Part shown: piece by piece, positions 1 through 64,000 of the stretch
Layout of the letters: each line of letters opens with the position of its first letter
How positions within the stretch are numbered: the first letter of the stretch is position 1
Source of the DNA: an uncultured Candidatus Bathyarchaeia archaeon
GTDB taxonomy: Archaea; Thermoproteota; Bathyarchaeia; 40CM-2-53-6; DTGE01
NCBI GenBank assembly: GCA_964489085.1
Contig: CAZAXO010000001.1
Location: forward strand, 1,483 to 65,482
Direction: 5' to 3'
DNA length: 64,000 bases
Program-made: the position numbers and the translations under genes
The notes under the pieces: generated by a model
Databases searched by the model: none
What the model saw: only the letters and a program-made list of their open reading frames with translations
Told to the model about the DNA's origin: nothing

Positions 1-196
1 ATTCTTTCTAGAAGTTAAACCATTCATTTATTTTCACCTTTCTTATAAAAAAATTATGTTATATTATAATTATCTAAAAAATTTAAAACTTTAAATTTTT
101 TTATCTAACATCGTAATTATACTATACCTAATATAATATAATTTAGGTTTTAATATATAAACAATAATAAAAAAAGAAAAAGAAGAAATTCTAAAA

Positions 197-838
197 CTAC
201 GCAATACTTTCTATACTCAAATATACGGAATAATCTTTAGTTGTCTTAACGGTTTCGAAAACAATAGAGTCAATAGAACCCAAATCCATATCGTAAAATA
301 ATTCGTTTTCAACCTCAGTTTCTCCATCTACATTCAAATTATATCTATTATTTCTTGCATCAAATGTTATTTGTATCTCATACCAATTCTCCTTATTATA
401 TCTTTCTAACGTTCTCCAAATATCGTCATTACTATCTTCATCTAAATACTGAATTTTATTCCAGTTATAAACCCTTATTTTAGTCATATATTTAGATAAA
501 GACTTTATACCAACATTAAAACATCTCTTATTATTATCAGACATATAAATGGAAAATTTAATAGTACCAGTAATTAAATCATCCACAGGATAAACTATCT
601 TTGCAGTTCCTTTAGTAGATTCATCCGTAAACTTTATAACATTAGATTTCCCTTCAAACGAAACAATCTCAGAAACATTACAGTTGTCATCGATATAACT
701 ACTATATGTAACATCATCTGTAACACTAAATAAATTAGAAAAATCGAATATGTTACCCATTTGAACAATTAGAGTAAAACCAGATATCAGAACAAGAATA
801 ATTAACAAAAAAATAACGTAAAAATTATTCTTCTTCAT
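197..838 (-). CDS. secreted or membrane-anchored protein of unknown function
   Basis: 213-aa ORF with hydrophobic N-terminus (FYVIFLLIILVLISGFTLIV). It is the first of four consecutive surface-protein-like genes. Confidence 0.45.
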   Translation of the reverse strand: MKKNNFYVIFLLIILVLISGFTLIVQMGNIFDFSNLFSVTDDVTYSSYIDDNCNVSEIVSFEGKSNVIKFTDESTKGTAKIVYPVDDLITGTIKFSIYMSDNNKRCFNVGIKSLSKYMTKIRVYNWNKIQYLDEDSNDDIWRTLERYNKENWYEIQITFDARNNRYNLNVDGETEVENELFYDMDLGSIDSIVFETVKTTKDYSVYLSIESIA

Positions 839-840
839 TT

Positions 841-1965
841 TTACTTCTTTCTCCTAACTACAATATATACAACAACAACTACACCTATACCTATAGATAT
901 AATGGAAATACCAATCGTTATAGTTGTCGAATATGATTCATCCGTTTGACTGGCATCTTCCTCCTGTACACCAGTCGGCGGAGCGTATATAACGTTATCA
1001 TCGGATATTTCTGGTGGTTCCTCGTAGTCGTCATACCAGTCAGGATCTTGGTAATTTGGTACACCATCGTTATCACTATCTGCAAATGGATCGTTTTCAT
1101 ATGTACCAACAGGAGGTGGAGGTATATCACCCCATGCTTCATCTGGCTCAGAAGAAACAATATCTTCTGTAACATCTTGTTTAGCTTTAATTTCAAATGT
1201 AACAGTCTGGTATGGACTCCAATCACCACGATTATCTCTAACCCTAAACTTCGATATGTGAGTACCAATAGCAAATTCATCTAGACTAATAGATACTTTT
1301 GCCTCATTAATCACATTGTCATTTATAACCCATTGATATTTAGAAATAGTACCATCAGAATCACTACCCGTACCAACAAATTGTGCATCAGAAGATACTC
1401 CCTGATAATATATACTATTCGATTTAGGTGTAACAATAGAAGCAACCGGTTTTACATTTGGTGCTAAAACAATTACATTTACTTTATGTACCGCACTCCA
1501 TGCGCCATCATCGTCTTTTACTTTAAATACAATATTATGAGTCCCTTCCACTAAATCAGATTTGGAAAACTGTTTAAGATTTCCAATAATACCCTGAATA
1601 CTACTTGTCCATCTGTATTCTTTAATGTATCCATCAGAATCTCCACCTCTACCTATAAACGTAACACTCGATCCAACCGTGATTGTTGTTGGTGTAACAG
1701 ATAATATAACACATGTCGGTGCTTGATTAGGTGGCGGGGTAGGAGGAGGAGGGGGGATATAAATCGGCGATGGCGATGGAGTTACAACTACAGGTTCTTC
1801 CACTGGTTCTGGTTCTGGAGTATAAGATATACCACCTCCTTCACTGTCTGGAGTGAACATCCATAATCCAGAATATCTACCTACCGAGAATATTGTAACT
1901 CCAGCAATAGCAATTACTACTATTATAATTACTCCATATATTATTTGTTTTTTATTTATATTCAT
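841..1965 (-). CDS. surface protein with two PKD-like domains, Pro-rich linker and C-terminal TM anchor
   Basis: N-terminal TM segment and a PSPSPIYIPPPPPTPPP linker. Two internal repeats carry DSDGxIxxYxW (PKD-domain-like) motifs. C-terminal hydrophobic stretch plus RRKK tail. Confidence 0.55.
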   Translation of the reverse strand: MNINKKQIIYGVIIIVVIAIAGVTIFSVGRYSGLWMFTPDSEGGGISYTPEPEPVEEPVVVTPSPSPIYIPPPPPTPPPNQAPTCVILSVTPTTITVGSSVTFIGRGGDSDGYIKEYRWTSSIQGIIGNLKQFSKSDLVEGTHNIVFKVKDDDGAWSAVHKVNVIVLAPNVKPVASIVTPKSNSIYYQGVSSDAQFVGTGSDSDGTISKYQWVINDNVINEAKVSISLDEFAIGTHISKFRVRDNRGDWSPYQTVTFEIKAKQDVTEDIVSSEPDEAWGDIPPPPVGTYENDPFADSDNDGVPNYQDPDWYDDYEEPPEISDDNVIYAPPTGVQEEDASQTDESYSTTITIGISIISIGIGVVVVVYIVVRRKK

Positions 1966-2038
1966 TTTCTTTTATCAGATTTATTTTTTATTAGATAACA
2001 TAAATATATGCTATGTTATCTAATAAAAAATAAAAAAA

Positions 2039-3424
2039 TTAACCTCGTTTTGTAATTTTTCTTATACTCATTAGTGGTATTGCAACTTTAATTACTACTA
2101 TTATCACGGCAACTATTATAACTATTGTTATTATAATTCCAAAAGCGTCTATAAATCCTGTTGCTATATCATCGAGTAAATCTGACCATATTCTTTCAAA
2201 TAATACATCTACATCAGTCTCTCCACCGACATTTGCATCCCAAATCCAATCCCCGTTTTCGACGTATGGATCATCTAAATCACTTCCACCCTGTTGATTA
2301 GTAATAGTAGCCGAACAAATAAAATTGACGTAAACCTTAAATTTCTGGTGTACAAAATAGTTATCGACGTGAACACTTGCTATTCTATTATCAATTTTAG
2401 TAATAGGACCTTCTTCCCATCCTATTCCAGCAGGTGAAATAAGTGGTACATCTTGGTAATCCCACCACAATCTACCATATCGTATATTTATTTCCTGTTT
2501 CGTTTCAGTGTATTCTGGTTTTAATCGTATTGGGACTGAGTACTTATTACTTCCTATAGACGCTAAATACGTACCAACTGGTTCAGCATTTATAGTATAT
2601 TGTTGTAACGTACTAGTATGCATTTGACCGAGACTCCACCCTAGATTTGCATCATTTATAGTACCCAACATTTCCATATGTTTATCTCCAACTAGGGTAG
2701 GATCTTGCTTTCCAATTTTAGTTGCAGTCACTGTTCCCTCCGTCGTAGATTGTTGAACGTATTTATCCTCGTAAGAACCAACCTGACCATGTCTAGTCTC
2801 TACTACTTCGATCCCCTTTATTTCTACATAAATCTTAGGTTCTTGTATTTGATACCCATTAAGAAGTATGTCTTGTCCACTCCAGTCTGGGACAATACTA
2901 ACTGAGACTGGTAAATATCCATCGTAATCGTGTTTTATAATACCACTATAATATACCGTATCATATGTAACCGAGTAAGATTTTAACTCTTCATCTAATC
3001 TGGCAGGGGGTGGAAAAATATTTTCGGCAGTAAATCTCCTAATTTCTAAGTACTTAGAACTAGATTCTCCTATTCTAAACCCAGACAATCCAGTCTCAGG
3101 TGTAACAGTCGTATAGGCATTAATCTGAAAAGTAAATATACCATCGGCTTTGAAAGCAATACGACTACTACTTTGAGTCAATATACCTTCATTTCTAAAA
3201 CTCTCAAGACTATGACCACCTTCAGAGAATCTAATTTGACCAGAACCATCAGAGGTAGTGTAATCAATGAAATTAGACACATCCACTTTAAGCCATGTAT
3301 TATCTACGTTGGCAGAATCCCAAATAGCCGTGGAAGGAGAAGTAGTAGCAGTAACAGTAGAAATACAAATATTTATAATAAGTAAGTTAAAGAAAAAAAA
3401 AATAAAAATTTTAGATTTTTTCAT
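2039..3424 (-). CDS. secreted/C-terminally anchored surface protein
   Basis: 461 aa. Signal-peptide-like N-terminus (IFIFFFFNLLIINICISTVTA) and a C-terminal TM (IIITIVIIVAVIIVVIKVAIPL). Confidence 0.5.
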   Translation of the reverse strand: MKKSKIFIFFFFNLLIINICISTVTATTSPSTAIWDSANVDNTWLKVDVSNFIDYTTSDGSGQIRFSEGGHSLESFRNEGILTQSSSRIAFKADGIFTFQINAYTTVTPETGLSGFRIGESSSKYLEIRRFTAENIFPPPARLDEELKSYSVTYDTVYYSGIIKHDYDGYLPVSVSIVPDWSGQDILLNGYQIQEPKIYVEIKGIEVVETRHGQVGSYEDKYVQQSTTEGTVTATKIGKQDPTLVGDKHMEMLGTINDANLGWSLGQMHTSTLQQYTINAEPVGTYLASIGSNKYSVPIRLKPEYTETKQEINIRYGRLWWDYQDVPLISPAGIGWEEGPITKIDNRIASVHVDNYFVHQKFKVYVNFICSATITNQQGGSDLDDPYVENGDWIWDANVGGETDVDVLFERIWSDLLDDIATGFIDAFGIIITIVIIVAVIIVVIKVAIPLMSIRKITKRG

Positions 3425-3436
3425 AATACCACCAAA

Positions 3437-4465
3437 TTACGCAGCAATATCCGAGTATTTAGTAAAAAGTCCTAAGTTATCGTCGTCTTGTGGGACGACA
3501 ATTCTCCCACTGTCAACATCCGAAATTGATATATTAGTACCAAACTCCATTTCAAATGGAAGGGTGTAATCGTTATATTTGAACTGAATGACCTGAGTAA
3601 ATACAAAGTAGATCTTATCACCAGAAATAATTACTTCAACTGGATAATCTGTGTAGAAATCAGTAATACTACAGTTAACTTGGTTAACGTTACCGTCCGT
3701 AGTGCTTACGGTATCGTTAAAATCGATCATTAATGCAAAAGCATTAGTAATTCGTTCCAATGTGTCATCGTATTTCTTTTGAGTGTCTACTGCTGGATCG
3801 TATGTTGGCGCTTGACAACGCCAAAATCGTTCGTCGTATAATTCTCGTAACTCCGTAGCATCCATATCATTTACGTCAGATTGCTCAATGTCCCAACCAC
3901 CACTTCCGGCATGAGCATTAGTCGTAGTGCTTTGTGGAACACTCATAATAAACGTAAAATTACCATTAGTCTGATAACTACCCATAGTAACTTCGTCGTT
4001 TGTGCTGGTTAACATATTAAAATTTAGGTCAGACGATTGATGGTAAACGTAAATAGTGTATTGCCCGTTTCCACTAAACAAGTGAAAGTTATTGGCAAAT
4101 ACCGTATCTCCGTCTGGGTCAATTTCGACCCAGAAGTAGGAATGTGCCGAAAGATCCTCAGAAACATCCTCCGCGTCGTCGGACGCCACCTCTTCTTCGA
4201 AATTCGTAGACAAATATGTTACATCTTCGAATTCCTCAATAGAGTCAGACTCTTCTGGTACCCATATAGAAATGGGTACAAAATCCGATACGTCTTCTCC
4301 GTCAACATAGGAAATAACCGTAAACGTAGAAGTTGTCGGAGTAGTAGTCGTTGTAGGTGCAGCAGCCCATAAACCAGCCATATTACCAACAAGGAAAAAC
4401 ACCAACATCCCAGAAACAGCCACAATGATAACAAGGAGTATTGCTTGCGATTTTTTTAATCTCAT
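3437..4465 (-). CDS. secreted protein with Thr-rich linker
   Basis: 342 aa. N-terminal TM/signal, then a TTTTTPTTST tract and acidic segments. Confidence 0.5.
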   Translation of the reverse strand: MRLKKSQAILLVIIVAVSGMLVFFLVGNMAGLWAAAPTTTTTPTTSTFTVISYVDGEDVSDFVPISIWVPEESDSIEEFEDVTYLSTNFEEEVASDDAEDVSEDLSAHSYFWVEIDPDGDTVFANNFHLFSGNGQYTIYVYHQSSDLNFNMLTSTNDEVTMGSYQTNGNFTFIMSVPQSTTTNAHAGSGGWDIEQSDVNDMDATELRELYDERFWRCQAPTYDPAVDTQKKYDDTLERITNAFALMIDFNDTVSTTDGNVNQVNCSITDFYTDYPVEVIISGDKIYFVFTQVIQFKYNDYTLPFEMEFGTNISISDVDSGRIVVPQDDDNLGLFTKYSDIAA

Positions 4466-4768
4466 AATATTTTTTAATTCTCCATATTTTTTACGTTAGA
4501 TCTTTAATATAATTTAAACAGGTATAATATATAAATCTAATTAAAATCGCGATGTAAACACAGAATATAATATAGTAACATAAACTTATTATAAGTCAAA
4601 AATACAATATATGGAGTTTAGCATTTTTAGGAATAAATTATAATATGCTTTAAATCCGAAGAAAAAATCAAAAAATAAAGTACATTAAAATCATATAATT
4701 TGATTTGAAAAAATCAATATAAAAATATAAAATAGAATAAAGAAAAAGAAAAAAAAATAGTTTTTAAA

Positions 4769-5062
4769 TTATAGATTTTCCATTTTTTCAAATAGTTGTT
4801 GTTGTATCTTCCTAAAATGTCTTACTCTAAAATTGTTATTGAATAGTTTTGCATCATCTATTAAACTATCTAACATTTCAAGAGATTCGATAATTCCTTG
4901 TTCGGTAGTTTTAGGTAATAAAGTACTTTCTATCATCGCTTCTTCGGTTCCGCAGTTTGGACATATTTTGGATTTACCGTCCATTCTACTCAATGCTGAT
5001 CGCGCTACATAACTATTTTTACATCTTGGACATATTTTAGGTTGTTCTTTAATTTCCATCAT
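4769..5062 (-). CDS. zinc-ribbon protein (CxxC...CxxC)
   Basis: 97 aa with a CPRCKNSY...CPNCGTEE zinc ribbon. A TFS/RpoM-like ribbon is possible but not established. Confidence 0.4.
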   Translation of the reverse strand: MMEIKEQPKICPRCKNSYVARSALSRMDGKSKICPNCGTEEAMIESTLLPKTTEQGIIESLEMLDSLIDDAKLFNNNFRVRHFRKIQQQLFEKMENL

Positions 5063-5321
5063 TCTTTTTTACCTCAATATATTCTTTTGATATTAATATT
5101 ACTACTGATGTAAGTTTTCTCTTCAAAACGGAACTGAAATAGCCATCAACATTTTCATCAAATTCTGTAGGAACTGTAAAGAATACCTCAATTTTACACA
5201 AATTCTTTTTTACAAACTTCCCTTGTTCAAAATACTCCTTCTCACATTCTTCGAAAAAGATTCCATTACATCCTTCGAACAATCCACTATTCACTTTAAT
5301 TTTTTGACCGTACTGAAGCAT
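5049..5321 (-). CDS. hypothetical protein
   Basis: 90-aa ORF lying tail-to-head in the minus-strand array. Confidence 0.3.
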   Translation of the reverse strand: MLQYGQKIKVNSGLFEGCNGIFFEECEKEYFEQGKFVKKNLCKIEVFFTVPTEFDENVDGYFSSVLKRKLTSVVILISKEYIEVKKNDGN

Positions 5322-5335
5322 AGCTTTTTATCACC

Positions 5336-5590
5336 TCAAAACTTATAAGGCCTGTGATATTCTTCTTTATATTTTTCATCAGTAAATAGTTTCTTCGATG
5401 GTCTAATATCGCGTTTATGTATTCTTGCAACACTTCCAGGTATATATAGATTAAACTCCGTATCTTCTTCTAAAGTGTCTAAGAAATCTGTCAAAGAATT
5501 TAAACCCAGAAATTTAAGAATTTCTCCATTCTTCTGTTCTATAAAATATATCATCTGATTTTCCATGATAAATTCAGGATTTAATACCAT
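5336..5590 (-). CDS. hypothetical protein
   Basis: 84-aa ORF in the gene array. Confidence 0.3.
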   Translation of the reverse strand: MVLNPEFIMENQMIYFIEQKNGEILKFLGLNSLTDFLDTLEEDTEFNLYIPGSVARIHKRDIRPSKKLFTDEKYKEEYHRPYKF

Positions 5591-5592
5591 TT

Positions 5593-5883
5593 TTATTTAC
5601 ACCTACCTATATACCTATTTTTATTTACTATTTCTTTTCTACGACCCATAGGAGTACTAACTGATATGAGTTCTTCGAATTCTTGTTCATCCATATCAAA
5701 AATTATATGTTGTACAGGAAAACTGTCATCCCCTAGAGCTATTTGAATGGATCTTAGTTTTTCAGAGTTCATAAGTCTAGGCATTCTGTTCCTCATAACT
5801 CTGAATCTATCTTCGTCATCAAAACTGGGATCTCTTCTTGTGTAATAATTCCATATCTCAAGTAATCTAACTTTCGATACCAT
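5593..5883 (-). CDS. hypothetical protein
   Basis: 96-aa ORF, 3 nt from its neighbour. Confidence 0.3.
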   Translation of the reverse strand: MVSKVRLLEIWNYYTRRDPSFDDEDRFRVMRNRMPRLMNSEKLRSIQIALGDDSFPVQHIIFDMDEQEFEELISVSTPMGRRKEIVNKNRYIGRCK

Positions 5884-5887
5884 TTTC

Positions 5888-6394
5888 TCACCCGTTTATA
5901 TTTGAGTTATCTAACTCAGTGACTTCCTGCCAAGTGTCCATTATTTTCGGTTCGTCAGAACATTGATCTTCAAACTCAGAAAATAGTGCCCATGAGTATC
6001 GTACTATATACATCTCAAGTTTCTTGTGAACTAATCTATGAACTCTGTATCCACTGAAGTAATCTCCTCCGTTAAAATGCTTACCTGTTTCTTTAGGGAC
6101 TTCTGTTATTATAGACTCTAGTTCTTCGAAAAATGATTCCCTTAATTTGAGAGATTGAAATCGTCCAAACGGAAGGGCAAACATATATTTTCCTTTCTCA
6201 TCATATATCTTGTAATATGAATAGTAGTCTTGAGCATCGGAACATTGATTATATCGTACATTCTGAATAATAATACATTTTCTTAAATCCCAGTTAAGTA
6301 CCAAACTAAGTCGTTTTAATTCATCTATTGCCTTATCGGAATCAAAAGACTCTGTACTCAGTTCCCAAATTCTGTCCAGTATATTTTTATCCAT
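5888..6394 (-). CDS. hypothetical protein
   Basis: 168-aa ORF. Confidence 0.35.
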   Translation of the reverse strand: MDKNILDRIWELSTESFDSDKAIDELKRLSLVLNWDLRKCIIIQNVRYNQCSDAQDYYSYYKIYDEKGKYMFALPFGRFQSLKLRESFFEELESIITEVPKETGKHFNGGDYFSGYRVHRLVHKKLEMYIVRYSWALFSEFEDQCSDEPKIMDTWQEVTELDNSNING

Positions 6395-6395
6395 T

Positions 6396-6677
6396 TTAAT
6401 TTCTCACCTCCTTATTTTTTTCTTTTATTATAATAGAAATTAAATAGCTATTCTTATCTAAAGTATCAAAGATTTTTGATACATATTCTCTGTAGAATAG
6501 TTCATCTGAATTTGAAGTCTGGACTGCAACATCTTTGATTTTATTTTTTAGTTCCTTTAGTGCCTCTATTTTATCCAGTATATCAATATCATTATTAGAC
6601 GAATTTACGTAATCTACAGAGAGTCGTTTAATACATCCATTGATCTTATTTAATAACTCATTAATTCTTTTTGACAT
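6396..6677 (-). CDS. hypothetical coiled-coil protein
   Basis: 93-aa ORF with Lys/Glu-rich composition. Confidence 0.3.
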   Translation of the reverse strand: MSKRINELLNKINGCIKRLSVDYVNSSNNDIDILDKIEALKELKNKIKDVAVQTSNSDELFYREYVSKIFDTLDKNSYLISIIIKEKNKEVRN

Positions 6678-6697
6678 TATATATCACTTAAAAAAAA

Positions 6698-8248
6698 TTA
6701 TTTTTTAATGAAGTTACTAGCTTCTTTTTGAACTTTACTATATCTGTTATCTGACAACCATTCTCCAAATCTACCAATGGTACTTTCCATTATTTTATGG
6801 AATCTCTCATAAAATTCAAACTCGTGTTCATTAGAATTTTTGGATTCATCCGTGTGTGCATATTCGTGACACAAAAATCTATATATTTGAGCCATTGTAC
6901 TCTCGTAAATTTTGGCGTCCATAAAAAATTTCATGTTTATAGTAATATATGTACTACCGTCAGTCCATCCATTCAACTCTTTAGATGCTTTCATGAGTTT
7001 TAACTCTCTAACCGGTTGACCCTCAAAAACGTAATCATTCAAAAATTTTGCAGCATAAAACAATGTTCGCTTAACCTGAGATTTCAAATGTTTAAAAAGT
7101 TCATTTATATCAACCATTTTCTCACCCTTATCAGTCAAAACCTCAGCAGGCAACTCTTCCCGCATTGAGATTCTAAAAACTTCGTAACCTTCAGTACCAG
7201 CGATACGATTGATTGCTCGCTCAAACCTCTTATCTACGACTAAATATCCACGTCGTAAAGCCCTATCAGCGAGTTTAGAACCACCTTTAGCAAAATATAT
7301 ATCATCATAGGATTTAAGCACATTTATGCTAACCCTTTTTCCATTTGCCAAAAGAATAAGTTCTTTATCCTTTATAGTATCAAGCGAAATATCACCAGCC
7401 ATAAATTTGTCAACTATAATTTTAGCCAAATCTGGTCCGAACTTATTTCGTTTTTTGATATGACGTTCTTCTATTTCTTGAATAAATCTAATAAATCTCT
7501 TTTTTCTGTTCGATTCAACAAAATCGTTCCTAGCAAAATTGGTCTCTATCTTTTTCTTTACATTATAACTGACATTAAAAATACTATGAGAATCTTTAAC
7601 GTAAATTCCCATAGCATATAAACTACCACCGTAGGTACCACCGTAGGACGAATCCTTTAACTTAAATGCTTCAAAAATTTCATTTTGTTCAATTATTTTA
7701 TAATCGGGTTCAATCAACTTTTTATTTATAAACACTTTAGATTTTACCATATAAAAAGTCCTTTCCAATTGTCTACATATACCAGAGACCCTATACGACT
7801 CCATCCCGTCGTATAATTCGACATAGGAATTAGTTCCATCCACCTTCTTATCTAACTTATCTAAGGTATACGATAGACCGTTCTTTCTCACATCAATCTC
7901 TATCTTGTTAAAAAGAGATTCTATTGTAATCCTACCATACTGCATCATCTGAAGAATCCCAATGCCAAAGAAACCTATTTTGGTTTCATCGTCCCTTTTA
8001 GTAGAATCACCAATAGTTTCGAATTCGTTACGTATAATCTCTTCGGTCATACCAGAGCCATCATCTATTACCGATATGTAATCTTTGGTAATAGTGATAT
8101 TAATATTAGCTGAATCGGCATCAATCGAATTTTGAACAACCTCAGAAATAGCCTTTCTAAGGTCTGTACCCTGATACTTCATCATCAGGGAAATTAATTC
8201 CTTTCCAGCCTTAAAGTCCCTTCTTTCCATTTTCTTGACAACCTCCAA
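6698..8248 (-). CDS. GHKL (Bergerat-fold) ATPase with C-terminal HExxH motif
   Basis: N-box EVVQNSIDA, G1 box IDDGSGM and G2 box GFFGIGIL near the N-terminus. C-terminal LCHEYAHTDE is a zincin-like HExxH. Confidence 0.5.
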   Translation of the reverse strand: MEVVKKMERRDFKAGKELISLMMKYQGTDLRKAISEVVQNSIDADSANINITITKDYISVIDDGSGMTEEIIRNEFETIGDSTKRDDETKIGFFGIGILQMMQYGRITIESLFNKIEIDVRKNGLSYTLDKLDKKVDGTNSYVELYDGMESYRVSGICRQLERTFYMVKSKVFINKKLIEPDYKIIEQNEIFEAFKLKDSSYGGTYGGSLYAMGIYVKDSHSIFNVSYNVKKKIETNFARNDFVESNRKKRFIRFIQEIEERHIKKRNKFGPDLAKIIVDKFMAGDISLDTIKDKELILLANGKRVSINVLKSYDDIYFAKGGSKLADRALRRGYLVVDKRFERAINRIAGTEGYEVFRISMREELPAEVLTDKGEKMVDINELFKHLKSQVKRTLFYAAKFLNDYVFEGQPVRELKLMKASKELNGWTDGSTYITINMKFFMDAKIYESTMAQIYRFLCHEYAHTDESKNSNEHEFEFYERFHKIMESTIGRFGEWLSDNRYSKVQKEASNFIKK

Positions 8249-8345
8249 AATGATTATTTATAATTATAATAATCATTTGGTATATTTAAATATTTGTATG
8301 ATAAATGGCTTGTTATAATATTAAAAATAGATTTTAAAAAAAAGT

Positions 8346-8825
8346 TTATATAGACGGACGGAAACATAGTACTTCAAAATCGTTCTGTAACATACCGAGT
8401 TTCTTTTCTAATGAGTCGTGAAACCCAAGTACAAAATGTTTTAACCTAATTGGATTAGTCTTTAAAAACCCAAGAGCACCGTAAATGAAATCCTGTAAAG
8501 ATATATTATATCCATATCCGTAATACAGTTCATATCCATTCGTAAGTTTTATCTTTACAGATGGTATAGTAAACGACGTCCTTTCCTCACCGTAATCTAC
8601 CTTTATCGATGATATAATCTCCTGAGTTTCCAAACAGTCATCTTTATCATTAAGAATAAGTACATCGTACCATTTATCTATCGTAGACTCTATTATTTCG
8701 ATAAAATACCCTTCATTTAATACTACATATAATCCATCGTCAGAAAGCATAACACAATTATATGTACTATTCAATTTAATAATTTCATCCTTCTTATCTT
8801 CAGAAGCCATGTTCAATATATACAC
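8346..8825 (-). CDS. hypothetical protein
   Basis: 159-aa ORF. Confidence 0.35.
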   Translation of the reverse strand: MYILNMASEDKKDEIIKLNSTYNCVMLSDDGLYVVLNEGYFIEIIESTIDKWYDVLILNDKDDCLETQEIISSIKVDYGEERTSFTIPSVKIKLTNGYELYYGYGYNISLQDFIYGALGFLKTNPIRLKHFVLGFHDSLEKKLGMLQNDFEVLCFRPSI

Positions 8826-9271
8826 CCAATTCTACCTGTAGTTATAGTTCTATGTTTGTAATAACACTCCTCCGATATTTCTGAGAAAAATAATATATCA
8901 ACCACCGATGAATAATCAGGATCAGTACACACTTCAGTCCACCAATCAATAGGATGAACCCCAACATAAGCAACACTACGAACCATATTATCTTCCATAA
9001 AAGAAATAAACCAATACCTATTCTCTTCCTGAGGTCTCTCATCGCCAATCCTCCTAAGATTATAAATAAATTTAGATATGGATTGTTCTACCTTTATCAT
9101 TTTTTTAGTATCAAGACAATATTCCTTAATATTTGTATATTTATTTATAATCTTTCGTAAATCTATTTTTAGGTTCTTTATGTCTTTGTTTTCAATTTTT
9201 ATTTTTATTACCTCCTTTATTTTTAGATTTATGGAAATTACAGGTATCGGCAAATGTGTGTGTTTGCTCAC
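8813..9271 (-). CDS. hypothetical protein
   Basis: 152-aa ORF overlapping its neighbour by 13 nt. Confidence 0.35.
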   Translation of the reverse strand: MSKHTHLPIPVISINLKIKEVIKIKIENKDIKNLKIDLRKIINKYTNIKEYCLDTKKMIKVEQSISKFIYNLRRIGDERPQEENRYWFISFMEDNMVRSVAYVGVHPIDWWTEVCTDPDYSSVVDILFFSEISEECYYKHRTITTGRIGCIY

Positions 9272-9425
9272 CTATAATTTTTATAAGTTCTGGTTCTGTA
9301 CAGTTACCAAACATACCGTCAAAAAATGCGGTTATTTGTTTCCAGAACTTACAATTAAAACATAGTTTTCTTCCTTTGGTATACTCCTTCATAAAATCTA
9401 GCATACCTTTAGACATTTTACCCAT
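9192..9425 (-). CDS. small Cys-rich protein
   Basis: 77 aa with CFNC...C...C cysteines. It overlaps the end of 8813..9271, so one of the two may be mis-called. Confidence 0.25.
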   Translation of the reverse strand: MGKMSKGMLDFMKEYTKGRKLCFNCKFWKQITAFFDGMFGNCTEPELIKIIGEQTHTFADTCNFHKSKNKGGNKNKN

Positions 9426-9464
9426 ATTTTTAAACCTCTATTTCAAAAAATTTTTATAAGTTTT

Positions 9465-9662
9465 TTATTTTTCTAACCATCCATTATATTCTTCTAACAT
9501 ATCTTCAATAATTCTTTTATAATGAGTACAAATTTCATTTAAGAAATCTTCCTTATTTTTTTCATCGATTATTATGTAATGTCTATAGAAACCCTCGTCA
9601 TATTTAGAGGAAGGGCTTTCACATTCAGCTAAATCATCTAAGTGAAGTATTAATTTACCCAT
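9465..9662 (-). CDS. hypothetical small protein
   Basis: 65-aa ORF. Confidence 0.3.
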   Translation of the reverse strand: MGKLILHLDDLAECESPSSKYDEGFYRHYIIIDEKNKEDFLNEICTHYKRIIEDMLEEYNGWLEK

Positions 9663-9665
9663 TTT

Positions 9666-10043
9666 TTAAACCTCTTTTAATATTTGTCTTAAATTCATAA
9701 TAACATATTTACATGCGTAAAGACATCCGTAATAATATATATCTTTCCACTTGTTCTTACTCTTTCTTACTTTTTTTGTATAACTTTTAAATCTATTAAA
9801 TAGATCATCGATAAAAATATCGAGTGGTTTTTTATCGGTCTCATTGGTAAATCTGCGTAATGTATATATTATACCATCCTTCATTTCTTTTGGTACTTCT
9901 ACAAACTTATCGAAAATGAGTTGATATTTGCTACTATCGTAAAACATAATTTCGTTAGTTATCTTGGTATTAATAGTTTCTTTTAGTTTCTTTTTTATTT
10001 CTTTTAAGGCTTCTATGAGTTTCATGTTGTCACCTTTGTACAT
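9666..10043 (-). CDS. hypothetical protein
   Basis: 125-aa ORF. Confidence 0.35.
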   Translation of the reverse strand: MYKGDNMKLIEALKEIKKKLKETINTKITNEIMFYDSSKYQLIFDKFVEVPKEMKDGIIYTLRRFTNETDKKPLDIFIDDLFNRFKSYTKKVRKSKNKWKDIYYYGCLYACKYVIMNLRQILKEV

Positions 10044-10942
10044 TCTCCTATAGCATATGATGTATATTGACTTAATTCCTGTCGTTGTTCTCGAGTTAAC
10101 ATACTCATATATCCTTCATCCCATAAAAATATTTGTACGTTTCTATACCTAGACTTATATCTTAGAATAATTTCTTCTCTGAGTCTTGTCTCAGCGAATT
10201 CATCACCGTTTCTAGCCAGTTCTTTTAACAAAGGAAAGCTTAATTTTGAATCCAAGACTCTTGTGTCGTAACCGTTTTCTACCCATGCTTGTACGTTGGA
10301 ACAGTGTCCCATAAATTCTTCGTCTGGAGTCAACATGGTTGTGTCGGACTCATTCCTGTTCGAGTATAAATCTACGATTTCATCGATGCTTTCGAAGTCG
10401 TCGTTCGAATGGTTGCAGGGGATGCTAATCAATAGATATGAACATTGCATAAATTGATTATTATTTATATAAATTCGTGTACGATTATCATGTTTGACTA
10501 ATTTTAAAAGGGAAGAACGAGGATTTGGATAAAATACTTTGTGAACTAGCCCTTTAGCTCCTATAAGACTAGCTCCAAATAGATCAGTCTTGTCGAAATG
10601 TGTATTATTTAGATTAGACCCTTCAAGATTAGCATCTCTTAGGTTGGTTCTGGTGAGATTAGCCCATTCAAGATTAGCTCCTTGTAAGTTGGCTCCCTCA
10701 AGATTAGCTTCTTGTAAGTTGGACCTCCCTAGGTCTGCTCCTTCAAGACAAGCCCCTCTGAGATCAGATATATTTAAACTAGCCCACCTCAAATTGGCAT
10801 TTTTAAAGTTAATATCCTTTAGATCAGCATTTGTAAGGATAATTTTCGAATAATCTACTCCCTCAAAGTTTGCCCCTCGTAGGTTAGCACCTTTAGTTGG
10901 TATTTTAGTAATACTACCAGTATCAGTATCATAAAACTCCAT
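10022..10942 (-). CDS. pentapeptide-repeat protein
   Basis: About 25 consecutive A(D/N)LxG pentapeptide repeats (ANLRGANFEGVDYS...ANLEGANLQGANLEWANLTRTNLRDANLEGSNL), followed by a unique C-terminal domain of about 150 aa. Confidence 0.7.
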   Translation of the reverse strand: MEFYDTDTGSITKIPTKGANLRGANFEGVDYSKIILTNADLKDINFKNANLRWASLNISDLRGACLEGADLGRSNLQEANLEGANLQGANLEWANLTRTNLRDANLEGSNLNNTHFDKTDLFGASLIGAKGLVHKVFYPNPRSSLLKLVKHDNRTRIYINNNQFMQCSYLLISIPCNHSNDDFESIDEIVDLYSNRNESDTTMLTPDEEFMGHCSNVQAWVENGYDTRVLDSKLSFPLLKELARNGDEFAETRLREEIILRYKSRYRNVQIFLWDEGYMSMLTREQRQELSQYTSYAIGECTKVTT

Positions 10943-10969
10943 TTCTATCTTATAACCTCCAGTTCTATT

Positions 10970-11980
10970 CTATAATAAAGCACTTATTGGTACCCAAGAA
11001 TTAAAAGTTTTACCATCAACTTCGATAAAAGCCTTAATAGCTTTTGGTGTCCTAGTCTCAACATCTTTGATAACACCGTTTTTACTAATAGAAAAATTCT
11101 TTTCCATTAGCCATTTTTTTACTGATCTTCCAATAAATTCATCATAATTAGTAGTTACAATACTTCTAAGTACTTCAATTTGTTTATCCGTCAAACTTCC
11201 ACGCTCAAAAAATAATTGTTGAAACGAAAACAAATACTGTCTCTCATCCTCATTGAGTTTATCAACAATATTAGTAGCTTTATTCAAAATTCTAGTTATT
11301 TCCTGAAATCTATCTTCGTTTTTAGATTTTAATATTTTATTTGCCACATCTAATTGCTTGTCCGAAAAAACTCTCATATTATTATGTTGTGTAACGACTG
11401 ATATTATAAAACTCTTCTCCCAGTTAGTTAGTATTTTAGTTTGTTTATTTTTCTTAAAGCAAGTAACAAGTTTCTTTACAATTTCATGCTGTTCACTATT
11501 ATCAGTTAAAAACTTAGCCACCTTCTTTTTGTGACCTTCTACCTTCATTAGTTCCTTCAAATGAACCGACTTTTTCTTTCTAGCACCCTTAACAATTTCC
11601 CTGAGAATACCAGCTAACTTCTTAAAATCGTAATTTACATCTTTCGGATGTGGAATATCCTTAGTAAAATCTCCTAACTCATCTCTAGCAATAATCCATA
11701 GATATTTACCAGCCCTAAGAACATCTTCATCGTTAAGTTGATCTTCACTTAAGTTCCAATATTTTAATATGAAAGGTTTGGCAATGCATACATTGCCGTA
11801 AACATAGACGTTACCATCTGAATCTTTGACTTCAACACCATACCTGATCGGATGGCCTTCCACACAGGTACCTGCGCCAAATTTTCCGTAGTCAATCATA
11901 CCAACTATCTCAAACTCCTTATTAGATAAGTATAAGGAGTTTTCAATGTTAATCCTACTCACGATTTTGATAACCTCCAA
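10970..11980 (-). CDS. hypothetical protein
   Basis: 336-aa ORF. Confidence 0.4.
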   Translation of the reverse strand: MEVIKIVSRINIENSLYLSNKEFEIVGMIDYGKFGAGTCVEGHPIRYGVEVKDSDGNVYVYGNVCIAKPFILKYWNLSEDQLNDEDVLRAGKYLWIIARDELGDFTKDIPHPKDVNYDFKKLAGILREIVKGARKKKSVHLKELMKVEGHKKKVAKFLTDNSEQHEIVKKLVTCFKKNKQTKILTNWEKSFIISVVTQHNNMRVFSDKQLDVANKILKSKNEDRFQEITRILNKATNIVDKLNEDERQYLFSFQQLFFERGSLTDKQIEVLRSIVTTNYDEFIGRSVKKWLMEKNFSISKNGVIKDVETRTPKAIKAFIEVDGKTFNSWVPISALL

Positions 11981-12031
11981 TTTTTTTTTAATTTTTTGAT
12001 TTAATTCTCAATTTAAAATAAAAAAAAGAAT

Positions 12032-12331
12032 TTAAATTAATTTATCCATATGTTCTAGAATATAATAAAAAACCGAATGATTTAGATGTTTGTTCCATTC
12101 TTCAGCAGTATGAAGGTTATTTATTTTACACATTTTTATAACATTAATTTTCATACCAAGAGCTTCAGAAGGTTCTCGAAAACCTCCTATTCTGGTATCT
12201 CTACCACAAATAGGACAATTCATAGATAAAGAAAAATGCGTACCTCGATTTATACAATAAAATTTATCCAAAACTTCTTGTGTTATTTCAAGATCTTCTA
12301 AGTTTTCCATTTTTTTTACTAAGCTTTCCAT
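12032..12331 (-). CDS. zinc-ribbon small protein
   Basis: 99 aa with a CPICGRD zinc ribbon. Confidence 0.35.
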   Translation of the reverse strand: MESLVKKMENLEDLEITQEVLDKFYCINRGTHFSLSMNCPICGRDTRIGGFREPSEALGMKINVIKMCKINNLHTAEEWNKHLNHSVFYYILEHMDKLI

Positions 12332-12334
12332 TTT

Positions 12335-12616
12335 TTAAACCACCCTTTTCCTTTTATTTGTTCTCATTGTTTTATGTCCTTCTTGGAGAACATAAAAATA
12401 GGTTCCATCCTCCACGAGATATTCGTTAATATCTCGATGGATTTTAAGGGGCAAAACTCTTTTCATTCCATGAGGCTTTTCCTTTGAACCCCCGCAAAAT
12501 GAACATATTTTCACGGGGCGGGCACTATTCAAGAATAACGACCCACACGAGACACATTCGTCAATAAAAGGTTTTTCTATTGTTTGTAAAAAATGCTTAT
12601 TTTTATTCATTTTCAT
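12335..12616 (-). CDS. zinc-ribbon small protein
   Basis: 93 aa with CVSCGS...CSFCGGS. Preceded by the conserved promoter-like element. Confidence 0.35.
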   Translation of the reverse strand: MKMNKNKHFLQTIEKPFIDECVSCGSLFLNSARPVKICSFCGGSKEKPHGMKRVLPLKIHRDINEYLVEDGTYFYVLQEGHKTMRTNKRKRVV

Positions 12617-12643
12617 ACTTTTCTAATCACTTTTTTTATTTTA

Positions 12644-12682
12644 TTTATATAAATATAAACAATTATCATATTTAAATATATA
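12644..12682 (-). promoter_or_regulatory. conserved TATA-rich promoter-like element (copy 1)
   Basis: TTTATATAAATATA(A)ACAATTATCATATTTAAATATAT lies 28 bp upstream of the 12616 start. A second copy at 18887..18925 matches in all but 2 positions. Confidence 0.45.
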
Positions 12683-12685
12683 GGT

Positions 12686-13078
12686 TTATGTATCATCATC
12701 TAAAATAGTCCATCTCCCTGATTTATATATTACAATATAATCACCGATATTCAATTGATAATATACTTTAGCATAATTCTGATAAATTCTAGTTTCATCT
12801 ATTTTAAAATCATTTAAGGCATACTCCTTTCCATCTATTGTAATAATATATAATTTGTGCAAACCATCCTCTATTCTCATATCTTCAATCGCTCCTTCGA
12901 GAACAACGGTTTGATCGTCTATTTTCTTCTGTTCTTCCATATATGAATAGGCACAACAAAATATAATCAAAAAAGTCGTTAAAAGAGAAATTATTACAAT
13001 AATTACCTCCTGTGTATCGTCCATTATTTTATCCACCTCCTTAATATCTATAAGACACTTTATTTGATTTATAACCAA
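12686..13078 (-). CDS. small membrane protein
   Basis: 130 aa with one TM helix (IIVIISLLTTFLIIFCCAY). Confidence 0.35.
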   Translation of the reverse strand: MVINQIKCLIDIKEVDKIMDDTQEVIIVIISLLTTFLIIFCCAYSYMEEQKKIDDQTVVLEGAIEDMRIEDGLHKLYIITIDGKEYALNDFKIDETRIYQNYAKVYYQLNIGDYIVIYKSGRWTILDDDT

Positions 13079-13388
13079 GTAGATTTTCTTTTAATTTCAT
13101 AGGTGGATATTTACCAGACACAAAAACCTTTTGAGTTGTCATAAAAAAATAGGAACCATCGTGTTTCCTACAATATCTACCATTATAATAATACCATTTG
13201 AACATACCATCAGTGGTAAGAAACATCCTACCTTCAGGAGGTTTGAACTTATTAAGATCAGAATCTACAACTACCAATACTTCCATACTATAAGGGTCAA
13301 CTATTGCTACTCTACCCTTATTCTTAGTCAATTGTTCTCTGATATCCTTCGTTAACTTTATTAATTCAATCTTAGGTATTAAAATCAC
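13041..13388 (-). CDS. hypothetical protein
   Basis: 115-aa ORF. Confidence 0.3.
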   Translation of the reverse strand: MILIPKIELIKLTKDIREQLTKNKGRVAIVDPYSMEVLVVVDSDLNKFKPPEGRMFLTTDGMFKWYYYNGRYCRKHDGSYFFMTTQKVFVSGKYPPMKLKENLLGYKSNKVSYRY

Positions 13389-13423
13389 CTTACTATTCCT
13401 TCATAATCAGAAACCCTATAGAA

Positions 13424-14314
13424 TTACAACAAATTCAATAAATTATCTCTGGCTGTTCTAAGAGAGACAGTAGTAACCTCTAAAATCTCTGATATATCAT
13501 CCTGTCTAAGACCCCAGTCGTACTTATCAGATAATACGTAAATTATACCAGCAGTAGAACACAACTTATTCCTACCACTATAAATACTATCATACATGTT
13601 AGAGAAATTATAACCATCGGATAATATATCATTCACACTACCATTCAACCCACCAAATTTATTATTTAGGCGGTATATATAATGTCTGACGTATCCATGC
13701 AGAGGCACAGCCTTAACCGGTTTCAAATTGTATTCCTTAATCATTCCATAATGTAATTTCATAACAGTTTTCATATTTAGCTTACCACTATCGTTATTCT
13801 CATCCTTCACATAACCATCATCACCAAAAAAACTCAACATATTTCTTACGTTGAAAGGTGTTTCATGTAATCTAAAACAATAAATTAGAATAGCCATAGC
13901 AAACGCCGCATTACTATAACCAGATAATTTTTTATCTATTGTTTTAAGAATAAGATATTCTACATCCTTTTTAATATCACTATTATCCATTTCAATATGT
14001 TTAAAGTATTTCTCACTCAAAATTTTAATAGTAATACCCTTACGCTTATAACCAGGATCCCAATTTGATACCCTTTTAATTCTACTAAATGTACTTTTAT
14101 CCTTTACGTTATTCCTAATTTCAAAAGTAGTCCTTCGAGTGTTAAAAATACCAGATACAACCTCAGTATGCACCTTATTTCTCACATCTTCACTATCATA
14201 TACTCGACTACGCATAGAGACATATCTATCAGTTCTAACAACTAGACCACAGTCAATACAAGTCACATAAATTGAGTTTTTAACTATATTAATATGCCTA
14301 CATTTATCCACCAT
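13424..14314 (-). CDS. tfb: TFIIB-like transcription factor
   Basis: N-terminal Zn ribbon CRHINIV...CIDCGLVV (the CxxCGLV signature). Two cyclin-fold-like segments (SNAAFAMAILIYCFRLHETPF, and GRNKLCSTAGIIYVLS...VSLRTARDNL). Length 296 aa. Confidence 0.65.
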   Translation of the reverse strand: MVDKCRHINIVKNSIYVTCIDCGLVVRTDRYVSMRSRVYDSEDVRNKVHTEVVSGIFNTRRTTFEIRNNVKDKSTFSRIKRVSNWDPGYKRKGITIKILSEKYFKHIEMDNSDIKKDVEYLILKTIDKKLSGYSNAAFAMAILIYCFRLHETPFNVRNMLSFFGDDGYVKDENNDSGKLNMKTVMKLHYGMIKEYNLKPVKAVPLHGYVRHYIYRLNNKFGGLNGSVNDILSDGYNFSNMYDSIYSGRNKLCSTAGIIYVLSDKYDWGLRQDDISEILEVTTVSLRTARDNLLNLL

Positions 14315-14454
14315 ATTATATACCTCCTAATTTCTAAATTTACACTCTGCTTCCTTATAATCATCACATTTGTAATTTTTACCATCGCACTCTATTGATA
14401 GATGTTTTTTATTAAAGCAATATCCTAATTCGTAATACTCACACAATGACATAT

Positions 14455-15054
14455 TTATCCCTCTAAACCATTTAATATTACATTTAATCTATCTCTTTTT
14501 TTACTTAATAATTTAATAACTATACTTTTTAATTTCATAAATAAATTAATATATTCTTTATTATCGAGTCCACCCCTTAAAATATAGGACGGATGGTAAA
14601 CCGGATACACATAATACTCTATCATGTCTTTCCTTTTTACAAATAACTTACCTATACTACTTTTCATACCTCGGTTTTTAATAAAATACGACGTTGCGGT
14701 AGAGCCTAATGTTACTATAATCAAAGGTTTCATTTGACTCATCTCATATAATAAGTGTTTTCTACAACTATTAATTTCGTCCCACGATGGTGTCCTATTA
14801 TTTGGTGGCCTACATTTTACTATATTAGTAACATAGAAATACTCTCTATTTATACCAGCTTTTTTCATAGATTCAGTTAAAAGCATTCCACTTCTACCTA
14901 CAAATGGTTTACCAAGTTTTACTTCAGTACCACCAGGTGCTTCTCCTATAATCATCAAATTATAGTTTACATTTCCAGAACCAGATATAACTTTGTTATC
15001 TCCAGTATATAGACCACATTCCTTATCTACGCAATCTATTAATATTCTATCCAT
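14455..15054 (-). CDS. udg: uracil-DNA glycosylase, family 4 (Fe-S type)
   Basis: Motifs GEAPGGTEVKLGKPFVGRSG, NIVKCRPPNNRTP and HPSYILRGG, plus Cys residues that fit a 4Fe-4S cluster. Confidence 0.8.
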   Translation of the reverse strand: MDRILIDCVDKECGLYTGDNKVISGSGNVNYNLMIIGEAPGGTEVKLGKPFVGRSGMLLTESMKKAGINREYFYVTNIVKCRPPNNRTPSWDEINSCRKHLLYEMSQMKPLIIVTLGSTATSYFIKNRGMKSSIGKLFVKRKDMIEYYVYPVYHPSYILRGGLDNKEYINLFMKLKSIVIKLLSKKRDRLNVILNGLEG

Positions 15055-15055
15055 C

Positions 15056-15370
15056 TTAACTAATCTCTACCATCTCTAGCTCAGTACTATCTATTTCAAC
15101 TACATTTAATTTCTCTATCTCTTTATCATATGAAAACTCTGATACTTTCCTACCCGAATTCATTATAAATTCTTTTAGCTTATCCTTAAGCCAATAAGTT
15201 CTATTATATTTGGTAACTGATATTCTATATTTACTAAATTCTTTAAATCCTATTTTTTCACTAGTTAAATAAGTTTTTATATCACTCTTAAGAGTATCTT
15301 TGATATTATTCAAAATAGAAATTTGTTTACTTATCTCGTGGTATTTCCTTACTTGATCCTCTATTGACAT
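15056..15370 (-). CDS. hypothetical protein
   Basis: 104-aa ORF. Confidence 0.3.
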   Translation of the reverse strand: MSIEDQVRKYHEISKQISILNNIKDTLKSDIKTYLTSEKIGFKEFSKYRISVTKYNRTYWLKDKLKEFIMNSGRKVSEFSYDKEIEKLNVVEIDSTELEMVEIS

Positions 15371-15579
15371 AAAATAATTCCAATTTTTTTATTTACGTTT
15401 TTTATCTCTGTATAAATTAGATTATATAATTTATTTATTTTTTCATTTAACTTATATTTATCGAAGTTTTTCAATAATAAAATTAATTCATCTTTAAAAT
15501 ATTCTTTAGTTATACTTTTTTTATTATTTTCGTGTACTACAGCTTCAGTATATAATTTTTCAAAGTCTATATTCTCCAT
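15361..15579 (-). CDS. hypothetical small protein
   Basis: 72-aa ORF. Confidence 0.3.
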   Translation of the reverse strand: MENIDFEKLYTEAVVHENNKKSITKEYFKDELILLLKNFDKYKLNEKINKLYNLIYTEIKNVNKKIGIILCQ

Positions 15580-15970
15580 CAGTTTTTATCTTACTAAACC
15601 TCCTACTTATAAAAGATATCTCTTCTTTAGAAAATTTGATTTTAGTATCGAAACTAACATTATTAGATCTCATTATTTTTTGATAAATTACCATTAATAC
15701 CAATACTTTGTCTAATACTGATGACTCAATTTGCTTGACAGTACCATTTTTTAAGTCGTATACTCCATAACTAACCCTTTTAAATTTATCTTTATGATTA
15801 TACAACGTTGTATTAATGGTATTCCTTGTAACCTTACCATAGGATGGATCTTTATTTAACTCGTTAACTATCTCTATAAGTTGCATAGATCCTTCTTTTT
15901 TTAATAATTTTTCTATCCTATCAACTAAATACATGTTATTAATAACGTTAAACGATATAATTGACATCAT
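15560..15970 (-). CDS. hypothetical protein
   Basis: 136-aa ORF with a 4-nt overlap with the upstream gene. Confidence 0.35.
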   Translation of the reverse strand: MMSIISFNVINNMYLVDRIEKLLKKEGSMQLIEIVNELNKDPSYGKVTRNTINTTLYNHKDKFKRVSYGVYDLKNGTVKQIESSVLDKVLVLMVIYQKIMRSNNVSFDTKIKFSKEEISFISRRFSKIKTDGEYRL

Positions 15971-16776
15971 AAAACACGTTTCATCCTGTTAAACTCTTTT
16001 AACATTCCCTCCAACTCTTTTTTATATAAACTCTTTCCTGTTTTGACGTATTTATACATTTTACTTAAATACCATTTAAAATTTAACATATCAATCTCAC
16101 TAATTCTATTCACATTACCTCCAGTAAACAATTTAACTAATGATTCACTCTTTGTAGGCCCTACACCACTAATTCTATTTGAAACTATGGTTGGATCCCG
16201 TATATTCGATATATCTCTTATTGTATAATATTTCCTAGCTTTTTTCGATAAATTATATCCCCAACCTTCGGCACAAGATATAGCACCTATCTCTCTATCA
16301 TCGGTAGATGCTATTGGTTTATATAATTTAGTAAAATCTATGGTACCAGTAGAATGTTTAAGTATAGATACAATCATATAGGCAGATTCCTCCTTATTGG
16401 CAGAATGGTAAATACTGACACCATACTTAGTCATTAGTGAACCAAGGGCTCCAAGTTTACTCTCGGTACTCATTTGGGAAAAGACGTTATTTATATCCCC
16501 TTCTATTAAGATGATAACACGACTAAACCCATTTTCATACATCTCTATGACCTGTCTAAATAATCTACCATCGGCAATAGAAGAAACATAATCATCTTTG
16601 CTTTTTCTTTCTATTCCAACATTTCCAACTTTAGAGTCCTCACCCCTAATAATATAATCGCATACAGGGAAATGAGAAGAAAATACTCTACATTTAATAT
16701 TATATTGAGAAATATTGATTCTTAAATACCTAATCATAATAGATGGTTCTCTATTATCCACACCAAGTTCCATCAT
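15967..16776 (-). CDS. ERCC4-type (XPF/Hef/Mus81-like) structure-specific nuclease
   Basis: ERCC4 signature GIERKSKDDYVSSIADGRLFRQ. The start overlaps the helicase stop by 4 nt. Confidence 0.6.
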   Translation of the reverse strand: MMELGVDNREPSIMIRYLRINISQYNIKCRVFSSHFPVCDYIIRGEDSKVGNVGIERKSKDDYVSSIADGRLFRQVIEMYENGFSRVIILIEGDINNVFSQMSTESKLGALGSLMTKYGVSIYHSANKEESAYMIVSILKHSTGTIDFTKLYKPIASTDDREIGAISCAEGWGYNLSKKARKYYTIRDISNIRDPTIVSNRISGVGPTKSESLVKLFTGGNVNRISEIDMLNFKWYLSKMYKYVKTGKSLYKKELEGMLKEFNRMKRVL

Positions 16777-18884
16777 AAAAATACTGCAGCTCCCTTTTTA
16801 ATTTCCATTATACTATCAGTCTTTAAACCTATAATTTCAGATAATTTAGAAACTGATGTAGAAATGAATTTTTCAACCGAGTCAATATTTCTACTTAATA
16901 GTGAACTTAATCGTTTCTCACCAATACCTTTCAATTTAGCTAACTCTATGATACCACCCGTTATGATACCATGTTTAGCCCCTATTAGTAAGTCAGTTAA
17001 TTCCTGCTTGTAATCTCTAAATAGAATCGAAGAAATAGATAAGAAACGTTCAGAAGCACCAAGTACAGTATACTTATCACCCGAACTGAAGGTGAAATTC
17101 TTTTTAACTTTATTTATTTCTTTGTTAAGTTTGCCTATTTCGTTAGCTATTGTATATTGATCATATTTTTCTACATATTCTACTTTCCGTTCTAACTCAT
17201 CTATCCTATCTTGATATTCCGTCGTTTCTTTCATTATTAATTCTTTATGATAAGTAAGAGCAAAAATTTTCATTATATTACCAGAAAAATCTATATACTT
17301 ATCCATTATTTTATACCCAAAATGTCTGGTTATTTCCTGTCTTGGTTTAATAAAATCTATGGCATAATCTATCTTAGTTTGATCGTTATCATAAGCTACC
17401 ACTATGGATGCATATTCTGGAGCACTGGCTATTAAACAGAATAATTCTCCATTGGTCAAATCTTCCTTTTTATACAACACTCTCTCCCAGTGAACAACCG
17501 TTTCCGGTTGTATTGAATACTTTGAAGTCATTCTGCCCTTAAAGGTAGGTACCAATCTATCACCATTAGTATGAACAAATCTGTGTTTCGTTAACCAATT
17601 CAACTCACTTACTAATAAATCTCTAGTTATAGTATTATCCATAAGGAAATTTTCTATTAAAGAAAACTTATCAACATCGGTCACTATCTCAGAAACCACC
17701 CATCCAAGTTCGTATTTCTTAAGGTAGTTCCTCAACTTTGACTCAACCAAAAGTGGTCTTTTCATATGCTCAAGTACTTCCTCCTTTTCAGACTCAGCAC
17801 AAAAAACGAAAGCATATCCCATTTTGGAAAAACCAGGTCGTCCAGCCCGACCCATACTTTGTTCTAAACGGTCTTTTTCAATTAGTTGTCTACCAAGTAA
17901 ATATGAATACTGATACATATCGAACATTACGACTATATCAGCAGGTAAATTTACTCCCATTGCTAATGTGGGAGTAGCAGCAACTATGTTAATTCTACCA
18001 CTTCTGAACATATCTTCAACTTTGTCTTTTTCCTCAACCGACATACCAGCATTATGCCAACCCATTTTATAAGTGTATAATGCTTCATTTAATTTAATAT
18101 TATTATTATGAGTAAGTTCGGATATTACACCCCTAGTTCTGGATCTTGAAGTCGTAAATATGAGAATTTTCTTATCTGGAAATTTAACAATAATTTTACG
18201 GATAATATCGACTCTCGCCTTTATATCCAACCAATAATTATAGTTTTTGCGATATGTCATAACGTATTTTTTCAATGGTACAGGTCGTTCGTCTTTACCA
18301 GCACTTATTAACGACATTTTTAAATCATCGGAAAATTTTACCGGATTATCAATAGTAGCAGATAAACCAACGATTTGACAATCAGGAAATAAAACTCTAG
18401 TCATTATCACATCACATTCCACTATACCACCTCGTGACTCATCACCGTAGTTATGAACCTCATCTATAACTACTAGTCCGAGATTAGAAAAGATTGTACG
18501 TTTATTCACATCATTAAGAATAACATAAAACCTCTCATATGTAAGTATAGCAATATTCCAATCACCGTACTCATCTATTTCCTTCCTGTTATCACCATCA
18601 TCTAAGATAATTCTACTTTTTGGAAAATATTTCTTCAACTCAGCGGTTTGCTCCTTAGTTAAAACTTTCAATGGTGACAATAAAACTGCTCGTTTTCCAA
18701 CACTTAAAGTCTTAGCTATTGCCATAATAGCAATAGGTGTCTTACCATAACCCGTAGGTAAGACAGTAATGAAATTTTTCCGCTCATTAATTAAAGGTAT
18801 AGCCTCCTCTTGACGAGGTCTAAGCATAAACGGAAATGATAACCCATAAACCTTAGCGACACTCATATTTCTTTTGACCTCCAA
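16773..18884 (-). CDS. SF2 DEVH-box helicase (Hef/Hel308-like) with C-terminal HhH
   Basis: Walker A LPTGYGKT, VIDEVHNYGD, motif VI SMGRAGRPG and a C-terminal LAKLKGIGEKR helix-hairpin-helix. Confidence 0.75.
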   Translation of the reverse strand: MEVKRNMSVAKVYGLSFPFMLRPRQEEAIPLINERKNFITVLPTGYGKTPIAIMAIAKTLSVGKRAVLLSPLKVLTKEQTAELKKYFPKSRIILDDGDNRKEIDEYGDWNIAILTYERFYVILNDVNKRTIFSNLGLVVIDEVHNYGDESRGGIVECDVIMTRVLFPDCQIVGLSATIDNPVKFSDDLKMSLISAGKDERPVPLKKYVMTYRKNYNYWLDIKARVDIIRKIIVKFPDKKILIFTTSRSRTRGVISELTHNNNIKLNEALYTYKMGWHNAGMSVEEKDKVEDMFRSGRINIVAATPTLAMGVNLPADIVVMFDMYQYSYLLGRQLIEKDRLEQSMGRAGRPGFSKMGYAFVFCAESEKEEVLEHMKRPLLVESKLRNYLKKYELGWVVSEIVTDVDKFSLIENFLMDNTITRDLLVSELNWLTKHRFVHTNGDRLVPTFKGRMTSKYSIQPETVVHWERVLYKKEDLTNGELFCLIASAPEYASIVVAYDNDQTKIDYAIDFIKPRQEITRHFGYKIMDKYIDFSGNIMKIFALTYHKELIMKETTEYQDRIDELERKVEYVEKYDQYTIANEIGKLNKEINKVKKNFTFSSGDKYTVLGASERFLSISSILFRDYKQELTDLLIGAKHGIITGGIIELAKLKGIGEKRLSSLLSRNIDSVEKFISTSVSKLSEIIGLKTDSIMEIKKGAAVFL

Positions 18885-18886
18885 AA

Positions 18887-18925
18887 CTTTTTTATTTTTA
18901 TATAAATATAGACAATTATCATATT
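18887..18925 (-). promoter_or_regulatory. conserved TATA-rich promoter-like element (copy 2)
   Basis: Matches 12644..12682 in all but 2 of 39 positions. It sits directly upstream of the helicase gene and contains the palindromic ATATTTAAATAT. Confidence 0.45.
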
Positions 18926-18958
18926 TAAATATATGTTATGATTATACATATATTGAAC

Positions 18959-19843
18959 CTATACCAGCGACATTACCTTTCGGTTAGACTCCAATATTTC
19001 CATAATCTTCCCTATTTCATCTATATATTTCAAAATACATCTCTGTTTAGCCTCAGTCATAGTTAAACCAGACTCTCGTATCCAAATACTATCCAAATTA
19101 TCGTCAAATGTACGACCCTTCTTCATTGGTATTCCCCATGACCAAGTATCAACAGAAGTAAATTCAAATCCGTATTTGAGTAAACTCTTCATAAAAGTTA
19201 AATTTCCACCAAATATATGTATCTTTGGATTATTAAACCTCCTGTTTAAATAATTACAAACCTGACGCCGTATTTCTATAAAAAAATCGTACATATCACC
19301 ATCCATGTTGGTAATACCACCACCTCCGATACCCCAATACTCCACCTGTTTTAAATCGAAGTTCTCACCTAACATATCTACAAATAGTAATTTTTCATCG
19401 ACACTATTCCCTTGTATGGGAATAATTAACTCGTAATTCCTATCCATATCGAATTGTTCTATGTAGTTATCTATAGTCTTTCTCATATATGGTAATCTAT
19501 CTTCGTACCTATCCCCTATTTTTTCAATTAAAGATGCTGTATTGTAATCCAAACAAACACCTGAATCTGGATTAATAAAGTTTAAACAATCATTATATTC
19601 AGAAACAGTAAACGGATAATCTGGATAATTCTTTAAAATATTATAACCACCTGAATCAATCATAAGTTTTTTAACGTTCCTAAAAACGTCGGGAAATGTA
19701 TTTACAAAACAACGATTTTTGTTATCATAGGATTTCAAAACACTCTGTAACACACAAAGTTTAGTATAATCAACCCATATATTCCCAGTTCTACGAGTAA
19801 AAAGAAAAGAATTTTCAACTACAAAATAAAAATCTTCAAACAT
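18959..19843 (-). CDS. dpdA: DpdA-like tRNA-guanine-transglycosylase-family protein (7-deazaguanine DNA transglycosylase candidate)
   Basis: MIDSGGY matches the TGT catalytic DSGG(F/Y) motif. At 294 aa it is too short for ArcTGT with PUA domains. It neighbours the preQ0 biosynthesis genes. Confidence 0.5.
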   Translation of the reverse strand: MFEDFYFVVENSFLFTRRTGNIWVDYTKLCVLQSVLKSYDNKNRCFVNTFPDVFRNVKKLMIDSGGYNILKNYPDYPFTVSEYNDCLNFINPDSGVCLDYNTASLIEKIGDRYEDRLPYMRKTIDNYIEQFDMDRNYELIIPIQGNSVDEKLLFVDMLGENFDLKQVEYWGIGGGGITNMDGDMYDFFIEIRRQVCNYLNRRFNNPKIHIFGGNLTFMKSLLKYGFEFTSVDTWSWGIPMKKGRTFDDNLDSIWIRESGLTMTEAKQRCILKYIDEIGKIMEILESNRKVMSLV

Positions 19844-20168
19844 TTATTTCTATTCCTCCTCAAAATCGTGGCAAACCCTAAATAACCACATATCCATTTT
19901 ACACTCGTCGCAATAACCCATATTATTTGGGTTTAATGGATAATTTGTCCAATGAGCGCATCTTCCACATATCTTCCTTGAGTTAATCATTTTCTTCCCT
20001 CAAATCATTTACCATTTCCTTCAATTCTTTAGGATGAAACTTATAGTAAAAATCAGCCCAGTCTCTCACCATACAAGAAGTATGATCCATCATACAACCA
20101 GAAACCACATTAGTAATAGCTTCTCGTTCTTCTTCGGTAAATTCTTGTTTTGACATCTTTACCTCTTC

Positions 20169-21002
20169 TTATACATTTTCCTTTAATTTATGCTTATGTA
20201 GTCTAACAAATACCCTTATATCTGGATTAACCTTTCTCAAATATACTCTTCTGGCTTTCAATAATTCAAGATTAGATATTAAATTAACCCAAAATCTTTT
20301 AGTAAAAATAATAAATATCTTTCTCCATATCCCCTTATATTGTTTCATCAATTCATAATAATACCAATACGGATTTTTATCCCATTTAGGCTCCCAATAC
20401 CACTTAACCCATAAACCATTGTTTATCTCAGCTACCCACCGCCTTAAACAACTTATACACCATCCACACGATCTATGCTTATTATCGTAGCAAGACACCG
20501 TAAAATTTTCTAAATCCTCTACATCTCCACCTTTCTTAATATACTTTTTCAATAATTTAGTCTTTGTATACCTTCTAACTGGAAATTCAATTTTTACCTT
20601 CCTTTTAGTTTGTAATCCAAGAACATCGTCCCAACAATAAGAAATTATATTCTGAGCCATTTTCCTAAATTTATTAGTCTTATCCTTACTAGTTTCACCC
20701 CTGAGAGCACACAAATAAACTATATCCCCGTAAAAACTAGCTATTTCAATAAAGAATAAATTTCGTAAAGGTATATGAGCATTATCCAACTCAAATCCAA
20801 GTATACTACTTGCATCTACAATGATGAGCCTACCTCCGAATCCCCCAAGTTCATCAAACGCATTAATAATTTTTAACTCTTTTTCTTCGTATCTGGAACC
20901 TGTCTTAATGTATAGTAATATATCTGGTTCAAATAGGAAATTACATATAAAACTATCCATTCCACCTGAATACAGTAAGACGGTCTTTTTCTCACTTGAC
21001 AT
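20169..21002 (-). CDS. queC: 7-cyano-7-deazaguanine synthase QueC
   Basis: PP-loop VLLYSGGMDS, YIKTGSRYEEKE, and a C-terminal CGWCISC zinc site. Confidence 0.7.
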   Translation of the reverse strand: MSSEKKTVLLYSGGMDSFICNFLFEPDILLYIKTGSRYEEKELKIINAFDELGGFGGRLIIVDASSILGFELDNAHIPLRNLFFIEIASFYGDIVYLCALRGETSKDKTNKFRKMAQNIISYCWDDVLGLQTKRKVKIEFPVRRYTKTKLLKKYIKKGGDVEDLENFTVSCYDNKHRSCGWCISCLRRWVAEINNGLWVKWYWEPKWDKNPYWYYYELMKQYKGIWRKIFIIFTKRFWVNLISNLELLKARRVYLRKVNPDIRVFVRLHKHKLKENV

Positions 21003-21312
21003 TAATCATTTCCTCCCTAAAATGTATAATTAATTCACTAATGGCATGTTTATAAATCATACTACAATCCGTCGAAGTTTCTATTACGTATAAGTCATCA
21101 TCTAACCAATACATTTTTTTTATGTTATGAAAAAACTTAGGTTTAGGATATATACAATAATGTAACTCAACAAAATCTATTTTTTCTACATCTTCATCAG
21201 AGGTAAAAACAAAGAAACTAGATATATGATCACTCTCTTCTGCTTTCTTAAATAATCCCATTTTACATATATCCTTCAAAAAATCTATTATATTTTTTAC
21301 TGTGAGTCGCAT
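20992..21312 (-). CDS. hypothetical protein
   Basis: 106-aa ORF between queC and the membrane-protein gene. Confidence 0.3.
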   Translation of the reverse strand: MRLTVKNIIDFLKDICKMGLFKKAEESDHISSFFVFTSDEDVEKIDFVELHYCIYPKPKFFHNIKKMYWLDDDLYVIETSTDCSMIYKHAISELIIHFREEMINVK

Positions 21313-21649
21313 GGTCTAAAAATATATGTACATATATTATAAGTAGTATTCTAAGGATAATATCTACAATAATTAATTCATTTATAAAAACAATTACAAA
21401 TAGTAAAATAATAAAGGTAATAGTTGCTAAGAATCTATAACTATGTAAATATAAATGTAACTTACCTTTAAAGCCTAATAATTTATCTTGCGTATTTTTT
21501 TGCCATAAATCACTAACTATATATATGAGCATAATATCAGGCAAAAATGATATAATAACACCAATAAACCCAAAAATAATAAAAGATATAACTACAGTCA
21601 ATATAGTATTAATTATATCTAGCATTATTTTTATTCTTCTATTATTCAC
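21263..21649 (-). CDS. small polytopic membrane protein
   Basis: 128 aa with 3-4 predicted TM helices. Overlaps the GT gene start by 4 nt. Confidence 0.4.
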   Translation of the reverse strand: MNNRRIKIMLDIINTILTVVISFIIFGFIGVIISFLPDIMLIYIVSDLWQKNTQDKLLGFKGKLHLYLHSYRFLATITFIILLFVIVFINELIIVDIILRILLIIYVHIFLDHATHSKKYNRFFEGYM

Positions 21650-22620
21650 AGGACAACCCTATATTTAGATAATTTTTGAATATATTTAAATTCATTTATA
21701 TCTATTATCTTACCATCAAACAATCCAAACAATTTTATTAATCCTAACTTTATCCCGTACATAAATGCCCGAATCTTTAATTTAAAAGGCTGTCCCTTCA
21801 ACTTTATATTATTTATTATAGATAGTAACATACCAATAGGATCTAATCTTCTAAATAAATATATTATTATCTCATTTCTAAACATTAAATAATGTCTGAA
21901 CTTATCAAATTTAGTAATGAGCAACTCTACATTATGTTCAGCAATAGTACTAGGTTGAAATATACAATAAACATCCTTTCTAAATGCTGTATTACTAATA
22001 TCTTCATGGTAAACAAAAAACTCAGTATCAAACCAAAGTTCCTTCTCCTTAAACATCCAAACATCCAATAATACACAAGTAGTTATCATATGACCAATAC
22101 TTATTGATTCTGAAGGTATATCATCAATTTCACCTTTACGTATCGTATTATTAAAATGTTTATTATATTTACCGTAAAACCAAATTCTATTAGTACCACC
22201 GTACAACATTTTTGGACATACAGCATATGTTCTATATTTCTTAATAATATTAAGTAACATTGATATAGTATCTTTCCTAATATAGGAATCAGAATCACAT
22301 ATTAGCAAATACCTAGACACACATTCCCTTATTATTCTATTCTTACCGTAGGAAGCACCAAGATTGGAACCCGAATAAATAATATGAAAGTTTAGTTTTA
22401 TGTATTCAAATAATAGATTATATAACCTATTAATATCAATAGAACTATAACTATCATTAACTAACAGAATTACCTCCCCTATATAATTCCTTTCATATCT
22501 TAACGAATTAAGTAATAAACGTAAACCATTAAATTCATTATTAAACACAATACCTACAGTTATCCTATTCTCATTATACCAATATAAATCGAGGCCGGAT
22601 TTAGTAATGTTTATTTTCAT
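21646..22620 (-). CDS. family-2-like (GT-A fold) glycosyltransferase
   Basis: N-terminal VGIVFNNEF...LLLNSL, LLVNDSYSS, and a DxD-like CDSDS. Length 324 aa. Confidence 0.5.
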   Translation of the reverse strand: MKINITKSGLDLYWYNENRITVGIVFNNEFNGLRLLLNSLRYERNYIGEVILLVNDSYSSIDINRLYNLLFEYIKLNFHIIYSGSNLGASYGKNRIIRECVSRYLLICDSDSYIRKDTISMLLNIIKKYRTYAVCPKMLYGGTNRIWFYGKYNKHFNNTIRKGEIDDIPSESISIGHMITTCVLLDVWMFKEKELWFDTEFFVYHEDISNTAFRKDVYCIFQPSTIAEHNVELLITKFDKFRHYLMFRNEIIIYLFRRLDPIGMLLSIINNIKLKGQPFKLKIRAFMYGIKLGLIKLFGLFDGKIIDINEFKYIQKLSKYRVVL

Positions 22621-22635
22621 TTTAATCCCCTTTTT

Positions 22636-23952
22636 CTAAATGATATTTCTAAAATAGTCGGAACATCTCTGTATACAACGTATAGCATTTCTAATTATGA
22701 CTCCATTAACATTAAATTCACGAGATGAGAGTTCAAACTCAATTTTATTAAAATTCTTCAACTTTTCTTCATTACAACAATATTTCTCATTAATCCATAA
22801 TAAGTATTTTTTTTCATTTTCAGTGGCATCACAAAAACACAATCCACAGGTAGTACATTTCATAAGACCACATTTTTTACAGAAAGTTTTAATAGAAGAT
22901 GCTATAGTTATTGGGCTTCCACAGAACCAACAAATATGATCTTCAGATTCTTTTATTTCTCTGTTTCTTGCCCTAACACACTGTTTTAATCCAGTATCAT
23001 AAAAATTGACGTTTTTACCTCCCTTATGCATAACTTCTAACCTCGTTAATTTTTCTAAATCGTAATAGCAAGAAAGGTAACATCCATTACATTCCTCAAT
23101 TCTTTCTTTAAAAATCTTAACGTACCATTCAAATCCATACTTCTCTATACTACGGTTTAAATCGAATATATTAAAATCAAATGGCACCATATCCTCACAG
23201 GGCATAATCATGAGGTCGTTATTTACTACTAATCTATAAGGATAACTACAATGCCAACTCATATCCATAAATTTTGGTATATTTCTAATATATTCTTTTG
23301 TATTATGAATCAGAAGTTTATCATAATTATATAAAACATTCTTAACATCATCTATTATTCTATATTTCAGACGCGAATCGTTAATAGAAATAGTAGAATC
23401 GTAGTTTCCCATCAGACAATGTTTTCTATCGTCTGTACTATAATTATATACAGCAACTATAGTCCACACTTTTAGGCTGGTAAAATATCTGATAGTATCA
23501 AATAATTTTCCAATAGTCTTTTCTTCGTATAATAGATTTATGGAAACATCATCAAAATATTTTCTATATATATCAAACTTATCCTTAAAACCTTTGTAGG
23601 AATCTACACTTATAGTTATATTCTTAAGACCAGATTCACTCAACCTCATAGCAATAGATTCACTTAACTTACTACCATTAGTAACTATAGTGAAATCCAT
23701 TCCCAATGTATCACTGAGATATCCTATGACATCGTATATATGTTCATATTCCAATGGTTCACCCCCCATGATAACAATAAATTCAGACAAATTACTCATT
23801 ATTTCCAACGCATTTATAATATCTATAAAATTAGCATCCTTAGTCTTAAGAGATTTGGAAGAACAAAAAGGACAGTCATAACTACAATTTCTATTTGATA
23901 TAAACAAACAAGATTTAAACATCTTCTCTTTCATTCTAATTTTTTCTACCAT
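22636..23952 (-). CDS. radical SAM enzyme with C-terminal Cys-rich SPASM/twitch-like domain
   Basis: CSYDCPFC (Cx3Cx2C) at residues 23-30, a VIMGGEPLEY glycine-rich motif, and C-terminal CNGCYLSC...CWFCGSP...CKKCGLMKCTTCGLCFC. Confidence 0.6.
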   Translation of the reverse strand: MVEKIRMKEKMFKSCLFISNRNCSYDCPFCSSKSLKTKDANFIDIINALEIMSNLSEFIVIMGGEPLEYEHIYDVIGYLSDTLGMDFTIVTNGSKLSESIAMRLSESGLKNITISVDSYKGFKDKFDIYRKYFDDVSINLLYEEKTIGKLFDTIRYFTSLKVWTIVAVYNYSTDDRKHCLMGNYDSTISINDSRLKYRIIDDVKNVLYNYDKLLIHNTKEYIRNIPKFMDMSWHCSYPYRLVVNNDLMIMPCEDMVPFDFNIFDLNRSIEKYGFEWYVKIFKERIEECNGCYLSCYYDLEKLTRLEVMHKGGKNVNFYDTGLKQCVRARNREIKESEDHICWFCGSPITIASSIKTFCKKCGLMKCTTCGLCFCDATENEKKYLLWINEKYCCNEEKLKNFNKIEFELSSREFNVNGVIIRNAIRCIQRCSDYFRNII

Positions 23953-24066
23953 TTAAATCAACTCTGGTCCTTCGATATATGTTTTCATTTTACCATTAGG
24001 TACAAAAATACGACACGAATCACCGTGACTGTGAAATTCAATAGTATCCCATTCAATCTCATCCAT
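23953..24066 (-). CDS. 37-aa ORF translationally coupled to the radical SAM gene (candidate precursor peptide or small protein)
   Basis: MDEIEWDTIEFHSHGDSCRIFVPNGKMKTYIEGPELI. Its TAA stop directly abuts the ATG of the radical SAM gene. It is below the ORF-track size cutoff. Confidence 0.2.
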   Translation of the reverse strand: MDEIEWDTIEFHSHGDSCRIFVPNGKMKTYIEGPELI

Positions 24067-24226
24067 TTTTTAACGATCTACCAACTTAGGTTTCTTAATT
24101 TTATCCATTAGTTCATCGACTTCATCTGGAGATAATATAACCTGACTACCTTCTATTATTATCCTATAAAAATCTTTAAACGAACCACTCGTTAGCTTCT
24201 CAACATCAATCGGTATTTTTACCATA

Positions 24227-24535
24227 TTATCTCCTCGTTAATTCTTTATATTTCTCCATTGCTGTGTTAAAATCCAATCGATATAAGATTTTAAGCGTTC
24301 TAAGAAAGAAATAATTCAAACGACTGCTAGCTAATTCAAAATTCGTCTTTTCGGTAAACGACATTTTCAGTTCCAAAAACATTCTAGTCATTTCATCGAA
24401 AAATTGTTCGATTACGGCATCTCGTTCCTTTGGTGTTCTTTCGTTAAAATCCTCCATTAATTTTGAATCGTTAATGTAAATCGTTTTAACAGGAGTTTGA
24501 AACTTTTCAAACATTTTATCTAATTCTTCACCCAC
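24227..24535 (-). CDS. hypothetical protein
   Basis: 102-aa ORF. Confidence 0.3.
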   Translation of the reverse strand: MGEELDKMFEKFQTPVKTIYINDSKLMEDFNERTPKERDAVIEQFFDEMTRMFLELKMSFTEKTNFELASSRLNYFFLRTLKILYRLDFNTAMEKYKELTRR

Positions 24536-24660
24536 GATTTTTTATCCCTCTGACTTCTCAATAAATATTAACCAACGTGAATTTTTCCAATTCTTCATTT
24601 ATTCGCATTTTCTTTTTTACAATATAATAATACTCTAAAGAAATTTATATAATCAGACAA

Positions 24661-25230
24661 TCACCTATCGATTAAACTCAATATTTCACTCCTTAATTTG
24701 AGGTTATTAAGAGCATCTCCTTTAACGGAGGATGTAACCATTTTAACGTTTTCCTTCTTAACACCACGCATAACTTCACACAAATGAAGTGCTTCAATTA
24801 CAACCATAACCGACGCCGGTTTCAAATCTGACTCATAAATAAATTTACATATATCATTGGTCATTTTTTCTTGTATATTTAATCTATGAGCAAATTTGTC
24901 TACGATTCTAGATAGTTTCGATATACCAATTATATTACCTTCATTTGACAAATATGCTACATCGACCCTACCATAAAAAGGTAACATATGGTGTTCACAT
25001 ATGGAATAAAATTTTATATTTTTTGATATTACTAACTCAGAAGCTATATCTTCGTGTTTAAATACTTTTATTAGAGAATTATCGTCGTTATTATTATATC
25101 CATTGAAAATCTCTTCATACATTCTTGCTACTCTATTTGGAGTTTCCTTTATTCCCTCTCGTAACTCATCTGTACCTTCTATCTCTAAAAGTAAAGTTTT
25201 AATACATCTTCTAATTTTATCCAGATTCAT
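24661..25230 (-). CDS. folE: GTP cyclohydrolase I
   Basis: SICEHHMLPF, GISKLSRIVD, QEKMT and ALHLCEVMRGV motifs. Confidence 0.85.
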   Translation of the reverse strand: MNLDKIRRCIKTLLLEIEGTDELREGIKETPNRVARMYEEIFNGYNNNDDNSLIKVFKHEDIASELVISKNIKFYSICEHHMLPFYGRVDVAYLSNEGNIIGISKLSRIVDKFAHRLNIQEKMTNDICKFIYESDLKPASVMVVIEALHLCEVMRGVKKENVKMVTSSVKGDALNNLKLRSEILSLIDR

Positions 25231-26054
25231 TCCATACCAATAAATTTGTGTAGTTGAGGTGTAATACCCATAAAATTAAACTCTTTACTATATAAATCCT
25301 TATTTACGTCACTTGCGATTTTTGCTATAGTTTTTAAATACGTTCTCATATACCGTTTAGATTTTCCATCATACATCTTTACATACTTATCATTCGTTTT
25401 TTCGGTATTAATAGGTGATAAATAAAATGGAAATTCATATAAATAATTTTTTCTGATAAAGCTAAGTATTAGTTCAATATCTCTACTTACATGTTCGGGA
25501 TCAATCATGTATTTAAAGTTGACTTCTATATTTTCGTAACCATGGTGTAATAGTTCTTCCAATAAATGTATTGGTATCCTATAATTTGATTTCTGAGTTA
25601 TTGTATATATTAAATATCTACCGGATATAGTTTGTTTATACGGACTACCAATTTCGGTAAGTAAGGATAACGTACCGTTGGTTTCTATCTTGATATTAAA
25701 ATGCTTATTATTTTTTACGTGAGTATATACATATTGAGTTAATCTGACTATTTCATCCTTAAATAAAAGTGGTTCACCACCAGTAAATACTAAATGTCTA
25801 AAATGATACTTATTACACATATCATATAAATATTTTTGAAACGTTATACCTATTTTATCTAGTAAAAGACTATCTCTAGTAAAATCGGTGTCACAGTACG
25901 AACATTTCAAATTACATTTATTAAACCTTATAAATAAGCTTGGCATCCCAATATATTTCCCCTCTCCCTGTATGGAGAAGAATATGTCACTTACCTTATC
26001 TCTAATATCCTCTACATTAATCCAAGACATGTAATCACCCAAACACATTCCCAA
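25227..26054 (-). CDS. queE: 7-carboxy-7-deazaguanine synthase QueE (radical SAM)
   Basis: FSIQGEGKYIGMPSLFIRFNKCNLKCSYCDT and FTGGEPLL. 4-nt overlap with folE. Confidence 0.8.
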   Translation of the reverse strand: MGMCLGDYMSWINVEDIRDKVSDIFFSIQGEGKYIGMPSLFIRFNKCNLKCSYCDTDFTRDSLLLDKIGITFQKYLYDMCNKYHFRHLVFTGGEPLLFKDEIVRLTQYVYTHVKNNKHFNIKIETNGTLSLLTEIGSPYKQTISGRYLIYTITQKSNYRIPIHLLEELLHHGYENIEVNFKYMIDPEHVSRDIELILSFIRKNYLYEFPFYLSPINTEKTNDKYVKMYDGKSKRYMRTYLKTIAKIASDVNKDLYSKEFNFMGITPQLHKFIGME

Positions 26055-26493
26055 ATATTTTTTCTAATATACCATCCCTACGTAATTCAAAATTGAACCA
26101 ATCATAAGCCTCCTTTATTTCAACCTCCACACTAGACGTATCAGATTCGTATAATTTAACTGAAGTAAAAACCTGTAGATCTACAGGTCCGTTATATATC
26201 AAATCAAACATCATTTTATCAACAAGGATACATATAGCTGATGCGATATTTTCAGCAGTCGGATTAAACTTTATTACATTATTAAGGAATTTGTGATCAA
26301 ATCGATTTTCTATTTCTTTCTTAATTAAATTAAAATCTATAGCCATACCATTTTGCCAATAACAATTAATACCACCCTTAAGTTCAATAGTCACATGTCC
26401 ATACCAGGTGTGACCATGTAAATTTTTACATTTGCCTTTGTAATCTACTAATTTGTGCGCCGCACTAAATTTAAAATGTTTACATATTATCAT
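26035..26493 (-). CDS. queD: 6-carboxy-5,6,7,8-tetrahydropterin synthase QueD
   Basis: FKFSAAHKL...CKNLHGHTWYGHV (Cx5HGH) signature. Confidence 0.8.
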   Translation of the reverse strand: MIICKHFKFSAAHKLVDYKGKCKNLHGHTWYGHVTIELKGGINCYWQNGMAIDFNLIKKEIENRFDHKFLNNVIKFNPTAENIASAICILVDKMMFDLIYNGPVDLQVFTSVKLYESDTSSVEVEIKEAYDWFNFELRRDGILEKIFGNVFG

Positions 26494-26592
26494 GTTATAT
26501 CGAATTTTGGATATTTTAATAAATTTATAAAATTTTTTATAAATTTAAATATTTTTAAAATACAGGTCGAAACACATAAAAAAGAAAAAATT

Positions 26593-26799
26593 TTATAGTT
26601 TAACTATCTTTATTTTAGATATTTTAGTATCAGAAGATGGACTACCATATCCCCTGTCGACTGAACTTATAGCCATAGTATACCTTAACTCTCGTCTTAT
26701 ATTTTCTTTAGTCAAACTTGTATCGTCTGTTATATATGTACCTTCTATCTCAAAAGAAACTTTATATTTTCGTTTTGATACTTCTATATAACCACCCAT
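26593..26799 (-). CDS. hypothetical small protein
   Basis: 68-aa ORF. Confidence 0.25.
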   Translation of the reverse strand: MGGYIEVSKRKYKVSFEIEGTYITDDTSLTKENIRRELRYTMAISSVDRGYGSPSSDTKISKIKIVKL

Positions 26800-26856
26800 C
26801 CTACCATAACCACCCTACATTTTTATAGTTTTAAAATATAAAAAGAAAAAAAAAAT

Positions 26857-27225
26857 TTATGAATAAGATTCAGCAAACGCTTTAAATTTCTTGGTATCAG
26901 TATTTACCCTTTTAACCCCATATTTATGTTTATACGCAGCAATTATGGACTCCATACTAGTACTTTTACTTCGTCTATAAGGTGCATGTCCTTTTTGGAA
27001 GCCACGAGGTTTCTTAATCGATTCGTGGTATTCTTTCCAGTATTTCCAATATTCGAAGGTTCCGGTAATTTCTCCACGCCATACTGCCTTTTGTCCGGTT
27101 TCTTTCTCCATTCGTTTCATTTCTTCGGTTAAGGGTTTATCCCATTTCATACCCTTCCAGTATGCGACTTCTTGGGTCTTACCTTTCCAAGTGTGTTTCC
27201 TAGTTTCTCTTTTCTTTCTTGGCAT
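26857..27225 (-). CDS. basic protein of the WRGxxTGTF paralog family
   Basis: Contains VWRGEITGTFEYWKYW. Paralogous to 27425..27910 and 50371..50859. Confidence 0.4.
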   Translation of the reverse strand: MPRKKRETRKHTWKGKTQEVAYWKGMKWDKPLTEEMKRMEKETGQKAVWRGEITGTFEYWKYWKEYHESIKKPRGFQKGHAPYRRSKSTSMESIIAAYKHKYGVKRVNTDTKKFKAFAESYS

Positions 27226-27424
27226 AATTTATTTTTTCAACTCATTAATATTAAATCTCTATAATATAAAAAATAAGTATTATTTAAATAATTAATTAAA
27301 ATCGCGATTAATTAGAAATATATTTATTTATAAAACTCATATTATATGTATCATAACCATTTATATGTTACATAGTCAAACTTAATCAATAAAATAATAA
27401 AAAAAAAGATAAACAAAAAAAAAA

Positions 27425-27910
27425 TTATTTCGCTTCCTTAGAAGCTTTTTCCTTCTCCATTTGATACAGGATAAAAGTTCCGGTAATCACTCCACGCCAA
27501 ACCGGAAACTTTCCGGGTTTAGCTTCCATAAATTCGTTGAATTCAGCTAACAGAGCTTTGGTGATTTTGTGTTCCTTACCATTTTTATCCATAACCTTGC
27601 TCCCCAATGCAGGAAGCTTTTTTGGATCAGTTTTTAATTTGGGAGCACCTCGTTTCTTAGGTGCCTTTTTGGTTGTTGCCTTTTTCTTTTTAGAGGTTTT
27701 AGGAGTAGGTTCTTCCTCATCTTCGTCCTCTTCCTCATCTTCGTCCTCAAATTCTTCTTCCATTTCGGCTGCTTCCTCTAATGCTTCTTCTAATTCGTCC
27801 TCTTCGTCCTCATCAAGTTCAATATCTTCAAGATCGTCAACAACCTCAATTTCCTCTTCTACTTCTTGTTTCTTTTTTTGGGTCTTTTTTGGCATATTCA
27901 TTACTTCCAT
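27425..27910 (-). CDS. acidic/basic chromatin-like protein of the WRGxxTGTF paralog family
   Basis: Long poly-Glu/Asp tract followed by a Lys-rich tract (KKKKATTKKAPKKRGAPK) and C-terminal PVWRGVITGTF. Confidence 0.4.
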   Translation of the reverse strand: MEVMNMPKKTQKKKQEVEEEIEVVDDLEDIELDEDEEDELEEALEEAAEMEEEFEDEDEEEDEDEEEPTPKTSKKKKATTKKAPKKRGAPKLKTDPKKLPALGSKVMDKNGKEHKITKALLAEFNEFMEAKPGKFPVWRGVITGTFILYQMEKEKASKEAK

Positions 27911-28072
27911 ATAACATTTTTTTTGATATATAAATAATAATTTTTTTATTTATAAATCTATGTTTTTGGATATGTTACATAGTGTATTTAAGTTTCAATA
28001 TTAAAATCATACAAAATAAACATAAAAAATAAATAAAAATTATCTTAGATATGTTTAAATAGTAGAAGTGGT

Positions 28073-29131
28073 TCAATCAAAAATAGGATGCCACCTTCCA
28101 CATTTTTCTGGACACAAATTGAAGTCTCTTAATTGGTAGCAACTATACATTTTATATTTCAAATTTGAATATGCTTTTTTCACTGGTCTTAATCCTTCTC
28201 CTTCGTGGTGATTAGATAACCTCAAATTAGTAGAAGTATGTAACCACATATCATTACTCAATATAATTTTTAAAATGGATACTATTACCTTAAATGGTAT
28301 TGGAACTTTAGTTACAGTTTGATCTCTCAAATATATAACTAAACAAAATCTCCCTTTATATCCAAGTTCAGGATTATTTAACCAAGATTTCACACATGGT
28401 GGAAACTTATCAAACGGAATATTTAACTTATCCAGCTCATCCTTAGTATAGAGATCCCCGTTCATAGGTGTAGACAATTTACTATCTATAGAATACATAA
28501 AATCCTCTACATCAAATTTAGATAAGTTAAGGAGTTTCTCACCGTAAAAATATCGCTTTGGTTTTCTGATTGGATATTTACTGGCAATTTCGTATATCTC
28601 CTTCTCAGTTTTATTAAATAGTAAATCTTTATCTAAATATATTGAATACCTACCACGTTTGAAGTTAAATGTTTCCGGGATTCTAAACGTCTGAGATAAA
28701 TCACCCTTTACCTGAGGATCCATCCTTATTTTTATCTTATTTTCCAAATAGGATTGAAAGTTATGTATACACGATCTCTTATTTTTTATGGTCTCTTTAC
28801 AATAAATAAAGTCGTGAGAACCACCACCAGACATTATAAATGTGCTTAGTAAGTTATAATTATAACACCACTTAAATAACTTTCTGGTAGGTTCAAGCCA
28901 ATCAGGAGGGTCTATATCGAAGAATATTTTATCTATAATTGCCGATTCATAATCTACCTTCCCCTGATCAATAGTAGAATACGGATAAACCGATATATGT
29001 ATACCGTGGGAACTACCATACTTTTTTATATATGAATTTATTTCATCTAAGTTCCACACAATGCCTTCTTTAAAAGGTCTACCTATTTCTCTGGGAAACC
29101 TCTCAAGAAGAGATACAACAGATATTGACAT
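28073..29131 (-). CDS. archaeo-eukaryotic primase (PriS-like) catalytic subunit
   Basis: AEP motif I IFFDIDPPD, motif II SGGGSHDF and motif III-like D..QTFRIPETFNFKRG, plus a C-terminal Cys/His cluster. Confidence 0.5.
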   Translation of the reverse strand: MSISVVSLLERFPREIGRPFKEGIVWNLDEINSYIKKYGSSHGIHISVYPYSTIDQGKVDYESAIIDKIFFDIDPPDWLEPTRKLFKWCYNYNLLSTFIMSGGGSHDFIYCKETIKNKRSCIHNFQSYLENKIKIRMDPQVKGDLSQTFRIPETFNFKRGRYSIYLDKDLLFNKTEKEIYEIASKYPIRKPKRYFYGEKLLNLSKFDVEDFMYSIDSKLSTPMNGDLYTKDELDKLNIPFDKFPPCVKSWLNNPELGYKGRFCLVIYLRDQTVTKVPIPFKVIVSILKIILSNDMWLHTSTNLRLSNHHEGEGLRPVKKAYSNLKYKMYSCYQLRDFNLCPEKCGRWHPIFD

Positions 29132-29168
29132 TCACCATAAATTTTAACATATAAACATAATAATATCA

Positions 29169-29621
29169 CTAAACTTCATAGTTCTCATAAAACATTATAC
29201 TATCATCCATATCCTCGTTTATATACTCACAATGGATAATACTCTCAGAAATTTTAAGTAAAACCATACTAATAAATGAATTTATTTCATTATCATAATT
29301 TTTTATTTCAGATATAAATTTCCAATGATTACCTTTCACTCCAACCCAATCCCACACCGGTAATAGCTCGCTCTCATTCTCAAACAATCCAATCTTATAT
29401 GAATGTATTTTTCCTACAAACCATTTTTTTATAAATTCGAGATCGTATTTTTCTGCTAACGTTCTCCACGGATTATATTTCTCATATAGAAATCGCACAC
29501 CACAGGCACCCTTCGGTCTAGCTTCGTAATTTTCTTCTATAATTTCACAAAAATTTTCCATTATCTTCACATATTTATCCTTTAAAATACAGTGAACCTT
29601 CAAGCAACTATAAAAACCCAT
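29169..29621 (-). CDS. hypothetical protein
   Basis: 150-aa ORF. Confidence 0.3.
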   Translation of the reverse strand: MGFYSCLKVHCILKDKYVKIMENFCEIIEENYEARPKGACGVRFLYEKYNPWRTLAEKYDLEFIKKWFVGKIHSYKIGLFENESELLPVWDWVGVKGNHWKFISEIKNYDNEINSFISMVLLKISESIIHCEYINEDMDDSIMFYENYEV

Positions 29622-29904
29622 TTTTATCTCCTTCCTCTATTTTTTTCCTTATCTCTAGCTTCTTTAGCCTTTTCCAAATCCAATGGGGCAGGTATTAAAA
29701 ATTCCATCGTCCTATGTATCATTCCATCGTCGTCCATATATGAAGTAAACGTTCTGATAGTACCCCCGGATACTCTTCAATTTCGTGTCCTCTTTCTTCA
29801 GCTATCTTCAAAAACATACTTCTAAGCTTATCTGCTTTTTCTTTTACTAATAAATCCAATTCTTCTTCTGACATATTTTCCATATTTTTACCACCTTAAA
29901 TTAA

Positions 29905-30108
29905 TCAACTTCCACTTGGATCGTCAAAGTACTTATGGTCGAAGTCTTTGCACTTTTTCTTTTTGTAATACCACTCGGAGTTAACCTCGATACCACACTT
30001 ATTACACCCACCAACGAACTCGGTTTCATGTCCTTTCCTGCACCCACCTAACATATGTCGATTCTCACAAGCACTACAAGGATATATGTCTATGTACCAT
30101 CTAACCAT
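29905..30108 (-). CDS. small Cys-rich zinc-binding protein
   Basis: 67 aa with CSACENRH...GGCRKGH...GGCNKCG. Confidence 0.3.
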   Translation of the reverse strand: MVRWYIDIYPCSACENRHMLGGCRKGHETEFVGGCNKCGIEVNSEWYYKKKKCKDFDHKYFDDPSGS

Positions 30109-30580
30109 TTTTTAAATACTCCAATCCGAAAGTGAACCCTGAATTATTTCACTTAATTTGTTAATACCAACACTACCTTCCAATTTTAAGAAAGTAAACG
30201 TCAAAACCTCCCAAATAAGTTTGTTATCACCAGCCCTCTGTAACAACTCAGAAGCTAACTTACCACATTCACTATTTTGAATACCGGATAATTGTTCATC
30301 CCCTATAATTTCCTATCTCCTTTTATCTACATAACTAATATACGACCCATAATCTACTCCTATAGATAAAAACATAGTAATCCAACTAATAATGGCAACA
30401 ACAAAGACAGTAATTTAAACCGTAGAGTCATAGAAAACACTAACTGGAATAAGTACAAAAGTAAATGTAATAGTAATTATAAAAAACAATCCTCCAATAA
30501 GATCTAACCTATTTTCTAATTTTTTGTACTTATCTAATTCAATATTATCACTCATGTTCTATTCCCTCCCACTTCTTTTA

Positions 30581-30964
30581 TTACCAATTATCTTTAATTA
30601 ATTCTTCTACTTTATCTTTAACTTCTATAATTCTATGTAATATCTTTTTGCAGTATTTTATTTTCTGTTTATATATCTCTATCCCCTTTTTTCGTTGTTC
30701 GATCTCTTCTTCAATATATTTTCTACCACAAGATAAACAATAAATATATGTTTCCGTTGAATAACGCTTAATAGGATCACCCAAATGTTCCTCTACCAAT
30801 ATTACAATGACACCCAATTTTTCATGACATCCCCAGCATGTACTCATTAACATAACATCACTGAAACTAAATGGGTCTAGTCGATATTTCAAGTTTTTAC
30901 CTCTTGCTTTATTAACAATCCTGCAGGTACAATCTCCCTTGTTATAATCTATTTCTACACTCAT
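30581..30964 (-). CDS. Cys/His-rich zinc-binding protein
   Basis: 127 aa with CTC...CWGCHEK...CLSCG. Confidence 0.3.
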   Translation of the reverse strand: MSVEIDYNKGDCTCRIVNKARGKNLKYRLDPFSFSDVMLMSTCWGCHEKLGVIVILVEEHLGDPIKRYSTETYIYCLSCGRKYIEEEIEQRKKGIEIYKQKIKYCKKILHRIIEVKDKVEELIKDNW

Positions 30965-31103
30965 TTAAAAAAATTCACATCCTCAGTATCATTATACTTA
31001 TCAATATCAGGATAATCCTCAAATTTAATTTCTTCATAGATATCCTCAGCTAATCCTTCAATTGATTTCAAAACACCAACAACTTTTTTTAAATATTCCA
31101 TAC

Positions 31104-31403
31104 TCATTCCTTCCCACCTCCTCTCAAAATAGCTTTTTTCAACTCTATCTTATTTTTTATTAAATTTTGTTTGTTAATATTACTTTCTCTAATAGCACCC
31201 AGAGTATCCAGCTTCTCTTTCAACATAAAGTATTGTCGCTTTCTATCAAAATTCAAACTCTTATTCAGAAAGTTTATCAAAGCAGTTTCAAATCGTTCCA
31301 TCTCCATCATTTGCTCTGCTGTAACTTCTAACACCTTTTTCCCTAAGTAGTATTTTATGAAAGCACCAATTCCAGTAAAGATTTTATTAGACTCCATTTC
31401 CAT
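31104..31403 (-). CDS. hypothetical protein
   Basis: 99-aa ORF. Confidence 0.3.
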   Translation of the reverse strand: MEMESNKIFTGIGAFIKYYLGKKVLEVTAEQMMEMERFETALINFLNKSLNFDRKRQYFMLKEKLDTLGAIRESNINKQNLIKNKIELKKAILRGGGKE

Positions 31404-31420
31404 CCACCAAATCCAGTTAA

Positions 31421-31624
31421 TTAACCACCATTCAACCTACTACTCAAAGTTTTAAGGGTACAAATAAAATTATCTAAATACTTCAACATAGTAACTTGAT
31501 TCTCATCAACAGTATTGACAGGCAATATTCCTATTAACTCCCAAATTGACGTCAAGTTAGGAATAATTTCATCCAATTTCTCTTTAATGTTCTTCTTTAT
31601 TACTTCTTCAAAACTATTACCCAA
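31421..31624 (-). CDS. hypothetical small protein
   Basis: 67-aa ORF. Confidence 0.25.
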   Translation of the reverse strand: MGNSFEEVIKKNIKEKLDEIIPNLTSIWELIGILPVNTVDENQVTMLKYLDNFICTLKTLSSRLNGG

Positions 31625-31648
31625 AATTCACCTACCTCCTAATATTTT

Positions 31649-32599
31649 TTAAAATTCAAATAGTGTCGTCTGTTTTTCGTTAACAGATAATTTCCTAAGT
31701 TTACCGATTCCATTCTCCACCCTAACCCTAGAAAATCCATTTTTCTCATATAAAAACTCAAATAATTTTTCAAAGTCTGGTTTCTTCCTTGTTAGTTTAT
31801 AATTAGTATTTACATTAGGATTTAAATACATTCCCATAAGCCTATGATATAAATCGAAAAATTCTCCGTTTTTAAGCATCTTACCAGTTTTACATTCTAT
31901 CATAGCCTTATCAATAAAAGGAGCCTTAAATATATCATCATACTCCGTCACTGCCTTTACCGCCGTGTTAACACCAACCCCCTTTATACCAGAAAAATAA
32001 TCATTACCAGATAATATGGCAATAGATATAAGATCTTCACGTTTCAATCTTTTGTCATTCAAAACCTTAGCCAAAGAAATGAATTCTATTTTGTCTGCTT
32101 TCATAGCCAAATTTCTAACCAAACGTTTACCACCAAATAAGAGTATATCGAAGTCCTGACTACAAGCACAAAAGGCTTGATCTTTCATTGTTAGATAAGC
32201 ACATTGGGCATCACCTTCACTCGGAGATTGAATAGATTGTATACCCATTAAATCTAACAACTCTTTACCAGATTCTATTACCTTATCGGTAATATGTATC
32301 AAATCCTTATTTTTCTGTCTATACCACCTAAGTTTAGTTATCTTTTCATTACCGTCAAAACAGTAAATAGGTCTAATATCGTGTTCCAATAATTTTAAAT
32401 TTCTATAAAACAACCCAGATAAATGTGACGTAATATCACCACCGTAATTCATAAGGGGTTTTCCGTCAGAACCCCTTATGGCATGTAGGAATTGATAAAT
32501 AACGTTAAAAGCATCTACACTAACAGTCCTATTTATCAAACTACCCATTGTCAAGTCTCGTTTAGTAGACTCAGTCAAAACACCTATACCACTACCCAT
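31649..32599 (-). CDS. fen: flap endonuclease FEN-1 (XPG family)
   Basis: XPG-N GDITSHLSGLFYRNLKLLEHDIRPIYCFDG and XPG-I SPSEGDAQCAYL...SQDFDILLFGG, with an HhH-like region. Confidence 0.8.
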   Translation of the reverse strand: MGSGIGVLTESTKRDLTMGSLINRTVSVDAFNVIYQFLHAIRGSDGKPLMNYGGDITSHLSGLFYRNLKLLEHDIRPIYCFDGNEKITKLRWYRQKNKDLIHITDKVIESGKELLDLMGIQSIQSPSEGDAQCAYLTMKDQAFCACSQDFDILLFGGKRLVRNLAMKADKIEFISLAKVLNDKRLKREDLISIAILSGNDYFSGIKGVGVNTAVKAVTEYDDIFKAPFIDKAMIECKTGKMLKNGEFFDLYHRLMGMYLNPNVNTNYKLTRKKPDFEKLFEFLYEKNGFSRVRVENGIGKLRKLSVNEKQTTLFEF

Positions 32600-32620
32600 T
32601 CGTCATTCCCTTCCCAATTA

Positions 32621-33043
32621 TCATTCTCCATTATCATAAAGATCCGATAAGATCCTTTTTTTATCATCCTCAGTTATCGGTCTAGGTTGAGTCAGTTCCT
32701 TCAGTTTAACTACCTCCTCTCTCAACAAATTAATATCCTCTGGTGTTGCCTCCTCTACTACCATATCGTTAATCTGATACTTCAGATCCAATAACCCAAC
32801 CAATAGTTCCACCATATGCTCCTGATGATGCAAAATATCTAACGCAATCTTATTTTCATATTTACTAGCGAAATAAACAGCCAAAGAATCCAAAAATCTA
32901 TAATTCTCTCTAAGAACCAACTCTAATTTTTCCACTCTACTCAATCTATCCCACTGCTCCGTAACAACATTATCTATTAGAGTATCAAACTTTATTTGAC
33001 TAATAATTTTCCTCGTATTTTCAACTTCGTTTTTATCTTCCAC
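32621..33043 (-). CDS. hypothetical acidic protein
   Basis: 140-aa ORF. Confidence 0.3.
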   Translation of the reverse strand: MEDKNEVENTRKIISQIKFDTLIDNVVTEQWDRLSRVEKLELVLRENYRFLDSLAVYFASKYENKIALDILHHQEHMVELLVGLLDLKYQINDMVVEEATPEDINLLREEVVKLKELTQPRPITEDDKKRILSDLYDNGE

Positions 33044-33459
33044 TAATAATCATCCCCTATATTTTCTACCCTATAAAACTCAGAGTTCTTATGTTTATAC
33101 AAAATTATTTTATCGTTAACTTTGATATCATTCTTTATTACCACACTCCTTTCCAAATAAATATTAATATTTTTTAACGTAACTTCGTCAAATATTGTTA
33201 TATTGTAATAGAAATGAGTAATGTTTTTAATGTTAAAAAACAAGGGATTCGAATCTACATCTTGGGTTGTAAAGTTAAATTCTTTCATCTCTATTACAAC
33301 ACCTGAACTAACGATGTAATAATCGTCTTTGAATGGTTCCGATGTCTGTTGATTATTGATTCCAATTTGATATAATATAGTAATACCTATAAGACCAGTC
33401 ACTACAAACATCAATATAATAATATAGAGTTTCCGTTGATCATTCATTTTAACACTCAT
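33043..33459 (-). CDS. membrane-anchored protein
   Basis: 138 aa with an N-terminal TM (LYIIILMFVVTGLIGITILY). Confidence 0.35.
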   Translation of the reverse strand: MSVKMNDQRKLYIIILMFVVTGLIGITILYQIGINNQQTSEPFKDDYYIVSSGVVIEMKEFNFTTQDVDSNPLFFNIKNITHFYYNITIFDEVTLKNINIYLERSVVIKNDIKVNDKIILYKHKNSEFYRVENIGDDY

Positions 33460-33574
33460 AAGTAGTTAAATTATCATGTTAAAGTATTATTTATTAATTA
33501 TAATAAAATTTGGATAATTTATAAATTTTTAAAACAAACAAAAAAAAATAATTTTTTATAATAAGAAAAAAAAA

Positions 33575-33796
33575 TTAGGGTTTCCACCCTTCTTTTAAAT
33601 TATTAGGATTTTTAGCTCTATCCATCAAATGATATAAATACTTTTCTGCAGCTTCGACCTTTTCCCTAGCAGTATATACGAGGTTTTTATCCTTCTTATA
33701 TTTAAATATATCCGCCAAATCTTCAATAGACATCAAAATACTTTGAAATTTACTATTAATATATGAAGAAATTCTCCACTCTGCCGATTTAGTCAT
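33575..33796 (-). CDS. small protein, paralog of 58047..58271
   Basis: Shares FKYK(K/R)DKN(L/I)V and a C-terminal (D/E)GxW(K/E)P with 58047..58271. Confidence 0.35.
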   Translation of the reverse strand: MTKSAEWRISSYINSKFQSILMSIEDLADIFKYKKDKNLVYTAREKVEAAEKYLYHLMDRAKNPNNLKEGWKP

Positions 33797-33829
33797 ACTT
33801 CACTTTACATCCTTTATTATTTTATTGTG

Positions 33830-34141
33830 TTAAAACATCCAATCCCCAGTAAATTCGTATTCATCTAAATCATTTAAGAAATTCTTCTCAGGTATTTTAT
33901 CGATGTTTTTAGCAAATGTTTCACCAGAAAAAACTAATTTCCACTTTGGATATTTCCTAGGGTTTTTCCTAAGTGAACTTAACAACTTCTCTTTATTCCT
34001 AATCGTATTAATATATCCTTTAGAAAAAGGAATATTATCTTCGTCACCGTAGCGCTTTACCAATTCATCCCATATCTCCTGTTCAATCTTAGTTAACTTT
34101 TCATCATACCAACCAAATGTTCCCCTTCCCATATTTACCAC
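33830..34141 (-). CDS. small protein of the C-terminal (F/Y)TGDW family
   Basis: Ends in YEFTGDWMF. Paralogs at 58817..59122 and 59859..60140. Confidence 0.35.
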   Translation of the reverse strand: MVNMGRGTFGWYDEKLTKIEQEIWDELVKRYGDEDNIPFSKGYINTIRNKEKLLSSLRKNPRKYPKWKLVFSGETFAKNIDKIPEKNFLNDLDEYEFTGDWMF

Positions 34142-34459
34142 CTACCAGAATCCACTAAGGGATAGTTCCTTCAAACAGTTTTTGATTGTTCTACCAGTTA
34201 TTTTTTCTTTTTCATTAGTTGATCGAACCCAAACACTTCCATTGAAATAAAATCTAAGTTCTGGCTGTTCATTAGGATGCTCATCAATCCATTTAATTAT
34301 ACGATCTATATCGGCGTTATACAAATCACTCTCAGTAAACGGTGGCTTCCCCTTATATCTTTTTTTAAGTAAACCAAAAGCATAACTTATTTTTGCCGTG
34401 TATTTCATATTTTCAGAAATTTTTCTTGCTGCCATAATCATCAACCGTTTTATATCCAA
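34142..34459 (-). CDS. hypothetical protein
   Basis: 105-aa ORF. Confidence 0.3.
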   Translation of the reverse strand: MDIKRLMIMAARKISENMKYTAKISYAFGLLKKRYKGKPPFTESDLYNADIDRIIKWIDEHPNEQPELRFYFNGSVWVRSTNEKEKITGRTIKNCLKELSLSGFW

Positions 34460-34490
34460 TTAAATAAAAACATTGTTAATATATAAATTT

Positions 34491-35834
34491 TTACTTTAAA
34501 TCCCAGAAAGCTATAAAATTACAAAACATATAATAAGAAATTAAAGAATAAGCCTCGTATCCATACTGGGTAATATAAATACTATTTTCATTCGATAAAT
34601 AATCATATAACATATTCAACTCATCTGGTGTATAATTTAACACAAAACCATCGTAATCATAAATAAAAATTTTATCCTTCCTAAGACTTCTACAAATATC
34701 TATATCCTTCAAATATAATTTTTCATTTACATATTTAGTATTAACAAACTCACTACCAAAAACTCCAATAAAGACACAGTCTGAAGCTTTGACTCTAGAA
34801 TAGAACCAATAATCTGAATAAGTAACCCTGTCAATACCATTTCTTTCACATCCAAATAAATCATTCATAAATTTTTCGGTTTCTATCTCGTAAGCGGTAC
34901 GATAAGTCATAGTTATAGTTCTATCCCGTTCGAACTTCAAAGAATATATATTACGAGTATACAACATAATATCATCGTTAGTACATTCGTGCATCCTAAC
35001 CATATATAAATCCAAATTATCCTCGTGGATCATATCAGAAAATTCGATCAGACACCGCTCAGCAATAGATATTTCATCAACAGTAGGATAATTAACAACT
35101 AAATAATTAACGTAATTTGGGTTACTGTGTAACTCATTTATATATCTAACGGGAGTTTCAGCATCGACTACAATACCCATCATATTTTTATGAAATAATT
35201 TAGTACCAAGCCACTGCCTTAAATCCTCGTATACATCAGGCGCAGAATAAGCGTTATCAATTGTAAGATAAAAGTGATCACTAAATCCAATAGCCAAATA
35301 AACCTTTTGTTTACCAAGAGCTTCAGAAATTTTATCCTCTATACTATTACTAAAAAAACTACTATAAGAAACAGCAATACATACCGAAAATCTTCCATCT
35401 ATATCATCTACGTCATTAGGATTACACCAAAACACAATTTCAGGGTCGGTCCTAGGGTGAATATTAACATATCTACTAGATGACACTACTGGAACCATCA
35501 AAAAAATCAGCACAACAAACATACATAATCCAACAACAAAAGACCTGATACTATAAGATAAAAAGCAATACGATACAATCAAATAAAAAATAAATAAAAA
35601 TATACCAACGTATATAGCTTCAATTAATTGAGTTACAACATATATATATATGGAAGATATAAATAATTGTATAAAAAACACAGAATATACTACAAAAACC
35701 AAAAATATTAGTATTTGTTTCAGTCTACTTTTTTTCTTCCTTTTAGGTTTAATTGTTGGTTGTTGTGTAAATCTTAATTCCCTAGGATGAGTTATCATCT
35801 TATTAAAATCTATGGGATATTTGTCAGGTCTCAC
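34491..35834 (-). CDS. polytopic membrane protein with large C-terminal domain
   Basis: 447 aa with 3-4 N-terminal TM helices. Confidence 0.4.
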   Translation of the reverse strand: MRPDKYPIDFNKMITHPRELRFTQQPTIKPKRKKKSRLKQILIFLVFVVYSVFFIQLFISSIYIYVVTQLIEAIYVGIFLFIFYLIVSYCFLSYSIRSFVVGLCMFVVLIFLMVPVVSSSRYVNIHPRTDPEIVFWCNPNDVDDIDGRFSVCIAVSYSSFFSNSIEDKISEALGKQKVYLAIGFSDHFYLTIDNAYSAPDVYEDLRQWLGTKLFHKNMMGIVVDAETPVRYINELHSNPNYVNYLVVNYPTVDEISIAERCLIEFSDMIHEDNLDLYMVRMHECTNDDIMLYTRNIYSLKFERDRTITMTYRTAYEIETEKFMNDLFGCERNGIDRVTYSDYWFYSRVKASDCVFIGVFGSEFVNTKYVNEKLYLKDIDICRSLRKDKIFIYDYDGFVLNYTPDELNMLYDYLSNENSIYITQYGYEAYSLISYYMFCNFIAFWDLK

Positions 35835-36436
35835 AGACTGTCAACCTTCCATTTTTTTCTCAGTTTTTTAAATTGTTTTTTCCTCATAGCTATAAATTTA
35901 GTATTAGTTTCCTGTTGTTCTTCCACTTCTACACCAAATTTCTTAACTATTTTTCCAACCAACTTTCTAACTCTCTTATATCTAGGTCTAACAAGAATTG
36001 TTATAACTACGAATACCATAAATGATAACATAAAAACCAATAATAAAATAGACGAAAAAACACTACTATTTTGACCAATAGTATTATTATAATCCACATC
36101 TTCTATGTTTATACCAAATATCGGACTGAAACCGTAAACCGTATCGTCAATACTACTAATAACTCTTATTCTAAAAGTATTACTCCTAAAATTACCATTT
36201 CCTACGTTCCACCTGTACCTACCATCGTTAGATGTCTCGGTTATATGTTGAACGTAAATATTGTTATCCCATAACTCTAACCTAACACGATCCACATCTG
36301 GTATCTCTACCCATTCGATAGTTACAAATTCGTTATCGGTAAAAGTAGAACCCTCTTTAGGAGAAGTAACTACGACTTGCTGTGTCTGTATACCAGCCGT
36401 TAGTAAGATACTTATTAAAATTAATACCCTTATCAT
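35831..36436 (-). CDS. type-I membrane (envelope/virion-like) protein
   Basis: Signal peptide, ectodomain, a C-terminal TM and a basic tail (KKQFKKLRKKWK). Confidence 0.4.
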   Translation of the reverse strand: MIRVLILISILLTAGIQTQQVVVTSPKEGSTFTDNEFVTIEWVEIPDVDRVRLELWDNNIYVQHITETSNDGRYRWNVGNGNFRSNTFRIRVISSIDDTVYGFSPIFGINIEDVDYNNTIGQNSSVFSSILLLVFMLSFMVFVVITILVRPRYKRVRKLVGKIVKKFGVEVEEQQETNTKFIAMRKKQFKKLRKKWKVDSL

Positions 36437-36446
36437 TATTATAATA

Positions 36447-37181
36447 TTATTTTTTCGAATTTAAAAAACTAATTAAATTCGAGTCGTAATTACCATTTTT
36501 GTGTTCTTCAATTATTATATTAACGATATATTTGTATTCCTCAACGATTTCTTCAGAAAATCCATATCCCTTAAGATCTTCCATATATTCTTCCATTTTA
36601 AATATCATCCTATTAATACAATGTCCTCTATTATATTCGTATTCTTTATAATCACCGTTACAATCACAACAAAACCATTGAACCACACCAGATACCCATT
36701 GATTAATCACATCCTCAGCATATCCCTTCAAAACCTTCTCATCGTTAGTCCATGGATGAGAACCAATACAGTGTCTATAAACAGACGTAATATAAAGCTC
36801 CTTACCACATTCAGGATTTTGACAATAATGTTTTATATCCCTTATAATTGTATTTACACCAATGACTTCTTCCAATATGGTAGCAGATCTATTACTAGAT
36901 TCCATCCTTTCAGAAGCTACACGATTACGATCTTCCTCAGCCTGTCTTTTATAATTTTTAATACGAAAATACCTATATAAACCATACCCAATTGCAACCA
37001 TTATAATCAAAGCACACCATATTTGAAAAACAAAGATTATCACGTCTACATAAACAACTCCGGCAACTCCAAATATAAATGGATATTGAAGGAATAACAA
37101 CAACATAAAAAAAACTGCTATCATAAAAACAAAATTTGCATAAAACAAATTATCCAATCCTTTTATTTTACTTTCTCTCAT
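36447..37181 (-). CDS. membrane protein with Cys-rich cytoplasmic domain
   Basis: Two or three N-terminal TM helices, then CQNPECGK...CCDCNG...RGHC. Confidence 0.4.
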   Translation of the reverse strand: MRESKIKGLDNLFYANFVFMIAVFFMLLLFLQYPFIFGVAGVVYVDVIIFVFQIWCALIIMVAIGYGLYRYFRIKNYKRQAEEDRNRVASERMESSNRSATILEEVIGVNTIIRDIKHYCQNPECGKELYITSVYRHCIGSHPWTNDEKVLKGYAEDVINQWVSGVVQWFCCDCNGDYKEYEYNRGHCINRMIFKMEEYMEDLKGYGFSEEIVEEYKYIVNIIIEEHKNGNYDSNLISFLNSKK

Positions 37182-37805
37182 TTTTATCCAAAACCTTCAT
37201 GTAAATATAATTTTATTATATTATAATATAATTTTCAAAATTTATAAATCTTTTTTGATGTAGTAAAAAAAGATTTTTTTTAAATGTTTAAAAACAACCG
37301 ATTTTCAAGTTATGTTTATCTTTATAATTAACTAATATCTGACTCTTTTATTCATTATATTTCATATAAAATTCTAAATAAATATATTGATATTCCTTTT
37401 TAATGATTATATTAATTTATTTCAAATAGTATTGTACCTAAGAAAATATGTTTAAGTTTTTTTATTTTAATATTGGTATTGTTTTTTGATTACATTTTTA
37501 TCATAATATATAGTCTGTTAATGTGTATATATAAAAAACTTTTGGAGATATAAAAACATTTATAAACAATTGATATCTTAGCGTTTTTCGAATTTTGGAA
37601 ATAAATCTATTATATTACTATATTTAATATTTATATTTCTAAAATTAATTAATTAAATATAAGGGGTTTTTTTCTTTGAGTAAGTATTTATGATAAGTAT
37701 TTAATATATACACATATTTGATGTTGTATATTTTGGAGAATCTACTTGGAAATAGACATATAAAATCATTTGAATTAAAATTAAAAATTATTATGTATTT
37801 TTAAG

Positions 37806-38912
37806 TTAGAATAAGTAGTCGAATTTTTTAAGTATGTTTAGTTTTCTTGGGTCTATTTGTTTATAGTAATTTTTAAAATCATCACTTTGTAAACATAATA
37901 GTATATAAGGGCAAAAATCAAAACATTTGTTTGACGGTTTTCTTTTGAATTTACATAGATTAATGTCGTTGATGAGTTCTTTTTTTAGATTATCATACTC
38001 TCTTAACATATCGATATTAAATGGTATATATTTAAATGTATTTTTCCAGTCTTGTATGTATAAAACGAAACCAGATGTTGGAGTTAGTCCTTTTAGATCT
38101 TCCAATATGTTTATACCATCTTTAGTTACAACCTTATATATATTCTTATTTGAGGATAGTAATCTGAAATAAGAGCCAAGTTCGAAGTTTATTGTTTTTT
38201 TATCGTAGTTGGTATAGATTTTAGGTAAGCTTTTTATATATTCGTCAGTTACTTTTGGATTGTCTCTTAAATTATAATATTTTGGTTTTCCGGTTTTGTA
38301 ATCTCCTATTGCTATAGTGTCGGTTGTTTTTCTATGTATCACATCTATAACTCCGACATCACAATTATTGTGATTTTCTATTCTTAGCTCTCTATATATT
38401 GGTTTTATGTATTTCCAAGAACGATTATTTCCAATATCTTCTCGGATTTTAAAGATTCTATACGTTTCGTAGTTAGCATATTTTAGAAACAGATACTTAT
38501 ATGTTAATATTTTTTTTTCGTTCTCAGGTACAAAGCTTCTACATTTTAGATATATATAGTTTCTAACTTTTAACTTATTTGTGTATGTTGTTAATAATTT
38601 TCTACTTAACTTATTCCATACTTTATTAAATACGAAATGAGCGTTCGAACCGAAGATACCGGAGTTCGAGTTTCTACCATCGTTAATAAAGACATTTTTT
38701 ACTCTAGCGTAATCGAATTGTTTTGGACAAATTGGATATTTACCTACCCAAGACTTACTTAAATATTTTAGTTTATTAATCATATAATCTATTGTATTTA
38801 GATTAAACGGTATATAAACTAATTTGTCTCTTAGTAAATTATTATATAATTGTAGGTATTCATCTCTGGTTAGATTATATTGTTTTTGTATTAAATTATA
38901 ATTAGAGGTCAT
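37806..38912 (-). CDS. Cas4/RecB-family PD-(D/E)xK nuclease-like protein
   Basis: VIDVIHRK...IAIGDYKTGK (the D...DYK motif), a QxxxY-like segment, and a C-terminal Cys cluster CKFKRKPSNKCFDFCPYILLC typical of Fe-S Cas4-type nucleases. Confidence 0.4.
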   Translation of the reverse strand: MTSNYNLIQKQYNLTRDEYLQLYNNLLRDKLVYIPFNLNTIDYMINKLKYLSKSWVGKYPICPKQFDYARVKNVFINDGRNSNSGIFGSNAHFVFNKVWNKLSRKLLTTYTNKLKVRNYIYLKCRSFVPENEKKILTYKYLFLKYANYETYRIFKIREDIGNNRSWKYIKPIYRELRIENHNNCDVGVIDVIHRKTTDTIAIGDYKTGKPKYYNLRDNPKVTDEYIKSLPKIYTNYDKKTINFELGSYFRLLSSNKNIYKVVTKDGINILEDLKGLTPTSGFVLYIQDWKNTFKYIPFNIDMLREYDNLKKELINDINLCKFKRKPSNKCFDFCPYILLCLQSDDFKNYYKQIDPRKLNILKKFDYLF

Positions 38913-38914
38913 TA

Positions 38915-41617
38915 CTATACTAATGCTTGTAACTCTGTATCTTGAAATATATCTAAATATTGTATACCTAATTCTTTTAACGATGTTTCTAATGGAGATA
39001 AAGTCTTTTTTATTAATCTGTCGTAATCTATGGCTTCTATTACATCATCCGGTAGGTAATCTTCGTCATCTAAGGCTACTTTATCTGTTTTGGCATATTT
39101 AGGTGGTATTTTATTTTCGTCTGTATAAATAAAATGTATAATTGAGTTCTTTCCAAGATTACTTAGACCATCCCATAAATAAGCCCACTGATTTGTCCAT
39201 CTTGCTGCGTCAATATGTTCTACTTTTGATAAGACTTTTCTACCTGTTTTTTTATCTATTCTAAAATACTCGTCAAATCTTTTTGTTGCGGTAACTCTAA
39301 TACAGAGATCCTTTATTGGATATTTACCGGATATTATTTTATTAATTTCCTTTCTTATATATGATTTTATTAGTTTTATTATTTCTCTGTCAGATTTATC
39401 TTCATGTATTATAGATTGTACTTTCTTTATTATTTTATTTCCGACTATAGGTATATTACTCTTTATGTGACCGGTAATTTCTATTTCTGGTTCTTTTAAT
39501 ATAATAGATTTATTTAATATAAACTTTACTATAACTCCTTCACTATATTTCTTTTTTGCTCCAGTGTCATCACTACCTTTTATTCTAACCATAAAATAGG
39601 TCGAAGATATGGTTTCTGGTCTAATAAACAACCTATTTATTTTTAGGTTGAATTTATTCGTTACATATGTTTTATAGAAATGGTTTAGTCTCTTTTCTAT
39701 TTTTCTGCTTTCTTTTATCATATCTTCTGCTGACTTACTTTTTAATTGTATTTTTAATGAATCGGTATCTCCATATATTACTTTTATACCCATATGTATT
39801 AGTAATTTCTTTCCATTTATCATCATAAATCTTGCTGTTACTGTGATAGTCTCAGCTATTACTTCGTTAAATAATCTCCAGTTTTCATTTCCGAATATGC
39901 CGTATATAGTATTTGTTAAATATTTTATTACTGTTTGAGTATCATTAGTTAATTGAATTTCAAACTCCAGTTCTATTATTATTGTTTTGTTACCTTTTTC
40001 TTTTTCTTTTTTCACTTTTTCTTCTAGTTTAAATAACTCTTCTTTTATATTATCTCTATATTCTATTAGCTCTAGTAAACAGCTTGCTATTAGTGATGTT
40101 TTGTCCCGTCTGAAGTATGTATTATTTGGTGTGCTTATATAATCATACGGTAAATTTTTTAATTCTTTTTCGGTCAAATCTTTTCCTATGTATGTATCAA
40201 ATCCTATATTGAATGAAATCATTATCATCGGATATAGTGATTTGAAATCAAATGAACATACTTTTCTTGAACGACCGAAAACTGCTGTGTCTACATATCC
40301 TCCTATATATCCTATTTTCTCTCGTTCTCTTGCTGATGGTAATACTATATTTCTATTCTTAGCCTTAACCAATAGTAATTGATCTATTACTTGCAAATTA
40401 GATAATATATTTTCATAGTTGACACCAGTCATACCTCGTATTCCACTAAAGTATTGTTCTTGTCTCAATTTCTCGTAAATTTCATAATCTATAAGGGTAT
40501 CTATAGCATTATAATAAACTAATAATTTTAATTTATTCTTATATGCTGTATTGAATGAACATCCTAATTTTATTTTTCCATATTTTATTACTGCTAGTCC
40601 GGCATTACCTAGACTTCCACTGACTGTTTTTGTTTGTCTACTCAGATATGCATCTCTTGTATCAAATAGTATTTGACCTTTTATTACATATTCGTTAGTA
40701 TAGTTGTTCAAATATACTGCGTTTAGAGGTGAAAGAGAGAAGTAATCTAGTCTTTTAGTTCTTGTTTTTTCATTGGTTATTTGTCTATTTAATACTTTCA
40801 TTCTGTTTATCATGTATGGAATATCGAATTTTTTTATGTTCCATCCCCATATTCCATCTCCGTTCGTATATTTATGGTATTTCAGGAACCCTCTGAACAT
40901 ATCTACTTCTTTATTATATATATGTATTATCCACTTGTATTTTTTACCGTGTGGATTTACTAATGATACGTGTTTTGTTATTTCATCGTTTTTGGATTTT
41001 ACTAATCCTTTTTTAAATACGAAGGTATTTGATGTTTTTGTAAACGAATCTATTACATTTATTACCGTTACTGGTTTTAGTGCTTTATCAACATCTGGTA
41101 TTTTATTTCCTTCTTCTGTTAGGGTTTCAATATCTAAATGTAGTCGTCTTTTATTGATGAAGAAGTTACATGGTTTTATTAACGAGTAATGTATCTTTCT
41201 TTTTCCAATTGGTACAGATATTCCATTTAGTACGTTAGCATCTATTTGAACTCGTATTTTATATGGTATATCATCTTCGTAACATTCTTCTGTTGGAAAG
41301 TAATCTCTTATACCGTGTGTCTTATTTGCTATACCGCTTACATCTGTTGAATTCCGTACGTATATTTTTTTTAATGGTAAACCATCATAGGATCTATATT
41401 TTCGTTTTGTCTTCTTGTTTTGTTTTTCTATTTTTACTATTCTATCATCTGTAGGTGGTGTACCTTCGTTACTAGTATAAAAATATGGTATGTGACCATG
41501 TGTAGTTATCATATGTTTCTTTTTATTTTTGTCTCTACCAAACCAGAATACTAACTCCCCTTTACCTTTTATTGATTTCTTTTCTACTAAATGAATAGAC
41601 AAATCCATACGTTCCAT
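38915..41617 (-). CDS. polB: family-B DNA polymerase
   Basis: Exo I LHLDIET, motif A DFKSLYPMIM, motif B KYLTNTIYGIFG and motif C YGDTDS. Length 900 aa. Confidence 0.9.
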   Translation of the reverse strand: MERMDLSIHLVEKKSIKGKGELVFWFGRDKNKKKHMITTHGHIPYFYTSNEGTPPTDDRIVKIEKQNKKTKRKYRSYDGLPLKKIYVRNSTDVSGIANKTHGIRDYFPTEECYEDDIPYKIRVQIDANVLNGISVPIGKRKIHYSLIKPCNFFINKRRLHLDIETLTEEGNKIPDVDKALKPVTVINVIDSFTKTSNTFVFKKGLVKSKNDEITKHVSLVNPHGKKYKWIIHIYNKEVDMFRGFLKYHKYTNGDGIWGWNIKKFDIPYMINRMKVLNRQITNEKTRTKRLDYFSLSPLNAVYLNNYTNEYVIKGQILFDTRDAYLSRQTKTVSGSLGNAGLAVIKYGKIKLGCSFNTAYKNKLKLLVYYNAIDTLIDYEIYEKLRQEQYFSGIRGMTGVNYENILSNLQVIDQLLLVKAKNRNIVLPSAREREKIGYIGGYVDTAVFGRSRKVCSFDFKSLYPMIMISFNIGFDTYIGKDLTEKELKNLPYDYISTPNNTYFRRDKTSLIASCLLELIEYRDNIKEELFKLEEKVKKEKEKGNKTIIIELEFEIQLTNDTQTVIKYLTNTIYGIFGNENWRLFNEVIAETITVTARFMMINGKKLLIHMGIKVIYGDTDSLKIQLKSKSAEDMIKESRKIEKRLNHFYKTYVTNKFNLKINRLFIRPETISSTYFMVRIKGSDDTGAKKKYSEGVIVKFILNKSIILKEPEIEITGHIKSNIPIVGNKIIKKVQSIIHEDKSDREIIKLIKSYIRKEINKIISGKYPIKDLCIRVTATKRFDEYFRIDKKTGRKVLSKVEHIDAARWTNQWAYLWDGLSNLGKNSIIHFIYTDENKIPPKYAKTDKVALDDEDYLPDDVIEAIDYDRLIKKTLSPLETSLKELGIQYLDIFQDTELQALV

Positions 41618-41665
41618 ATGGGTGGTAAGGGATTCGAACCCTTATACATGCCTGTACATTCTACC
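41618..41665 (-). ncRNA. tRNA-like 3-prime minihelix (T-arm plus acceptor, no D/anticodon arms)
   Basis: The minus-strand sequence reads GGGTAGA-ATGTACAGGCATGTAT-AAGGGTTCGAATCCCTT-ACCACCC-A. It has a canonical GGTTCGAATCC T-loop/stem and a 7-nt acceptor strand, and it ends 1 nt before the polB ATG. Confidence 0.35.
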
Positions 41666-41697
41666 CTTAATATAAAAAAAATAAAAATATTATTAGA

Positions 41698-42744
41698 TTA
41701 ACTATGTAGTTGAGGTCCGACTATATAGTTTAATTCTAAACCATAATCTAAATCACTTGTTTTCGATAATAGTAATGGTGTCTTATCTCCAAAGTATATT
41801 GTAACGTGACCTTTGGTAGAACTTACTGCTGCGTTAAACTGACCAGCGTATGTTACTTCGAAATTTTTATTCAGGTTTCCTTGTTTTATATACATATCTC
41901 TCGATACTTTTCCTCTATCCTCAGTTTTAGTGCTTTTTGATGTTATATTAAGTCTATTATTTTCTACTTTGAATGGATACATTCTGTTTGCGTGTAATTC
42001 TCCATCTCTTACTACTTCCTTCAGTTGGTTACAGCTTAATTCGACGTATGTAGTTAATTTTATTCCATTATATAATTGTACTATTGTTTTGTCTTTGTTG
42101 AATCTTCCAATAATTTTGTATTTCTTAAAGTAGTCTAGGTTATCCTTATCTGTTTGTTGTTTTCCTATATCGTAGTCTTTTCTTAATTTGGTTATTATAT
42201 CGTTCCTTATGTTTTTTATTTTTGTAGTTTCTACGAAGGCTTCGACGGTTATTGGAAAATTTAGATCTGTCCTAGATTTTCGTATTACTATTAATCCATT
42301 CTCATATATTACGTCAATTAAATCAGTGGAATTAAATCTATTTAGGTAAGATAATAGTTTCTCTATTGAAATTGGCATTTCTCCGGTATTAATTATTGAT
42401 AATTTGTGATCGTATTTATTGTTAATCTTTAATCTCATACTTGCTATTAGACCTTTGTTTAAGTCCATAGAGATAGACCATATCATATTTGTTTCTACTC
42501 GTATTATACAATCATCAATAAAGTTACTTTTTTCTCCAGATAACGTCGTACCATTTGCTTTTAAATGATTTAATATATCAACTAGTTTATTACAAATTAT
42601 TTTAAATCCTACTAATTTAGTTATTTTCTCAGTACTGTCGTCTTCACCTATATCCTCTATTTCCTCTTCTTCAGACTCTACTATATCCTCATATTCATCC
42701 ATAGTAACTTCTATTTCGTCATCATCATCAAAATCTTCACTCAT
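41698..42744 (-). CDS. candidate sliding-clamp (PCNA-like) protein with acidic N-terminal extension
   Basis: It sits between polB and the ATPase gene. The ~300-aa core has a PCNA-like N-terminal pattern (LVDILNHLKAN...FIDDCIIRVETNMIWSISMD). The call is tentative. Confidence 0.3.
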   Translation of the reverse strand: MSEDFDDDDEIEVTMDEYEDIVESEEEEIEDIGEDDSTEKITKLVGFKIICNKLVDILNHLKANGTTLSGEKSNFIDDCIIRVETNMIWSISMDLNKGLIASMRLKINNKYDHKLSIINTGEMPISIEKLLSYLNRFNSTDLIDVIYENGLIVIRKSRTDLNFPITVEAFVETTKIKNIRNDIITKLRKDYDIGKQQTDKDNLDYFKKYKIIGRFNKDKTIVQLYNGIKLTTYVELSCNQLKEVVRDGELHANRMYPFKVENNRLNITSKSTKTEDRGKVSRDMYIKQGNLNKNFEVTYAGQFNAAVSSTKGHVTIYFGDKTPLLLSKTSDLDYGLELNYIVGPQLHS

Positions 42745-44123
42745 TTTGGATACACCTCCATTAAATGATTTATTACATCGGCAAACTTCGGTGCTTCGAA
42801 TTTGTATTTCTCCTGTATTATTTCTTTTTCTTCGAATCTACAATCGGTAACAGCTAATATTCTTTTCGTCACTGCCTTTTTTACAATATCTCCCTTTTTT
42901 GTTTTCATATCCTTTTTTACATCGGTTTTATATAACCTTCCAATAATATCTACCCAGTACTCAGTGCCTTTTTGTACATCGTCTTCATATTTGTCAGTTG
43001 GTTTTCTATCATATAAAGTTTTACCGTCTGTATAAATGGGTTTTACGTTTCCAATCAATATAATATTTATTTGGTACATTCTTAGTTTTCTTAATATTTC
43101 ATAAACTAGTTTCTTTTTATATTGATGTTCTACGATTAATATTTCTCTACTTGGTTTTAGGAACTCATCAAATGTTATATCTGGCATACCATTTTTATCT
43201 TTATGTTTTATCATATATACGAAAAGCATCAAGTCTGTCATTAATGTAAATGGGTCTACAATTAATGTGCCATGTGTTCGATTCTCTAGTGAAAATATAC
43301 CCGCATACATATTTTCCAATGTTGCTTCTGGATCTATTAGTTTGGTATTTTCATCTTTCACAAAACATTGTTTTATATGTATTAATCCTTTCGGATATTT
43401 ATCACTTGGCAAATATTTATACCATTTAGTTTCTGCTTCATCTCTCGTTGCTGCATCTGCTTCTACTATATATACTGGTCTTCCTTTTGGTACATCTCGA
43501 TATTTCGAAGTATAACCATTAAATTCAACAGATGACATCGCCAAATGAGTTTTTCCTACTTTCCCTTTTCCAGTCAGTAGGAAAATAAAACCTTTCATCC
43601 TTTTGTGTCCCTCTTTATACATCTTTATTTCGTCGTTTATAATTGGTACCCATATTTCATCGTATGTAGCTCTGAATACTGCTGGTACTTTTATTCTGTT
43701 TCCTATGTCTTCTTCTTCGTATACTCCTTCTATTTGTATCTCCGAATCAGTTTTTTGTGTTTTACTGTTTTTTGTTTTACCTTTATTTTTTTTACTACAG
43801 CTTTGACATAGCTCAGTTTCCTCAGATATGTATTTAATGAACTTACAGCTTCTACAGGTGTCTAATATATAGAAGTCTTCATTCTTTTTTCCGAAGTTTA
43901 TTTTGAGTAAATCTGAGGTATCTATACCTTTTTTTTCCAGAAATTTTAAAGCTATTTTATGTATGTAGTTACAGAATTCTATTGTTGGTTTTCCATGAAT
44001 CAATGATGATTTGTTTTTATATTTTTCTTCAAATACATCTTGATATTTCTCAGTATTTATTAATTTGTTTACTATTAGGTTGTATGATTTAATTGGTGAT
44101 TTTGTTTCTGTTATTCTATTCAC
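42741..44123 (-). CDS. P-loop NTPase with N-terminal zinc ribbon
   Basis: CRSCKF...CQSC ribbon, then Walker A LLTGKGKVGKTHLA (RecA/KaiC-like). 4-nt overlap with the upstream gene. Confidence 0.4.
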   Translation of the reverse strand: MNRITETKSPIKSYNLIVNKLINTEKYQDVFEEKYKNKSSLIHGKPTIEFCNYIHKIALKFLEKKGIDTSDLLKINFGKKNEDFYILDTCRSCKFIKYISEETELCQSCSKKNKGKTKNSKTQKTDSEIQIEGVYEEEDIGNRIKVPAVFRATYDEIWVPIINDEIKMYKEGHKRMKGFIFLLTGKGKVGKTHLAMSSVEFNGYTSKYRDVPKGRPVYIVEADAATRDEAETKWYKYLPSDKYPKGLIHIKQCFVKDENTKLIDPEATLENMYAGIFSLENRTHGTLIVDPFTLMTDLMLFVYMIKHKDKNGMPDITFDEFLKPSREILIVEHQYKKKLVYEILRKLRMYQINIILIGNVKPIYTDGKTLYDRKPTDKYEDDVQKGTEYWVDIIGRLYKTDVKKDMKTKKGDIVKKAVTKRILAVTDCRFEEKEIIQEKYKFEAPKFADVINHLMEVYPK

Positions 44124-44126
44124 CCT

Positions 44127-45353
44127 TTAATCTTCCATTGTTTGTTCGAATATATCGTCTAGGTCATCTAGGTCTGTTAGTTCTTCTATTTCTTCTTCGT
44201 CTAATTCATCCTCGTTATCTTCGTCCTCTTCTTCGTCTTCTATTATTTCTTCTATTTCTTCGTCTAAATCGTTTGATATAGTTACTTCTGCTTTAGCTTT
44301 GGGTTTAGGTTTAGGTTTTTGTTCTGGTACTTCTCTCTTTTGTTTTGTAATCATCATAAACCCTACTCCCTGAAAGACAATGTCACCCCAATCTCCTGTC
44401 CACTTATCTCCTACTTTGGTTTCTACTTGTTGCATTTTGAAAAATAGATACATATTTGTACCTTCTCCAAAATCTAATGGTAGGTTTCTATTCCACCATA
44501 CTTTATACGGTTTAGTTTCGTTTCCATCTGCATCCATGTAACCCATGTTTGGATGTGATACTGCTATACTTGGAGATATTTCGTCTGTTCCAGGATCTAC
44601 AGCCGTGACAAACACTTCAGCCATAAATTCCTCGTCTGTCCCTTTTTTGTGTTCTTGTGTCCAGCTCACTTTTTTATTGAAAATCTTTTTTATATCCTTA
44701 AGTAGTACAGTCTGTTTTGAAAATAGTCTCGATGCTGACTTATTGGATATTCTGTTTAGTAAACTCATATGTTTCTTATTTTCTATGTTTATATTTGTTA
44801 GATTAGTTGCCTCTCTTGCTTCTAGGTATAGGGTTTTATTCTTTTTATCTTCTGCTATTGTCTTAAATTCTGTTTTAACCCATTCACTGTGTATAACTTC
44901 TTTAAATTTATCAGAGTTTGGATTTGCGAACTCGTTTCCTACTGATATACTTACTATCCTTACTGACTTACCGAGTTTTTCTTTAGTTACATTTTTTTCG
45001 AATACACCGATACCACCTAAATTCCATAGATATGAATATTCAGGTAAATCCTCACCTAATTTTTTATTTGGATTTCCTTCCCTGTTTTTAGCCCAGAAGT
45101 ACAGTGGTATCTTATCTACTACTTCACCAATTTCATTTATAACTTCTCTTACGTATCCCTTTTTTACTGCATTCTCTGGATCTTTTTCGTATTCTGAAAG
45201 TGCTTCAGCCCGTTTCGATGCTACCCAGTTGAAGTGACCGGTGTCTTTAAATATTTTCACGTATACGGCCTCTGTACCTATATCTGATAAATGTCTTTTC
45301 TTTTCGGCAAACAACCTTCCGGTTACCGTATCTTCTATTTCTTCGTCACTCAT
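44127..45353 (-). CDS. protein with long acidic C-terminal tail (possible DNA-binding/SSB-like or structural protein)
   Basis: 408 aa ending in EEIIEDEEEDEDNEDELDEEEIEEL. It is the last gene of the polB operon. Confidence 0.35.
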   Translation of the reverse strand: MSDEEIEDTVTGRLFAEKKRHLSDIGTEAVYVKIFKDTGHFNWVASKRAEALSEYEKDPENAVKKGYVREVINEIGEVVDKIPLYFWAKNREGNPNKKLGEDLPEYSYLWNLGGIGVFEKNVTKEKLGKSVRIVSISVGNEFANPNSDKFKEVIHSEWVKTEFKTIAEDKKNKTLYLEAREATNLTNINIENKKHMSLLNRISNKSASRLFSKQTVLLKDIKKIFNKKVSWTQEHKKGTDEEFMAEVFVTAVDPGTDEISPSIAVSHPNMGYMDADGNETKPYKVWWNRNLPLDFGEGTNMYLFFKMQQVETKVGDKWTGDWGDIVFQGVGFMMITKQKREVPEQKPKPKPKAKAEVTISNDLDEEIEEIIEDEEEDEDNEDELDEEEIEELTDLDDLDDIFEQTMED

Positions 45354-45571
45354 ATTTGGATATTCTTTCCTAACTTCTTCCTCAAGCTCTTCTGCTCGTT
45401 CGAATAGGTCTTTTTCGTTTACTGTTTTTTTTTTAGCCCAAACTTTTATTATCTCATATTTTTCGGTTTTTTCTTTTACTATGTTTAACCACCTTTTGTA
45501 TTTTCTTATTATCGGTTTTTAATTAAATTTTTTTATAAATTTTAAAAATTTTTTTTATATTTAAATTTTGA

Positions 45572-45608
45572 ATTATAACTTAATAATCAACTATTATTAA
45601 GTTATAAT
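45572..45608. promoter_or_regulatory. 37-bp palindrome in divergent intergenic region
   Basis: ATTATAACTTAATAAT-caact-ATTATTAAGTTATAAT. The 16-bp arms are perfect inverted repeats, and the palindrome lies at the minus/plus strand-switch point. Confidence 0.5.
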
Positions 45609-45686
45609 AAAAGTTTTAAATTTTATAATTTTTTTATATAATTTATTATTAAATTAACTTTCCAAATTGACATAGGTGGGATACAT

Positions 45687-46499
45687 TTGATTTATGTAGT
45701 TAATTACGACATGGATGAAGAAGATATAAGCAAAATCTCGGATTTTAAGTATAATAATATATTTATAAACTGTCTAGACCATAGTACAAAGGGTATAGAA
45801 AATGTACTCATTAATACATTTGCTGAGCCAAACAGAAATTTCTTTTCAGGTAAAATATGTAGGTATATAATTAGAAACGTATATTTTGCTAATAATAAGT
45901 CTATAGATATAGTTTTCCGAAATGTTGGTAGGATTATATATCTTATTAATATTAGTTATGAACAGGAGAAGTACATATATTCTAAACACAAAAATAAATA
46001 TAGGTATTATAAGTGTTCATTTAAAAGGAGGGATGATTCGTTTACACTTATGGTTAAACGGGTTATGTTTTGGAATGATATGAACAAATTGAGTTTATTG
46101 GAAGGACAAAGTTATGATATAGGTTATTTATTGAAATTAATTAGTTATAACCTACCGGAGTCTGTGTTATCTGAAACGGACTTTCTTAATAATCTTGAGC
46201 TTATAATGGATTTAGGTAAGTATGTTAATATGATAAATAAAGAGAATATATTTGTATCTTTACTATTGAATTTTGTTACACCTTCTTATATAACTAAATT
46301 TAGATATCCTCCTAAACATAGAAAAGGAAAAAAGAAGAAGGAGGAATCTGAGTTAAAAACTAAATATGGTGGCAATATAGAGGATATGGCTCGTGATAAA
46401 ATGATTGAATATTTTAAATATAGAGACTCTGATTTTGGAAATATTAATACATCGAAAAAAGCCAAAAAAAATAACGATAATACAATGAGTTTGATATAA
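45687..46499 (+). CDS. hypothetical protein
   Basis: 270-aa ORF, the first gene of the plus-strand block. Confidence 0.4.
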   Translation: MIYVVNYDMDEEDISKISDFKYNNIFINCLDHSTKGIENVLINTFAEPNRNFFSGKICRYIIRNVYFANNKSIDIVFRNVGRIIYLINISYEQEKYIYSKHKNKYRYYKCSFKRRDDSFTLMVKRVMFWNDMNKLSLLEGQSYDIGYLLKLISYNLPESVLSETDFLNNLELIMDLGKYVNMINKENIFVSLLLNFVTPSYITKFRYPPKHRKGKKKKEESELKTKYGGNIEDMARDKMIEYFKYRDSDFGNINTSKKAKKNNDNTMSLI

Positions 46500-47099
46500 A
46501 TGAATTTTGAGGATATAACTGATATTAAATTTAAGAAGATAGATAAGGATACTATAGAGTTTACTAAAAAGACCTCATTATGGTGTACCTTACCATATGA
46601 TAACCATAGTAAAGGGTGTCCTAACTACGGTAAAAAAAATACATGTCCACCAGATGCTCCGTATTTGGAACATGAAGTAAAGTCATACGAACATATATAT
46701 TTACTTTATTTACGCTTTGATTTTGAGATGTATAGAGTAATAAGGGGCAATGAATGGATTAATAAGGGATTTCCTTATACAGAAAAGCAATTGCGTTGTC
46801 TTTTATATTATCAACCCTCAATAAAGAGGATAATTAAAAATCATATAATTAATAAATTATTTACTCTGGGAAGTATTTATGTTCTTGGATGTGGTTCTGG
46901 GTTGAGGCTTCCTTTTCAAAAGATTGTGTATTCTATGGAAGCTGTTGGTATAAATGTATTTAAAACGTTAAAAAATAATAATATTTATCATGAAATCAAA
47001 CCTGTTAATACTACATTGTTTGTTAATTTAATATGTTCGAGTGATATTGTATTTGAGAGGAAAGAGAAGAAAGAGATAAAAATAATGGAGTTGATATGA
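46500..47099 (+). CDS. hypothetical protein (CPNYGKKNTCPP motif)
   Basis: 199-aa ORF immediately adjacent to its neighbours. Confidence 0.35.
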   Translation: MNFEDITDIKFKKIDKDTIEFTKKTSLWCTLPYDNHSKGCPNYGKKNTCPPDAPYLEHEVKSYEHIYLLYLRFDFEMYRVIRGNEWINKGFPYTEKQLRCLLYYQPSIKRIIKNHIINKLFTLGSIYVLGCGSGLRLPFQKIVYSMEAVGINVFKTLKNNNIYHEIKPVNTTLFVNLICSSDIVFERKEKKEIKIMELI

Positions 47100-48059
47100 T
47101 TGGATGAAGTTAACGTTTTGTTAATGGAAAAATATAGGAGTAGTGATTTTTCTGATGGTGCGTTATTGGGTCAAGATAGGATATTGAGGTCGTGTAGAAA
47201 TTTTGTTAAGAAGGGTGAAATACCACATCTTATATTATCTGGACCTGCCGGTACCGGAAAAACAACTACTGCTTTGGCTTTGGCTTTACGTATTAGTGGA
47301 CCTGCTAATACTAAAATACTTAATGCGAGTGATGAAAATAGTATTAAGGTTATACGAGGACCAGTTAAAGAATTTATTATGGCTGATTCTGATTTGTCGG
47401 ATATATTAAAGACTCTGATATTGGATGAAAGTGATAATATGTCATCTAAGGCTCAACAGGGACTTCGTAGAATGATAGAAGAACATAGTGATTCTTTTAG
47501 GCTTATTATGACGTGTAATTATATAAACCAGATTATAGATCCCATTGTATCTAGGTGTGTAAATTTGGTATATAGACCTATTCCTAAGATTTTAGTTGTT
47601 AACAGATTAAAAAAGGTTGCTAAAGCTGAATCTATTAAAATTACTAAGAAACAACTTAATATAGTTGCTACTGTGTTTAGGGGTGATATGCGTAAGTGTT
47701 ATAATATTTTAGATTCTATTCGTCTTGGTGCTGATTTTGGTGCATTAATAAATGAAATAAGTCCCGTTACTTATTTTAAGTTAATATTATCTAACAATAT
47801 AGTCGGTATTAAGGATTATATTGATAAAAATATATTTAGTAAGTATGATATGAAATATTTGATTGATTTGTGTATAGATTTGATTGTTAGATTAATTAAA
47901 TCTGATAAAGTTAACGATAAAAGTAAATTTAGTTTGTCTAATGCTAAACATTTGGTTGGTCTTTTGACCGAGGCAGATTATAGGTTGTCTATTGGTTCTG
48001 AATATTCTGCTGTAGCCTTCTGGATAGCTGTAAAGTATAATAATTTGGTGTTATTATAA
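47100..48059 (+). CDS. rfc: replication factor C small-subunit-like clamp loader (AAA+)
   Basis: Walker A LSGPAGTGKTTTALALA, Walker B ILDESDNM, and the RFC-specific SRC motif (IDPIVSRC). Confidence 0.75.
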   Translation: MDEVNVLLMEKYRSSDFSDGALLGQDRILRSCRNFVKKGEIPHLILSGPAGTGKTTTALALALRISGPANTKILNASDENSIKVIRGPVKEFIMADSDLSDILKTLILDESDNMSSKAQQGLRRMIEEHSDSFRLIMTCNYINQIIDPIVSRCVNLVYRPIPKILVVNRLKKVAKAESIKITKKQLNIVATVFRGDMRKCYNILDSIRLGADFGALINEISPVTYFKLILSNNIVGIKDYIDKNIFSKYDMKYLIDLCIDLIVRLIKSDKVNDKSKFSLSNAKHLVGLLTEADYRLSIGSEYSAVAFWIAVKYNNLVLL

Positions 48060-48341
48060 GTGATTACATTTCTAGTTAAGGAAGCTCGTAGTCATTTGGA
48101 GGAATACGGTATTGTATACACTTTACGAGAGTTTTCAAATCGTCGTGTTGGTAAATGTAAATATAATTATTTTCCAAATGATAGGAGTAGAGGGTCTGTA
48201 TTTATTGTTTTTATTGGGAATTTTTTTGATAAGGAATGTGAATTAGTACCATACGTTAAAGATTCCGGTTTTAATTCTTTGAATGAGTGGTTAGAGAAGG
48301 CAGGTAAAGCCAGAATGTTATACTCGGTAAGTTTATTATAG
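48060..48341 (+). CDS. hypothetical protein
   Basis: 93-aa ORF. Confidence 0.3.
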   Translation: MITFLVKEARSHLEEYGIVYTLREFSNRRVGKCKYNYFPNDRSRGSVFIVFIGNFFDKECELVPYVKDSGFNSLNEWLEKAGKARMLYSVSLL

Positions 48342-50216
48342 GTGATCGTTATAGATCTTTGGCAGAAGTTATTACCCATTAGAGAGAAAGCCTACAGTTC
48401 AGATAAAAAAATCATATTGGATAATTACATACAGGGATCTGGTAAATCTCTATCTCAAACCGGTATAATGATAAAGAACAATAAAAATAACTTAGCCTTT
48501 TTTAATGACCACGAACTAATTCACGAAATGTGGAGTTCAATTTACAGTACCAGAGGTATTGGAGGTTGGATTAAGAACTACCCTTTTATCAACCTTATGT
48601 TTGGTAAGACTTACGTACTTAAGGAATACGAACGTAAAACCTACGGCAAGAAATTTAGTTGTTTCTGCAATCAGTACGGTAACGATTTAATCTTTAATTT
48701 GATAAGGATGGGATTTATACCTAGTAATTATTGTAATGATATATGTGTGTATGGTAACGAGTGTTCACATAAAGCTCAGATACGAGAGAACTTCAACATG
48801 GCTAAACTGGATTTTGATAGTCTATGGTTGTTGGTTAAATCCTATATATTTACAGATATAATGGATGGTATATTTGATAAGTTTAAAGATTTGAATATAT
48901 TGATGGATGAAAACTTCTTTAACGTTTTGTTTGACCAGATAGATTTGAGGGCATTTACTATATCATTTTATAAGAAGGCTATTTCAGATGTGTTAAATAT
49001 AAATTCTGAACTTGAGGAAATATGGGTAGATTTTGTACCACTACTTGATAGGATGATAAATAGTTTGGTTGGTGCTAAAAGCATAAAGACAGAAAAGAAG
49101 ATCAAGTTAATAATTAGAGATATATACGAATTTTTAGGTTCTTATTCTGTTTCAGATTTATCGGGTTGGAACGAAATTATGAAGCACACCTTTCTCCAAA
49201 ACAATGGTACTATAACTCCTAAGATAGGAAATATTATGAATAGTTTTATAGATATACTAAATGATATTTCATTATGTGAAACACCTGAGTCTGTCAATAA
49301 TAGAATTTTAGTCGATGACGAAGAACATATATTTACATACATAATAAATAAAAAAAAATTAACTGAAGATCTAATTGAAAAATCCTCCAAATTTATAATT
49401 GCATCATCTATAATGGATGGTAAAATATTCGAAGCATTATTTCCAAATTATTCTGACGATTATACCATACTGCATGGTGGAATACAACCTAAATTTAAAA
49501 AAGTGTATAGATATACGAAGGGTGTGTATCCAAAATATGTATTATATAATTATAAAACGAATCAATATACTAAATCGTTCTGCAATCTACTTAAAATTAC
49601 TGGTGAAATATTACAGAGACATAAAAATGATAAATTGATGTTAGTGAGCTTTAAGGAGTTTATAAGAGTTATCCATAAAGGGTTAAAATCCGTTATACGT
49701 AAATATGGTATAGATTTAGTATATGCATATTGGTACAATATAGAAGGTAAAAACATTTATAAAGATAGAACGGTACAAATACAATTTGGATGTCCAGGAA
49801 GACCAAGTAGATATTCTACTGCGATTTCTACTATTTTAGATTTAGATAAAGACCTGATCGATTATATATCGGTACAAGGTGCACAATTTCAAACATCCGA
49901 GAGACTTAGAAGTATCTTATATCCAAATGTTAAAACAGTTTACCAATTATCGAAGATAATAAATGACAAATATCCTGAATATATAGATTTTAATAATATT
50001 GCTGAGATAAAGCATAAGGGTCTTATTTCCTTTATGAGGAAATACGGGGTTTGTAGTGCTGATGAAATAAGGGTAAAATATTATGAAAGTAGGATTTCTA
50101 AAAAGCAGGTTACCAATGTACTCGATAACTTATTTAGAGAAGAGTTATTAGGTAAGGTTAAGATTAAAAGGGAAGTAGGACCAGGAAGACCAACTTGGTA
50201 TTGGAAGGCTAATTAA
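48342..50216 (+). CDS. large P-loop NTPase (Walker A QGSGKS) of unknown role; packaging ATPase or replication ATPase are candidates
   Basis: 624 aa with YIQGSGKSLSQTG near the N-terminus and Cys clusters (FSCFCNQYG, CNDICVYGNEC). Confidence 0.35.
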   Translation: MIVIDLWQKLLPIREKAYSSDKKIILDNYIQGSGKSLSQTGIMIKNNKNNLAFFNDHELIHEMWSSIYSTRGIGGWIKNYPFINLMFGKTYVLKEYERKTYGKKFSCFCNQYGNDLIFNLIRMGFIPSNYCNDICVYGNECSHKAQIRENFNMAKLDFDSLWLLVKSYIFTDIMDGIFDKFKDLNILMDENFFNVLFDQIDLRAFTISFYKKAISDVLNINSELEEIWVDFVPLLDRMINSLVGAKSIKTEKKIKLIIRDIYEFLGSYSVSDLSGWNEIMKHTFLQNNGTITPKIGNIMNSFIDILNDISLCETPESVNNRILVDDEEHIFTYIINKKKLTEDLIEKSSKFIIASSIMDGKIFEALFPNYSDDYTILHGGIQPKFKKVYRYTKGVYPKYVLYNYKTNQYTKSFCNLLKITGEILQRHKNDKLMLVSFKEFIRVIHKGLKSVIRKYGIDLVYAYWYNIEGKNIYKDRTVQIQFGCPGRPSRYSTAISTILDLDKDLIDYISVQGAQFQTSERLRSILYPNVKTVYQLSKIINDKYPEYIDFNNIAEIKHKGLISFMRKYGVCSADEIRVKYYESRISKKQVTNVLDNLFREELLGKVKIKREVGPGRPTWYWKAN

Positions 50217-50370
50217 ATCCGTTTATTAACTACCATTATATTTATTTATTAGTATTTCTATTATTACATCCATCCTACAAAATTTTTCTCTTTTGTTTTT
50301 TATTGCTTGTTGTATCTTATCTAGTTTCTTTTTGTTATTTATGCTAACCGAGATAGATGTGTATTTTTTT

Positions 50371-50859
50371 TTAGACATATGTAATTTGTTCTATTTTCTT
50401 TATTTTCTTTTTATTATATGGAACGTTGTTATCATCGAAGATTTTTATTATTTCGTGTTTATATATTTGTTCCCAGTTACTGTTTACTCCCTTATAATTT
50501 ATTTTTCTTACATATGTGAGTATTTGTTTTAATGCTGGTGTCCTAGGTATTTGGTTTCTATATTTTTTTGTTATATTTAGTAGTTCTTCGATAGTATATT
50601 CTACGTATATTCTCTTTATTACTTTTCGTTCCTTTACTTTCGATAATTCTACCTTTGTTCTTCTTGTCCTTTTTTTCTCTCCAGCCCAGTATAACCAGTA
50701 ACAAAACGTTCCGGTGACTCTTCCTCGTATTACCGCGTCTTTTCCAGTTTCCTCTTTATATCTTATCATATCCGGTGCTAAGATATCAGTCCACGGTTGA
50801 TCTTTCCAAAATTTTACTTCTTTAGTTACTCCTTTATAAGTTATAGTTCTAGTTTCCAT
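50371..50859 (-). CDS. protein of the WRGxxTGTF paralog family
   Basis: Contains VIRGRVTGTFCYWLYW. Third paralog. Confidence 0.4.
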   Translation of the reverse strand: METRTITYKGVTKEVKFWKDQPWTDILAPDMIRYKEETGKDAVIRGRVTGTFCYWLYWAGEKKRTRRTKVELSKVKERKVIKRIYVEYTIEELLNITKKYRNQIPRTPALKQILTYVRKINYKGVNSNWEQIYKHEIIKIFDDNNVPYNKKKIKKIEQITYV

Positions 50860-50928
50860 AATTTATGATAATATATTTATAATTTATAAATAGAGGTAAA
50901 ATATTTAAATTTTTATATAATCTTAAAT

Positions 50929-51387
50929 TTAAAATTTATGGTATTGTATTTTATCTAAGCCAGTTTGTTCTAGGAAGTTTTCATAACTGTGAAATATCAT
51001 ACCAGCCTTTTCTCCTATGTCCTTTGAATAATCCATACATCTACGGAGTACGAGTTTTTTAAATATATCTCTGGCTGGTTTGTTCTTTTGTTTTACCTCC
51101 TCTGGTACGTCCATCCTTAATACCATCATTAATTGTGTTATGAACGGGAATTCCAATGTACATCTTCCTGAAAACTCTATTTTTCCTACATCTGGTAGTA
51201 TCTCTAGTTTGAAGTCGAAGAAGCCGAACGCTTCCTTTGAGTTTAGATATACTAAATTTTTTGTTTGTAGTGTGTAATTATACTCTACATTGGGTTTTGG
51301 ATTATCCATCCAAACATTCACTTTTGGATTGATAAAAACGAAGTTTTTTAATCTAATGAAACTATCTATTTTTTTAAATGTTGGCAT
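50929..51387 (-). CDS. hypothetical protein
   Basis: 152-aa ORF. Confidence 0.35.
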   Translation of the reverse strand: MPTFKKIDSFIRLKNFVFINPKVNVWMDNPKPNVEYNYTLQTKNLVYLNSKEAFGFFDFKLEILPDVGKIEFSGRCTLEFPFITQLMMVLRMDVPEEVKQKNKPARDIFKKLVLRRCMDYSKDIGEKAGMIFHSYENFLEQTGLDKIQYHKF

Positions 51388-51435
51388 AATTCTATGGGTG
51401 GCGAGTTTGTACCTCAGTGTCGTGTGCTCTTTGAT

Positions 51436-52161
51436 CTACCCACTGGAAAAAGTAGAACCACTTTCCATATATGCGATTATATCTCCGTAAAGTAGTTTAT
51501 CTTTGTGATTCTTTATCATGGATAATATTTTTTCTTTATTACTTAGTTGTAAACTACCGTATAATACCATATGAGTTTCATAAAACATTACGATATAACT
51601 AGCTCTCCCTAAATTTTCTATTAGTTCAAAACATCTTTCTATATCTCCCATAAACCTTTTATGAAACTCAAAACTTATTAATTCTATTGGTTGTGATAAC
51701 CCCTCTAAAATATCAGGTTCTGAACCTTCGGCATCAATTTTACAGAATTTAGGTTTACCATATTTATTTATTAGCCAGTCTAGTGTCACTGTTTTTATTC
51801 CTTCTCTATACCAAGTGAAATCTTCTAGTGATTCATCTGGTTTTTTCTTGTATTTGTCTTTTAGTGTGGATAGTTCCGGCTTTTCTTTGCAAGTGTTTAT
51901 CGTCATAATATCGATCTCAGAGTATGCACCCATATCTAAAAGATGTATGTTGTTATTATTTTTGAATCTATGACTTAAATGAATAAAGAGATTGTACAGT
52001 GGTTCCAACGCTATTACAGTTGCACCTAGTTGGAGGAATATGTCTGATTTATCTCCTACGTTAGCACCTATATCGAATACCAAATCTCCCTTTTTTATGT
52101 ATGTAGAGTAAAACTTAGTTTCTATTTTTTTATCTGTTTCATTTTCGGTTTGGTAATCCAT
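51436..52161 (-). CDS. FkbM-family SAM-dependent methyltransferase
   Basis: VFDIGANVGDKSDIFLQLGATVIALEP matches the FkbM signature. Confidence 0.55.
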   Translation of the reverse strand: MDYQTENETDKKIETKFYSTYIKKGDLVFDIGANVGDKSDIFLQLGATVIALEPLYNLFIHLSHRFKNNNNIHLLDMGAYSEIDIMTINTCKEKPELSTLKDKYKKKPDESLEDFTWYREGIKTVTLDWLINKYGKPKFCKIDAEGSEPDILEGLSQPIELISFEFHKRFMGDIERCFELIENLGRASYIVMFYETHMVLYGSLQLSNKEKILSMIKNHKDKLLYGDIIAYMESGSTFSSG

Positions 52162-52207
52162 TTTTTTGACCTCCGTTTATGATAAACAAAAAAAAAATAG
52201 GGTATTA

Positions 52208-52408
52208 TTATAAGTCTCGTGGAAAGATCGTCTTTCTTTTATTACCTTCTGCTCTGTCACAGGCTTTTAATACCAGTTCTTCTATATACTCATCAATTTT
52301 ACCAAATAATTCCTTTGATAACTTGAGATTCTTTCCACTTCCTTTTACTATTTCGTACACTCTACTTTTTACAACAGTGTGTTTTTCTTTTTTGGTTTTT
52401 TCAGACAT
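52208..52408 (-). CDS. histone-fold protein (archaeal-histone-like singlet)
   Basis: 66 aa. RVYEIVKGSGKNLKLSKELFGKIDEYIEELVLKACDRAEGNKRKTIFPRDL aligns with HMf-type histones (IIKDAG...ARHAGRKTIKAEDI). Confidence 0.5.
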   Translation of the reverse strand: MSEKTKKEKHTVVKSRVYEIVKGSGKNLKLSKELFGKIDEYIEELVLKACDRAEGNKRKTIFPRDL

Positions 52409-52527
52409 AATTTTAATCCTCCAACTATAATATTTATATTATTAATATAATAATTTGGATAATTTATAAAATTTTTTGTAAAACATCTTGTCAAAATAGT
52501 AAAAGAAAGAGAAAAAAAAATTAGATA

Positions 52528-52902
52528 TTAACCAGTCCATAGATTTTTGTCTACCAACTTTCTTATTTGTGTTAACTTATTTTCTATGTTTCGAGGTAAT
52601 TTCATTTCTTTCCAGTCTTTTAATTCTGAGCTTCCTATTGTATCCCAAAAGTCCTTTCTTAGTGTATTTGCTGGTATTTTATACATACCCCATATTGTGT
52701 ATCTTCTAAAAGGTGGCATCCAAGCTCTAAGCCATTGTTCTATTGCTTCGTCTGTAGGCACCATTGCTTGTTTTAACGTCTTATATGCTTTTTCTATCGA
52801 CTGTTTTAGAATATTTTCAAGTTGCTTATATTCCTTCGGATTTTTTTTTTCATCTAAATCCTCAAGTAGATTATTCATTATATCTCTAAATACTTCTTTC
52901 AT
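52528..52902 (-). CDS. hypothetical protein
   Basis: 124-aa ORF. Confidence 0.35.
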   Translation of the reverse strand: MKEVFRDIMNNLLEDLDEKKNPKEYKQLENILKQSIEKAYKTLKQAMVPTDEAIEQWLRAWMPPFRRYTIWGMYKIPANTLRKDFWDTIGSSELKDWKEMKLPRNIENKLTQIRKLVDKNLWTG

Positions 52903-52948
52903 TTTTATTTTTCACCTCCGTTTTAGTAGTTTTTTATAAGTTTAATTA

Positions 52949-53206
52949 TTAAAACATATAACGATTTTGTTGTGATTTTCTCTCCCCCCATTTCTCCATT
53001 AGTTCGTTCGATATTTTGATCGCCTTGTTTATGTAATTGCGTATTTGTTCTATTTTTCCTTTTTCGTACTCGGAATCATAAGATGACGATTTCGGGAGTT
53101 GTTCTTTAGAATCTTTAAGTTTCCTTCTAACATCAAATAAACCTTTTCTTTTTAGCTTGTTATCACCATAACTCTTTATGGGTATTCCTCTTGGTATTAT
53201 TCTCAC
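52949..53206 (-). CDS. hypothetical basic protein
   Basis: 85-aa ORF. Confidence 0.3.
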   Translation of the reverse strand: MRIIPRGIPIKSYGDNKLKRKGLFDVRRKLKDSKEQLPKSSSYDSEYEKGKIEQIRNYINKAIKISNELMEKWGERKSQQNRYMF

Positions 53207-53362
53207 CTCCGTCCTAGTAATTTTTCCAAATTTTTGAGGTATTTTACGTCAATTTTATTTATTTCGATGTTGTTTCTAATCTTAAGTATAGTAATAAGAG
53301 CGTTGTTACAAATAGCTCCAATTTCGTTTATTACCGGTAGTAACTCATTTAGAATTGTCATA

Positions 53363-53650
53363 TTAGTAATGATCTATCATGCAGTTAAATGCTTTTTCTA
53401 CTTCATTCCAAAAAATTTTTCTAATATTGTCTGCTTTTGAGTGTTTGAAGTAAGTTAATCCAGTTTCCGGACATGAAGGTCCTTTATTCATATGTACACT
53501 GTCTAAGAATATCTCTATTATATTGCTTGGTATTGGTAAAGACCGCCTAAGAGCATTGTAAGACTTTACGATTATCTTTTTAACGGTTGGTTCTAAATCT
53601 TGTTCAATTTCGAAATCTTTTATTATTGTATTAGCCATCCTTTCAGCCAT
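53363..53650 (-). CDS. small protein, LPIPxNIIE paralog family (member 1)
   Basis: RRSLPIPSNIIEIF...IRKIFWNEV. Confidence 0.4.
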   Translation of the reverse strand: MAERMANTIIKDFEIEQDLEPTVKKIIVKSYNALRRSLPIPSNIIEIFLDSVHMNKGPSCPETGLTYFKHSKADNIRKIFWNEVEKAFNCMIDHY

Positions 53651-53665
53651 TTTCTCACCTCCTAT

Positions 53666-54010
53666 TTATAATAATCTGAGTATATGTTCCCAAAATTTTC
53701 TTATTATTACATCAGCAGTTTGAAAATCAGTTGTTTTTGCTATAATCCCATCTATTTTACCACATTTTTTATGATACGTCTTATAATCTCTGTCGTCTGG
53801 AATACCGACTTTATTTAATGAGTTAGACATGTTACTCATTTGTTTTATTATGTATTTTTCAATTACATTTGTTGGTATTGGTAATGGTTTTCTAAGGTAC
53901 TTATAGGTTCTATGTACGAAGCTTTTTATCCTATTTGTTCCTATCGACCGCATAAAATCCTTACTAAATAAATTTATAGATTTCTCTCTTATTTGTTTTT
54001 CAGTTACCAT
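53666..54010 (-). CDS. small protein, LPIPxNIIE paralog family (member 2)
   Basis: RKPLPIPTNVIEKY...IRKFWEHI. Confidence 0.4.
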   Translation of the reverse strand: MVTEKQIREKSINLFSKDFMRSIGTNRIKSFVHRTYKYLRKPLPIPTNVIEKYIIKQMSNMSNSLNKVGIPDDRDYKTYHKKCGKIDGIIAKTTDFQTADVIIRKFWEHILRLL

Positions 54011-54031
54011 TTTCTTACCTCCTATTCATCG

Positions 54032-54538
54032 TTAGACCTTATATTTTGGATTATCTCTACCTCCACTATAAGGCATAAATAGGTATTTTCTTTTTATTTC
54101 CATCTCTTCAGGATTGCATTTGTAATTAACTTTATATCCTTGTTTTATAAACTTCACAGGGGAACCAAATAATAATCCACCAGATTCAAACTGATAATGG
54201 GTAGGATCAATCCAATACAACCTATTATTTATTACAACTTCTACCCAGTAATGGTCATCTAACCACCCAAATTCACCGTGGATCACCTTGGTTTTTATTT
54301 TCATACCCTTAAAATACAATGATAGATTATACGACGCAACAGGACAATAACCTAAATCTGACTTCCACCAGTTTTTCTCAAACGTCTTAGTTTTTTCAGA
54401 ATACGTTAAAGATATTTTCTTAATAGTCAGTAATAATCCTTTGTAATCTCTAGTGTGGTACGATTTTTTGTGAGATGGAACGATTATTTTCTTTCCATCT
54501 TTAGTGTAAGAAAAAGATTTTAATTCTTTAGTTTTCAT
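54032..54538 (-). CDS. hypothetical protein
   Basis: 168-aa ORF. Confidence 0.35.
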   Translation of the reverse strand: MKTKELKSFSYTKDGKKIIVPSHKKSYHTRDYKGLLLTIKKISLTYSEKTKTFEKNWWKSDLGYCPVASYNLSLYFKGMKIKTKVIHGEFGWLDDHYWVEVVINNRLYWIDPTHYQFESGGLLFGSPVKFIKQGYKVNYKCNPEEMEIKRKYLFMPYSGGRDNPKYKV

Positions 54539-54729
54539 TTTGTTATATCATCTATGATATCTTGAATAAAGTCTATTCGTTTATTTATTTTTTTGCTGAT
54601 TTCTTCCATATGTCCTTCGAAATCTATCTCATCTAGGGTTTTATCTAACTGACTTTCGAAGTCGTCTAGTTTTCGTTTTACCGTTTTGTGTCTAATTACG
54701 TTTTGTTCTTCGGTTCTCTTTTTTGTCAT
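54535..54729 (-). CDS. hypothetical small protein
   Basis: 64-aa ORF with a 4-nt overlap. Confidence 0.3.
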   Translation of the reverse strand: MTKKRTEEQNVIRHKTVKRKLDDFESQLDKTLDEIDFEGHMEEISKKINKRIDFIQDIIDDITK

Positions 54730-54730
54730 T

Positions 54731-55033
54731 TTATCCTATCCTTTCTCCGTTTAACGCATCCTTTATATAACCCCAGAAGGTTTTACGTATCTGATCTGCC
54801 GAATTTTTGTATTCTTCAGACAAATAATATTCCCCGTTGGGTTCTTCACGGCTGATCCATGTTTCAATGTAGGTTTCTATTATTTTTGGTGGTATAGGCA
54901 TTATTCTCGAAAGTGATTTACCTATTTTGTTAATCGAAGCTATAAAATGAGGTTTTGAATCCGGAAACTCATCTATGTACTCAGAAATAGAATATTTATC
55001 CAATATTTTCTCTATATACTTTTTACTTACCAT
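54731..55033 (-). CDS. small protein, LPIPxNIIE paralog family (member 3)
   Basis: SRIMPIPPKIIETY...IRKTFWGYI. Confidence 0.4.
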   Translation of the reverse strand: MVSKKYIEKILDKYSISEYIDEFPDSKPHFIASINKIGKSLSRIMPIPPKIIETYIETWISREEPNGEYYLSEEYKNSADQIRKTFWGYIKDALNGERIG

Positions 55034-55055
55034 TTTTTTACCTCTTATTATGTTT

Positions 55056-55259
55056 TTATAGGAAAGTTTCCAAAAATTTTGATATTAAGTCTCGTTTATT
55101 CTGAGCATGTGATGAGTTGGTTGTTAATCTTCTTCCATTAGCGTATATAGTATATTCGTATAAATATGTATCTTTTCCATACTGTTGCGATTTCTCTTTT
55201 GTAATATTCCTGAGTTCATATTTTACAGGGATTACAATATCATTTATTTTCGTTGTCAC
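55056..55259 (-). CDS. small protein, LKNI/DLYIN paralog family
   Basis: VIPVKYELRNITKE...YEYTIYANG. Confidence 0.35.
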   Translation of the reverse strand: MTTKINDIVIPVKYELRNITKEKSQQYGKDTYLYEYTIYANGRRLTTNSSHAQNKRDLISKFLETFL

Positions 55260-55272
55260 CTTATTACCTCTG

Positions 55273-55680
55273 TCATTTTCTTAAATAAATTGAATAGCGG
55301 GCTATACCTCCGGTTGATTTTAGTTGTCTTACCGTTACGTTGTTGTATCTTATATATATTAAGTCTTTTAGGGTTTCTCTGAAATTTTTGTATTGTCCAG
55401 TTTTAACTTTTAGTTGTGTTTTTGTTTTTGTTCTATTTGTGAAGTTTTTTTCTTCCAATTTTGCTGGTTGTATTGAGACTAAAAATAGTATTACTTCTTT
55501 TATTGTTTTCGCTTTCCTTTTCTTTGTGTCGATACCTATTACGTCGGATGTACTTGGATCTTTGAACCAAGATGCTGGTATATTGTCTGAATAGTGTTTT
55601 ATTTTGGATGTATGACTTTCGTCGGCTATTCTAGATTTTTTGGATCTTTTTAGATGAAACTTTTGTGCTTTTTTAAACAT
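55273..55680 (-). CDS. hypothetical basic protein
   Basis: 135-aa ORF. Confidence 0.3.
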   Translation of the reverse strand: MFKKAQKFHLKRSKKSRIADESHTSKIKHYSDNIPASWFKDPSTSDVIGIDTKKRKAKTIKEVILFLVSIQPAKLEEKNFTNRTKTKTQLKVKTGQYKNFRETLKDLIYIRYNNVTVRQLKSTGGIARYSIYLRK

Positions 55681-55683
55681 TTT

Positions 55684-55944
55684 TTATAACAACTTATTTT
55701 TTATTGATTCTTTTAATTCTTTTAAATTATTTGCTTGGTAACCAGTAGACCCTCTATAAGAGTAGTTTTCTATCCTTTGTTCTCTGTTGGAGGGTAGGTA
55801 ATATATATCTATTTTGTAATAGAATCCTTCTAAATTTTTTAGTTTATATCTGGTAACGTAAATAAGATCTTCTTTTCTATCTCCGAGGTATATTTCTTTA
55901 AGATCTTGTTTACTTACTACCAAATCTTCAAAATCTTCTGGCAT
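55684..55944 (-). CDS. hypothetical protein
   Basis: 86-aa ORF. Confidence 0.3.
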   Translation of the reverse strand: MPEDFEDLVVSKQDLKEIYLGDRKEDLIYVTRYKLKNLEGFYYKIDIYYLPSNREQRIENYSYRGSTGYQANNLKELKESIKNKLL

Positions 55945-55951
55945 GATATTT

Positions 55952-56188
55952 TTAATATCCCATTGAGTTTTCTAATAGTTCTACCGCGTGATTTATCACG
56001 TCTGTTTTTGTATTTCCAGTATACATAACTATATCTTTTCTGGCAGAATTCACTTTTCCATTTATATATAAATCGTAAGCATAAGCAGATGAACCATCTT
56101 CATATATCGCTTTTCTTATGTTTTTTAGCTCTATACTTACTGTAAATTTTATATCCTTAAGCATTAATCGTTTTTCTTCTTTCGACAT
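55952..56188 (-). CDS. small protein, LKNI/DLYIN paralog family
   Basis: FTVSIELKNIRK...YAYDLYINGK. Confidence 0.4.
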   Translation of the reverse strand: MSKEEKRLMLKDIKFTVSIELKNIRKAIYEDGSSAYAYDLYINGKVNSARKDIVMYTGNTKTDVINHAVELLENSMGY

Positions 56189-56599
56189 TTAAAAATCATC
56201 TAATCTTATATTTTGTACTATTTTTTCGAATAATTGACTTAAACTTTCGACCGGTAATGAACGACAGTCTTTTTGTCTCAACTCATCATTTATATAAAGG
56301 TCGAACTTGTAGTAAAATACGTGGAGGTTTATATCTTTGATTCTCATATTTGTAACTTTTTTGATATTCTTCAGTTGGATTTTTATCGTAAATTGCTTGG
56401 GTTTTATGTCTATTGTTCTTAAGTCGTCTCTATATTTCGTTTCTTTATATTTTGATTCTATAGATGTATTGGCTTCACTTTTTATTTCATTACGAGTGTA
56501 TCCACCTCTGTAGGTTCCTCCTCTCGATCTAACAGATGCTCCTTTTTTTTGTGCAGCAGTCCTATATGGTTGATCTCTTCTTACCATTTTTTTTTTCAC
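56189..56599 (-). CDS. protein with basic N-terminus, LKNI/DLYIN paralog family
   Basis: FTIKIQLKNIKK...YKFDLYINDEL. Confidence 0.4.
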   Translation of the reverse strand: MKKKMVRRDQPYRTAAQKKGASVRSRGGTYRGGYTRNEIKSEANTSIESKYKETKYRDDLRTIDIKPKQFTIKIQLKNIKKVTNMRIKDINLHVFYYKFDLYINDELRQKDCRSLPVESLSQLFEKIVQNIRLDDF

Positions 56600-56600
56600 T

Positions 56601-56846
56601 TTACATTCTTAATTCTTTTACTACCTTGATAAACAATTCATTTATATCTTTCACATTATATACGTATCTATCTTCTGATGCAAGAACATCGTTGATGTAT
56701 AAATCGAACGAATAGGTTGGTTTTTCTTTTCTATCTTTATCTATACGTTTTATAATGTTTTTTAATTGAACTTTTACTGTGAATTGTTTAGGTTTTAACT
56801 TTATTCTTTTAATGTTGGTTCTATATTTCATTTCTTTTTTTGACAT
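56601..56846 (-). CDS. small protein, LKNI/DLYIN paralog family
   Basis: FTVKVQLKNIIK...YSFDLYINDVL. Confidence 0.4.
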   Translation of the reverse strand: MSKKEMKYRTNIKRIKLKPKQFTVKVQLKNIIKRIDKDRKEKPTYSFDLYINDVLASEDRYVYNVKDINELFIKVVKELRM

Positions 56847-57181
56847 TATTTAACAACTTTTATTATTTTTTGTTTGATAACATTATTTATTCCTGAACTG
56901 AATTTTAATTTTACGTTTTTATATGGATATCTTGATTTTTTGAATTTTATGGGTGTTATTTCTATTTTGTATTGAGTTCTTTTGAAATTCCATTTGTTGC
57001 ATATCCAATCGAAGCCGTATTTGTATCCGTATTGGTCATTTATATTTCCAAATCCTTTATATATGGTAAGTCTATTGTCGTTATCGTCGACTTTGGGTTT
57101 AATAATGGTTTTACTTATTTTTACGTCGTCTTCCTTAACTATATCCCATTTGGTAAGGGTGTGTACTTTATTTTTATACAT
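56846..57181 (-). CDS. small protein, paralog of 57438..57710
   Basis: Shares KWNFKRTQYKIEI with RWNYSNPQYGIKI in 57438..57710. Confidence 0.35.
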   Translation of the reverse strand: MYKNKVHTLTKWDIVKEDDVKISKTIIKPKVDDNDNRLTIYKGFGNINDQYGYKYGFDWICNKWNFKRTQYKIEITPIKFKKSRYPYKNVKLKFSSGINNVIKQKIIKVVK

Positions 57182-57183
57182 AT

Positions 57184-57435
57184 TTAATACCTTATAATAC
57201 GTTGTATATATTTTAATACGTTTTTGTAGAGTTCATCTATGGAGTTTGCATTTATCTCTCGTATGTTACTGTTGGTTCTGATATTATTTATGTATATATT
57301 GTGTATGTATGTTGTCTTTCCTCTATTTGTAATTACGTTTTCTTTATTATATTCACACTTAGTAATTTCTTTTATTCCTACTTTTACGGTAAACGATTTA
57401 TCCTTTATTTTTGTAGTTTTGATTAGTTCCGTCAT
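57184..57435 (-). CDS. small protein, LKNI/DLYIN paralog family
   Basis: FTVKVGIKEITK...YIHNIYINNI. Confidence 0.35.
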   Translation of the reverse strand: MTELIKTTKIKDKSFTVKVGIKEITKCEYNKENVITNRGKTTYIHNIYINNIRTNSNIREINANSIDELYKNVLKYIQRIIRY

Positions 57436-57437
57436 TT

Positions 57438-57710
57438 CTATCCGATTTTTTCTATTAGTTTCTTCCTTACGATCTTTAAGATACCACTACTGACTTTTAT
57501 TCCTTTTATTTTTATACCGTATTGTGGGTTACTATAGTTCCATCTAGTACAAGTTATATTTCCTATATGACTATGTCCAAGTCTGTCTGTTATTTTCAGT
57601 TTGGCAGTATAGTCAGTTGTATTTGCACCAATAAAGAGTTGGTATTCTTTAACATCTGTTACTTGAATTTGATCTTCGGATACTATATCTTCCTTTGCTA
57701 TATAAATCAT
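57438..57710 (-). CDS. small protein, paralog of 56846..57181
   Basis: 90-aa ORF. Confidence 0.35.
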   Translation of the reverse strand: MIYIAKEDIVSEDQIQVTDVKEYQLFIGANTTDYTAKLKITDRLGHSHIGNITCTRWNYSNPQYGIKIKGIKVSSGILKIVRKKLIEKIG

Positions 57711-57732
57711 AATTTTTTATTTAGTCTATAAT

Positions 57733-58059
57733 TTAGTTTATAAATAAATGATATATATTCTTATTTCCTTTCTTAGATTTTAAAACTTTTTCTCTTCCTA
57801 CTTTGGAGCCGGTTCTACATGAATATACTTTTATTACATTGTTTAAATGTTTTTTATTATAGAGAGATCCACAATAAATTCCATATTTAGAATATTTTTT
57901 TTTTGTTCCAACGCCATATATGAAATATTCGTTATCATACTCGTCTGCTTGTAAGATGATTTCTTTTTTGAGTTCCTTTAACGATATTTTTTTTTGTCGT
58001 TTGAGTATCTTTTGTCTATCTTCTTCTTTATTTTTTATTACCTCTTTTATGGTTCCCAA
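57733..58059 (-). CDS. hypothetical basic protein
   Basis: 108-aa Lys-rich ORF. Confidence 0.3.
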   Translation of the reverse strand: MGTIKEVIKNKEEDRQKILKRQKKISLKELKKEIILQADEYDNEYFIYGVGTKKKYSKYGIYCGSLYNKKHLNNVIKVYSCRTGSKVGREKVLKSKKGNKNIYHLFIN

Positions 58060-58271
58060 GTTCCATCATCGGATAGGTTACTTATATTGTCAGCTCTATT
58101 GCAGAGATGCTCTAATAGATTGTTAATTCTTTTATTTAGTTTAATTATTTGTTCAACGATATTTTTATCTCGTTTATATTTAAATACTTTCTTAAGTATT
58201 CTAAATGAACTATTTAAATCCACGCTTTGTGTTGTTGCTCTTATTATAAACTTCTGAGCACTTCTTACCAT
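58047..58271 (-). CDS. small protein, paralog of 33575..33796
   Basis: FKYKRDKNIV...DDGTWEP. Confidence 0.35.
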   Translation of the reverse strand: MVRSAQKFIIRATTQSVDLNSSFRILKKVFKYKRDKNIVEQIIKLNKRINNLLEHLCNRADNISNLSDDGTWEP

Positions 58272-58370
58272 AGTGAAATATTCTCCATTGGTTAATTACT
58301 TTTTTGTAGGAATTCTATTATATTAATAATACTGGGGATTATATATAAAACTTTTTGATTTCCTGTTCTG

Positions 58371-58494
58371 AGAATTCCAATGTACTCCCCCTACCTTCCC
58401 TTTTTTTAGGGTAGTATTACTCCGGTTGTATACGTAAATGTAGAGTGTCAGCGACCAGAGTCAGTACCCGTCAGTAAATGTACATTGGAATTCT
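58371..58494. repeat. 15-bp perfect inverted repeat (AGAATTCCAATGTAC / GTACATTGGAATTCT) flanking a 94-bp GC-richer core
   Basis: Arms at 58371..58385 and 58480..58494. The core contains the CCCTA..TAGGG hairpin and three GTCAG repeats. It lies in a 545-bp ORF-free region. Confidence 0.5.
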
Positions 58495-58816
58495 TGAGAT
58501 TATCTATTTTTTTATAAATATGAACACACATTAATCTTATAGCGTGATTGTCATATCGATCGTGAAACTACTTCTCAAATTATTACTATATAATTTTGCG
58601 GGAAAAAATTATAATGTTATAATTTTCTGTATGTATATATATTATAGTAATATATTACATTATTGATATTATTATGATAGAAATAGTTGGGGTATGTACT
58701 GTCATCTATATAACGGTGGTATATAGACTATAATCCTATAATTATAAGGTTATAATTTATGGTTACAATAAAAAAAATATAATTGAGAATAAATAAGTTA
58801 TATCTTTAGTAGAAAA

Positions 58817-59122
58817 TTATTCTAATCTCCAATCTCCGGTAAACTCTACGTTATCTTCGATAAAATCAGGACATTCAAAATAATATTTATGTTCTTCGTT
58901 GGTTAATATCCATATTTTTTCTTCTACTTTAAATAGAAATTTTGGAAATCTTGTTACTCTTGGATTTTTTAGTGTTGATATGAGTTTTCTTTTATTTTTT
59001 ATACGTTTTATGTTATAATTTTCTAATACTAGTTTTCCACCGTATCCATACTCTTTTGCTTTTAGAATTAATAATTCCTTTAACTCTTCCTCTAATTTTG
59101 TTAATTGAGACATTTTATTCAC
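58817..59122 (-). CDS. small protein of the C-terminal (F/Y)TGDW family
   Basis: Ends in VEFTGDWRLE. Confidence 0.35.
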   Translation of the reverse strand: MNKMSQLTKLEEELKELLILKAKEYGYGGKLVLENYNIKRIKNKRKLISTLKNPRVTRFPKFLFKVEEKIWILTNEEHKYYFECPDFIEDNVEFTGDWRLE

Positions 59123-59571
59123 CTAATATCTATCCATCCACTTCCCAAACAATTTGGACATAATCTTTTTCCTTCTCCATTTGAATCTATAAAACCCTTT
59201 TCGGGGATTAGTCCCTTACCATCACATACAGGACAAGAAGGATCGAATTTTACAATTATACCTCCTTTATTTAATAATTTATAAATCTCATTTTGTATTC
59301 TATTGTAACTTATTTCAAACATATGATAACTAGCAAGAATACCATCGAAGTGGAAATGATAATCTAGATGTATGTCTCTTCCGGTGATATATTTACTACA
59401 ATCTTGTACCATCACTTTATCTTTACATGAAAATTTTCTTATTTCTTTTGCTACCATTTCTATTGGTTCCAATAGATCCCCTAATTTCTCTATTGCAGAG
59501 ACCAATAATTTTTTGTTTAACTTATTTTCTTTCGAAAGTTTACTCTTTAGTTTCGTTATCACAAGATTCAT
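59119..59571 (-). CDS. protein with C-terminal CxxCxGxG zinc-finger repeats
   Basis: CPVCDGKG...CPNCLGSG, a DnaJ-type zinc-finger pattern. Confidence 0.35.
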   Translation of the reverse strand: MNLVITKLKSKLSKENKLNKKLLVSAIEKLGDLLEPIEMVAKEIRKFSCKDKVMVQDCSKYITGRDIHLDYHFHFDGILASYHMFEISYNRIQNEIYKLLNKGGIIVKFDPSCPVCDGKGLIPEKGFIDSNGEGKRLCPNCLGSGWIDIR

Positions 59572-59858
59572 CTGACTCTAGTATTATAACATAAATAAGA
59601 AGTGATGCCATTAGGATCGACATTAATATATGTTGTATATTGGACATTATTGTATGCCATTCTATTGATTTGTCATATCCAAAAAATATAGTAACCGATC
59701 CTACAATAAAAAGACATACGAGTATTGCCAATGTAAACGAAAGATGTATTATAGGTGTTATCTCAATTTTCTCCGTTATTCATCAAATCCGTATTGTTTT
59801 GGATTTTTTATTTTTCTTATTGTGTTTTTCGCCTTTTCTTTATCCAATTTCATAATTT

Positions 59859-60140
59859 TTACCTTTTATAGATTCTCCATTTACCTGTGAAATATAGGTG
59901 ATCTTCTATTTTTTCTTCTTGTACTATCGATGTCAGTCCGACCGGAGATAATATTTGAAATGTAGAAGGATATAACGCGTATATAAAGACAACTCGTTTA
60001 CTTTTTCTCCATTTATCTTCTAGAAATTCAAGTAACTTCTTTTTATCCTTTAGTTTCTTGAAATCTTCGTTAGATAATGGACAACCGTGTCTATCTTCCA
60101 ATAATCCCTTTATTCTTTCATCTAAACTAGATAAACTCAT
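59859..60140 (-). CDS. small protein of the C-terminal (F/Y)TGDW family
   Basis: Ends in LYFTGKWRIYKR. Confidence 0.3.
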   Translation of the reverse strand: MSLSSLDERIKGLLEDRHGCPLSNEDFKKLKDKKKLLEFLEDKWRKSKRVVFIYALYPSTFQILSPVGLTSIVQEEKIEDHLYFTGKWRIYKR

Positions 60141-61129
60141 ATTAACACCGATTGTATTTTATATTTTTTCTTTTTGAAATATTTATGATCAAAATATTCA
60201 ACACCGTTAATTATTTTTATTCCGATTTTACATAAATACATTATTTTCTTTAATAATTTTCCATTTATAAACTCTATTTTTTCAAATATACCACTTTCTA
60301 TAAAGAAATCTATTTCTCCTTTTGTAAACTTACCATTTGTAACAATATATCCTTTGTTAATTTTGAGTTCATTCATCAATATTTTAAATCCAAATTCGTT
60401 TATATTCCCATTTGGTACTGTATTTTCTGGGTTACCTTTGTGTTTTGCTTCTACCAAGAATGTCAAAGTTTCACTAACACCTTTTATTTTGAATATTCCA
60501 TCTGCGTTTAGTCCTGTACCTGCTGGTTTTATATAAACTATATCACAGTTTTTTAAGATAGTCCAAGATCCACGTAATGCAGTAAGAGATAGATGTTCAA
60601 ACTCTGTTGAACTCATATTTAATATATATGGATCTACAAATATAGAATAATCTTGTTCAGATTTCAATTTACTATTACCCTTCTGTATTCTGTAACTCTT
60701 AGTCAGGTCTATTATTGTAGTATTAAGAATAATATCTCCATATTTTTGTCTGTATGGATCATCCTTAGGGTATTTATGTAAGTTAAATCGTCTATATTTT
60801 TCAAATTCCCTTTTTAATGTATTATTATATAACATACGTCCTTTATTAAATACCATAAAATCTCTTAAAAGTGGAGTTATTTTATATGTCGACTCAGCTA
60901 TCCTTATGGCAAACCCAAAAGGTATAAGATAGTCTTCGAATGATTTCCTTGTTCTATATTCATACCTTGGTTTTATATCTCCACCATTTAATATCTTTTG
61001 CTCTTCTTTTGTTATATCAAATCTCTTTATAATTGCCTTTAATAATTTATCTTTATGAAAACTTTTATTTTCATATTTATATAATGATTTACAAAAAAAT
61101 AAGGTTATATCTAATATTCTTGGTATCAT
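60137..61129 (-). CDS. putative PD-(D/E)xK nuclease-fold protein
   Basis: NADGIF...LTFLVEAKHKG resembles the D...(E/D)xK restriction-endonuclease-like core. Length 330 aa. Confidence 0.3.
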   Translation of the reverse strand: MIPRILDITLFFCKSLYKYENKSFHKDKLLKAIIKRFDITKEEQKILNGGDIKPRYEYRTRKSFEDYLIPFGFAIRIAESTYKITPLLRDFMVFNKGRMLYNNTLKREFEKYRRFNLHKYPKDDPYRQKYGDIILNTTIIDLTKSYRIQKGNSKLKSEQDYSIFVDPYILNMSSTEFEHLSLTALRGSWTILKNCDIVYIKPAGTGLNADGIFKIKGVSETLTFLVEAKHKGNPENTVPNGNINEFGFKILMNELKINKGYIVTNGKFTKGEIDFFIESGIFEKIEFINGKLLKKIMYLCKIGIKIINGVEYFDHKYFKKKKYKIQSVLI

Positions 61130-61130
61130 T

Positions 61131-61703
61131 TTAATTTATTCCTAACTTTTTCATATTTGTTTGTACTGTGGAGTCAGAACTACCTGATAAACAACTTTTA
61201 CATATTATATACATAGTATTTTCTACTACGTTATATGCTCCACTTATTTCTCCTACCGACTCAAATTCTATTATTTCACCACATCTACAACAGCTTGTAA
61301 CTACGCGTATATTTTTATGTCTTTTTGCTTCTATTATTTCTGATGGACATATTGCTTCGTCAGCACCAGTTATTACGTGTTTATAATACGGTTTGTTGCA
61401 TTTTGGACATATATCATTTAATTTGTATTTACCCACTGTATCAGAGATAGGATTATAGATGTAGAGTTCAAGTGCATCTAATAACTCTTTATTATATTTG
61501 TCTTCTAGTTCTTTTATGGTAGATTCCATAAATGATTTACTAAAGAAATCATACCCATCTAGAGCTCTATTTAAAAGTTTTGACATTGTATCCTTTAGAG
61601 CATCCAATTTACCATATATGGTAGTAAAATTTACTCTTATTGTATTATTTACCAGATTTAATATTTTTGTTTCGAATTCTTCTAAGTTATTCATATTTCT
61701 CAC
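61131..61703 (-). CDS. Cys-rich zinc-binding protein
   Basis: CPKCNKPYY...CPSE...CCRCGE...CKSC. Confidence 0.35.
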   Translation of the reverse strand: MRNMNNLEEFETKILNLVNNTIRVNFTTIYGKLDALKDTMSKLLNRALDGYDFFSKSFMESTIKELEDKYNKELLDALELYIYNPISDTVGKYKLNDICPKCNKPYYKHVITGADEAICPSEIIEAKRHKNIRVVTSCCRCGEIIEFESVGEISGAYNVVENTMYIICKSCLSGSSDSTVQTNMKKLGIN

Positions 61704-61884
61704 TTAATTTTTTGGTTATATATCTACAATGTATGTTTACGTTATTTATAACATTATTACGTTTCATCTACTTTCATAATTGTAAACTTTAACATTGTAA
61801 AATTTTTTATAATTTTTAAATAAATTTCCAAAAATATAAATTTTGATTTTTTCATCTAATTCCTGTAGAACTACTTTTTATGGT

Positions 61885-62035
61885 ATTATGAAAAAACATA
61901 ATATATTATGGAATTTCATAATATTTATAAGGTAAAATTATGTTTTTTCATAATATATTTAAATCAGTATTATGTAAACTCATAATATTTATAAATTGAT
62001 ATTATGTAAGAACATAATATTTAAATATGTTAATT
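61885..62035. promoter_or_regulatory. array of about five palindromic CATAATAT / ATATTATG iterons in a divergent intergenic region
   Basis: Elements seen: cataatatattatg (a perfect 14-bp palindrome), attatg-N6-cataatat, tattatg-N6-cataatat and atattatg-N6-cataatat. The region lies between minus-strand and plus-strand gene blocks. Confidence 0.5.
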
Positions 62036-62075
62036 GTTTATATTTATATAAAAATAAAAAAATTTGGAGGTCAAA

Positions 62076-62336
62076 ATGTTAACCATTAATGATGAGTTGA
62101 TAACTCAAGAAGAATTATCTAAATTATATGAAACATCTATATCTTATTTTAAGGAATTATATCCAGATTCCTTTAAACCATGTTTAATGGTTTGTACATG
62201 GCTTAGTGGAAATTTTCCGGTTTTTTGTGTTGAAAAAAGTAAATTGGAGGAATCTGTTGAGTTTAATTCGTTGTGTAGTATGTGTTGTGAAAGAGAATGG
62301 TGCTTTAGAAATGATCACTCTGAGGAGGACACATAA
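62076..62336 (+). CDS. small Cys-rich protein (C..WCF..H..EE family)
   Basis: A GGAGGT Shine-Dalgarno site lies 5 nt upstream of the ATG at 62076. The tracked ORF starting at 62064 begins with TTG. The protein ends in CCEREWCFRNDHSEEDT. Confidence 0.45.
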   Translation: MLTINDELITQEELSKLYETSISYFKELYPDSFKPCLMVCTWLSGNFPVFCVEKSKLEESVEFNSLCSMCCEREWCFRNDHSEEDT

Positions 62337-62339
62337 CTT

Positions 62340-62474
62340 ATGAGACAAGTATACAACTGTGGAAATTGTAATTATCGTCCTACTTGTGAAAAGGAAGGTG
62401 TGAATAAAGATGCCGACTGTCGCAAAGAAAACTGGTGTTTCGAGCACAGTCATTTTGAGGAGGGAGATCCATGA
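62340..62474 (+). CDS. small Cys-rich protein, paralog of preceding gene C-terminus
   Basis: 44 aa, MRQVYNCGNCNYRPTCEKEGVNKDADCRKENWCFEHSHFEEGDP. It is below the ORF-track cutoff. Confidence 0.3.
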   Translation: MRQVYNCGNCNYRPTCEKEGVNKDADCRKENWCFEHSHFEEGDP

Positions 62475-62623
62475 ACCAAGCTACTTATGAAACGAAAAAG
62501 AAGGAAGCAACCGATTTCTTTCAAAGAATATATAAAAACTTAGATCCAGCGGATATAGAAGTTTATTGGTTAGGTGGAGGTATACCTATTTTTTATATAG
62601 ATACTAATAAATACAAGTTCTAG
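62471..62623 (+). CDS. hypothetical small protein
   Basis: 50-aa ORF whose start overlaps the stop of the previous gene (ATGA). Confidence 0.25.
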   Translation: MNQATYETKKKEATDFFQRIYKNLDPADIEVYWLGGGIPIFYIDTNKYKF

Positions 62624-62627
62624 AGAA

Positions 62628-62804
62628 ATGAATCATAAAGAAATAATGGATAGGATGTTAGAAATTCAAAACAAATATAATAACAATTCTGATTTATTTC
62701 AACAAGATAAGGAGTTTATAGAACTGGCTGGTAAATTGAAATATACCAAAAGAAAACGAGTTTCTATAAATAAAATAATAATAGAGGAAAATAAAAATGA
62801 GTGA
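62628..62804 (+). CDS. hypothetical small protein
   Basis: 58-aa ORF overlapping the next start. Confidence 0.25.
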   Translation: MNHKEIMDRMLEIQNKYNNNSDLFQQDKEFIELAGKLKYTKRKRVSINKIIIEENKNE

Positions 62805-62991
62805 AGAAGATTCAGCATATGAAATTGTTGAAATAATAGAATATGGAAATGGTGTTTGTTCACACTGTGAATTATGGTCTAGAGGTAGTATATATGAGGT
62901 TACGGTTAAAAACAAATATAATTGTGATATACATCGTATCTGTTACGGTTGTTTTGAATGGTTATACAAGCATTATAAATTAAAATATTAA
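62797..62991 (+). CDS. small Cys-rich zinc-binding protein
   Basis: CSHCELW...CDIHRICYGCFEW. Confidence 0.4.
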   Translation: MSEEDSAYEIVEIIEYGNGVCSHCELWSRGSIYEVTVKNKYNCDIHRICYGCFEWLYKHYKLKY

Positions 62992-63003
62992 GGAGGTGAT
63001 AAG

Positions 63004-63198
63004 ATGACTTACTTTGGAGATTGTCGTGACCTACACTATGCTGAATCTGATTTCAGTGGAGGTAAATGTACACACCTGGTTCATGATACGGGTAAATGTG
63101 TATTTGGTCACGTCAAATGCTCAGGAAAAAGAGCTTGTATAGACAGGGTACATAAAATGTATCCTGATGTCTATGGTGAAAAATGTCCATATTATTAA
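63004..63198 (+). CDS. small Cys-rich zinc-binding protein
   Basis: A strong AAGGAGGTGAT Shine-Dalgarno site precedes the ATG. The protein has eight Cys. Confidence 0.45.
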   Translation: MTYFGDCRDLHYAESDFSGGKCTHLVHDTGKCVFGHVKCSGKRACIDRVHKMYPDVYGEKCPYY

Positions 63199-63281
63199 TC
63201 TTTTTGTTTTTATTGTAAGTGTGTTCTAACTTATAGAACACCAATAAAAAACATAAAAAATAAAAAAAAGTTGACGATAAG

Positions 63282-63491
63282 ATGTTGTGTGCAGTCTATA
63301 TAAAGATAGGAGATTCGGATTATAATAGGCTTAATATAAAAAGTGAACTCATAAAAAAGACTCAGCATATACTAACTGATACTATAGGAAAGGCTGTGTT
63401 TATAGAAAATCCAATAATTTACAAAGACGAAGATAGTACCGAAGAAATAATTTACAATAGTGATAATAATATGTTTATAACTTCAAGTTAA
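63282..63491 (+). CDS. hypothetical small protein
   Basis: 69-aa ORF. Confidence 0.3.
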   Translation: MLCAVYIKIGDSDYNRLNIKSELIKKTQHILTDTIGKAVFIENPIIYKDEDSTEEIIYNSDNNMFITSS

Positions 63492-63528
63492 TATTATTTA
63501 TTTCGAATATGGAGATGGTGTAGAAATT

Positions 63529-63813
63529 ATGGGTGAATTAGATATTGTTGATGATACAATAGCCAGACTTGAGAATGAGCTTCATGTGGAATCAAATAGG
63601 AGGATGAATATCTTCGTAGATGATACTGTAAAGGGCAATACTGGTACTTATAGGTTTAGACAATGCTGTGATTGTTGTGAGTGGTTGGAAAAGGAGCTTG
63701 AGTATATGCATATTTTCAAAAATTTGGTGGATCCCAATGGTGATAAAAGAATAAAGAAGGTATATAATAGGTATATTAAGAAGCAGAGGAAGATATTAAA
63801 TGATACTAGATGA
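63529..63813 (+). CDS. hypothetical protein (CCDCCEW motif)
   Basis: A GGAGATGGTG Shine-Dalgarno-like site lies upstream. Length 94 aa. Confidence 0.35.
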   Translation: MGELDIVDDTIARLENELHVESNRRMNIFVDDTVKGNTGTYRFRQCCDCCEWLEKELEYMHIFKNLVDPNGDKRIKKVYNRYIKKQRKILNDTR

Positions 63814-64000
63814 TATAATTGACTTGTTGAGTAAAGAAGATTTAACTGCTATTGAGGTAGCAGAGAAATTAGGTATTGATTATAACAGGGCTTCTTCCTA
63901 TATAAATACTTTATATAAACGTGGGAAAGTTACTAAAATAGATAAGGATATGCCGTGTGTCTATAGGGCTATAACACCATTATTTTTGCTTGGTAAACTT
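63800..64000 (+). CDS. winged-helix (HTH) DNA-binding protein, partial at window edge
   Basis: LTAIEVAEKLGIDYNRASSYINTLYKRGKV is HTH-like. The ORF is open to the end of the window. Confidence 0.35.
   Translation, partial: MILDDIIDLLSKEDLTAIEVAEKLGIDYNRASSYINTLYKRGKVTKIDKDMPCVYRAITPLFLLGKL

Follow-up and report, generated by a model that had tools for sequence, protein, structure and literature searches.

Swapping 7-deazaguanines into its own DNA is a known way for an element to withstand restriction, and the supply route is established: FolE, QueD and QueE convert GTP to 7-carboxy-7-deazaguanine (CDG). Halovirus HVTV-1 is reported (Hutinet 2019; Cui 2023) to carry a dPreQ1 system composed of DpdA4, FolE, QueD, QueE, QueC as well as QueF. 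A DpdA-family protein is encoded by all viruses known so far to have 7-deazaguanine DNA (PMC10516641). Among DpdA3 phages lacking a canonical QueC, Cellulophaga phage phiST uses DpdL to make dDG, and Campylobacter phage CP220 uses QueC* to make dADG (PMC10516641). The only described second radical-SAM enzyme acting on a 7-deazaguanine after QueE is, according to the literature, that of the ArcS-RaSEA archaeosine pathway of archaeal tRNA.

The stretch of DNA analysed here (64,000 nucleotides, hereafter the window) comes from marine sediment and belongs to a virus-like element that is uncultured and of archaeal type. It encodes archaeal-type replication proteins (PolB, an RFC-like clamp loader, FEN1, a Hel308-like helicase, an ERCC4 nuclease and UDG); because no capsid or terminase gene was recognised on the element, we only infer that it is a virus. 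A self-protecting DNA modification fits an element bearing such replication genes. The minus strand of 18959-26493 encodes FolE, QueD and QueE together with a QueC-like protein and a TGT-fold protein of 294 aa, among other genes:

18959..19843, minus strand: putative DpdA-family DNA guanine transglycosylase, 294 aa, bare TIM barrel (MIDSGGYN; G173-G176 among the conserved residues; profile and fold evidence)
19850..20156, minus strand: two small ORFs of 57 and 46 aa between the QueC-like and DpdA genes, tightly packed with their neighbours; no family matches
20169..21002, minus strand: divergent QueC-like ATP-pyrophosphatase, 277 aa (PF06508, 1e-13; phrog_1550, 1e-18)
20992..21312, minus strand: 106-aa ORF overlapping both neighbours; sub-threshold Hfq-like match only
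21263..21649, minus strand: small membrane protein, 128 aa (hydropathy scan; two hydrophobic blocks; conserved H...D..THS)
21646..22620, minus strand: family-2 glycosyltransferase (GT2), 324 aa, DSD motif (PF00535, 4.5e-12)
22636..23952, minus strand: second radical-SAM enzyme (rSAM2), 438 aa (PF04055, 6e-13)
24070..24535, minus strand: two small ORFs of 102 and 51 aa; no family matches
24661..25230, minus strand: FolE, GTP cyclohydrolase I, 189 aa (PF01227, 7.4e-61; CEHHMLPF)
25227..26054, minus strand: QueE, 7-carboxy-7-deazaguanine synthase, radical SAM, 275 aa (phrog_2076; CNLKCSYCDT)
26035..26493, minus strand: QueD, 6-carboxytetrahydropterin synthase, 152 aa (PF01242, 1.1e-25; CxxxHGH)

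Judged by homology and gene order, the cluster is probably a virus-encoded 7-deazaguanine DNA-modification module. A 7-deazaguanine pathway with a DpdA-type DNA transglycosylase, as proposed by an earlier sequence-only reading, is supported by transitive profile homology, a fold most similar to 7UI4, the conservation of positions that match the catalytic aspartates of DpdA, the lack of tRNA-binding domains and the linkage of QueC to DpdA in relatives.

Enzymes of the deazaguanine pathway

FolE scored 216, 193 and 186 bits against NCBIfam FolE models, all above the cutoffs. QueE matched the QueE-like family phrog_2076 (PHROG) over its full length at 1.9e-33, and its top five NCBIfam matches were all QueE models, each below its own cutoff; the gene shares 20 nt with QueD and 4 nt with FolE. 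QueD reached 2.6e-23 and 82 bits against TIGR03367 (QueD), slightly below the cutoff of 89. The motifs from which the sequence-only reading had started (CEHHMLPF in FolE, CNLKCSYCDT in QueE, SGGMDS in QueC, DSGG in the TGT-like protein) are all present, and the genes lie at the stated coordinates, on the minus strand; its 'Cx5HGH' for QueD was a misreading, the actual letters CKNLHGH giving the canonical CxxxHGH. Since the catalytic Cys, the criterion separating QueD-type from DpdL-type proteins (PMC10516641), is retained, the protein is QueD-type and a DpdL identity was rejected. At the level of profile comparison, the HMM E-values of the pathway genes rule out chance resemblance. QueF, Gat-QueC and ArcS had been reported absent, and indeed none of the 95 window ORFs scanned matched those families at the Pfam level.

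The HMM check suggested earlier placed FolE above the cutoffs and matched the QueD, QueE and QueC families, whereas Pfam and NCBIfam did not recognise the DpdA/TGT-like protein directly (no family above thresholds), so that its assignment needed profile and fold evidence. PHROG gave a weak match only (phrog_1279, 2.8e-6). The profile of its family reached, at E-values of 5e-17 to 1e-9, proteins that match Pfam DpdA (PF23859) above threshold; 80 of the 85 proteins tested matched DpdA, 32 also matched TGT and none DUF6610. The predicted structure was confident (pLDDT 83) and most similar in fold to the DpdA crystal structure 7UI4, and among viral models Foldseek retrieved DpdA/TGT-like proteins of phages, Vibrio phage nt-1 and Cellulophaga phage phiST among them. 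The bDpdA active-site positions D95, D130, H181-G182, G206-G207 and D256 (PMC10164549) have as counterparts D63 (of DSGG), D99, Q144-G145, G173-175 and D232, which do not vary within the close family and show conservation of 90% or more across 85 distant homologues. A tblastn search of 50,697 phage records with the window DpdA returned a single weak match, in a Methanofastidiosa virus.

Of the four preQ0 enzymes described as recognisable, FolE, QueD and QueE are so, but the window's 'QueC' is, judged from its sequence, a divergent paralogue. Its partial match to PF06508 covers residues 69-189 only, and it ends in an aromatic extension of about 70 aa. The motif YSGGMDS was found, and in alignments the protein retains SGGxDS (PP-loop), IPLRN, K165, CY and CxxCxxC (zinc) and lacks YxQxHxxE, YPDC and the counterparts of Y35, Q37 and H39 of E. 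coli QueC, in which the mutants Y35A and Y131A are inactive (PMC13329287). Because the two missing motif sets hold residues essential in E. coli QueC, preQ0 is not assured as the product, and the earlier label 'preQ0-type' is not secure. In the PDB the clade profile fitted QueC structures best (2pg3, 8.6e-7; 3bl5, 6e-6), far better than QatC (6e-3) or Cap9 (0.16). The QueC-like gene lies at most 1 kb upstream of DpdA, with no more than two small ORFs between, in every lineage-A relative covering the region.

Interspersed genes and the proposed modified base

The true start of rSAM2 is probably at 23934. The protein carries CxxxCxxC at residues 23-30, a second invariant group, CxxCxxxC, at 288-295, and a Cys-rich, zinc-ribbon-like C-terminus. 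Its best named models (viperin, NirJ, AhbD, MoaA) were all far below cutoffs. Against the PDB its profile met radical-SAM cores only (BlsE-type decarboxylase, 1e-7; MoaA, 5e-7; BtrN, 2e-6), and no homologue was found among the 50,697 phage records. Orthologues of about 50% identity occupy the same position in related contigs (L015, L016, L017, L020, L023 and L024). L002, L003, L015, L016, L017 and L023 have a homologue of the membrane protein (174-200 aa) between their rSAM2 and QueC genes, and that in L006 is truncated; family scans (Pfam, NCBIfam, PHROG) gave no match for the window protein, the start of which overlaps the GT2 stop by 4 nt. rSAM2 and the membrane protein, among the genes that the sequence-only reading called inserted, keep their position in five related contigs; on the evidence of gene order, both are conserved members of the lineage's array and not accidental insertions. 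GT2, which matched no PDB sequence, comes after rSAM2 not only in the window but also in L020 and L023; L015, L016 and L017 lack it. The 102-aa and 51-aa ORFs are not kept in relatives, which have in this slot a zinc-ribbon ORF of 47-48 aa together with a VanZ-like protein. In a more distant relative (L019), QueD, QueE, FolE and DpdA are interspersed within about 5 kb.

In the mechanism that we favour, FolE, QueD and QueE would supply CDG, which the QueC-like protein may convert in an ATP-dependent step to the base used, be it preQ0, ADG (an amide) or some other derivative of the amide type. After replication, the 294-aa DpdA would exchange guanines in the element's double-stranded DNA for this base; by analogy with bDpdA and TGTs, the presumed intermediate would be covalent, between Asp232 and DNA, and Asp63 would serve as general acid/base. 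Modified in this way, the DNA would withstand restriction enzymes of the host and further defences directed at DNA. rSAM2 and the membrane protein, with GT2 in some relatives, may tailor the base further or be co-transcribed, unrelated cargo.

In a plain dPreQ0 system, the QueC-like protein would still make preQ0 for insertion by DpdA, and rSAM2, GT2 and the membrane protein would form an independent module in a variable slot, for example for membrane or surface glycan modification like phage gtr/oac serotype-conversion genes. This account has slightly less than an even chance of being right. What lies from rSAM2 to the membrane protein indeed varies: GT2 is there in the window and in L020, L015 has a MazG-like gene, and L023 has GT2 with a DNA methyltransferase and an Acyl_transf_3 membrane acyltransferase; GT2, small membrane protein and acyltransferase together resemble phage glycan-modification sets. 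The same QueC-like clade also occurs in Bacteroides phage BS162P1 and phage NCTB, adjoining DpdA-like, FolE or QueE genes, and neither phage has an rSAM2 homologue. Moreover, the relatives are syntenic genome-wide, and conserved position is therefore weak evidence for functional coupling. Against unrelated cargo stand the location of rSAM2 immediately after QueD-QueE-FolE in four independent relatives, the packing from rSAM2 through DpdA (neighbouring genes overlap or leave gaps of at most 15 nt) and the QueC-like active site, unlike that of canonical preQ0 synthases. Additionally, rSAM2, the membrane protein and the QueC-like protein are jointly present or jointly absent across two lineages; the sister lineage B lacks all three and has QueD-QueE-FolE-DpdA contiguous.

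It is unlikely that the QueC-like protein and rSAM2, joined in some genomes by GT2, build a hypermodified 7-deazaguanine outside the eight described, either as free base before insertion or on DNA afterwards. The loss of canonical substrate-pocket motifs from a QueC-like protein that keeps its ATP and zinc sites would suit such a role, as would the retention within the array of rSAM2 with its Cys-rich end. The β6-α6 Gly loop, which in TGTs touches the 7-substituent (PMC10164549), reads GGGG in DpdA of genomes with QueC-like and rSAM2 genes and GGIT in lineage-B genomes that lack these genes, and the literature that could be searched describes no DpdA cluster with a second radical-SAM enzyme or a glycosyltransferase. 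However, rSAM2 resembles known radical-SAM enzymes in the generic core only, its predicted structure (pLDDT 54) is too poor for use, GT2 is optional among relatives, and the genes probably came to occur together through no more than one or two events in evolution.

That these are auxiliary metabolic genes raising preQ0 supply, with the TGT-fold protein acting on host tRNA (archaeosine/queuosine pathway) and not on DNA, is very improbable. The sequence-only reading had named PUA or tRNA-binding regions as evidence against its proposal; the 294-aa protein lacks a PUA domain as well as C-terminal domains for tRNA binding and a CxCxxC...H zinc site. Its profile neighbours are overwhelmingly Pfam DpdA, and a DpdA-family protein is present in every virus known to have 7-deazaguanine DNA (PMC10516641). 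Joining of deazaguanine to protein by the QueC-like and TGT-like pair, as by Cap9/Cap10 of type IV CBASS or QatC, is barely credible: DpdA and TGT structures outscore Cap10 against the window model, the clade profile prefers QueC, PADLOC did not match the DpdA-like protein, CD-NTase and QatABD partners are absent, and the complete FolE/QueD/QueE supply is typical of viral DNA-modification clusters.

Comparison with described systems

A DNA-modification module as favoured here resembles that of HVTV-1 in its setting, an archaeal-type virus whose replication genes include PolB and RFC, in its single co-directional array with interspersed small ORFs (ending in FolE-DpdA in HVTV-1) and in guanine exchange after replication, which is proposed for the window element. 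Contrary to the sequence-only reading, split pathway genes are not unusual in archaeal viruses. The HVTV-1 transglycosylase, in contrast, is DpdA4/DUF6610 (386 aa), which the HMMs of the window family miss (E about 0.06); that identity was rejected for the window protein, which has no PF20314 match. HVTV-1 QueC retains, besides VPxRN and YPDC, the Y and Q of YxQxHxxE, whereas the window protein is remodelled; HVTV-1 has QueF, which the window element lacks, and the window element has a second radical-SAM enzyme.

The phage DpdA1/DpdA2 systems (Escherichia phages CAjan and 9g, Vibrio phage nt-1) share FolE-QueD-QueE-QueC(-like) and a short stand-alone DpdA, and the nearest viral structural neighbours of the window DpdA are of this type, in Mycobacterium phage Bella96 (1.3e-10) and Vibrio phage nt-1 (9e-10). 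They differ in sequence (identity at most 17%) and in missing rSAM2, membrane-protein and GT2 genes, and the window element has archaeal-type replication genes. Bacterial bDpdA of the Salmonella Montevideo bDpdA/DpdB/DpdC system (PDB 7UI4) has 413 aa with a large Ins8 insertion, requires the DpdB ATPase and lies in a restriction-modification island, unlike the minimal barrel of the window, which lacks DpdB and DpdC-K. The ArcS-RaSEA pathway acts on tRNA, and ArcS/DUF5591 is absent from the window. With DpdA3 phages, phiST DpdA3 matches only weakly in structure (4e-4), the window QueD keeps the catalytic Cys unlike DpdL, and a search with the QueC-like protein gave no match in Campylobacter phages with an E-value of 1e-3 or lower. 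Those phages nevertheless show that a viral pathway may end at CDG or diverge from it, and that the product of a QueC homologue may be altered (PMC10516641), and the element's lineage-B relatives likewise lack QueC. Altogether, the locus appears to follow a known strategy, but its enzymes are unusually divergent and a further radical-SAM enzyme is conserved with them.

Gene array and the element that carries it

All genes between 18959 and 26493 lie on the minus strand and are listed here in order of transcription.

Genes of the cluster (coordinates within the window)
26035-26493, minus strand: QueD (PF01242, 1e-25), with the canonical CxxxHGH
25227-26054, minus strand: QueE, best matched by QueE models (full-length PHROG QueE family, 2e-33), with CxxxCxxC
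24661-25230, minus strand: FolE (PF01227, 7e-61), above NCBIfam cutoffs
24070-24535, minus strand: two small ORFs, next after FolE
22636-23952, minus strand: rSAM2, a second radical-SAM protein
21646-22620, minus strand: GT2, a family-2 glycosyltransferase
21263-21649, minus strand: membrane protein of 128 aa
between the 128-aa membrane protein and the QueC-like gene, minus strand: 106-aa ORF
20169-21002, minus strand: QueC-like protein (PF06508, 1e-13, residues 69-189 only)
between the QueC-like gene and the TGT-fold gene, minus strand: two small ORFs
18959-19843, minus strand: TGT-fold (DpdA-family) protein of 294 aa, last in the array

FolE, QueD and QueE form a complete supply set for preQ0 or 7-carboxy-7-deazaguanine (CDG), and the catalytic motifs are present in all three. 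From rSAM2 to DpdA the genes overlap or are spaced by at most 15 nt; the two small ORFs before rSAM2 lie 125 nt from FolE and 117 nt from rSAM2. Every motif named in the sequence-only reading was recovered in the ORF and motif check and its coordinates proved exact; the QueD motif, written there as Cx5HGH, is corrected here to CxxxHGH. Profile HMM searches matched FolE, QueD and QueE as that reading had proposed, and the QueC-like protein over part of its length. Since CxxxHGH is intact in the PTPS-fold gene, its identity as DpdL was rejected.

The window has a G+C content of about 30% and encodes PolB, an RFC-like clamp loader, a FEN1/XPG nuclease, a Hel308-like helicase, an ERCC4 nuclease, a family-4 UDG and a PD-(D/E)XK nuclease. 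In a collection of phages and archaeal viruses, the nearest relatives of PolB belonged to tailed viruses of haloarchaea, with identities of no more than 23-25%, and no nucleotide-level relatives of the window were found. ARAGORN detected no tRNA genes in window 1-64000, and neither Pfam nor PHROGs recognised capsid, portal or terminase genes in the same interval. The most fitting description of the element is that of an uncultured virus-like element of archaeal type, from marine sediments; Que genes have been listed for cold-seep viromes.

Elsewhere in the window, proteins with PKD and sialidase-like CBM domains are encoded at 197-1965, and a 306-aa pentapeptide-repeat protein (PF00805, 4e-37) at 10022-10942 may be an anti-defence protein of the DNA-mimic type or one that interacts with topoisomerase. 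The element also carries a GHKL-type ATPase (HATPase_c_3, 1.9e-14) at 6698-8248 and, at 60137-61129, a restriction-endonuclease-like protein of the Mrr_cat family. Three paralogous small proteins share the motif W(R/K)G.(I/V)TGTF.YW (26857-27225, 27425-27910 and 50371-50859); one carries a long acidic Glu/Asp tract, and the family has homologues in the related loci L015 and L017. Plus-strand genes are confined to two blocks, 45687-50216 and 62000-64000, of which the first includes the RFC-like clamp loader and a metal-binding DUF2284 protein; both blocks coincide with GC-skew sign changes, possible boundaries of replication or of transcription units.

The DpdA-family and QueC-like proteins

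The 294-aa protein had no direct match in Pfam at E 0.01 or better, none in NCBIfam or PADLOC and only a weak one in PHROGs (2.8e-6). Its phmmer matches in the PDB were DARPins only and were judged spurious, and a profile search of the PDB with the DpdA-like family found nothing. Eight close homologues, all from marine-sediment or other metagenomes, were used to build a profile, which gave 110 matches among 1.84 billion representative proteins, with E down to 5e-17. When 85 of the profile-found proteins were tested, 80 matched PF23859, the DpdA family of Pfam, 32 also matched TGT and none matched DUF6610/DpdA4 (PF20314). Homology to PF23859 is transitive, in that the profile-found proteins exceed the gathering score and the window protein itself has no direct match. 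The fold is a TGT-type TIM barrel nearest to DpdA, with the tRNA TGT fold scoring only slightly lower.

The active site of bacterial DpdA (bDpdA, PDB 7UI4) comprises D95 as acid/base, D130 for base recognition, H181-G182, G206-G207 and the nucleophile D256 (PMC10164549). By motif order and spacing, these sites are matched by D63 (in DSGG), D99, Q144-G145, G173-175 and D232 of the window protein. D63, D99, Q144-G145, D232 and the Gly-rich beta6-alpha6 loop G173-G176 are invariant in the 8 close homologues and at least 90% conserved among the 85 distant ones. The protein has no match to the tRNA-TGT family PF01702. C45 and C269 are the sole invariant cysteines of the close family, so there is no CxCxxC...H zinc motif, and the 294 residues amount to the barrel alone, with no PUA domain. 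The sequence-only reading had called the protein DpdA-like and had named grouping with tRNA-modifying TGTs, together with PUA/tRNA-binding regions, as what would refute this; because the barrel is bare of both PUA domain and zinc motif, the comparison favours DpdA.

DpdA4 has been described as a subfamily found specifically in viruses of archaea. The window protein has no match to PF20314, and HVTV1_69, the transglycosylase of the halovirus HVTV-1, was not detected by HMMs of the window family (E about 0.06, against 5 sequences). By these comparisons the 294-aa protein is not DpdA4; it is probably an unclassified DpdA branch. Neither the IMG/VR viral contigs nor the GTDB genome contigs gave relatives in related-locus scans that used the DpdA alignment, and the sole match in the phage database was in a Methanofastidiosa virus. 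Because present family models miss this DpdA branch, screens based on Pfam or PHROGs under-count such archaeal-virus systems.

The QueC-like protein was aligned with E. coli QueC, HVTV-1 QueC and its own orthologues, using motif criteria from PMC13329287, in which canonical QueC is cluster 1 of PF06508. It keeps the PP-loop (SGGxDS, here YSGGMDS at residues 11-17), K165, (I)PxRN and a zinc site of the type CY...CxxCxxC (SCY...CGWCISC), with a spacing of x7 vs x8 in canonical QueC. The substrate-pocket motif YxQxHxxE is missing and TGSRYEEKE stands there; YPDC is missing too, with S-KDK at that position and a lone Asp left. About 20 aa are deleted around L75, and the C terminus has gained an aromatic extension some 70 residues long. 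In HVTV-1 QueC, used as a control, Y and Q of YxQxHxxE are kept and H is replaced, and VPxRN and YPDC are present. In E. coli QueC, Y35A, R99A, Y131A and Y189A each abolish function, and loss of the QueC signature has been argued to predict loss of preQ0 synthesis (PMC13329287). By its sequence the protein is not a canonical QueC. The PP-loop quoted in the sequence-only reading is present, but the label preQ0-type is insecure. The product could be preQ0, ADG, which was proposed for QueC* of Campylobacter phages (PMC10516641), or another amide, and the enzyme offers a natural experiment on the QueC residues that set the product.

The loss of YxQxHxxE and YPDC is common to the window orthologues and to homologues in two cultured or complete bacteriophages. 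In Bacteroides phage BS162P1 (L021:7998-9624) the member of this divergent clade adjoins an unannotated DpdA-like gene, and in the jumbo phage NCTB (L022:5309-8786) it lies near FolE; the QueC-like and neighbouring deazaguanine genes of both phages are all annotated 'hypothetical'. Since the clade stands beside such genes here as well, it represents a distinct viral QueC-like lineage, always found with deazaguanine genes. DNA of BS162P1 and NCTB is accessible material for learning what this clade makes.

Related loci, rSAM2 and the variable slot

The related loci fall into two lineages. In lineage A (L002-L010, L015-L017, L020, L023 and L024; DpdA identity 55-68%) the shared gene order runs from QueD-QueE-FolE through small ORFs, rSAM2 and a variable slot to the membrane protein, and on through small ORFs, QueC-like and further small ORFs to DpdA, helicase and ERCC4 nuclease. 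No exact sequence overlap was found between L020 and L006, which come from the same sample. In the window, L015/L016, L017 and L024, rSAM2 or its orthologue (about 50% identity) comes directly after the FolE operon. In L024, a relative from Loki's Castle sediment, a TnpB/OrfB_IS605 (Cas12f-like) gene is located directly upstream of QueD (L024:73-1296).

The stretch between rSAM2 and the membrane protein serves as a slot for variable cargo. GT2 fills it in the window and L020; in L023 GT2 is joined by an N6/N4-type DNA methyltransferase and a membrane acyltransferase of the Acyl_transf_3 family (L023:1784-3586), and in L015 the slot contains a MazG-like gene (L015:8740-9039). The occurrence of GT2 after rSAM2 in L020 and L023 refutes the idea that GT2 is unique to this genome, and its absence from L015, L016 and L017 that it is an obligatory pathway member. 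Among PDB sequences GT2 had no match.

The rSAM2 protein contains CxxxCxxC at residues 23-30 and GGEPL, and its C-terminal region is rich in Cys. An auxiliary Fe-S cluster is suggested by additional invariant cysteines (C235, C252 and C288-x2-C291-x3-C295); a SPASM match was not found in Pfam, and the predicted structure (pLDDT 54) was too poor for a structure search. Likeness to viperin, NirJ, AhbD, MoaA, BlsE and BtrN is limited to the generic core and stays far below family cutoffs: the viperin model NF038283 reached 53.6 bits against a cutoff of 180, with the N-terminal core alone aligned, and the PADLOC pVip match (3e-16) covered the core only. Identities as viperin, NrdG-activase or MoaA were rejected because of these scores and the core-only coverage. 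A RiPP role with a small upstream ORF as precursor is unsupported, since the window and its relatives do not share the small ORFs that precede rSAM2. No homologues of rSAM2 were found among 50,697 phage genomes, nor any description of a second radical-SAM gene inside such an array in the searchable literature. The protein is a candidate new tailoring enzyme.

Lineage B (L011-L014; DpdA identity 46-49%) has the order methyltransferase, QueD, QueE, FolE, 126-aa ORF and DpdA (e.g. L013:6425-10885); QueC-like, rSAM2 and membrane protein genes were not found in the available flanks of 8-10 kb on either side. The beta6-alpha6 loop binds the 7-substituent in TGTs (PMC10164549), and in DpdA it reads YWGIGGGG in lineage A but YWGIGGITITG in lineage B. 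The loop difference would fit different DpdA substrates in the two lineages. Lineage B may insert CDG or a CDG derivative, or rely on a host QueC. Two lineages with and without QueC-like and rSAM2, and with differing DpdA loops, are a ready-made comparison of substrate specificity.

The lineage-B QueE, 671 aa long, contains an intein-like insert of about 420 aa (L013:7043-9058; also L012:1903-3918). The insert directly precedes the third Cys of CxxxCxxC (CNLLCDY/CIGYM...IVHN/CDTKF), the predicted +1 extein nucleophile; no such interruption occurs in the window QueE (CNLKCSYCDTDF).

Candidate functions and comparison with known systems

We consider it most likely that the cluster is a self-protective 7-deazaguanine DNA-modification system. 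Gene identities, fold, conserved catalytic positions and conserved linkage are demonstrated here; DNA and not tRNA would be the substrate. In the proposed mechanism, FolE, QueD and QueE would convert GTP to CDG, the QueC-like enzyme would carry out an ATP-dependent step, and the DpdA-family enzyme would exchange guanine after replication by double displacement via Asp232. The modified base would have an anti-restriction role.

As to the base, a plain dPreQ0 system with rSAM2, GT2 and the membrane protein as unrelated cargo comes close to an even chance. The varying content of the slot after rSAM2 speaks for it. Additionally, GT2, the membrane protein and the L023 acyltransferase resemble phage surface-glycan modification genes, and for this reason unrelated cargo is at least as likely as base tailoring. 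Rather unlikely is an undescribed 7-deazaguanine derivative, which the QueC-like ligase and rSAM2 would build and to which GT2 would add in some genomes; a minimal unclassified DpdA subfamily, its Gly loop adapted to the new 7-substituent, may then insert it. The remodelled QueC-like pocket, the conservation of rSAM2 inside the lineage-A array and the DpdA loop that differs between lineages with and without these two genes argue for such a derivative, whereas the likeness of rSAM2 to named enzymes, confined to the generic core, argues against it. The remaining probability falls to known alternatives such as dADG.

Modification of tRNA by the cluster is very improbable in view of the bare barrel. 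Even less credible is protein deazaguanylation as in type IV CBASS Cap9/Cap10 or Qat: against the PDB the clade profile prefers QueC (8.6e-7) over QatC (6e-3) and Cap9 (0.16), PADLOC gives the QueC-like protein QatC at 0.0034 vs QueC at 1.8e-8, and no CD-NTase or QatABD partner genes occur among the scanned window ORFs.

This kind of 7-deazaguanine system is already well known (Hutinet 2019; Cui 2023). New are a branch of DpdA that current models miss and that is not DpdA4, the subfamily of archaeal viruses; a QueC-like enzyme that has been remodelled; a second radical-SAM gene conserved within the array; and two sister lineages with different pathway content and different DpdA substrate loops. 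If the base is plain dPreQ0, the cluster adds one more member to a well-described anti-restriction strategy.

Viral DNA is known to carry eight 7-deazaguanine derivatives, and each new one came with new tailoring enzymes, DpdA subfamilies and resistance profiles against restriction enzymes and Cas9. The DNA of HVTV-1 carries dPreQ1. In HVTV-1, as in the window, pathway genes are interspersed with other genes, and the splitting of the pathway is thus not unusual in itself, contrary to the sequence-only reading. The two systems differ in that HVTV-1 QueC keeps pocket residues that the window QueC-like protein has lost, and in that the HVTV-1 transglycosylase is invisible to the window-family HMMs.

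Follow-up and report, generated by a model that had tools for sequence, protein, structure and literature searches.

What a radical-SAM enzyme, a glycosyltransferase and a small membrane protein are doing in the middle of a 7-deazaguanine gene cluster is the question raised by this locus, which lies in a 64,000-nucleotide stretch of DNA from an uncultured Candidatus Bathyarchaeia archaeon (here called the window). The source of the cluster is a probable archaeal virus. The first-pass annotation had offered three readings, namely (a) an extension of the 7-deazaguanine pathway, (b) a RiPP-like peptide-maturation cassette and (c) an envelope or virion glycosylation module. Reading (a) is the best supported of the three, with support that is incomplete. 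We consider it a possibility falling somewhat short of an even chance that the three proteins act as hitherto undescribed enzymes tailoring the 7-deazaguanine modification of viral DNA. What is established here comprises domain architecture, conservation, gene order and co-occurrence, which are described first.

All four ORFs of the module are present on the minus strand as annotated, and the placement between QueC and FolE was correct (Table 1). QueE and QueD lie upstream and the DpdA-like gene, whose product is 67% identical to its counterpart in the related contig L001, lies on the QueC side. The genes were said to be coupled throughout by 4-nt overlaps; this applies only to the junction of the glycosyltransferase and membrane protein genes (GTGA), whereas a 15-nt spacer with GGGG in it lies between the radical-SAM and glycosyltransferase genes. 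Since each of the three has homologs of 44–55% identity in other contigs, they are real genes. For the 89-aa ORF, related loci contain no homolog and only a sub-threshold Hfq match (E 0.0023) was obtained; it is lineage-specific filler. The 51-aa and 102-aa ORFs have neither family matches nor homologs in related loci.

Table 1. Features of the cluster and of the embedded module; positions are those of the window.
Feature	Position	Strand	Remarks
Downstream half (QueC, two small ORFs, DpdA-like transglycosylase)	18959..21002	-	
DpdA-like transglycosylase	18959-19843	-	phrog_1279 'queuine tRNA-ribosyltransferase', E 2.8e-6
QueC	20169-21002	-	PF06508, E 9.8e-14; phrog_1550
89-aa ORF (106 aa if start = 21312), between membrane protein and QueC	20992..21261	-	
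128-aa membrane protein, tentatively YdjM-like	21263..21649	-	homologs in related loci
324-aa soluble GT-A (GT2) glycosyltransferase	21646..22620	-	PF00535, E 4.5e-12
438-aa two-part enzyme (radical-SAM core and twitch-like domain, fused Cys-rich C-terminal domain)	22636..23952	-	PF04055, E 6.3e-13
Cys-rich C-terminal domain, ~120 aa, residues 318-438	22639..23001	-	invariant Cys/His; occurs on other proteins
Twitch-like auxiliary-cluster region, residues 233-300	23053..23256	-	
Radical-SAM core, residues about 15-225	23278..23910	-	CX3CX2C and GGEP
37-aa ORF	23953..24066	-	not a conserved module part
51-aa and 102-aa ORFs, between FolE and 37-aa ORF	24070..24535	-	lineage-specific
preQ0 pathway, upstream half (FolE, QueE, QueD)	24661..26493	-	
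FolE	24661-25230	-	Pfam GTP_cyclohydroI
QueE	25227-26054	-	Pfam Radical_SAM/Fer4_12 and NCBIfam QueE matches
QueD	26035-26493	-	Pfam PTPS

The 438-aa protein scored 49.7 bits against Pfam Radical_SAM (cutoff 29.5). Its CX3CX2C site was correctly recognized (C23/C27/C30) and is accompanied by GGEP at residues 63–66. The seven-Cys, SPASM-like domain proposed to follow it was not borne out, as the Pfam search of the protein returned no SPASM match and, beyond the core, only four Cys are kept across the wider family (C235-x16-C252 and C288-x2-C291). Five homologs share 49–51% identity with the protein, with 19 Cys invariant. As they begin at the position equivalent to M7, the ATG at 23934 is, on sequence grounds, probably the true start, 18 nt downstream of the stop of the 37-aa ORF. 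The core of ~300 aa includes the twitch-like region, in which W233, C235, a beta-hairpin and P251-C252 precede the C288-x2-C291 pair; C295 is confined to the close clade. All 40 family members keep W233, C235, C252, G290 and C291, and at least 90% of them have C288. In the family profile the hairpin aligns with that of the MoaA auxiliary cluster, and we take the four-Cys pattern to correspond to the four-Cys twitch of BtrN.

The dense Cys cluster (residues 325–392) was recognized in a representative-sequence search as a domain separate from the radical-SAM core. No Pfam family was found for it. Invariant are C325, R327, E337, H339, C341, C344, C358, C361, C366, C369, C372, C374, E380, C392 and C430, and the domain presumably binds metal. 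In P0025, P0070 and P0113 it stands alone or follows a different N-terminal domain; next to dpdA it forms fusions with an FkbM methyltransferase (L013) or a HAD-like domain (L014). Only two IMG/VR contigs carry it, both inside phage dpdA clusters and with all invariant Cys and His retained. It sits beside dpdA in both, and this 'Rosetta stone' fusion link is a point for tailoring. The pI of the domain is 5.9–9.0, hence it is not markedly basic, and both AlphaFold models are poor (mean pLDDT 54 and 48); these two observations count against a tailoring function.

The glycosyltransferase was annotated correctly (Pfam Glycos_transf_2, 46.7 bits, cutoff 23.3), with a DSD motif at 109–111. Its family comprises only four members in 5.8e9 proteins, all four directly downstream of this radical-SAM gene. 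The best PDB relatives, RmlT, SunS, GalT1 and TarS, match the N-terminal half only. No TM segment was seen by hydropathy, which, together with the coupling to the radical-SAM gene, is a point for tailoring. The 128-aa product is a polytopic membrane protein as described, with two long hydrophobic blocks and about four TM helices. Homologs occur in L001/L002, L003 and L007 (E 1e-22 to 1e-28) and share the polar motifs PD(30-31), D40, D48, H58xxxH62-S63 and H101xxxD105xxT108-H109. YdjM (PF04307) is the top Pfam match for all four members, at sub-threshold scores (best E 0.0063), and from these matches the protein is tentatively called YdjM-like.

Homologs of the radical-SAM protein do co-localise with deazaguanine genes elsewhere: in L001/L002 and L003 they occupy the folE–queC interval, in L006/L012 one follows FolE, and a related enzyme is found in a phage lineage described below. 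Across about 10 kb the window shares with L001/L003 only a primase-like protein, two small ORFs upstream of QueD, QueD, QueE, FolE, the radical-SAM protein (49%), the membrane protein (45%), QueC and DpdA. Within the folE–queC interval the radical-SAM and membrane protein genes stay and every other ORF is replaced; this retention inside the cluster is a point for tailoring. The glycosyltransferase is missing from L001 and L003, where the radical-SAM gene persists beside a VanZ-like membrane protein gene and, in L001, a MazG-like gene. In L007 the glycosyltransferase and the membrane protein homolog are separated by an Acyl_transf_3 / phage O-acetyltransferase gene, and a DNA methyltransferase is found inside the module. 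The membrane, VanZ-like and Acyl_transf_3 proteins have no obvious role in DNA-base chemistry, which counts against tailoring. The archaeal-virus contigs are syntenic relatives and are therefore not independent observations, which likewise counts against it. On the short contigs L005, L007 and L008, which carry the radical-SAM–glycosyltransferase pair, no deazaguanine gene was found within the visible 2–2.6 kb. Among homologs missing the C-terminal domain, the closest (P0012, P0014 and P0160, 32–36% identity) reside on contigs that are rich in ORFans and bear integrases, and no deazaguanine gene lies within 10 kb of them. Both findings are points against tailoring.

An independent lineage is represented by five phage contigs from IMG/VR, whose replication genes are of bacterial type and which all have the gene order QueD, QueE, FolE, twitch radical-SAM protein (327–341 aa), QueC, HAD-like protein, DpdA. 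Over their full length these enzymes can be aligned with the window protein at 21% identity (E 5e-11 and 3e-9), the alignment spanning the radical-SAM motif, the W-x-C hairpin P/C-C and the CxxC. Members of the phage clade were among the best 150 of 1.84e9 proteins in the search with the window family; the window-clade profile scored 45–55 bits against them and the reverse comparison 26–57 bits. Judged by these alignments the likeness is at the family level only and is not orthology, a point against tailoring. The occurrence of such an enzyme between folE and queC in an independent lineage is a point for tailoring, as are the nucleotide-handling neighbours, i.e. the MazG-like gene of L001, the HAD-like gene of the phages and a PRTase-FolE fusion in L014. 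The presence of several nucleotide-acting enzymes among the nearest solved radical-SAM structures (see below) points the same way. Membrane and glycosyltransferase genes are absent from the phage dpdA clusters.

How the tailoring enzymes might act can be outlined as follows; the substrate, the order of steps, the docking role and the sugar acceptor are what we infer. FolE, QueD, QueE and QueC would convert GTP to preQ0, which the DpdA-like transglycosylase would insert into viral DNA in exchange for guanine; both reactions are established for these families. The radical-SAM cluster (C23/C27/C30) would then generate a 5'-deoxyadenosyl radical and, aided by a single twitch-type auxiliary cluster (C235/C252/C288/C291), the enzyme would alter deazaguanine, be it as the base, as a nucleotide or once embedded in DNA. 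The Cys-rich domain may serve as a portable metal-binding docking module that recruits tailoring enzymes to one shared partner (DpdA or DNA), the cargo being the radical-SAM enzyme here and a methyltransferase or HAD-type enzyme in phages. In viruses that possess it, the soluble glycosyltransferase would add a sugar to the radical-SAM product or to the same acceptor, and the small YdjM-like membrane protein would be a conserved third partner.

A membrane-linked role, such as the envelope or virion glycosylation of reading (c), may apply in view of the membrane protein, VanZ-like and Acyl_transf_3 genes. In one rival explanation the three proteins would form a self-contained module, unrelated to deazaguanine, that modifies a host membrane-associated glycoconjugate or lipid in the manner of serotype conversion by GtrA/GtrB/Oac of temperate phages, and their place among nucleotide genes would be accidental. 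The trio alone is common to the window and to L005, L007 and L008, where the neighbours differ and none has a homolog in the 64-kb window, so that it travels as a unit of its own. The membrane protein is kept in both lineages, VanZ-like and acetyltransferase genes occur in the positions described, and the best solved glycosyltransferase relatives include enzymes decorating cell-wall polymers (RmlT, TarS). However, the glycosyltransferase lacks the TM helices of GtrB and its PDB matches include no GtrB or dolichol-phosphate glycosyltransferase, while the membrane protein has no GtrA match and carries hydrolase-like His/Asp motifs. Moreover, the radical-SAM gene is kept without the glycosyltransferase in L001 and L003, a DNA methyltransferase lies inside the L007 module, and the Cys-rich domain and related radical-SAM enzyme of phage dpdA clusters lacking membrane and glycosyltransferase genes would be left unaccounted for. 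We regard this explanation as unlikely.

Less likely still, and in our view improbable, is that a MoaA- or viperin-like enzyme makes a modified nucleotide from an NTP (GTP or a deazaguanine nucleotide) for host takeover, counter-defence or incorporation by the polymerase, instead of acting on the base once DpdA has inserted it. The best NCBIfam match of the 438-aa protein is prokaryotic viperin (E 1.8e-14), and against solved structures the family profile is closest to MoaA (6e-26), with SkfB, SuiB and viperins also matching; Foldseek with the poor model returned the same set. Nucleotide-acting enzymes (MoaA, viperins, BlsE, AbmM) are enriched among the nearest structures, and MazG-like, HAD-like and PRTase genes occur in the neighbourhoods. 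Yet all the scores are far below the family cutoffs (viperin, 53.6 versus 180 bits; MoaA, 40 versus 325 bits). MoaA binds GTP through R266 and R268 and holds its auxiliary cluster by three Cys, whereas the family consensus has no Arg corresponding to the 'TRAR' after the second Cys and shows a four-Cys pattern. No role would be left for the glycosyltransferase, the membrane protein or the Cys-rich domain.

The TAA of the 37-aa ORF does adjoin the first ATG of the radical-SAM ORF, but the supposed layout of precursor peptide plus SPASM maturase was wrong: the 37-aa ORF has no family matches, its best tblastn E-value over seven related loci is 0.54, the equivalent position there is empty or holds unrelated small ORFs, and it is outside the system. 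Reading (b), in which a SPASM enzyme would mature this peptide before its glycosylation, was dropped as very improbable in spite of peptide maturases such as SuiB among the remote radical-SAM matches and the peptide S-glycosyltransferase SunS among the weak glycosyltransferase matches, given this lack of conservation, the radical-SAM motif beginning already at residue 23 and so leaving no room for an N-terminal recognition domain (RRE), the absence of a PqqD-like ORF nearby, the four-Cys twitch pattern in place of SPASM, and peptide-maturase NCBIfam scores all more than 10-fold under their cutoffs.

Tailoring of viral 7-deazaguanine DNA can be set against several known systems. The phage GtrA/GtrB/Oac genes resemble the module in combining a GT2 enzyme, a small four-TM protein and, as in L007, an Acyl_transf_3 acetyltransferase, whereas a radical-SAM enzyme is not part of Gtr. 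SPASM RiPP maturases (SuiB, PqqE, anSME-like) belong to the same radical-SAM supergroup and differ in the SPASM domain, the seven-Cys motif, the RRE and the conserved precursor. Viperin-like structures are among the top matches, but the viperin model is matched by the N-terminal 170 residues over positions 10–170 of 281 only and, to our knowledge, viperins have no auxiliary cluster. The twitch enzymes BtrN and MoaA share the ~300-aa architecture, and the CxxC presumably supplies two downstream Cys as in BtrN; in contrast to both, the window protein carries the extra 120-aa Cys-rich domain.

Galactosyl- and mannosyl-queuosine occur in animal tRNA. The tailoring glycosyltransferases of huimycin and dapiramicin yield glycosylated 7-deazapurines (10.64898/2026.04.15.718813). 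Such enzymes are a precedent for a dedicated glycosyltransferase on a deazaguanine scaffold, encoded or acting alongside preQ0 genes, though their families are different ones (that of the huimycin group is PF13439), homology is not shown here, and they act on free metabolites or tRNA rather than viral DNA. The archaeal ArcS-RaSEA archaeosine synthase performs a radical-SAM step on preQ0-lysine in tRNA, RaSEA functioning only in complex with ArcS (PMC11298593). RaSEA is the only known radical-SAM enzyme besides QueE acting on a preQ0 derivative; the comparison is functional and not one of homology, as no ArcS-like gene was found in or beside the cluster and no RaSEA-named family among the NCBIfam matches.

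No homologs of the module proteins were found in 50,697 deposited phage genomes, and neither a glycosyltransferase nor an additional radical-SAM enzyme appears in any deazaguanine pathway of the literature searched; the eight derivatives described so far call for neither (PMC6884629, PMC10516641). The radical-SAM protein, Cys-rich domain, glycosyltransferase and membrane protein have no counterpart in the viral clusters of these reports, in which DpdA and FolE/QueD/QueE/QueC occur with QueF, Gat-QueC/ArcS, DpdL, DpdM and DpdN (Hutinet 2019, PMC6884629; Cui 2023, PMC10516641). Like them, the window unites the full preQ0 pathway and a DpdA-like transglycosylase in one operon-like array, and, as here, the known clusters have extra lineage-specific genes interleaved with those of the pathway, which is how DpdL, DpdM and DpdN came to light (PMC6884629, PMC10516641).

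All four ORFs of the module proposed in the first-pass annotation were found where it had placed them, and their position between QueC and FolE was confirmed, with QueE and QueD upstream and a DpdA-like gene downstream. On its genes alone, the window carries a viral 7-deazaguanine DNA-modification cluster: FolE, QueD, QueE and QueC have Pfam matches, and the DpdA-like protein (294 aa) matches phrog_1279, ‘queuine tRNA-ribosyltransferase’, at E 2.8e-6. No Pfam or PDB match was obtained for the latter, and the DpdA assignment is the weakest link in the identification of the cluster. QueE models are the best NCBIfam matches of the QueE-like gene (TIGR03963, 81.4 bits), yet they remain under their cutoffs. 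QueC of the window is about 50 aa longer than the phage QueC proteins (223–227 aa) and its Pfam match is restricted to residues 69–189; this long form is common to the window and to its archaeal-virus relatives L001 and L003 (54–56% identity).

Every ORF of the related loci was compared with the window by blastp, and the shared and replaced genes were defined on this basis. In L001 and L002 the order is QueD, QueE, FolE, two small ORFs, a VanZ-like membrane protein (then a 65-aa ORF) and the radical SAM (rSAM) gene, followed by a MazG-like gene, a homolog of the polytopic membrane (TM) protein, four small ORFs, QueC, a 169-aa ORF and DpdA. L003 has the same order minus the MazG-like gene and the 65-aa ORF. 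The contigs L006 and L012 show TnpB, QueD, QueE, FolE, a 48-aa ORF and rSAM, where they end. Common to the window and these relatives are a primase-like protein, two small ORFs upstream of QueD, QueD (46%), QueE (36%), FolE (57%), rSAM (49%), TM (45%), QueC (54%) and DpdA (67%). Because all remaining ORFs between folE and queC have been replaced among the window and its syntenic relatives, the rSAM and the membrane protein behave like pathway genes and not like filler. As the archaeal-virus contigs are syntenic relatives, this conservation counts as roughly one evolutionary observation.

The 438-aa protein is indeed a radical SAM enzyme. It belongs to the superfamily by its score against Pfam Radical_SAM (PF04055, 49.7 bits; cutoff 29.5), and both the CX3CX2C site (C23, C27, C30) and the GGEP motif (G63-G64-E65-P66) are invariant. 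Among 5.8e9 clustered proteins only five close homologs were found (49–51% identity), with 19 invariant Cys. An exhaustive profile search of 1.84e9 representatives divided the protein into two separable parts: profile positions ~5–297 match hundreds of rSAM proteins of ~300 aa (629 at E < 1e-10), and positions ~294–434 match short proteins without an rSAM core (P0025, P0070 and P0113).

The C-terminus had been described as a seven-Cys, SPASM-like domain, a description that has to be abandoned. A SPASM domain was taken to require CX9-15GX4C ... CX2CX5CX3C ... C, with two auxiliary clusters, plus an HMM match; this motif is absent and no SPASM match (PF13186 / TIGR04085) was obtained at E ≤ 0.01. 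The pattern is C-x16-C ... C-x2-C(-x3-C), and just four Cys are kept across 40 family members. In the 40-member alignment the residues kept after the core are W233, C235, C252, G290 and C291, with C288 present in at least 90%. A twitch domain was defined by one auxiliary [4Fe-4S] cluster on a beta-hairpin that is flanked by Cys on both sides, with further Cys downstream; by its sequence pattern and its alignment to the hairpin of MoaA the region is a candidate for such a domain, the model there having pLDDT <50. Among solved structures the family profile matched MoaA best (6e-26), the alignment extending through the auxiliary-cluster hairpin. In it C235 is paired with the first Cys of MoaA ‘FCSTC’, and C252 with the one that follows ‘DGKFYG’. 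The order C-x16-C, then CxxC, corresponds to the four-Cys twitch arrangement of BtrN.

Assignment to a characterized family failed in each case. MoaA itself (GTP 3',8-cyclase) has a three-Cys auxiliary cluster and scored 40 bits against a cutoff of 325, and its ‘TRAR’ after the second Cys, which we take to bind GTP, has no Arg counterpart in the rSAM family profile alignment. Viperin/pVip (NF038283) reached 53.6 bits against 180 and covered only model positions 10–170 of 281, while a QueE paralog (TIGR03963) reached 24.6 bits against 260.1 in a cluster that has a separate QueE-like gene. No named NCBIfam family was reached at cutoff. The AlphaFold model is poor (pLDDT 53.9, from a 5-sequence alignment), and Foldseek with this model returned only generic rSAM folds (TM ~0.3), namely SuiB, viperin-like, MoaA, BlsE and AbmM, the sequence-based list again.

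The second part of the protein has 11 Cys and one His that are invariant (C325, H339, C341, C344, C358, C361, C366, C369, C372, C374, C392, C430), together with R327, E337 and E380, and corresponds to no Pfam family. With this domain alone as query, two IMG/VR contigs were matched, L013 and L014. Both are phages with bacterial-type replication genes (DNA polymerase I-like or PolIII-alpha-like) and contain QueD, QueE, FolE, an rSAM of 331–341 aa, QueC, a HAD-like gene and DpdA, the last matching phrog_887 at E 1e-46 and 2e-54. The proteins that carry the Cys-rich domain in these dpdA clusters are other plausible tailoring enzymes. The phage rSAM as query led to three more contigs (L016, L018, L019) with the same order, without the Cys-rich domain. 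In all five loci the twitch-type rSAM stands between folE and queC, with QueC, the HAD-like gene and DpdA always after it.

The alignment of the phage rSAMs with the window protein spans the whole first part of the latter (21% identity; E 5e-11 and 3e-9), and both have the rSAM motif, the W-x-C hairpin-C and the CxxC. Their clade provides 18 members among the best 150 matches of the window-family profile. With the window-clade profile the phage rSAMs reach 45–55 bits; in the opposite direction, members of the window clade with a reported match reach 26–57 bits. The two are related at family level only, and orthology is not claimed. In 50,697 deposited phage genomes there was no close homolog of the phage-type rSAM, only a partial moaA-like match, and this folE–queC rSAM could be a conserved part of phage deazaguanine clusters that has gone unreported.

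Since both halves of the window protein, the twitch-type rSAM and the very rare Cys-rich domain, recur as separate genes inside the dpdA clusters of unrelated viruses, a link with deazaguanine can be drawn. Our leading reading, a serious possibility if just short of probable, assigns the rSAM to viral 7-deazaguanine DNA modification, as a tailoring enzyme not described before; in some lineages the glycosyltransferase (GT2) would carry out a coupled glycosylation. On this reading the Cys-rich domain would serve several enzymes in common for docking, and rSAM, methyltransferase and HAD-type enzymes would be recruited through it to the DpdA/DNA machinery. Two observations on the rSAM protein count against a deazaguanine role. 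The Cys-rich domain is not clearly basic, and the closest rSAM homologs without it (P0012, P0014, P0160; 298–302 aa) have no deazaguanine genes within 10 kb. The contigs with such homologs (L009–L011) are ORFan-rich, one of them 208 kb, and carry the gene beside tyrosine integrases, with an RmuC-like gene in two of the three. That the Cys-rich domain binds DNA has no specific support from its charge or from a weak ZFP57 match (E 6e-4).

The rSAM clade, GT2 and the TM protein had no match in IMG/VR, and a JGI metagenome scan returned just the contig already known. Neither the rSAM nor the Cys-rich domain had a match in deposited phage genomes, and GTDB genomes gave one match of 18 aa, which is spurious.

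The 324-aa protein is, as annotated, a GT-A glycosyltransferase (PF00535, 46.7 bits; cutoff 23.3) with a DSD motif whose D109 and D111 are invariant in four homologs. Within the 5.8e9-protein database the family is limited to four members (in the window and the short contigs L005, L007 and L008), each directly downstream of a homolog of the window rSAM (4/4). No hydrophobic segment is present. The AlphaFold model is poor (pLDDT 48.4, 4 sequences), its N-terminal Rossmann-like half being the only confident part, and the nearest solved relatives are the cytoplasmic GT-A enzymes RmlT, TarS and SunS (N-terminal half only, E ~1e-6). RmlT and TarS decorate wall teichoic acid and SunS is a peptide S-glycosyltransferase. 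The 128-aa protein is likewise a polytopic membrane protein, with two hydrophobic blocks of 44–49 residues (about four helices) and the invariant polar motifs PD, D, D, HxxxHS and HxxxDxxTH. YdjM (PF04307) is the top Pfam match in all four TM homologs over the same region, with a best E of 0.0063, under the 29-bit cutoff, and 9–13 bits in the two members with scores given. A GtrB/GtrA pair was rejected: GT2 has no C-terminal TM helices and the TM protein no GtrA (PF04138) match even at E ≤ 10. Of the 4-nt overlaps said to couple the genes throughout, only the one at the GT2/TM junction exists, and rSAM and GT2 are separated by a 15-nt gap with GGGG.

On contig L007 the order is rSAM, GT2, a 142-aa ORF, an N6/N4 DNA methyltransferase, an Acyl_transf_3 O-acetyltransferase and the TM homolog. 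By blastp, the other genes of L005, L007 and L008 have no homolog anywhere in the window; these contigs being otherwise unrelated to it, rSAM, GT2 and TM form a trio that moves between unrelated neighbourhoods. The three short contigs represent lineage B (SRR31155649, ERZ27271168, SRR34261238). No deazaguanine gene is visible on them within 2–2.6 kb, and the conserved membrane protein, with VanZ and Acyl_transf_3 neighbours, suggests a membrane-linked process; both count against the deazaguanine reading. A membrane-linked glycoconjugate module independent of deazaguanine is nevertheless unlikely in our view, the recurrence of both rSAM halves in phage dpdA clusters standing on the other side. 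That the rSAM is a nucleotide-pool enzyme is quite improbable.

A RiPP cassette, in which the 37-aa ORF would be the precursor peptide and the rSAM its maturase, is hardly credible. The ORF has no family match and is not conserved in the relatives checked (no homolog in seven related loci; best tblastn E 0.54, inside unrelated genes), which refutes the cassette by the criterion that the first-pass annotation had set. The slot upstream of the rSAM gene varies, holding a 65-aa ORF with CxxC in L001, no ORF in L003, a 48-aa ORF with paired CxxC in L006 and an unrelated 52-aa ORF in L005. With the radical-SAM motif beginning at residue 23, a peptide-recognition element does not fit in at the N-terminus, and no PqqD-like match was found in the rSAM or neighbouring ORFs. 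An ATG does abut the TAA of the 37-aa ORF; it is probably not the start of the rSAM, since the homologs begin at the equivalent of M7.

The window has a G+C content of ~30%, its minus strand is almost entirely coding up to ~45 kb, and no tRNA genes were found in it. GC skew is positive in the main plus-strand stretch and again at 62–64 kb. The nearest cultured relatives of its family-B DNA polymerase are haloarchaeal tailed viruses (~23% identity), and an XPG/FEN1-type nuclease, an ERCC4 nuclease, a DEAD/HHH helicase, a UDG and an RFC-like AAA protein are also encoded. One relative comes from a marine-sediment metagenome (LCGC14). We infer that the window is probably an archaeal virus. If it is viral, its pentapeptide-repeat protein could be an anti-restriction protein of the DNA-mimic type. 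A 296-aa ORF at 13424–14314 with an N-terminal CxxC...CxxC looked TFB-like by eye; it has no Pfam match and this identity is not claimed.

Coordinates of features in the window and in related loci
Locus	Position	Strand	Feature	Remark
Window	6698–8248		GHKL-type ATPase (HATPase_c_3)	
Window	10022–10942		Pentapeptide-repeat protein, 306 aa	Pfam E 4e-37
Window	18959–19843		DpdA-like protein	
Window	20169–21002		QueC, 277 aa	
Window	21263–21649	−	TM protein	
Window	21646–22620	−	GT2	
Window	22636–23952	−	rSAM	
Window	23953–24066		37-aa ORF	
Window	25227–26054		QueE-like gene	
Window	27425–27910		161-aa protein with long Glu/Asp-rich run	Weak homolog in L001; spurious Ser-rich 125-aa ORF on opposite strand
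Window	37806–38912		PD-(D/E)XK nuclease	Adjoins polymerase
Window	45687–50216	+	Main plus-strand stretch	Positive GC skew
Window	47100–48059		RFC/clamp-loader-like AAA protein	In main plus-strand stretch
Window	60137–61129		Mrr_cat restriction-endonuclease-like protein	
L001	6834–7238		VanZ-like membrane protein	Before rSAM
L001	8740–9039		MazG-like protein	After rSAM
L001	9874–10254		126-aa ORF without family match	Kept in L003
L001	10442–10687		Second, faint MazG-like 81-aa ORF	Before QueC
L006	73–1296		IS605-type TnpB (OrfB_IS605 / Cas12f-like)	Directly upstream of QueD; marine-sediment contig
L007	1784–3586		N6/N4 DNA methyltransferase and Acyl_transf_3 O-acetyltransferase	Between GT2 and TM homolog
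L009	10001–10909		rSAM homolog without C-terminal domain	
L010	10001–10897		rSAM homolog without C-terminal domain	
L011	3170–4066		rSAM homolog without C-terminal domain	
L013	4470–5495		Twitch-type rSAM (327–341 aa in the five phage loci)	
L013	7425–8339		FkbM-type methyltransferase with Cys-rich domain as C-terminus	Directly upstream of dpdA
L014	5045–5965		Phosphoribosyltransferase-FolE fusion	
L014	5962–6957		Twitch-type rSAM	
L014	7656–8285		HAD-like protein with Cys-rich domain as C-terminus	Separate methyltransferase, then dpdA
L016	6001–6978		Twitch-type rSAM	
L018	6001–6972		Twitch-type rSAM	
L019	2046–3020		Twitch-type rSAM	

The broader proposal is that archaeal and bacterial viruses make at least one further undescribed DNA 7-deazaguanine derivative via a dedicated twitch-type rSAM, that a coupled GT2 also glycosylates the product in this archaeal-virus lineage, and that a new Cys-rich domain docks rSAM, methyltransferase and HAD-type enzymes to DpdA/DNA; taken as a whole, it is doubtful. 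If true, it would extend radical and glycosyl chemistry to deazaguanine DNA and define a recruitment domain for DNA-tailoring enzymes; if false, the trio would be a mobile membrane-linked module in uncultured, probably archaeal, viruses. Three targets can be cloned: the second rSAM, conserved inside the dpdA clusters of two unrelated viral lineages; the rare Cys-rich domain, through which rSAM, methyltransferase and HAD-type enzymes are linked to such clusters; and the GT2, which occurs nowhere but behind the rSAM.

Eight 7-deazaguanine derivatives are known from viral DNA (PMC6884629; PMC10516641), and each new one has so far exposed new enzymology and a new evasion of restriction and CRISPR systems. 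In the open-access literature no second rSAM or GT is found among the enzymes of the known derivatives, and the only other rSAM acting on a preQ0 derivative is RaSEA, which requires ArcS (PMC11298593). No RaSEA-named family occurs among the 20 NCBIfam matches of the window rSAM, a comparison made by family name, and a scan of the cluster ORFs gave no ArcS-like gene. Glycosylated deazapurine metabolites are made with GTs unrelated to the window GT2 (10.64898/2026.04.15.718813); the GT2 product, if the proposal is true, would be the first sugar-bearing deazaguanine in DNA. The proposed role lends itself to a test by nucleoside mass spectrometry after heterologous expression.

Follow-up and report, generated by a model that had tools for sequence, protein, structure and literature searches.

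A short tRNA-derived element upstream of polB in a probable archaeal virus, with features of a decayed viral tRNA gene

The stretch of DNA analysed here, which we call the window, is 64 kb long and virus-like, with 30% G+C and nearly all genes on one strand. On its minus strand a gene for a putative sliding clamp is followed by the gene for a family B DNA polymerase (polB), and between the two lies the tRNA-derived element that is the subject of this report (Table 1). The clamp assignment comes from one homologue that is named PCNA in UniRef; a PDB profile search with the protein left the PCNA identity unconfirmed (E=0.19), the match to Sulfolobus PCNA being not significant. From the clamp stop codon onwards the minus strand reads ...TAA tctaataatatttttattttttttatattaa GGGTAGA (remainder of the element) A T ATG GAA CGT ATG GAT..., and the element, from G41666 to A41619, reads GGGTAGA AT GTACA GGCA TGTAT AAGGG TTCGAAT CCCTT ACCACCC A. 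It is followed by T41618 and by an ATG at 41617-41615.

The gene content of the window is informative with respect to the likely host. The best PDB matches of its FEN-1 are archaeal FEN-1 proteins at 3e-57, with TIGR03674 (fen_arch) at 2e-83, the RFC small subunit matches archaeal RFC at 2e-41 versus 6e-19 for T4 gp44, and Hef/ERCC4, Hel308 and a family-4 UDG are encoded as well (archaeal-type replication and repair genes lie at 31649-32599, 47100-48059 and in further ORFs). Judged by these genes the window probably belongs to an uncultured archaeal virus of a marine-sediment lineage, even though exact matches to part of the element occur only in bacterial metagenome-assembled genomes (MAGs; see below). 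A search of INPHARED with the window gave no match among deposited phages, and scans of IMG/VR with PolB, the clamp profile and the 23-mer described below gave no close relatives. The window also encodes a complete set for preQ0 (7-deazaguanine) synthesis, namely FolE, QueD, QueE and QueC (QueC at 20169-21002), which suggests modified DNA bases or tRNA-related chemistry, and a pentapeptide-repeat protein of 306 amino acids (10022-10942; Pfam 4e-37), which may be a DNA mimic. The sole substantial plus-strand block (45354-50216), made up of DUF2284, an RFC-like ATPase and an ORF of 624 aa, diverges from the clamp/polB operon, and the sign of the GC skew switches there.

The element was found in a preliminary description of the sequence as 48 nt located 5' of polB on the minus strand; the sequence given there is correct, while the coordinates (41618-41665) were one base off. 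The canonical T arm and the 3' acceptor strand that had been described are both present, the T arm AAGGG-TTCGAAT-CCCTT having a loop of the GTTCRANYC type and the acceptor strand being followed by a discriminator base. The hairpin in the middle, previously counted as 6 bp, has 5 bp, and it represents a truncated anticodon arm or else an arm that has taken its place; with a loop of four instead of seven nucleotides it supports the earlier statement that an anticodon arm is missing. The companion statement that there is no D arm is debatable. The sequence ATTA-AGGGTA-GAAT-G (41671-41657) resembles a D arm, it is readable as one of 3 bp when A14, R15, G18, G19 and A21 are looked for (ATTA-AGGGTA-GAAT), and GGTAGAATG is the exact motif of D-loop, D-stem and G26 that is very common in viral tRNAs. 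Alternatively, the same GGG opens a 5' acceptor strand in which five of seven positions pair with the 3' strand, four of them contiguous, with mismatches at 5:68 and 7:66. The two readings of the GGG exclude each other.

Table 1 Features of the clamp-polB region (positions in the window).
Feature	Position	Strand	Basis or remark
Putative sliding clamp, 348 aa, upstream of the element	41698..42744	-	One homologue named PCNA in UniRef
AT-rich spacer, oligo-T run and TATATTAA, 3' of the clamp stop codon	41667..41697	-	Terminator-/promoter-like context common to relatives
Whole tRNA-derived element, 47 nt plus discriminator A41619	41619..41666	-	Sequence, descriptor match, Rfam tRNA 14.5 bits (model positions 10-63)
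GGGTAGA, 5' acceptor strand (5/7 pairs with ACCACCC) or remnant from G18 G19 to the 3' D stem	41660..41666	-	GGTAGAATG motif; position
Short hairpin GTACA-GGCA-TGTAT, 5 bp including one G-U, 4-nt loop	41644..41657	-	Sequence and folding
T arm AAGGG-TTCGAAT-CCCTT, 5 bp, canonical 7-nt T loop	41627..41643	-	Formed in all fold predictions
3' acceptor strand ACCACCC plus discriminator A, no encoded CCA	41619..41626	-	With the T arm gives the 23-mer GGGTTCGAATCCCTTACCACCCA, tRNA-Val(TAC) 3' end
7-bp hairpin CCAUAUG-GAA-CGUAUGG	41605..41621	-	Both candidate polB start codons inside; the acceptor strand contributes its last two C
Family B DNA polymerase ORF (polB)	38915..41617	-	Pfam and PHROG matches; likely true start 41608

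The tRNA origin of the element follows from three lines of evidence, one being the D-region motif GGTAGAATG described above. Its 3'-terminal 23-mer recurs unchanged at the 3' terminus of authentic tRNA-Val(TAC) genes in two MAGs of GTDB, one from Saccharibacteria and one from Gammaproteobacteria, which are the only carriers of the exact sequence among 185,579 GTDB species; in the archaeal genomes of that set it does not occur. Furthermore, a descriptor demanding a T arm that pairs perfectly and has a TTCRANY loop, the pair G53:C61, and at least five of seven acceptor pairs including the first three had one match in the window, compared to 0.02 per shuffled window. Judged from its nucleotide sequence the element is thus certainly tRNA-derived, far beyond what chance would produce.

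It is not a canonical tRNA gene: the acceptor stem is incomplete, an anticodon arm with a 7-nt loop is missing, and the tRNA finders score it below their thresholds. ARAGORN, which had been proposed as a check, returned no tRNA and no tmRNA genes over the 64-kb window and hence no canonical call for the element, and Rfam at gathering thresholds returned no matches in the window; a permissive Rfam scan of the whole window gave only three weak matches to unrelated families. In a local search with the Rfam tRNA model the element scored as listed in Table 1 (E=4.6, against a gathering score of 29), and the alignment took ATTA-AGGGTA-GAAT as the D arm and continued with the T arm. In intron mode ARAGORN proposed a tRNA-Lys with a 44-nt intron at 41619-41758, which we rejected as an artefact with poor stems reaching 60 nt into the clamp ORF. 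The element is the sole tRNA-like sequence in at least 64 kb of genome. The preliminary description, by which the sequence is derived from a tRNA and yet incomplete as a tRNA, therefore agrees with the 23-mer identity and the descriptor match as well as with the lack of an ARAGORN or Rfam call.

As a structure the element is predicted to be weak. The isolated 48-54-mer folds into a closed three-way shape as its minimum free energy (MFE) structure, with z values of -0.6 and -1.1 that are no better than those of shuffled sequences; for the 48-mer this fold combines an acceptor-like closure with the T arm. When 81 nt of context are folded, GGGUAGA pairs with UCUAUUC inside the polB codons instead of with the acceptor strand, and the 7-bp hairpin around both ATGs appears, at a z value of -1.25 that does not differ significantly from shuffled sequences. 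Where a tRNA 3' fragment is present, a qualifying 5' partner is expected within 30 nt with p ~0.05. Folding, suggested earlier as a check, thus bore out the T arm in every prediction, while the overall fold did not rise above shuffled controls.

The element had been described as directly abutting the polB start codon. This is probably not so, since the N-termini of homologous PolB proteins (M-x-L-S-I-Y...) align with the second ATG (41608) and not with the first (41617). The second ATG is probably the true start, which would place the element 10 nt away from it, counted from the discriminator, and the abutment with the first ATG is probably incidental. No Shine-Dalgarno (SD) sequence precedes polB, whereas strong GGAGGTGA-like ones stand before roughly half of the window's ORFs. 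A sigma-70 promoter scan was uninformative (4 sites versus 3.6 expected).

For comparison we analysed the clamp-polB junction in relatives, defined as contigs with homologues of PolB (48-56% identity, from marine-sediment metagenomes) or of the clamp. This junction is hypervariable and extends from 65 nt in L012 up to approximately 3.8 kb, taken up by small ORFs, in L008. A tRNA-shaped gene follows the clamp stop codon in L005, L006 and L117, and in all three the context is an oligo-T run, then ATAA/TATTAA, then GGG; relative to the T-run and TATTAA, GGGTAGA of the window occupies the position of G1-G3 of these genes. The slot is empty in L003, L004, L007, L008/L009/L011/L014, L012, L018, L021, L116, L118 and L119, so that a tRNA-like element before polB is absent in 10 of the 13 relatives. 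The preliminary description had named a lack of conservation upstream of polB as refuting its proposal of a cis-acting element, and by that standard the distribution among these relatives weighs against it. The tRNA-like genes of the relatives end 14-23 nt before the next start codon or are separated from polB by another ORF.

The contents of the slot differ in identity and in form. L006 carries a canonical tRNA-Pro(TGG) with 59.8 bits in Rfam, L005 a cloverleaf (44.6 bits) whose anticodon loop bears an insertion of approximately 48-57 nt, and L117 two tRNA-like genes, of which L117a (69 nt, D-armless, followed by CCA) precedes L117b, a homologue of the L005 gene. The identities are Pro in L006, Val-like in the window and undefined in the others. 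Outside the T arm the similarity of the window element to L117a, L117b, L005 and a further element in L010 is within the range of shuffled sequences, and a gapped alignment to the relatives was rejected as evidence of homology, being carried by the flanks and the T arm. A Val-like 3' end against Pro or undefined identities, together with the lack of similarity outside the T arm, fits turnover in the slot and not vertical conservation.

The homologous cloverleaves of L005 (3200-3322) and L117 (2617-2733) have intact acceptor, D and T arms and a 41-57-nt insertion that replaces the anticodon loop. Between the two, 7 of the 20 stem pairs are altered on both sides and 95% are still paired, and these compensatory changes place that RNA under structural selection; within the insert the motifs GGTG...ACAAA...GAGTAT are conserved. 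Manual enumeration gave no excision that would leave a 7-nt loop with U33, and a bulge-helix-bulge intron was rejected because no canonical motif exists at a position yielding such a loop. The RNAs may represent a novel kind of tRNA-shaped RNA or an unusual intron. A pattern scan for further cloverleaves of this insertion type produced chance matches in coding sequences and two ordinary halovirus-like tRNAs.

Two smaller elements were seen among the relatives. L117a (2535-2603) combines a perfect 7-bp acceptor stem with a long arm closed by a 5-nt loop and with a T arm, and its CCA is encoded; it was missed by ARAGORN and folds with a z value of -2.4. The other, in L010 (2278-2340), measures 63 nt and consists of an acceptor stem with all 7 bp paired, the hairpin GGUC-GUAA-GACC and a T arm; its fold has z = -2.3. 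It is located 650 nt ahead of polB in sequence not common to the sister contigs (L010 is a sister of L008), within the first 2.4 kb of a JGI scaffold that contains an N gap and differs in composition, which may point to a breakpoint left by recombination or integration, or to a chimeric scaffold. In L006 the GTG called as polB start (approximately 4215-4246) cuts off the conserved N-terminus; the frame runs on upstream (…ATT AAA CTC TCA…) with no ATG, GTG or TTG at the expected place, which suggests a non-canonical start codon.

Taking these results together, we put the chances slightly above even that the element is a decayed, internally deleted pseudo-tRNA, left behind by a viral tRNA gene in a fast-turnover tRNA slot between clamp and polB. 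The option of a remnant tRNA, one of several raised in the preliminary description, is the best supported of them: T arm and 3' end are identical to those of a tRNA, the cloverleaf is lost, and the position in the slot is equivalent to that of the relatives' genes. The survivors would be the T arm, the 3' acceptor strand with its discriminator (tRNA-Val-like), a stub of the anticodon arm, and the GGG(T)AGAAT stretch as a leftover of the 5' end, of the D region or of both. We infer that a deletion between two GGG runs may have created GGG-TAGAATG, which would reconcile the reading as G1-G3 with the reading as D-loop, and that the anticodon loop and the variable region must have been lost through further deletions. 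Such a remnant would have no decoding ability and presumably no selected function; any residual activity would be incidental, consisting of a T-arm hairpin in the transcript before polB and possibly some nicking by tRNA-processing enzymes. Viral tRNA pseudogenes and truncated remnants offer a close parallel, as they too retain the T arm and 3' end after losing the cloverleaf, are missed by tRNA finders and occupy the site of complete tRNA genes in relatives. The element differs from them in being extremely short (48 nt), in being the only tRNA-like sequence in at least 64 kb, and in that it can still close into a three-way shape.

Some findings speak against a relic. The 25-nt 3' part is flawless despite a genome of 30% G+C and a wrecked remainder, which suggests that decay set in very recently or that the T arm and the acceptor end are under selection. 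In addition, three tRNA-shaped RNAs of the relatives (L117a, L005 and L117b) are non-decoding, and the compensatory pairs in L005 and L117b indicate that selection in this virus family acts on tRNA shapes that do not decode. Finally, the missing SD sequence of polB, in a window where strong ones are common, leaves room for an unusual route of initiation.

The flawless T arm and 3' end would be explained if the element were a working t-element, an alternative that we consider possible but unlikely. T-elements are tRNA-like processing signals known from plant mitochondrial mRNAs (PMC1920247) and from the 5S rRNA precursor of Haloferax volcanii (PMC3296008, PMC4326828). [quoted passage not shown] In favour of this model, the T arm fits GGTTCRANYCC, the motif used to find t-elements, with GGTTCGAATCC at 41640-41630 (PMC1920247), the MFE fold of the isolated 48-mer joins the acceptor-like closure to the T arm, the element ends 1 nt before an in-frame ATG of a gene that lacks an SD sequence, and structured non-decoding tRNA shapes occupy the same slot in relatives. 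[quoted passage not shown]

On the other hand, the acceptor has two mismatches, the fold is no better than shuffles, and in context the 5' strand prefers another partner. The tRNA-like genes of the relatives do not adjoin a start codon in this manner, and most relatives express polB without any such element. The upstream oligo-T may moreover act as an archaeal terminator, in which case the 5' strand is perhaps not co-transcribed with the clamp gene. The weak and non-unique fold, the imperfect acceptor stack and the absence from 10 of the 13 relatives thus weigh against RNase P/Z processing or translational control in cis, the functions proposed at the outset. The likeness to t-elements lies in the non-canonical tRNA-like fold, the GGTTCRANYCC T arm and the location directly upstream of the 5' end of another gene, and archaeal RNase P and tRNase Z are known to act on elements of this kind; described t-elements are, however, non-canonical cloverleaves of approximately 70 nt, whereas the window element has 48 nt, one short extra hairpin and an imperfect acceptor.

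A wider version of this idea, which we hold to be a little less probable again, is that the slot holds a selected family of non-decoding tRNA-shaped RNAs, with the window element as a working, transcript-punctuating member that releases a near-leaderless polB mRNA. Such a family may comprise “mini” forms of 48-69 nt, in which an acceptor and a T arm are combined with a single hairpin, and cloverleaves whose anticodon loop is replaced by an insert of 41-57 nt, and it may be kept because it gives the RNase P, tRNase Z or CCA-adding enzyme of the host a point of entry. Analogies come from mascRNA and the tRNA-like RNAs of gammaherpesvirus-68, acceptor/T-arm mimics that serve as entry sites for RNase P/Z and define the ends of neighbouring RNAs. 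They are tRNA-shaped and non-decoding like the element, but they are eukaryotic, have full cloverleaf-like folds and enjoy experimental support, and they provide an analogy only.

An old integration site had also been suggested, i.e. that the element is an attP or att scar in which the 3' end of a host tRNA was carried for site-specific integration. What has stayed intact corresponds exactly to the 3' portion of a tRNA, truncated and unfoldable tRNA-like fragments are known attP sites of archaeal viruses (PMC8707807), and the mini element of L010 lies near a breakpoint between virus-like and unrelated sequence. The closest known case is the tRNA-like gene HrrHF2_450 of halovirus HF2, which is an attP and has 57-nt truncated versions in related viruses (PMC8707807); it shares with the element an unconventional fold and a tRNA-identical 3' part. 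HF2, however, has an adjacent integrase and exact matches to host tRNAs. In the window no integrase or recombinase was found among the families listed for its 92 ORFs (the best 25 each from Pfam, PHROGs and NCBIfam; approximately 6 kb of the source contig lie outside the window), nor did direct searches of the ORFs near the element find an integrase, in accordance with the earlier remark that none is nearby. Besides, the site is located within the clamp-polB replication module, complete tRNA-shaped genes lie at the same place in relatives, and the exact 23-mer, present in two bacterial MAGs, is found in no archaeon of GTDB while the genes of the virus are of archaeal type. We therefore regard an attachment-site relic as highly improbable.

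Very slightly less probable still is a protein-binding or translational operator in the polB leader, by which the T-arm hairpin and/or the 7-bp ATG hairpin would regulate polB translation. One possibility, drawn by analogy, would be autogenous repression as in phages T4 and RB69, where the gp43 operator, placed upstream of the start codon, consists of a 5-bp stem and an 8-nt loop. A hairpin of 5 bp with a 7-nt loop does lie 9-18 nt upstream of the polB start codons, the 7-bp hairpin would sequester both ATGs of this SD-less gene, and the PolB profile fits RB69 gp43 structures about as well as archaeal PolB. Yet no such hairpin is kept upstream of polB in the relatives, the context fold is not significant, and a tRNA origin explains the T-arm hairpin more simply.

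The last suggestion, one half of a split tRNA of the Nanoarchaeota/Caldivirga type that would be joined in trans to a 5' half encoded elsewhere, is hardly credible: although the host is probably archaeal and the 3' part intact, a search of the 64-kb window for the 5' half (GGGTGGT or wobble variants) gave nothing tRNA-like, the seven other GGGTGGT sites all lying inside ORFs with no D arm after them, no leader/trailer complementarity or bulge-helix-bulge was seen, and the segment before the T arm is too short for positions 38-48.

If the element is a relic, as we prefer to think, it marks a fast-turnover tRNA slot beside the replication genes of an uncultured, probably archaeal virus lineage, a slot whose contents are missed by tRNA finders. 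Were it instead a working t-element, it would provide the first viral case in archaea of tRNA-like punctuation that gives rise to a leaderless mRNA for a replication gene, and a selected family of slot RNAs would parallel, in an archaeal virus, the tRNA punctuation of mitochondria and the t-elements. The more promising lead is in the relatives, where the structured, non-decoding tRNA-shaped genes of L005 and L117 are neither ordinary tRNAs nor ordinary intron-containing tRNAs.

Follow-up and report, generated by a model that had tools for sequence, protein, structure and literature searches.

The question raised by this locus is what a long and very AT-rich palindrome is doing in the gap between two divergent operons of replication genes: whether it marks a replication origin, as its position might suggest, or serves the promoters to either side. 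Within the window (the whole stretch of 64,000 nucleotides that was analysed) the sequence ATTATAACTTAATAAT-CAACT-ATTATTAAGTTATAAT occupies 45572..45608, i.e. 37 bp, with arms complementary at 16 of 16 positions (45572..45587 and 45593..45608), each containing only one G or C, and an asymmetric 5-nt spacer, CAACT, at 45588..45592. Coordinates and perfect arms are exactly as given in the first-pass annotation, and the homopolymer flanks that it described are present as runs of T7-T8 at three places (45525-45531, 45547-45554 and 45630-45636). The annotation went on to offer the palindrome either as a candidate origin, such as a cruciform or ORB-like element, or as an operator for bidirectional promoters, and these two proposals have fared differently.

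That the palindrome is real and beyond chance is clear. Arms of at least 16 bp arise in the 204-bp gap with P=0.0008 (5000 dinucleotide-preserving shuffles), and in shuffles of its 138-bp core, of 5% GC, with P=0.0014. Shuffling of all 41 non-coding segments of the window (8 kb) gives an expectation of 0.003 palindromes whose arms reach 16 bp or more, and 2 are observed, the other being in non-coding sequence at 1980..2034. Folded as single-stranded DNA, the palindrome reaches -13.7 kcal/mol (z=-5.8). Its surroundings are extreme in composition. On a 140-bp scale the GC minimum of 68.5 kb (the window plus the 4.5 kb by which another assembly extends this contig) is at 45518..45657, with 4.3% as against 10.7% for the runner-up, and the 100-bp duplex of lowest stability in the same 68.5 kb is at 45556..45655. 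No further copy of a whole arm with fewer than two mismatches was found in the window, where counts of matches equal the chance expectation. Extended arms of 43 nt, 77% complementary, were also considered; outside the perfect 16 bp their complementarity is ~63% versus ~50% expected for DNA of such composition, and the extension is not counted as evidence.

The divergent layout reported earlier holds, with a family-B DNA polymerase (PolB) on the minus strand at 38915..41617 and an RFC small-subunit-like ATPase on the plus strand at 47100..48059. The leftward operon has five genes, in the order 451-aa, 460-aa, 348-aa, PolB and PD-(D/E)XK nuclease. The first of these (44127..45482, minus strand) specifies a product of no assigned family whose C-terminal tail is acidic, and the 460-aa product has a weak match to a Sak4-like ATPase. 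The rightward operon, whose genes follow each other with 0-bp gaps, starts with a 270-aa protein of no family (45687..46499, plus strand) and continues with DUF2284, the RFC-like ATPase, a 93-aa and a 624-aa protein. A protein database search for homologues of the 270-aa protein returned only itself, and tblastn detected partial homologues at the cut ends of two related contigs, L004 and L016. PDB sequence and profile searches with the 451-, 460-, 348- and 624-aa proteins were uninformative, and single-sequence AlphaFold models of the 270-aa and 93-aa proteins (pLDDT 35 and 44, respectively) are unusable. SSB-like and PCNA-like labels are backed by no test.

As to the type of genome in which this arrangement is found, matches of the RFC-like protein are at 1e-41 with the archaeal RFC small subunit, 1e-19 with T4 gp44 and 1e-6 with bacterial gamma/tau, and PolB is nearest, at ~24% identity, to that of haloarchaeal tailed viruses. 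Among the other products of the window are a Hel308-type helicase, a UDG and two nucleases, one ERCC4/XPF-like and one FEN1/XPG. A full 7-deazaguanine synthesis set (FolE, QueD, QueE, QueC and a TGT-like protein) is present as well. No capsid or terminase gene was recognised and no tRNAs were found, and circularity found no support, the tail of the Logan contig having no overlap to the window start and the only repeat being one of 85 bp at 82% identity. The element appears to be an archaeal virus or virus-like element. Its relatives are a few short metagenomic contigs, some from marine sediment, with 40-56% protein identity. GenBank phages yielded no close DNA relatives, IMG/VR (with four single proteins and two alignments as queries) nothing useful and GTDB genomes no relatives, and a general literature search did not find the lineage. 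Searching IMG/VR with the palindrome pattern gave one match, in a giant-virus bin (L017); being just past a stop codon, in unrelated and GC-richer sequence, it is judged a chance AT-rich hairpin.

The extent of the gap required adjustment. It had been placed at 45523..45686, which is close, and the right edge is retained; with the start codon of the 451-aa gene re-set, the true non-coding gap is ~45483..45686. The frame of that gene is open above the ATG at 45353, with homology to relatives, up to ~45482, and the 43 in-frame codons concerned, which align with the N-termini of four relatives, include no ATG, GTG or TTG. On these alignments, initiation would be at a non-canonical ATA codon (45482..45480). 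An AGGTGG ribosome-binding site is at 45489..45494 on the minus strand, 6 nt before the ATA, and another is at 45674..45679 on the plus strand, 7 nt ahead of the TTG at 45687 with which the 270-aa gene starts, so that the spacing on one side mirrors that on the other.

Further into the gap, a TTTATAAA box at 45532..45539 on the minus strand, 50 nt from the ATA start, is the putative TATA box of the leftward operon, and TTTATATA at 45633..45640 on the plus strand, 46 nt before the TTG start, is its probable rightward counterpart, the position of the latter being deduced from archaeal promoter geometry. There are 22 copies of TTTATAAA in the window, 13 of them within the 13% that is non-coding, mostly 24-60 nt before start codons and preceded by A-rich sequence. 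Every relative has a TTTATAA(A) box upstream of its homologue of the 451-aa gene, at a distance of 50-85 nt. If the boxes are read as archaeal TATA boxes, transcription is predicted to start near 45508 leftward and 45664 rightward, which would put the palindrome at about -64 to -100 from the former and -56 to -92 from the latter, upstream of each predicted promoter and between the two.

The origin proposal was tested through strand asymmetry in base composition. Raw GC skew here just tracks gene orientation. Per-gene plus-strand skew across the 68.5 kb was regressed on gene strand together with a side-of-breakpoint term, and the breakpoint was scanned. GC, AT, GC3 and AT3 skews alike have their best breakpoint at 37.0-38.0 kb, and this switch coincides with a 624-bp gap of 19% GC at 37182..37805. 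In a bootstrap over genes the breakpoint has its median at 37.0 kb, with 34.5-37.0 kb as the 95% range (on a 500-bp grid, 37.0-38.0 kb being equivalent), and 0 of 500 replicates place it at 45-46 kb. The effect of position is stronger at third codon positions (GC3 r=+0.17, AT3 r=-0.21), which is expected for mutational bias, and the side-of-breakpoint model outperforms one based on gene class (codon usage left versus right) in all four measures. Plus-strand AT3 is positive, +0.11 to +0.36, in the genes from 31.6 kb up to the 37.2-kb gap and negative, -0.07 to -0.48, in those beyond it as far as 52.2 kb, whatever the strand of the gene; the two genes flanking the palindrome, at -0.40 and -0.21, have the same sign. 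To the right of the switch the plus strand is richer in G and T, and this polarity is that of the origin in bidirectionally replicated genomes. The likely origin is at 37.2-37.8 kb, ~8 kb from the palindrome. The first-pass annotation had itself taken a skew extremum elsewhere to count against an origin at the palindrome, and elsewhere is where it was found.

With the arms considered individually, a different aspect emerges. The left arm (45572..45587) reads ATTATAA-CT-TAATAAT and the right arm (45593..45608) ATTATTA-AG-TTATAAT, so each is in its own right a 7-2-7 pseudo-palindrome, symmetric at 6 of 7 positions, as well as being the exact reverse complement of the other. The two dyad sites are 21 bp apart, centre to centre. 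Their common motif, TTATWA-N2-TWATAA, occurs five times in the 68.5 kb, always in non-coding sequence (37213, 45573, 45594, 58609 and 58742). Shuffling in 200-bp blocks gives a mean of 1.07 (P=0.003); as the motif was defined post hoc, in DNA of 87-95% A+T, the recurrence is to be taken as moderate support. A looser version, ATTAT-N6-ATAAT, had an unremarkable count in comparison with other spacings and was set aside in favour of the stricter one. Beyond the palindrome, the copy TTTATTATATTATAAT (37212..37227) has a TTTATAAA box (37241) on one side and the start of the gene at 36447..37181 on the other. The copies ATTATAATGTTATAAT (58608..58623), in a 545-bp non-coding gap upstream of the 58271 operon, and ATTATAAGGTTATAAT (58741..58756) account for the remainder, and ATTATTACTATATAAT (58579..58594), 29 bp from the next copy, fits the looser version only.

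In related contigs the motif is confined to gaps upstream of genes, and is mostly in pairs 21-25 bp apart, as in L006 (2175 and 2198), L010 (5426 and 5449) and L007 (81 and 106). Further copies are at 349 and 414 in L016, 14210 in L006, 12768 in L007 and 10514 in L008. Longer identities are also found: a 14-mer, TTATTAAGTTATAA, is common to the right arm in the window and an L010 promoter, and the 14-mer TATTAAATAATAAC, an arm of the L016 palindrome considered below, recurs exactly at a second promoter in L006, L007, L008 and L010. When six promoters are aligned, an invariant GTTAT in each arm is 32-41 nt upstream of an invariant TTTAT-A box, a roughly constant distance, alignments of such AT-rich DNA being fragile and the box being a putative TATA box.

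The first-pass annotation considered that absence of the palindrome from relatives with conserved flanking genes would tell against it, and the comparison yields a mixed answer. The divergent arrangement of the 270-aa and 451-aa genes is common to three related lineages. In L016, whose gene product is ~39% identical, there is a different perfect palindrome, TATTAAATAATAAC-N10-GTTATTATTTAATA (14-10-14, shuffle P=0.003), at an offset of 89-126 from the gene start, as against 90-126 for that in the window; in a MAFFT alignment both fall in the same columns, their axes ~5 bp apart. L007, closely related to L016, retains 11 of the 14 pairs, its changes being clustered in one arm, from which it follows that perfect symmetry is not required. 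In L004/L009, the nearest relative with the same layout, the palindrome is absent: the best candidate (10-3-10, P=0.27) is not significant. In L006, where a co-directional gene block replaces the 270-aa side, only the arm beside the 451-aa homologue is kept, and homology between L006 and L016 stops at the palindrome loop. On these alignments, the dyad sites and their position appear to be conserved and the exact complementarity of both sites does not.

The reading favoured here, at roughly even odds, is that the palindrome is a paired operator, or upstream promoter element, through which a symmetric DNA-binding protein controls both replication-gene operons jointly. Two 16-bp dyad sites would be placed back to back in the upstream region common to two divergent archaeal-type TATA promoters, each arm being the putative upstream element for the promoter on its own side: the left arm for the leftward promoter, from which the genes for the 451-aa protein through PolB and the PD-(D/E)XK nuclease would be transcribed, and the right arm for the rightward promoter, serving the operon from the 270-aa protein via DUF2284 to RFC. 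The centre distance of 21 bp corresponds to two helical turns, and a symmetric dimer, whether virus- or host-encoded, could bind the two sites from one face of the helix and would then switch both operons on or off together. Features to be looked for in an operator are present, namely dyad symmetry of each site, a fixed position relative to the core promoter and recurrence of the motif at other promoters. Counting against it are that perfect 16-bp arms exceed what a protein needs, and that no recognisable DNA-binding domain was found in the flanking proteins. Of the two proposals made initially, the operator of bidirectional promoters is the one that gains from the comparative and motif evidence, with the qualification that the palindrome is absent in one of three lineages.

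No separate regulator need be invoked if the outer TTATAA ends of the arms are themselves the TATA boxes (or -10 hexamers, were the host bacterial). This is possible, if doubtful. GTTATAAT agrees with the TTTATAAA box at 6 of 8 positions, the whole TTATAA core included, promoters of this lineage often have TTATAA boxes in duplicate, and the arms can be read as a sigma-70-type mirror pair, TTAATA-17-TATAAT, at 45580..45608 on the plus strand and 45600..45572 on the minus strand. Nevertheless, the arms are 78-89 nt from the starts, while better boxes, TTTATAAA and TTTATATA, are at 46-50 nt, as at most promoters here, and the L016 palindrome has the equivalent position with no TTATAA. The sigma-70 pair, with hexamers on both strands matching at 10 of 12 positions, carries little weight: the region gives 15 such hits versus 6.5 in shuffles, which is weak, and the mirror pair is further discounted because RFC, PolB, FEN1, Hel308 and XPF are of archaeal type. 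A quite different view is that the palindrome is a by-product, a quasi-palindrome perfected by template switching that has no sequence-specific function, or is only a recombination-prone junction between modules. The ~5-bp displacement of the symmetry axis between the window and L016 though the surroundings align, the clustering of adjacent L016/L007 changes in one arm, the break in L016/L006 homology exactly at the loop and the lack of a palindrome in L004 would all be in keeping with it. What makes it unlikely is that the dyad is found again at further promoters, with its distance to the TATA box constant, and that two lineages with only ~39% protein identity have long perfect palindromes at the same offset, both of which point to function.

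An origin at the palindrome itself, whether as a cruciform or as an ORB-like site in an AT-rich unwinding element, is very unlikely, even though the region is the most easily melted of the 68.5 kb, the hairpin is stable for its composition and two replication-gene operons flank it. The concordance of the four skew measures on 37.0-38.0 kb is against it, and so is the architecture. The ORB consensus of archaeal origins has a G-rich element, and its repeats are inverted around the unwinding element. The palindrome is similar to ORB and mini-ORB sites in having inverted repeats in a very AT-rich gap beside replication genes; it differs in being a single pair with arms 5 bp apart, which leaves no unwinding element to be flanked, and in having no G-rich element, no accompanying skew switch and no adjacent orc1/cdc6. 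A scan of ~50 ORFs, flanking ones included, found no Orc1/Cdc6-, MCM- or Rep-like gene; the 270-aa or 624-aa protein, neither with a family, may be a novel initiator. Skew being indirect evidence, the origin reading keeps a small share of the probability. There is a similarly slim chance that the palindrome extrudes as a cruciform in vivo and acts as a structure-specific site, either a second replication start (e.g. a late or recombination-dependent one) or a preferred breakpoint for exchange of modules between related viruses, the latter idea deriving from the hint provided by the L006/L016 homology break at the loop.

Other classes of element were considered and set aside. With both neighbouring genes starting at the gap, and no terminator-like site, an intrinsic terminator or other RNA hairpin was rejected, and Rfam returned no match, whether searched locally with permissive E-values or across the whole window at the gathering threshold. 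For a recombinase or protelomerase site the asymmetric 5-nt spacer is unfit, 6-8 bp or none being needed, and no members of integrase, recombinase or telomere-resolvase families were found in the neighbouring ORFs.

Palindromic operators are familiar from archaea and their viruses, e.g. TrmB/TGM sites, Lrp-family boxes, Ptr2 upstream sites, SSV1 F55 and SIRV SvtR. The arms are akin to these dyad operators in their ~16-bp size, their pairing at an integral number of helical turns, their proximity to BRE/TATA, their being common to divergent units and their recurrence at several promoters of one genome. They are unlike them in that the half-site of the putative site, TTATWA, is nearly pure A/T and resembles a TATA box, and in that two exact reverse-complement sites create a 37-bp palindrome, longer than recognition needs. 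Most likely the palindrome belongs to an ordinary kind of element, from a virus lineage that has been sampled poorly.

Several more general points follow. A long AT-rich palindrome beside replisome genes is not by itself an origin, and it was the separation of gene-strand from position-dependent skew that put the likely origin at 37.2-37.8 kb. For this lineage the analysis provides a first sketch of promoter grammar, a paired 16-bp dyad ~40 nt upstream of a TTTATAAA box. Were the dyads to be confirmed as binding sites, the PolB and RFC operons would be coupled within a small regulon, and there would be a handle for finding the regulator.

The more notable by-products of the work are the sharpness of the skew switch at 37.2-37.8 kb and an array of five dyads at 61.9 kb. 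The array, at 61885..62018 in a second divergent gap, has five copies of ATTATG-N6-CATAAT with a period of ~32 bp. It resembles the palindrome in its ATTAT/ATAAT half-sites, in its location in a divergent gap and in the TTTATAA or TTTAAAT boxes nearby; it differs in the spacing between half-sites (N8 versus N6), in comprising five tandem copies where the palindrome has two inverted ones, and in being upstream of small plus-strand genes, not replication genes. These small genes include one for a TrmB-family regulator (63800..64087, just beyond the window end), which nothing ties to the palindrome. Use of the same half-sites in a five-dyad array argues that dyad operators are in use by this element.

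The best candidate among sites on the contig for a replication origin is the 624-bp non-coding gap at 37182..37805 (19% GC), because strand-independent GC and AT skews, together with their counterparts at third codon positions (GC3 and AT3, read on the plus strand with gene strand separated out), flip sharply there with the polarity of a bidirectional origin. GC3 and AT3 are -0.43 and +0.24 in the gene on its left (36447..37181), and +0.44 and -0.14 in the gene on its right (37806..38912). Within the gap are a palindrome with 11-bp arms (37246..37276) and a 21-nt inverted repeat (90%; 37521/37695). Among the approximately 50 ORFs scanned, no gene for Orc1/Cdc6, MCM, primase, capsid or terminase was recognised. 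In addition to PolB and RFC, genes for repair and replication of archaeal or eukaryotic type encode a UDG (14455..15054), an ERCC4/XPF-like nuclease (15967..16776), a Hel308-like helicase that includes an HhH domain (16773..18884) and FEN1/XPG (31649..32599).

A queuosine/archaeosine-type 7-deazaguanine synthesis gene set is present at 18959..26493 and suggests DNA modification by the element. The set comprises a TGT-like protein (18959..19843), QueC (20169..21002), FolE (24661..25230), QueE (25227..26054) and QueD/PTPS (26035..26493), with a glycosyltransferase (21646..22620) and a radical-SAM protein (22636..23952) encoded in its midst. Upstream of the QueD gene is a palindrome with 13-bp arms, TAAATTTATAAAA-TT-TTTTATAAATTTA (26520..26547), composed of two TTTATAAA boxes.

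Two related metagenomic contigs, L006 and L016, were also compared, the latter with its own perfect palindrome. When L006 (2168..2190) is aligned with L016 (383..430), the start of homology coincides exactly with the palindrome arm of L016 that is promoter-proximal, and upstream of that point in L006 a co-directional gene block, including ParB_N, replaces the divergent gene for the 270-aa protein. The boundary is a module junction located at the palindrome. On the leftward side of the divergent region in the window, the minus-strand gene, called as 408 aa from an ATG at 45353, has a conserved N-terminal extension of 43 codons (45354..45482) that is devoid of ATG, GTG or TTG. Its ATA codon at 45482..45480, just before which stand AGGTGG and 6 nt, is probably a non-canonical start, or else a base-call error.

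Dyads are also present elsewhere in the window. In the 545-bp non-coding gap at 58272..58816, the 16-bp dyad occurs three times: the copies at 58608 and 58741 fit TTATWA-N2-TWATAA, and that at 58579 fits only the looser ATTAT-N6-ATAAT. The gap also has a TTTATAAA box, at 58511. A stretch within it, at approximately 58400..58500, is markedly higher in GC, contains CTGAC motifs in several copies and might represent a leader or small RNA; Rfam gave no match. In the divergent gap 61704..62063, five (T)ATTATG-N6-CATAAT(A) dyads (61884..62023) recur with a period of about 32 bp, copies 1 and 2 being separated by 20 bp; the arrangement resembles an array of operators or a genetic switch. The TRF score is 130, the dyad count was matched by no shuffle, and TTTATAA or TTTAAAT follows four of the five dyads. 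Downstream is a run of small genes on the plus strand, the last of which encodes a TrmB-family regulator (63800..64087).

A promoter cassette of approximately 50 nt, TATTTAAATATGnTAATTGTnTATATTTATATAAAnAAAATAAAAAAA, is present in three near-identical copies, at 12617..12685, 18885..18958 and 62010..62063, upstream, respectively, of the genes 12335..12616, 16773..18884 (that for the Hel308-like helicase) and 62064..62336. The longest palindrome in the window, with perfect 23-bp arms, a 9-nt loop and A/T runs at its ends (1980..2034), is between the co-directional minus-strand genes 841..1965 and 2039..3424, and resembles a terminator or a hairpin in RNA.

The Logan assembly of the contig, which spans window positions 10395 to 68493, gave no evidence for circular overlap of the contig ends. 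An 85-bp repeat (82% identity) is near both its ends, at window 10220..10304 and, in the extension beyond the window, at 68410..68493 (L018:14882..14965), and may account for the breaks in that assembly at these points.
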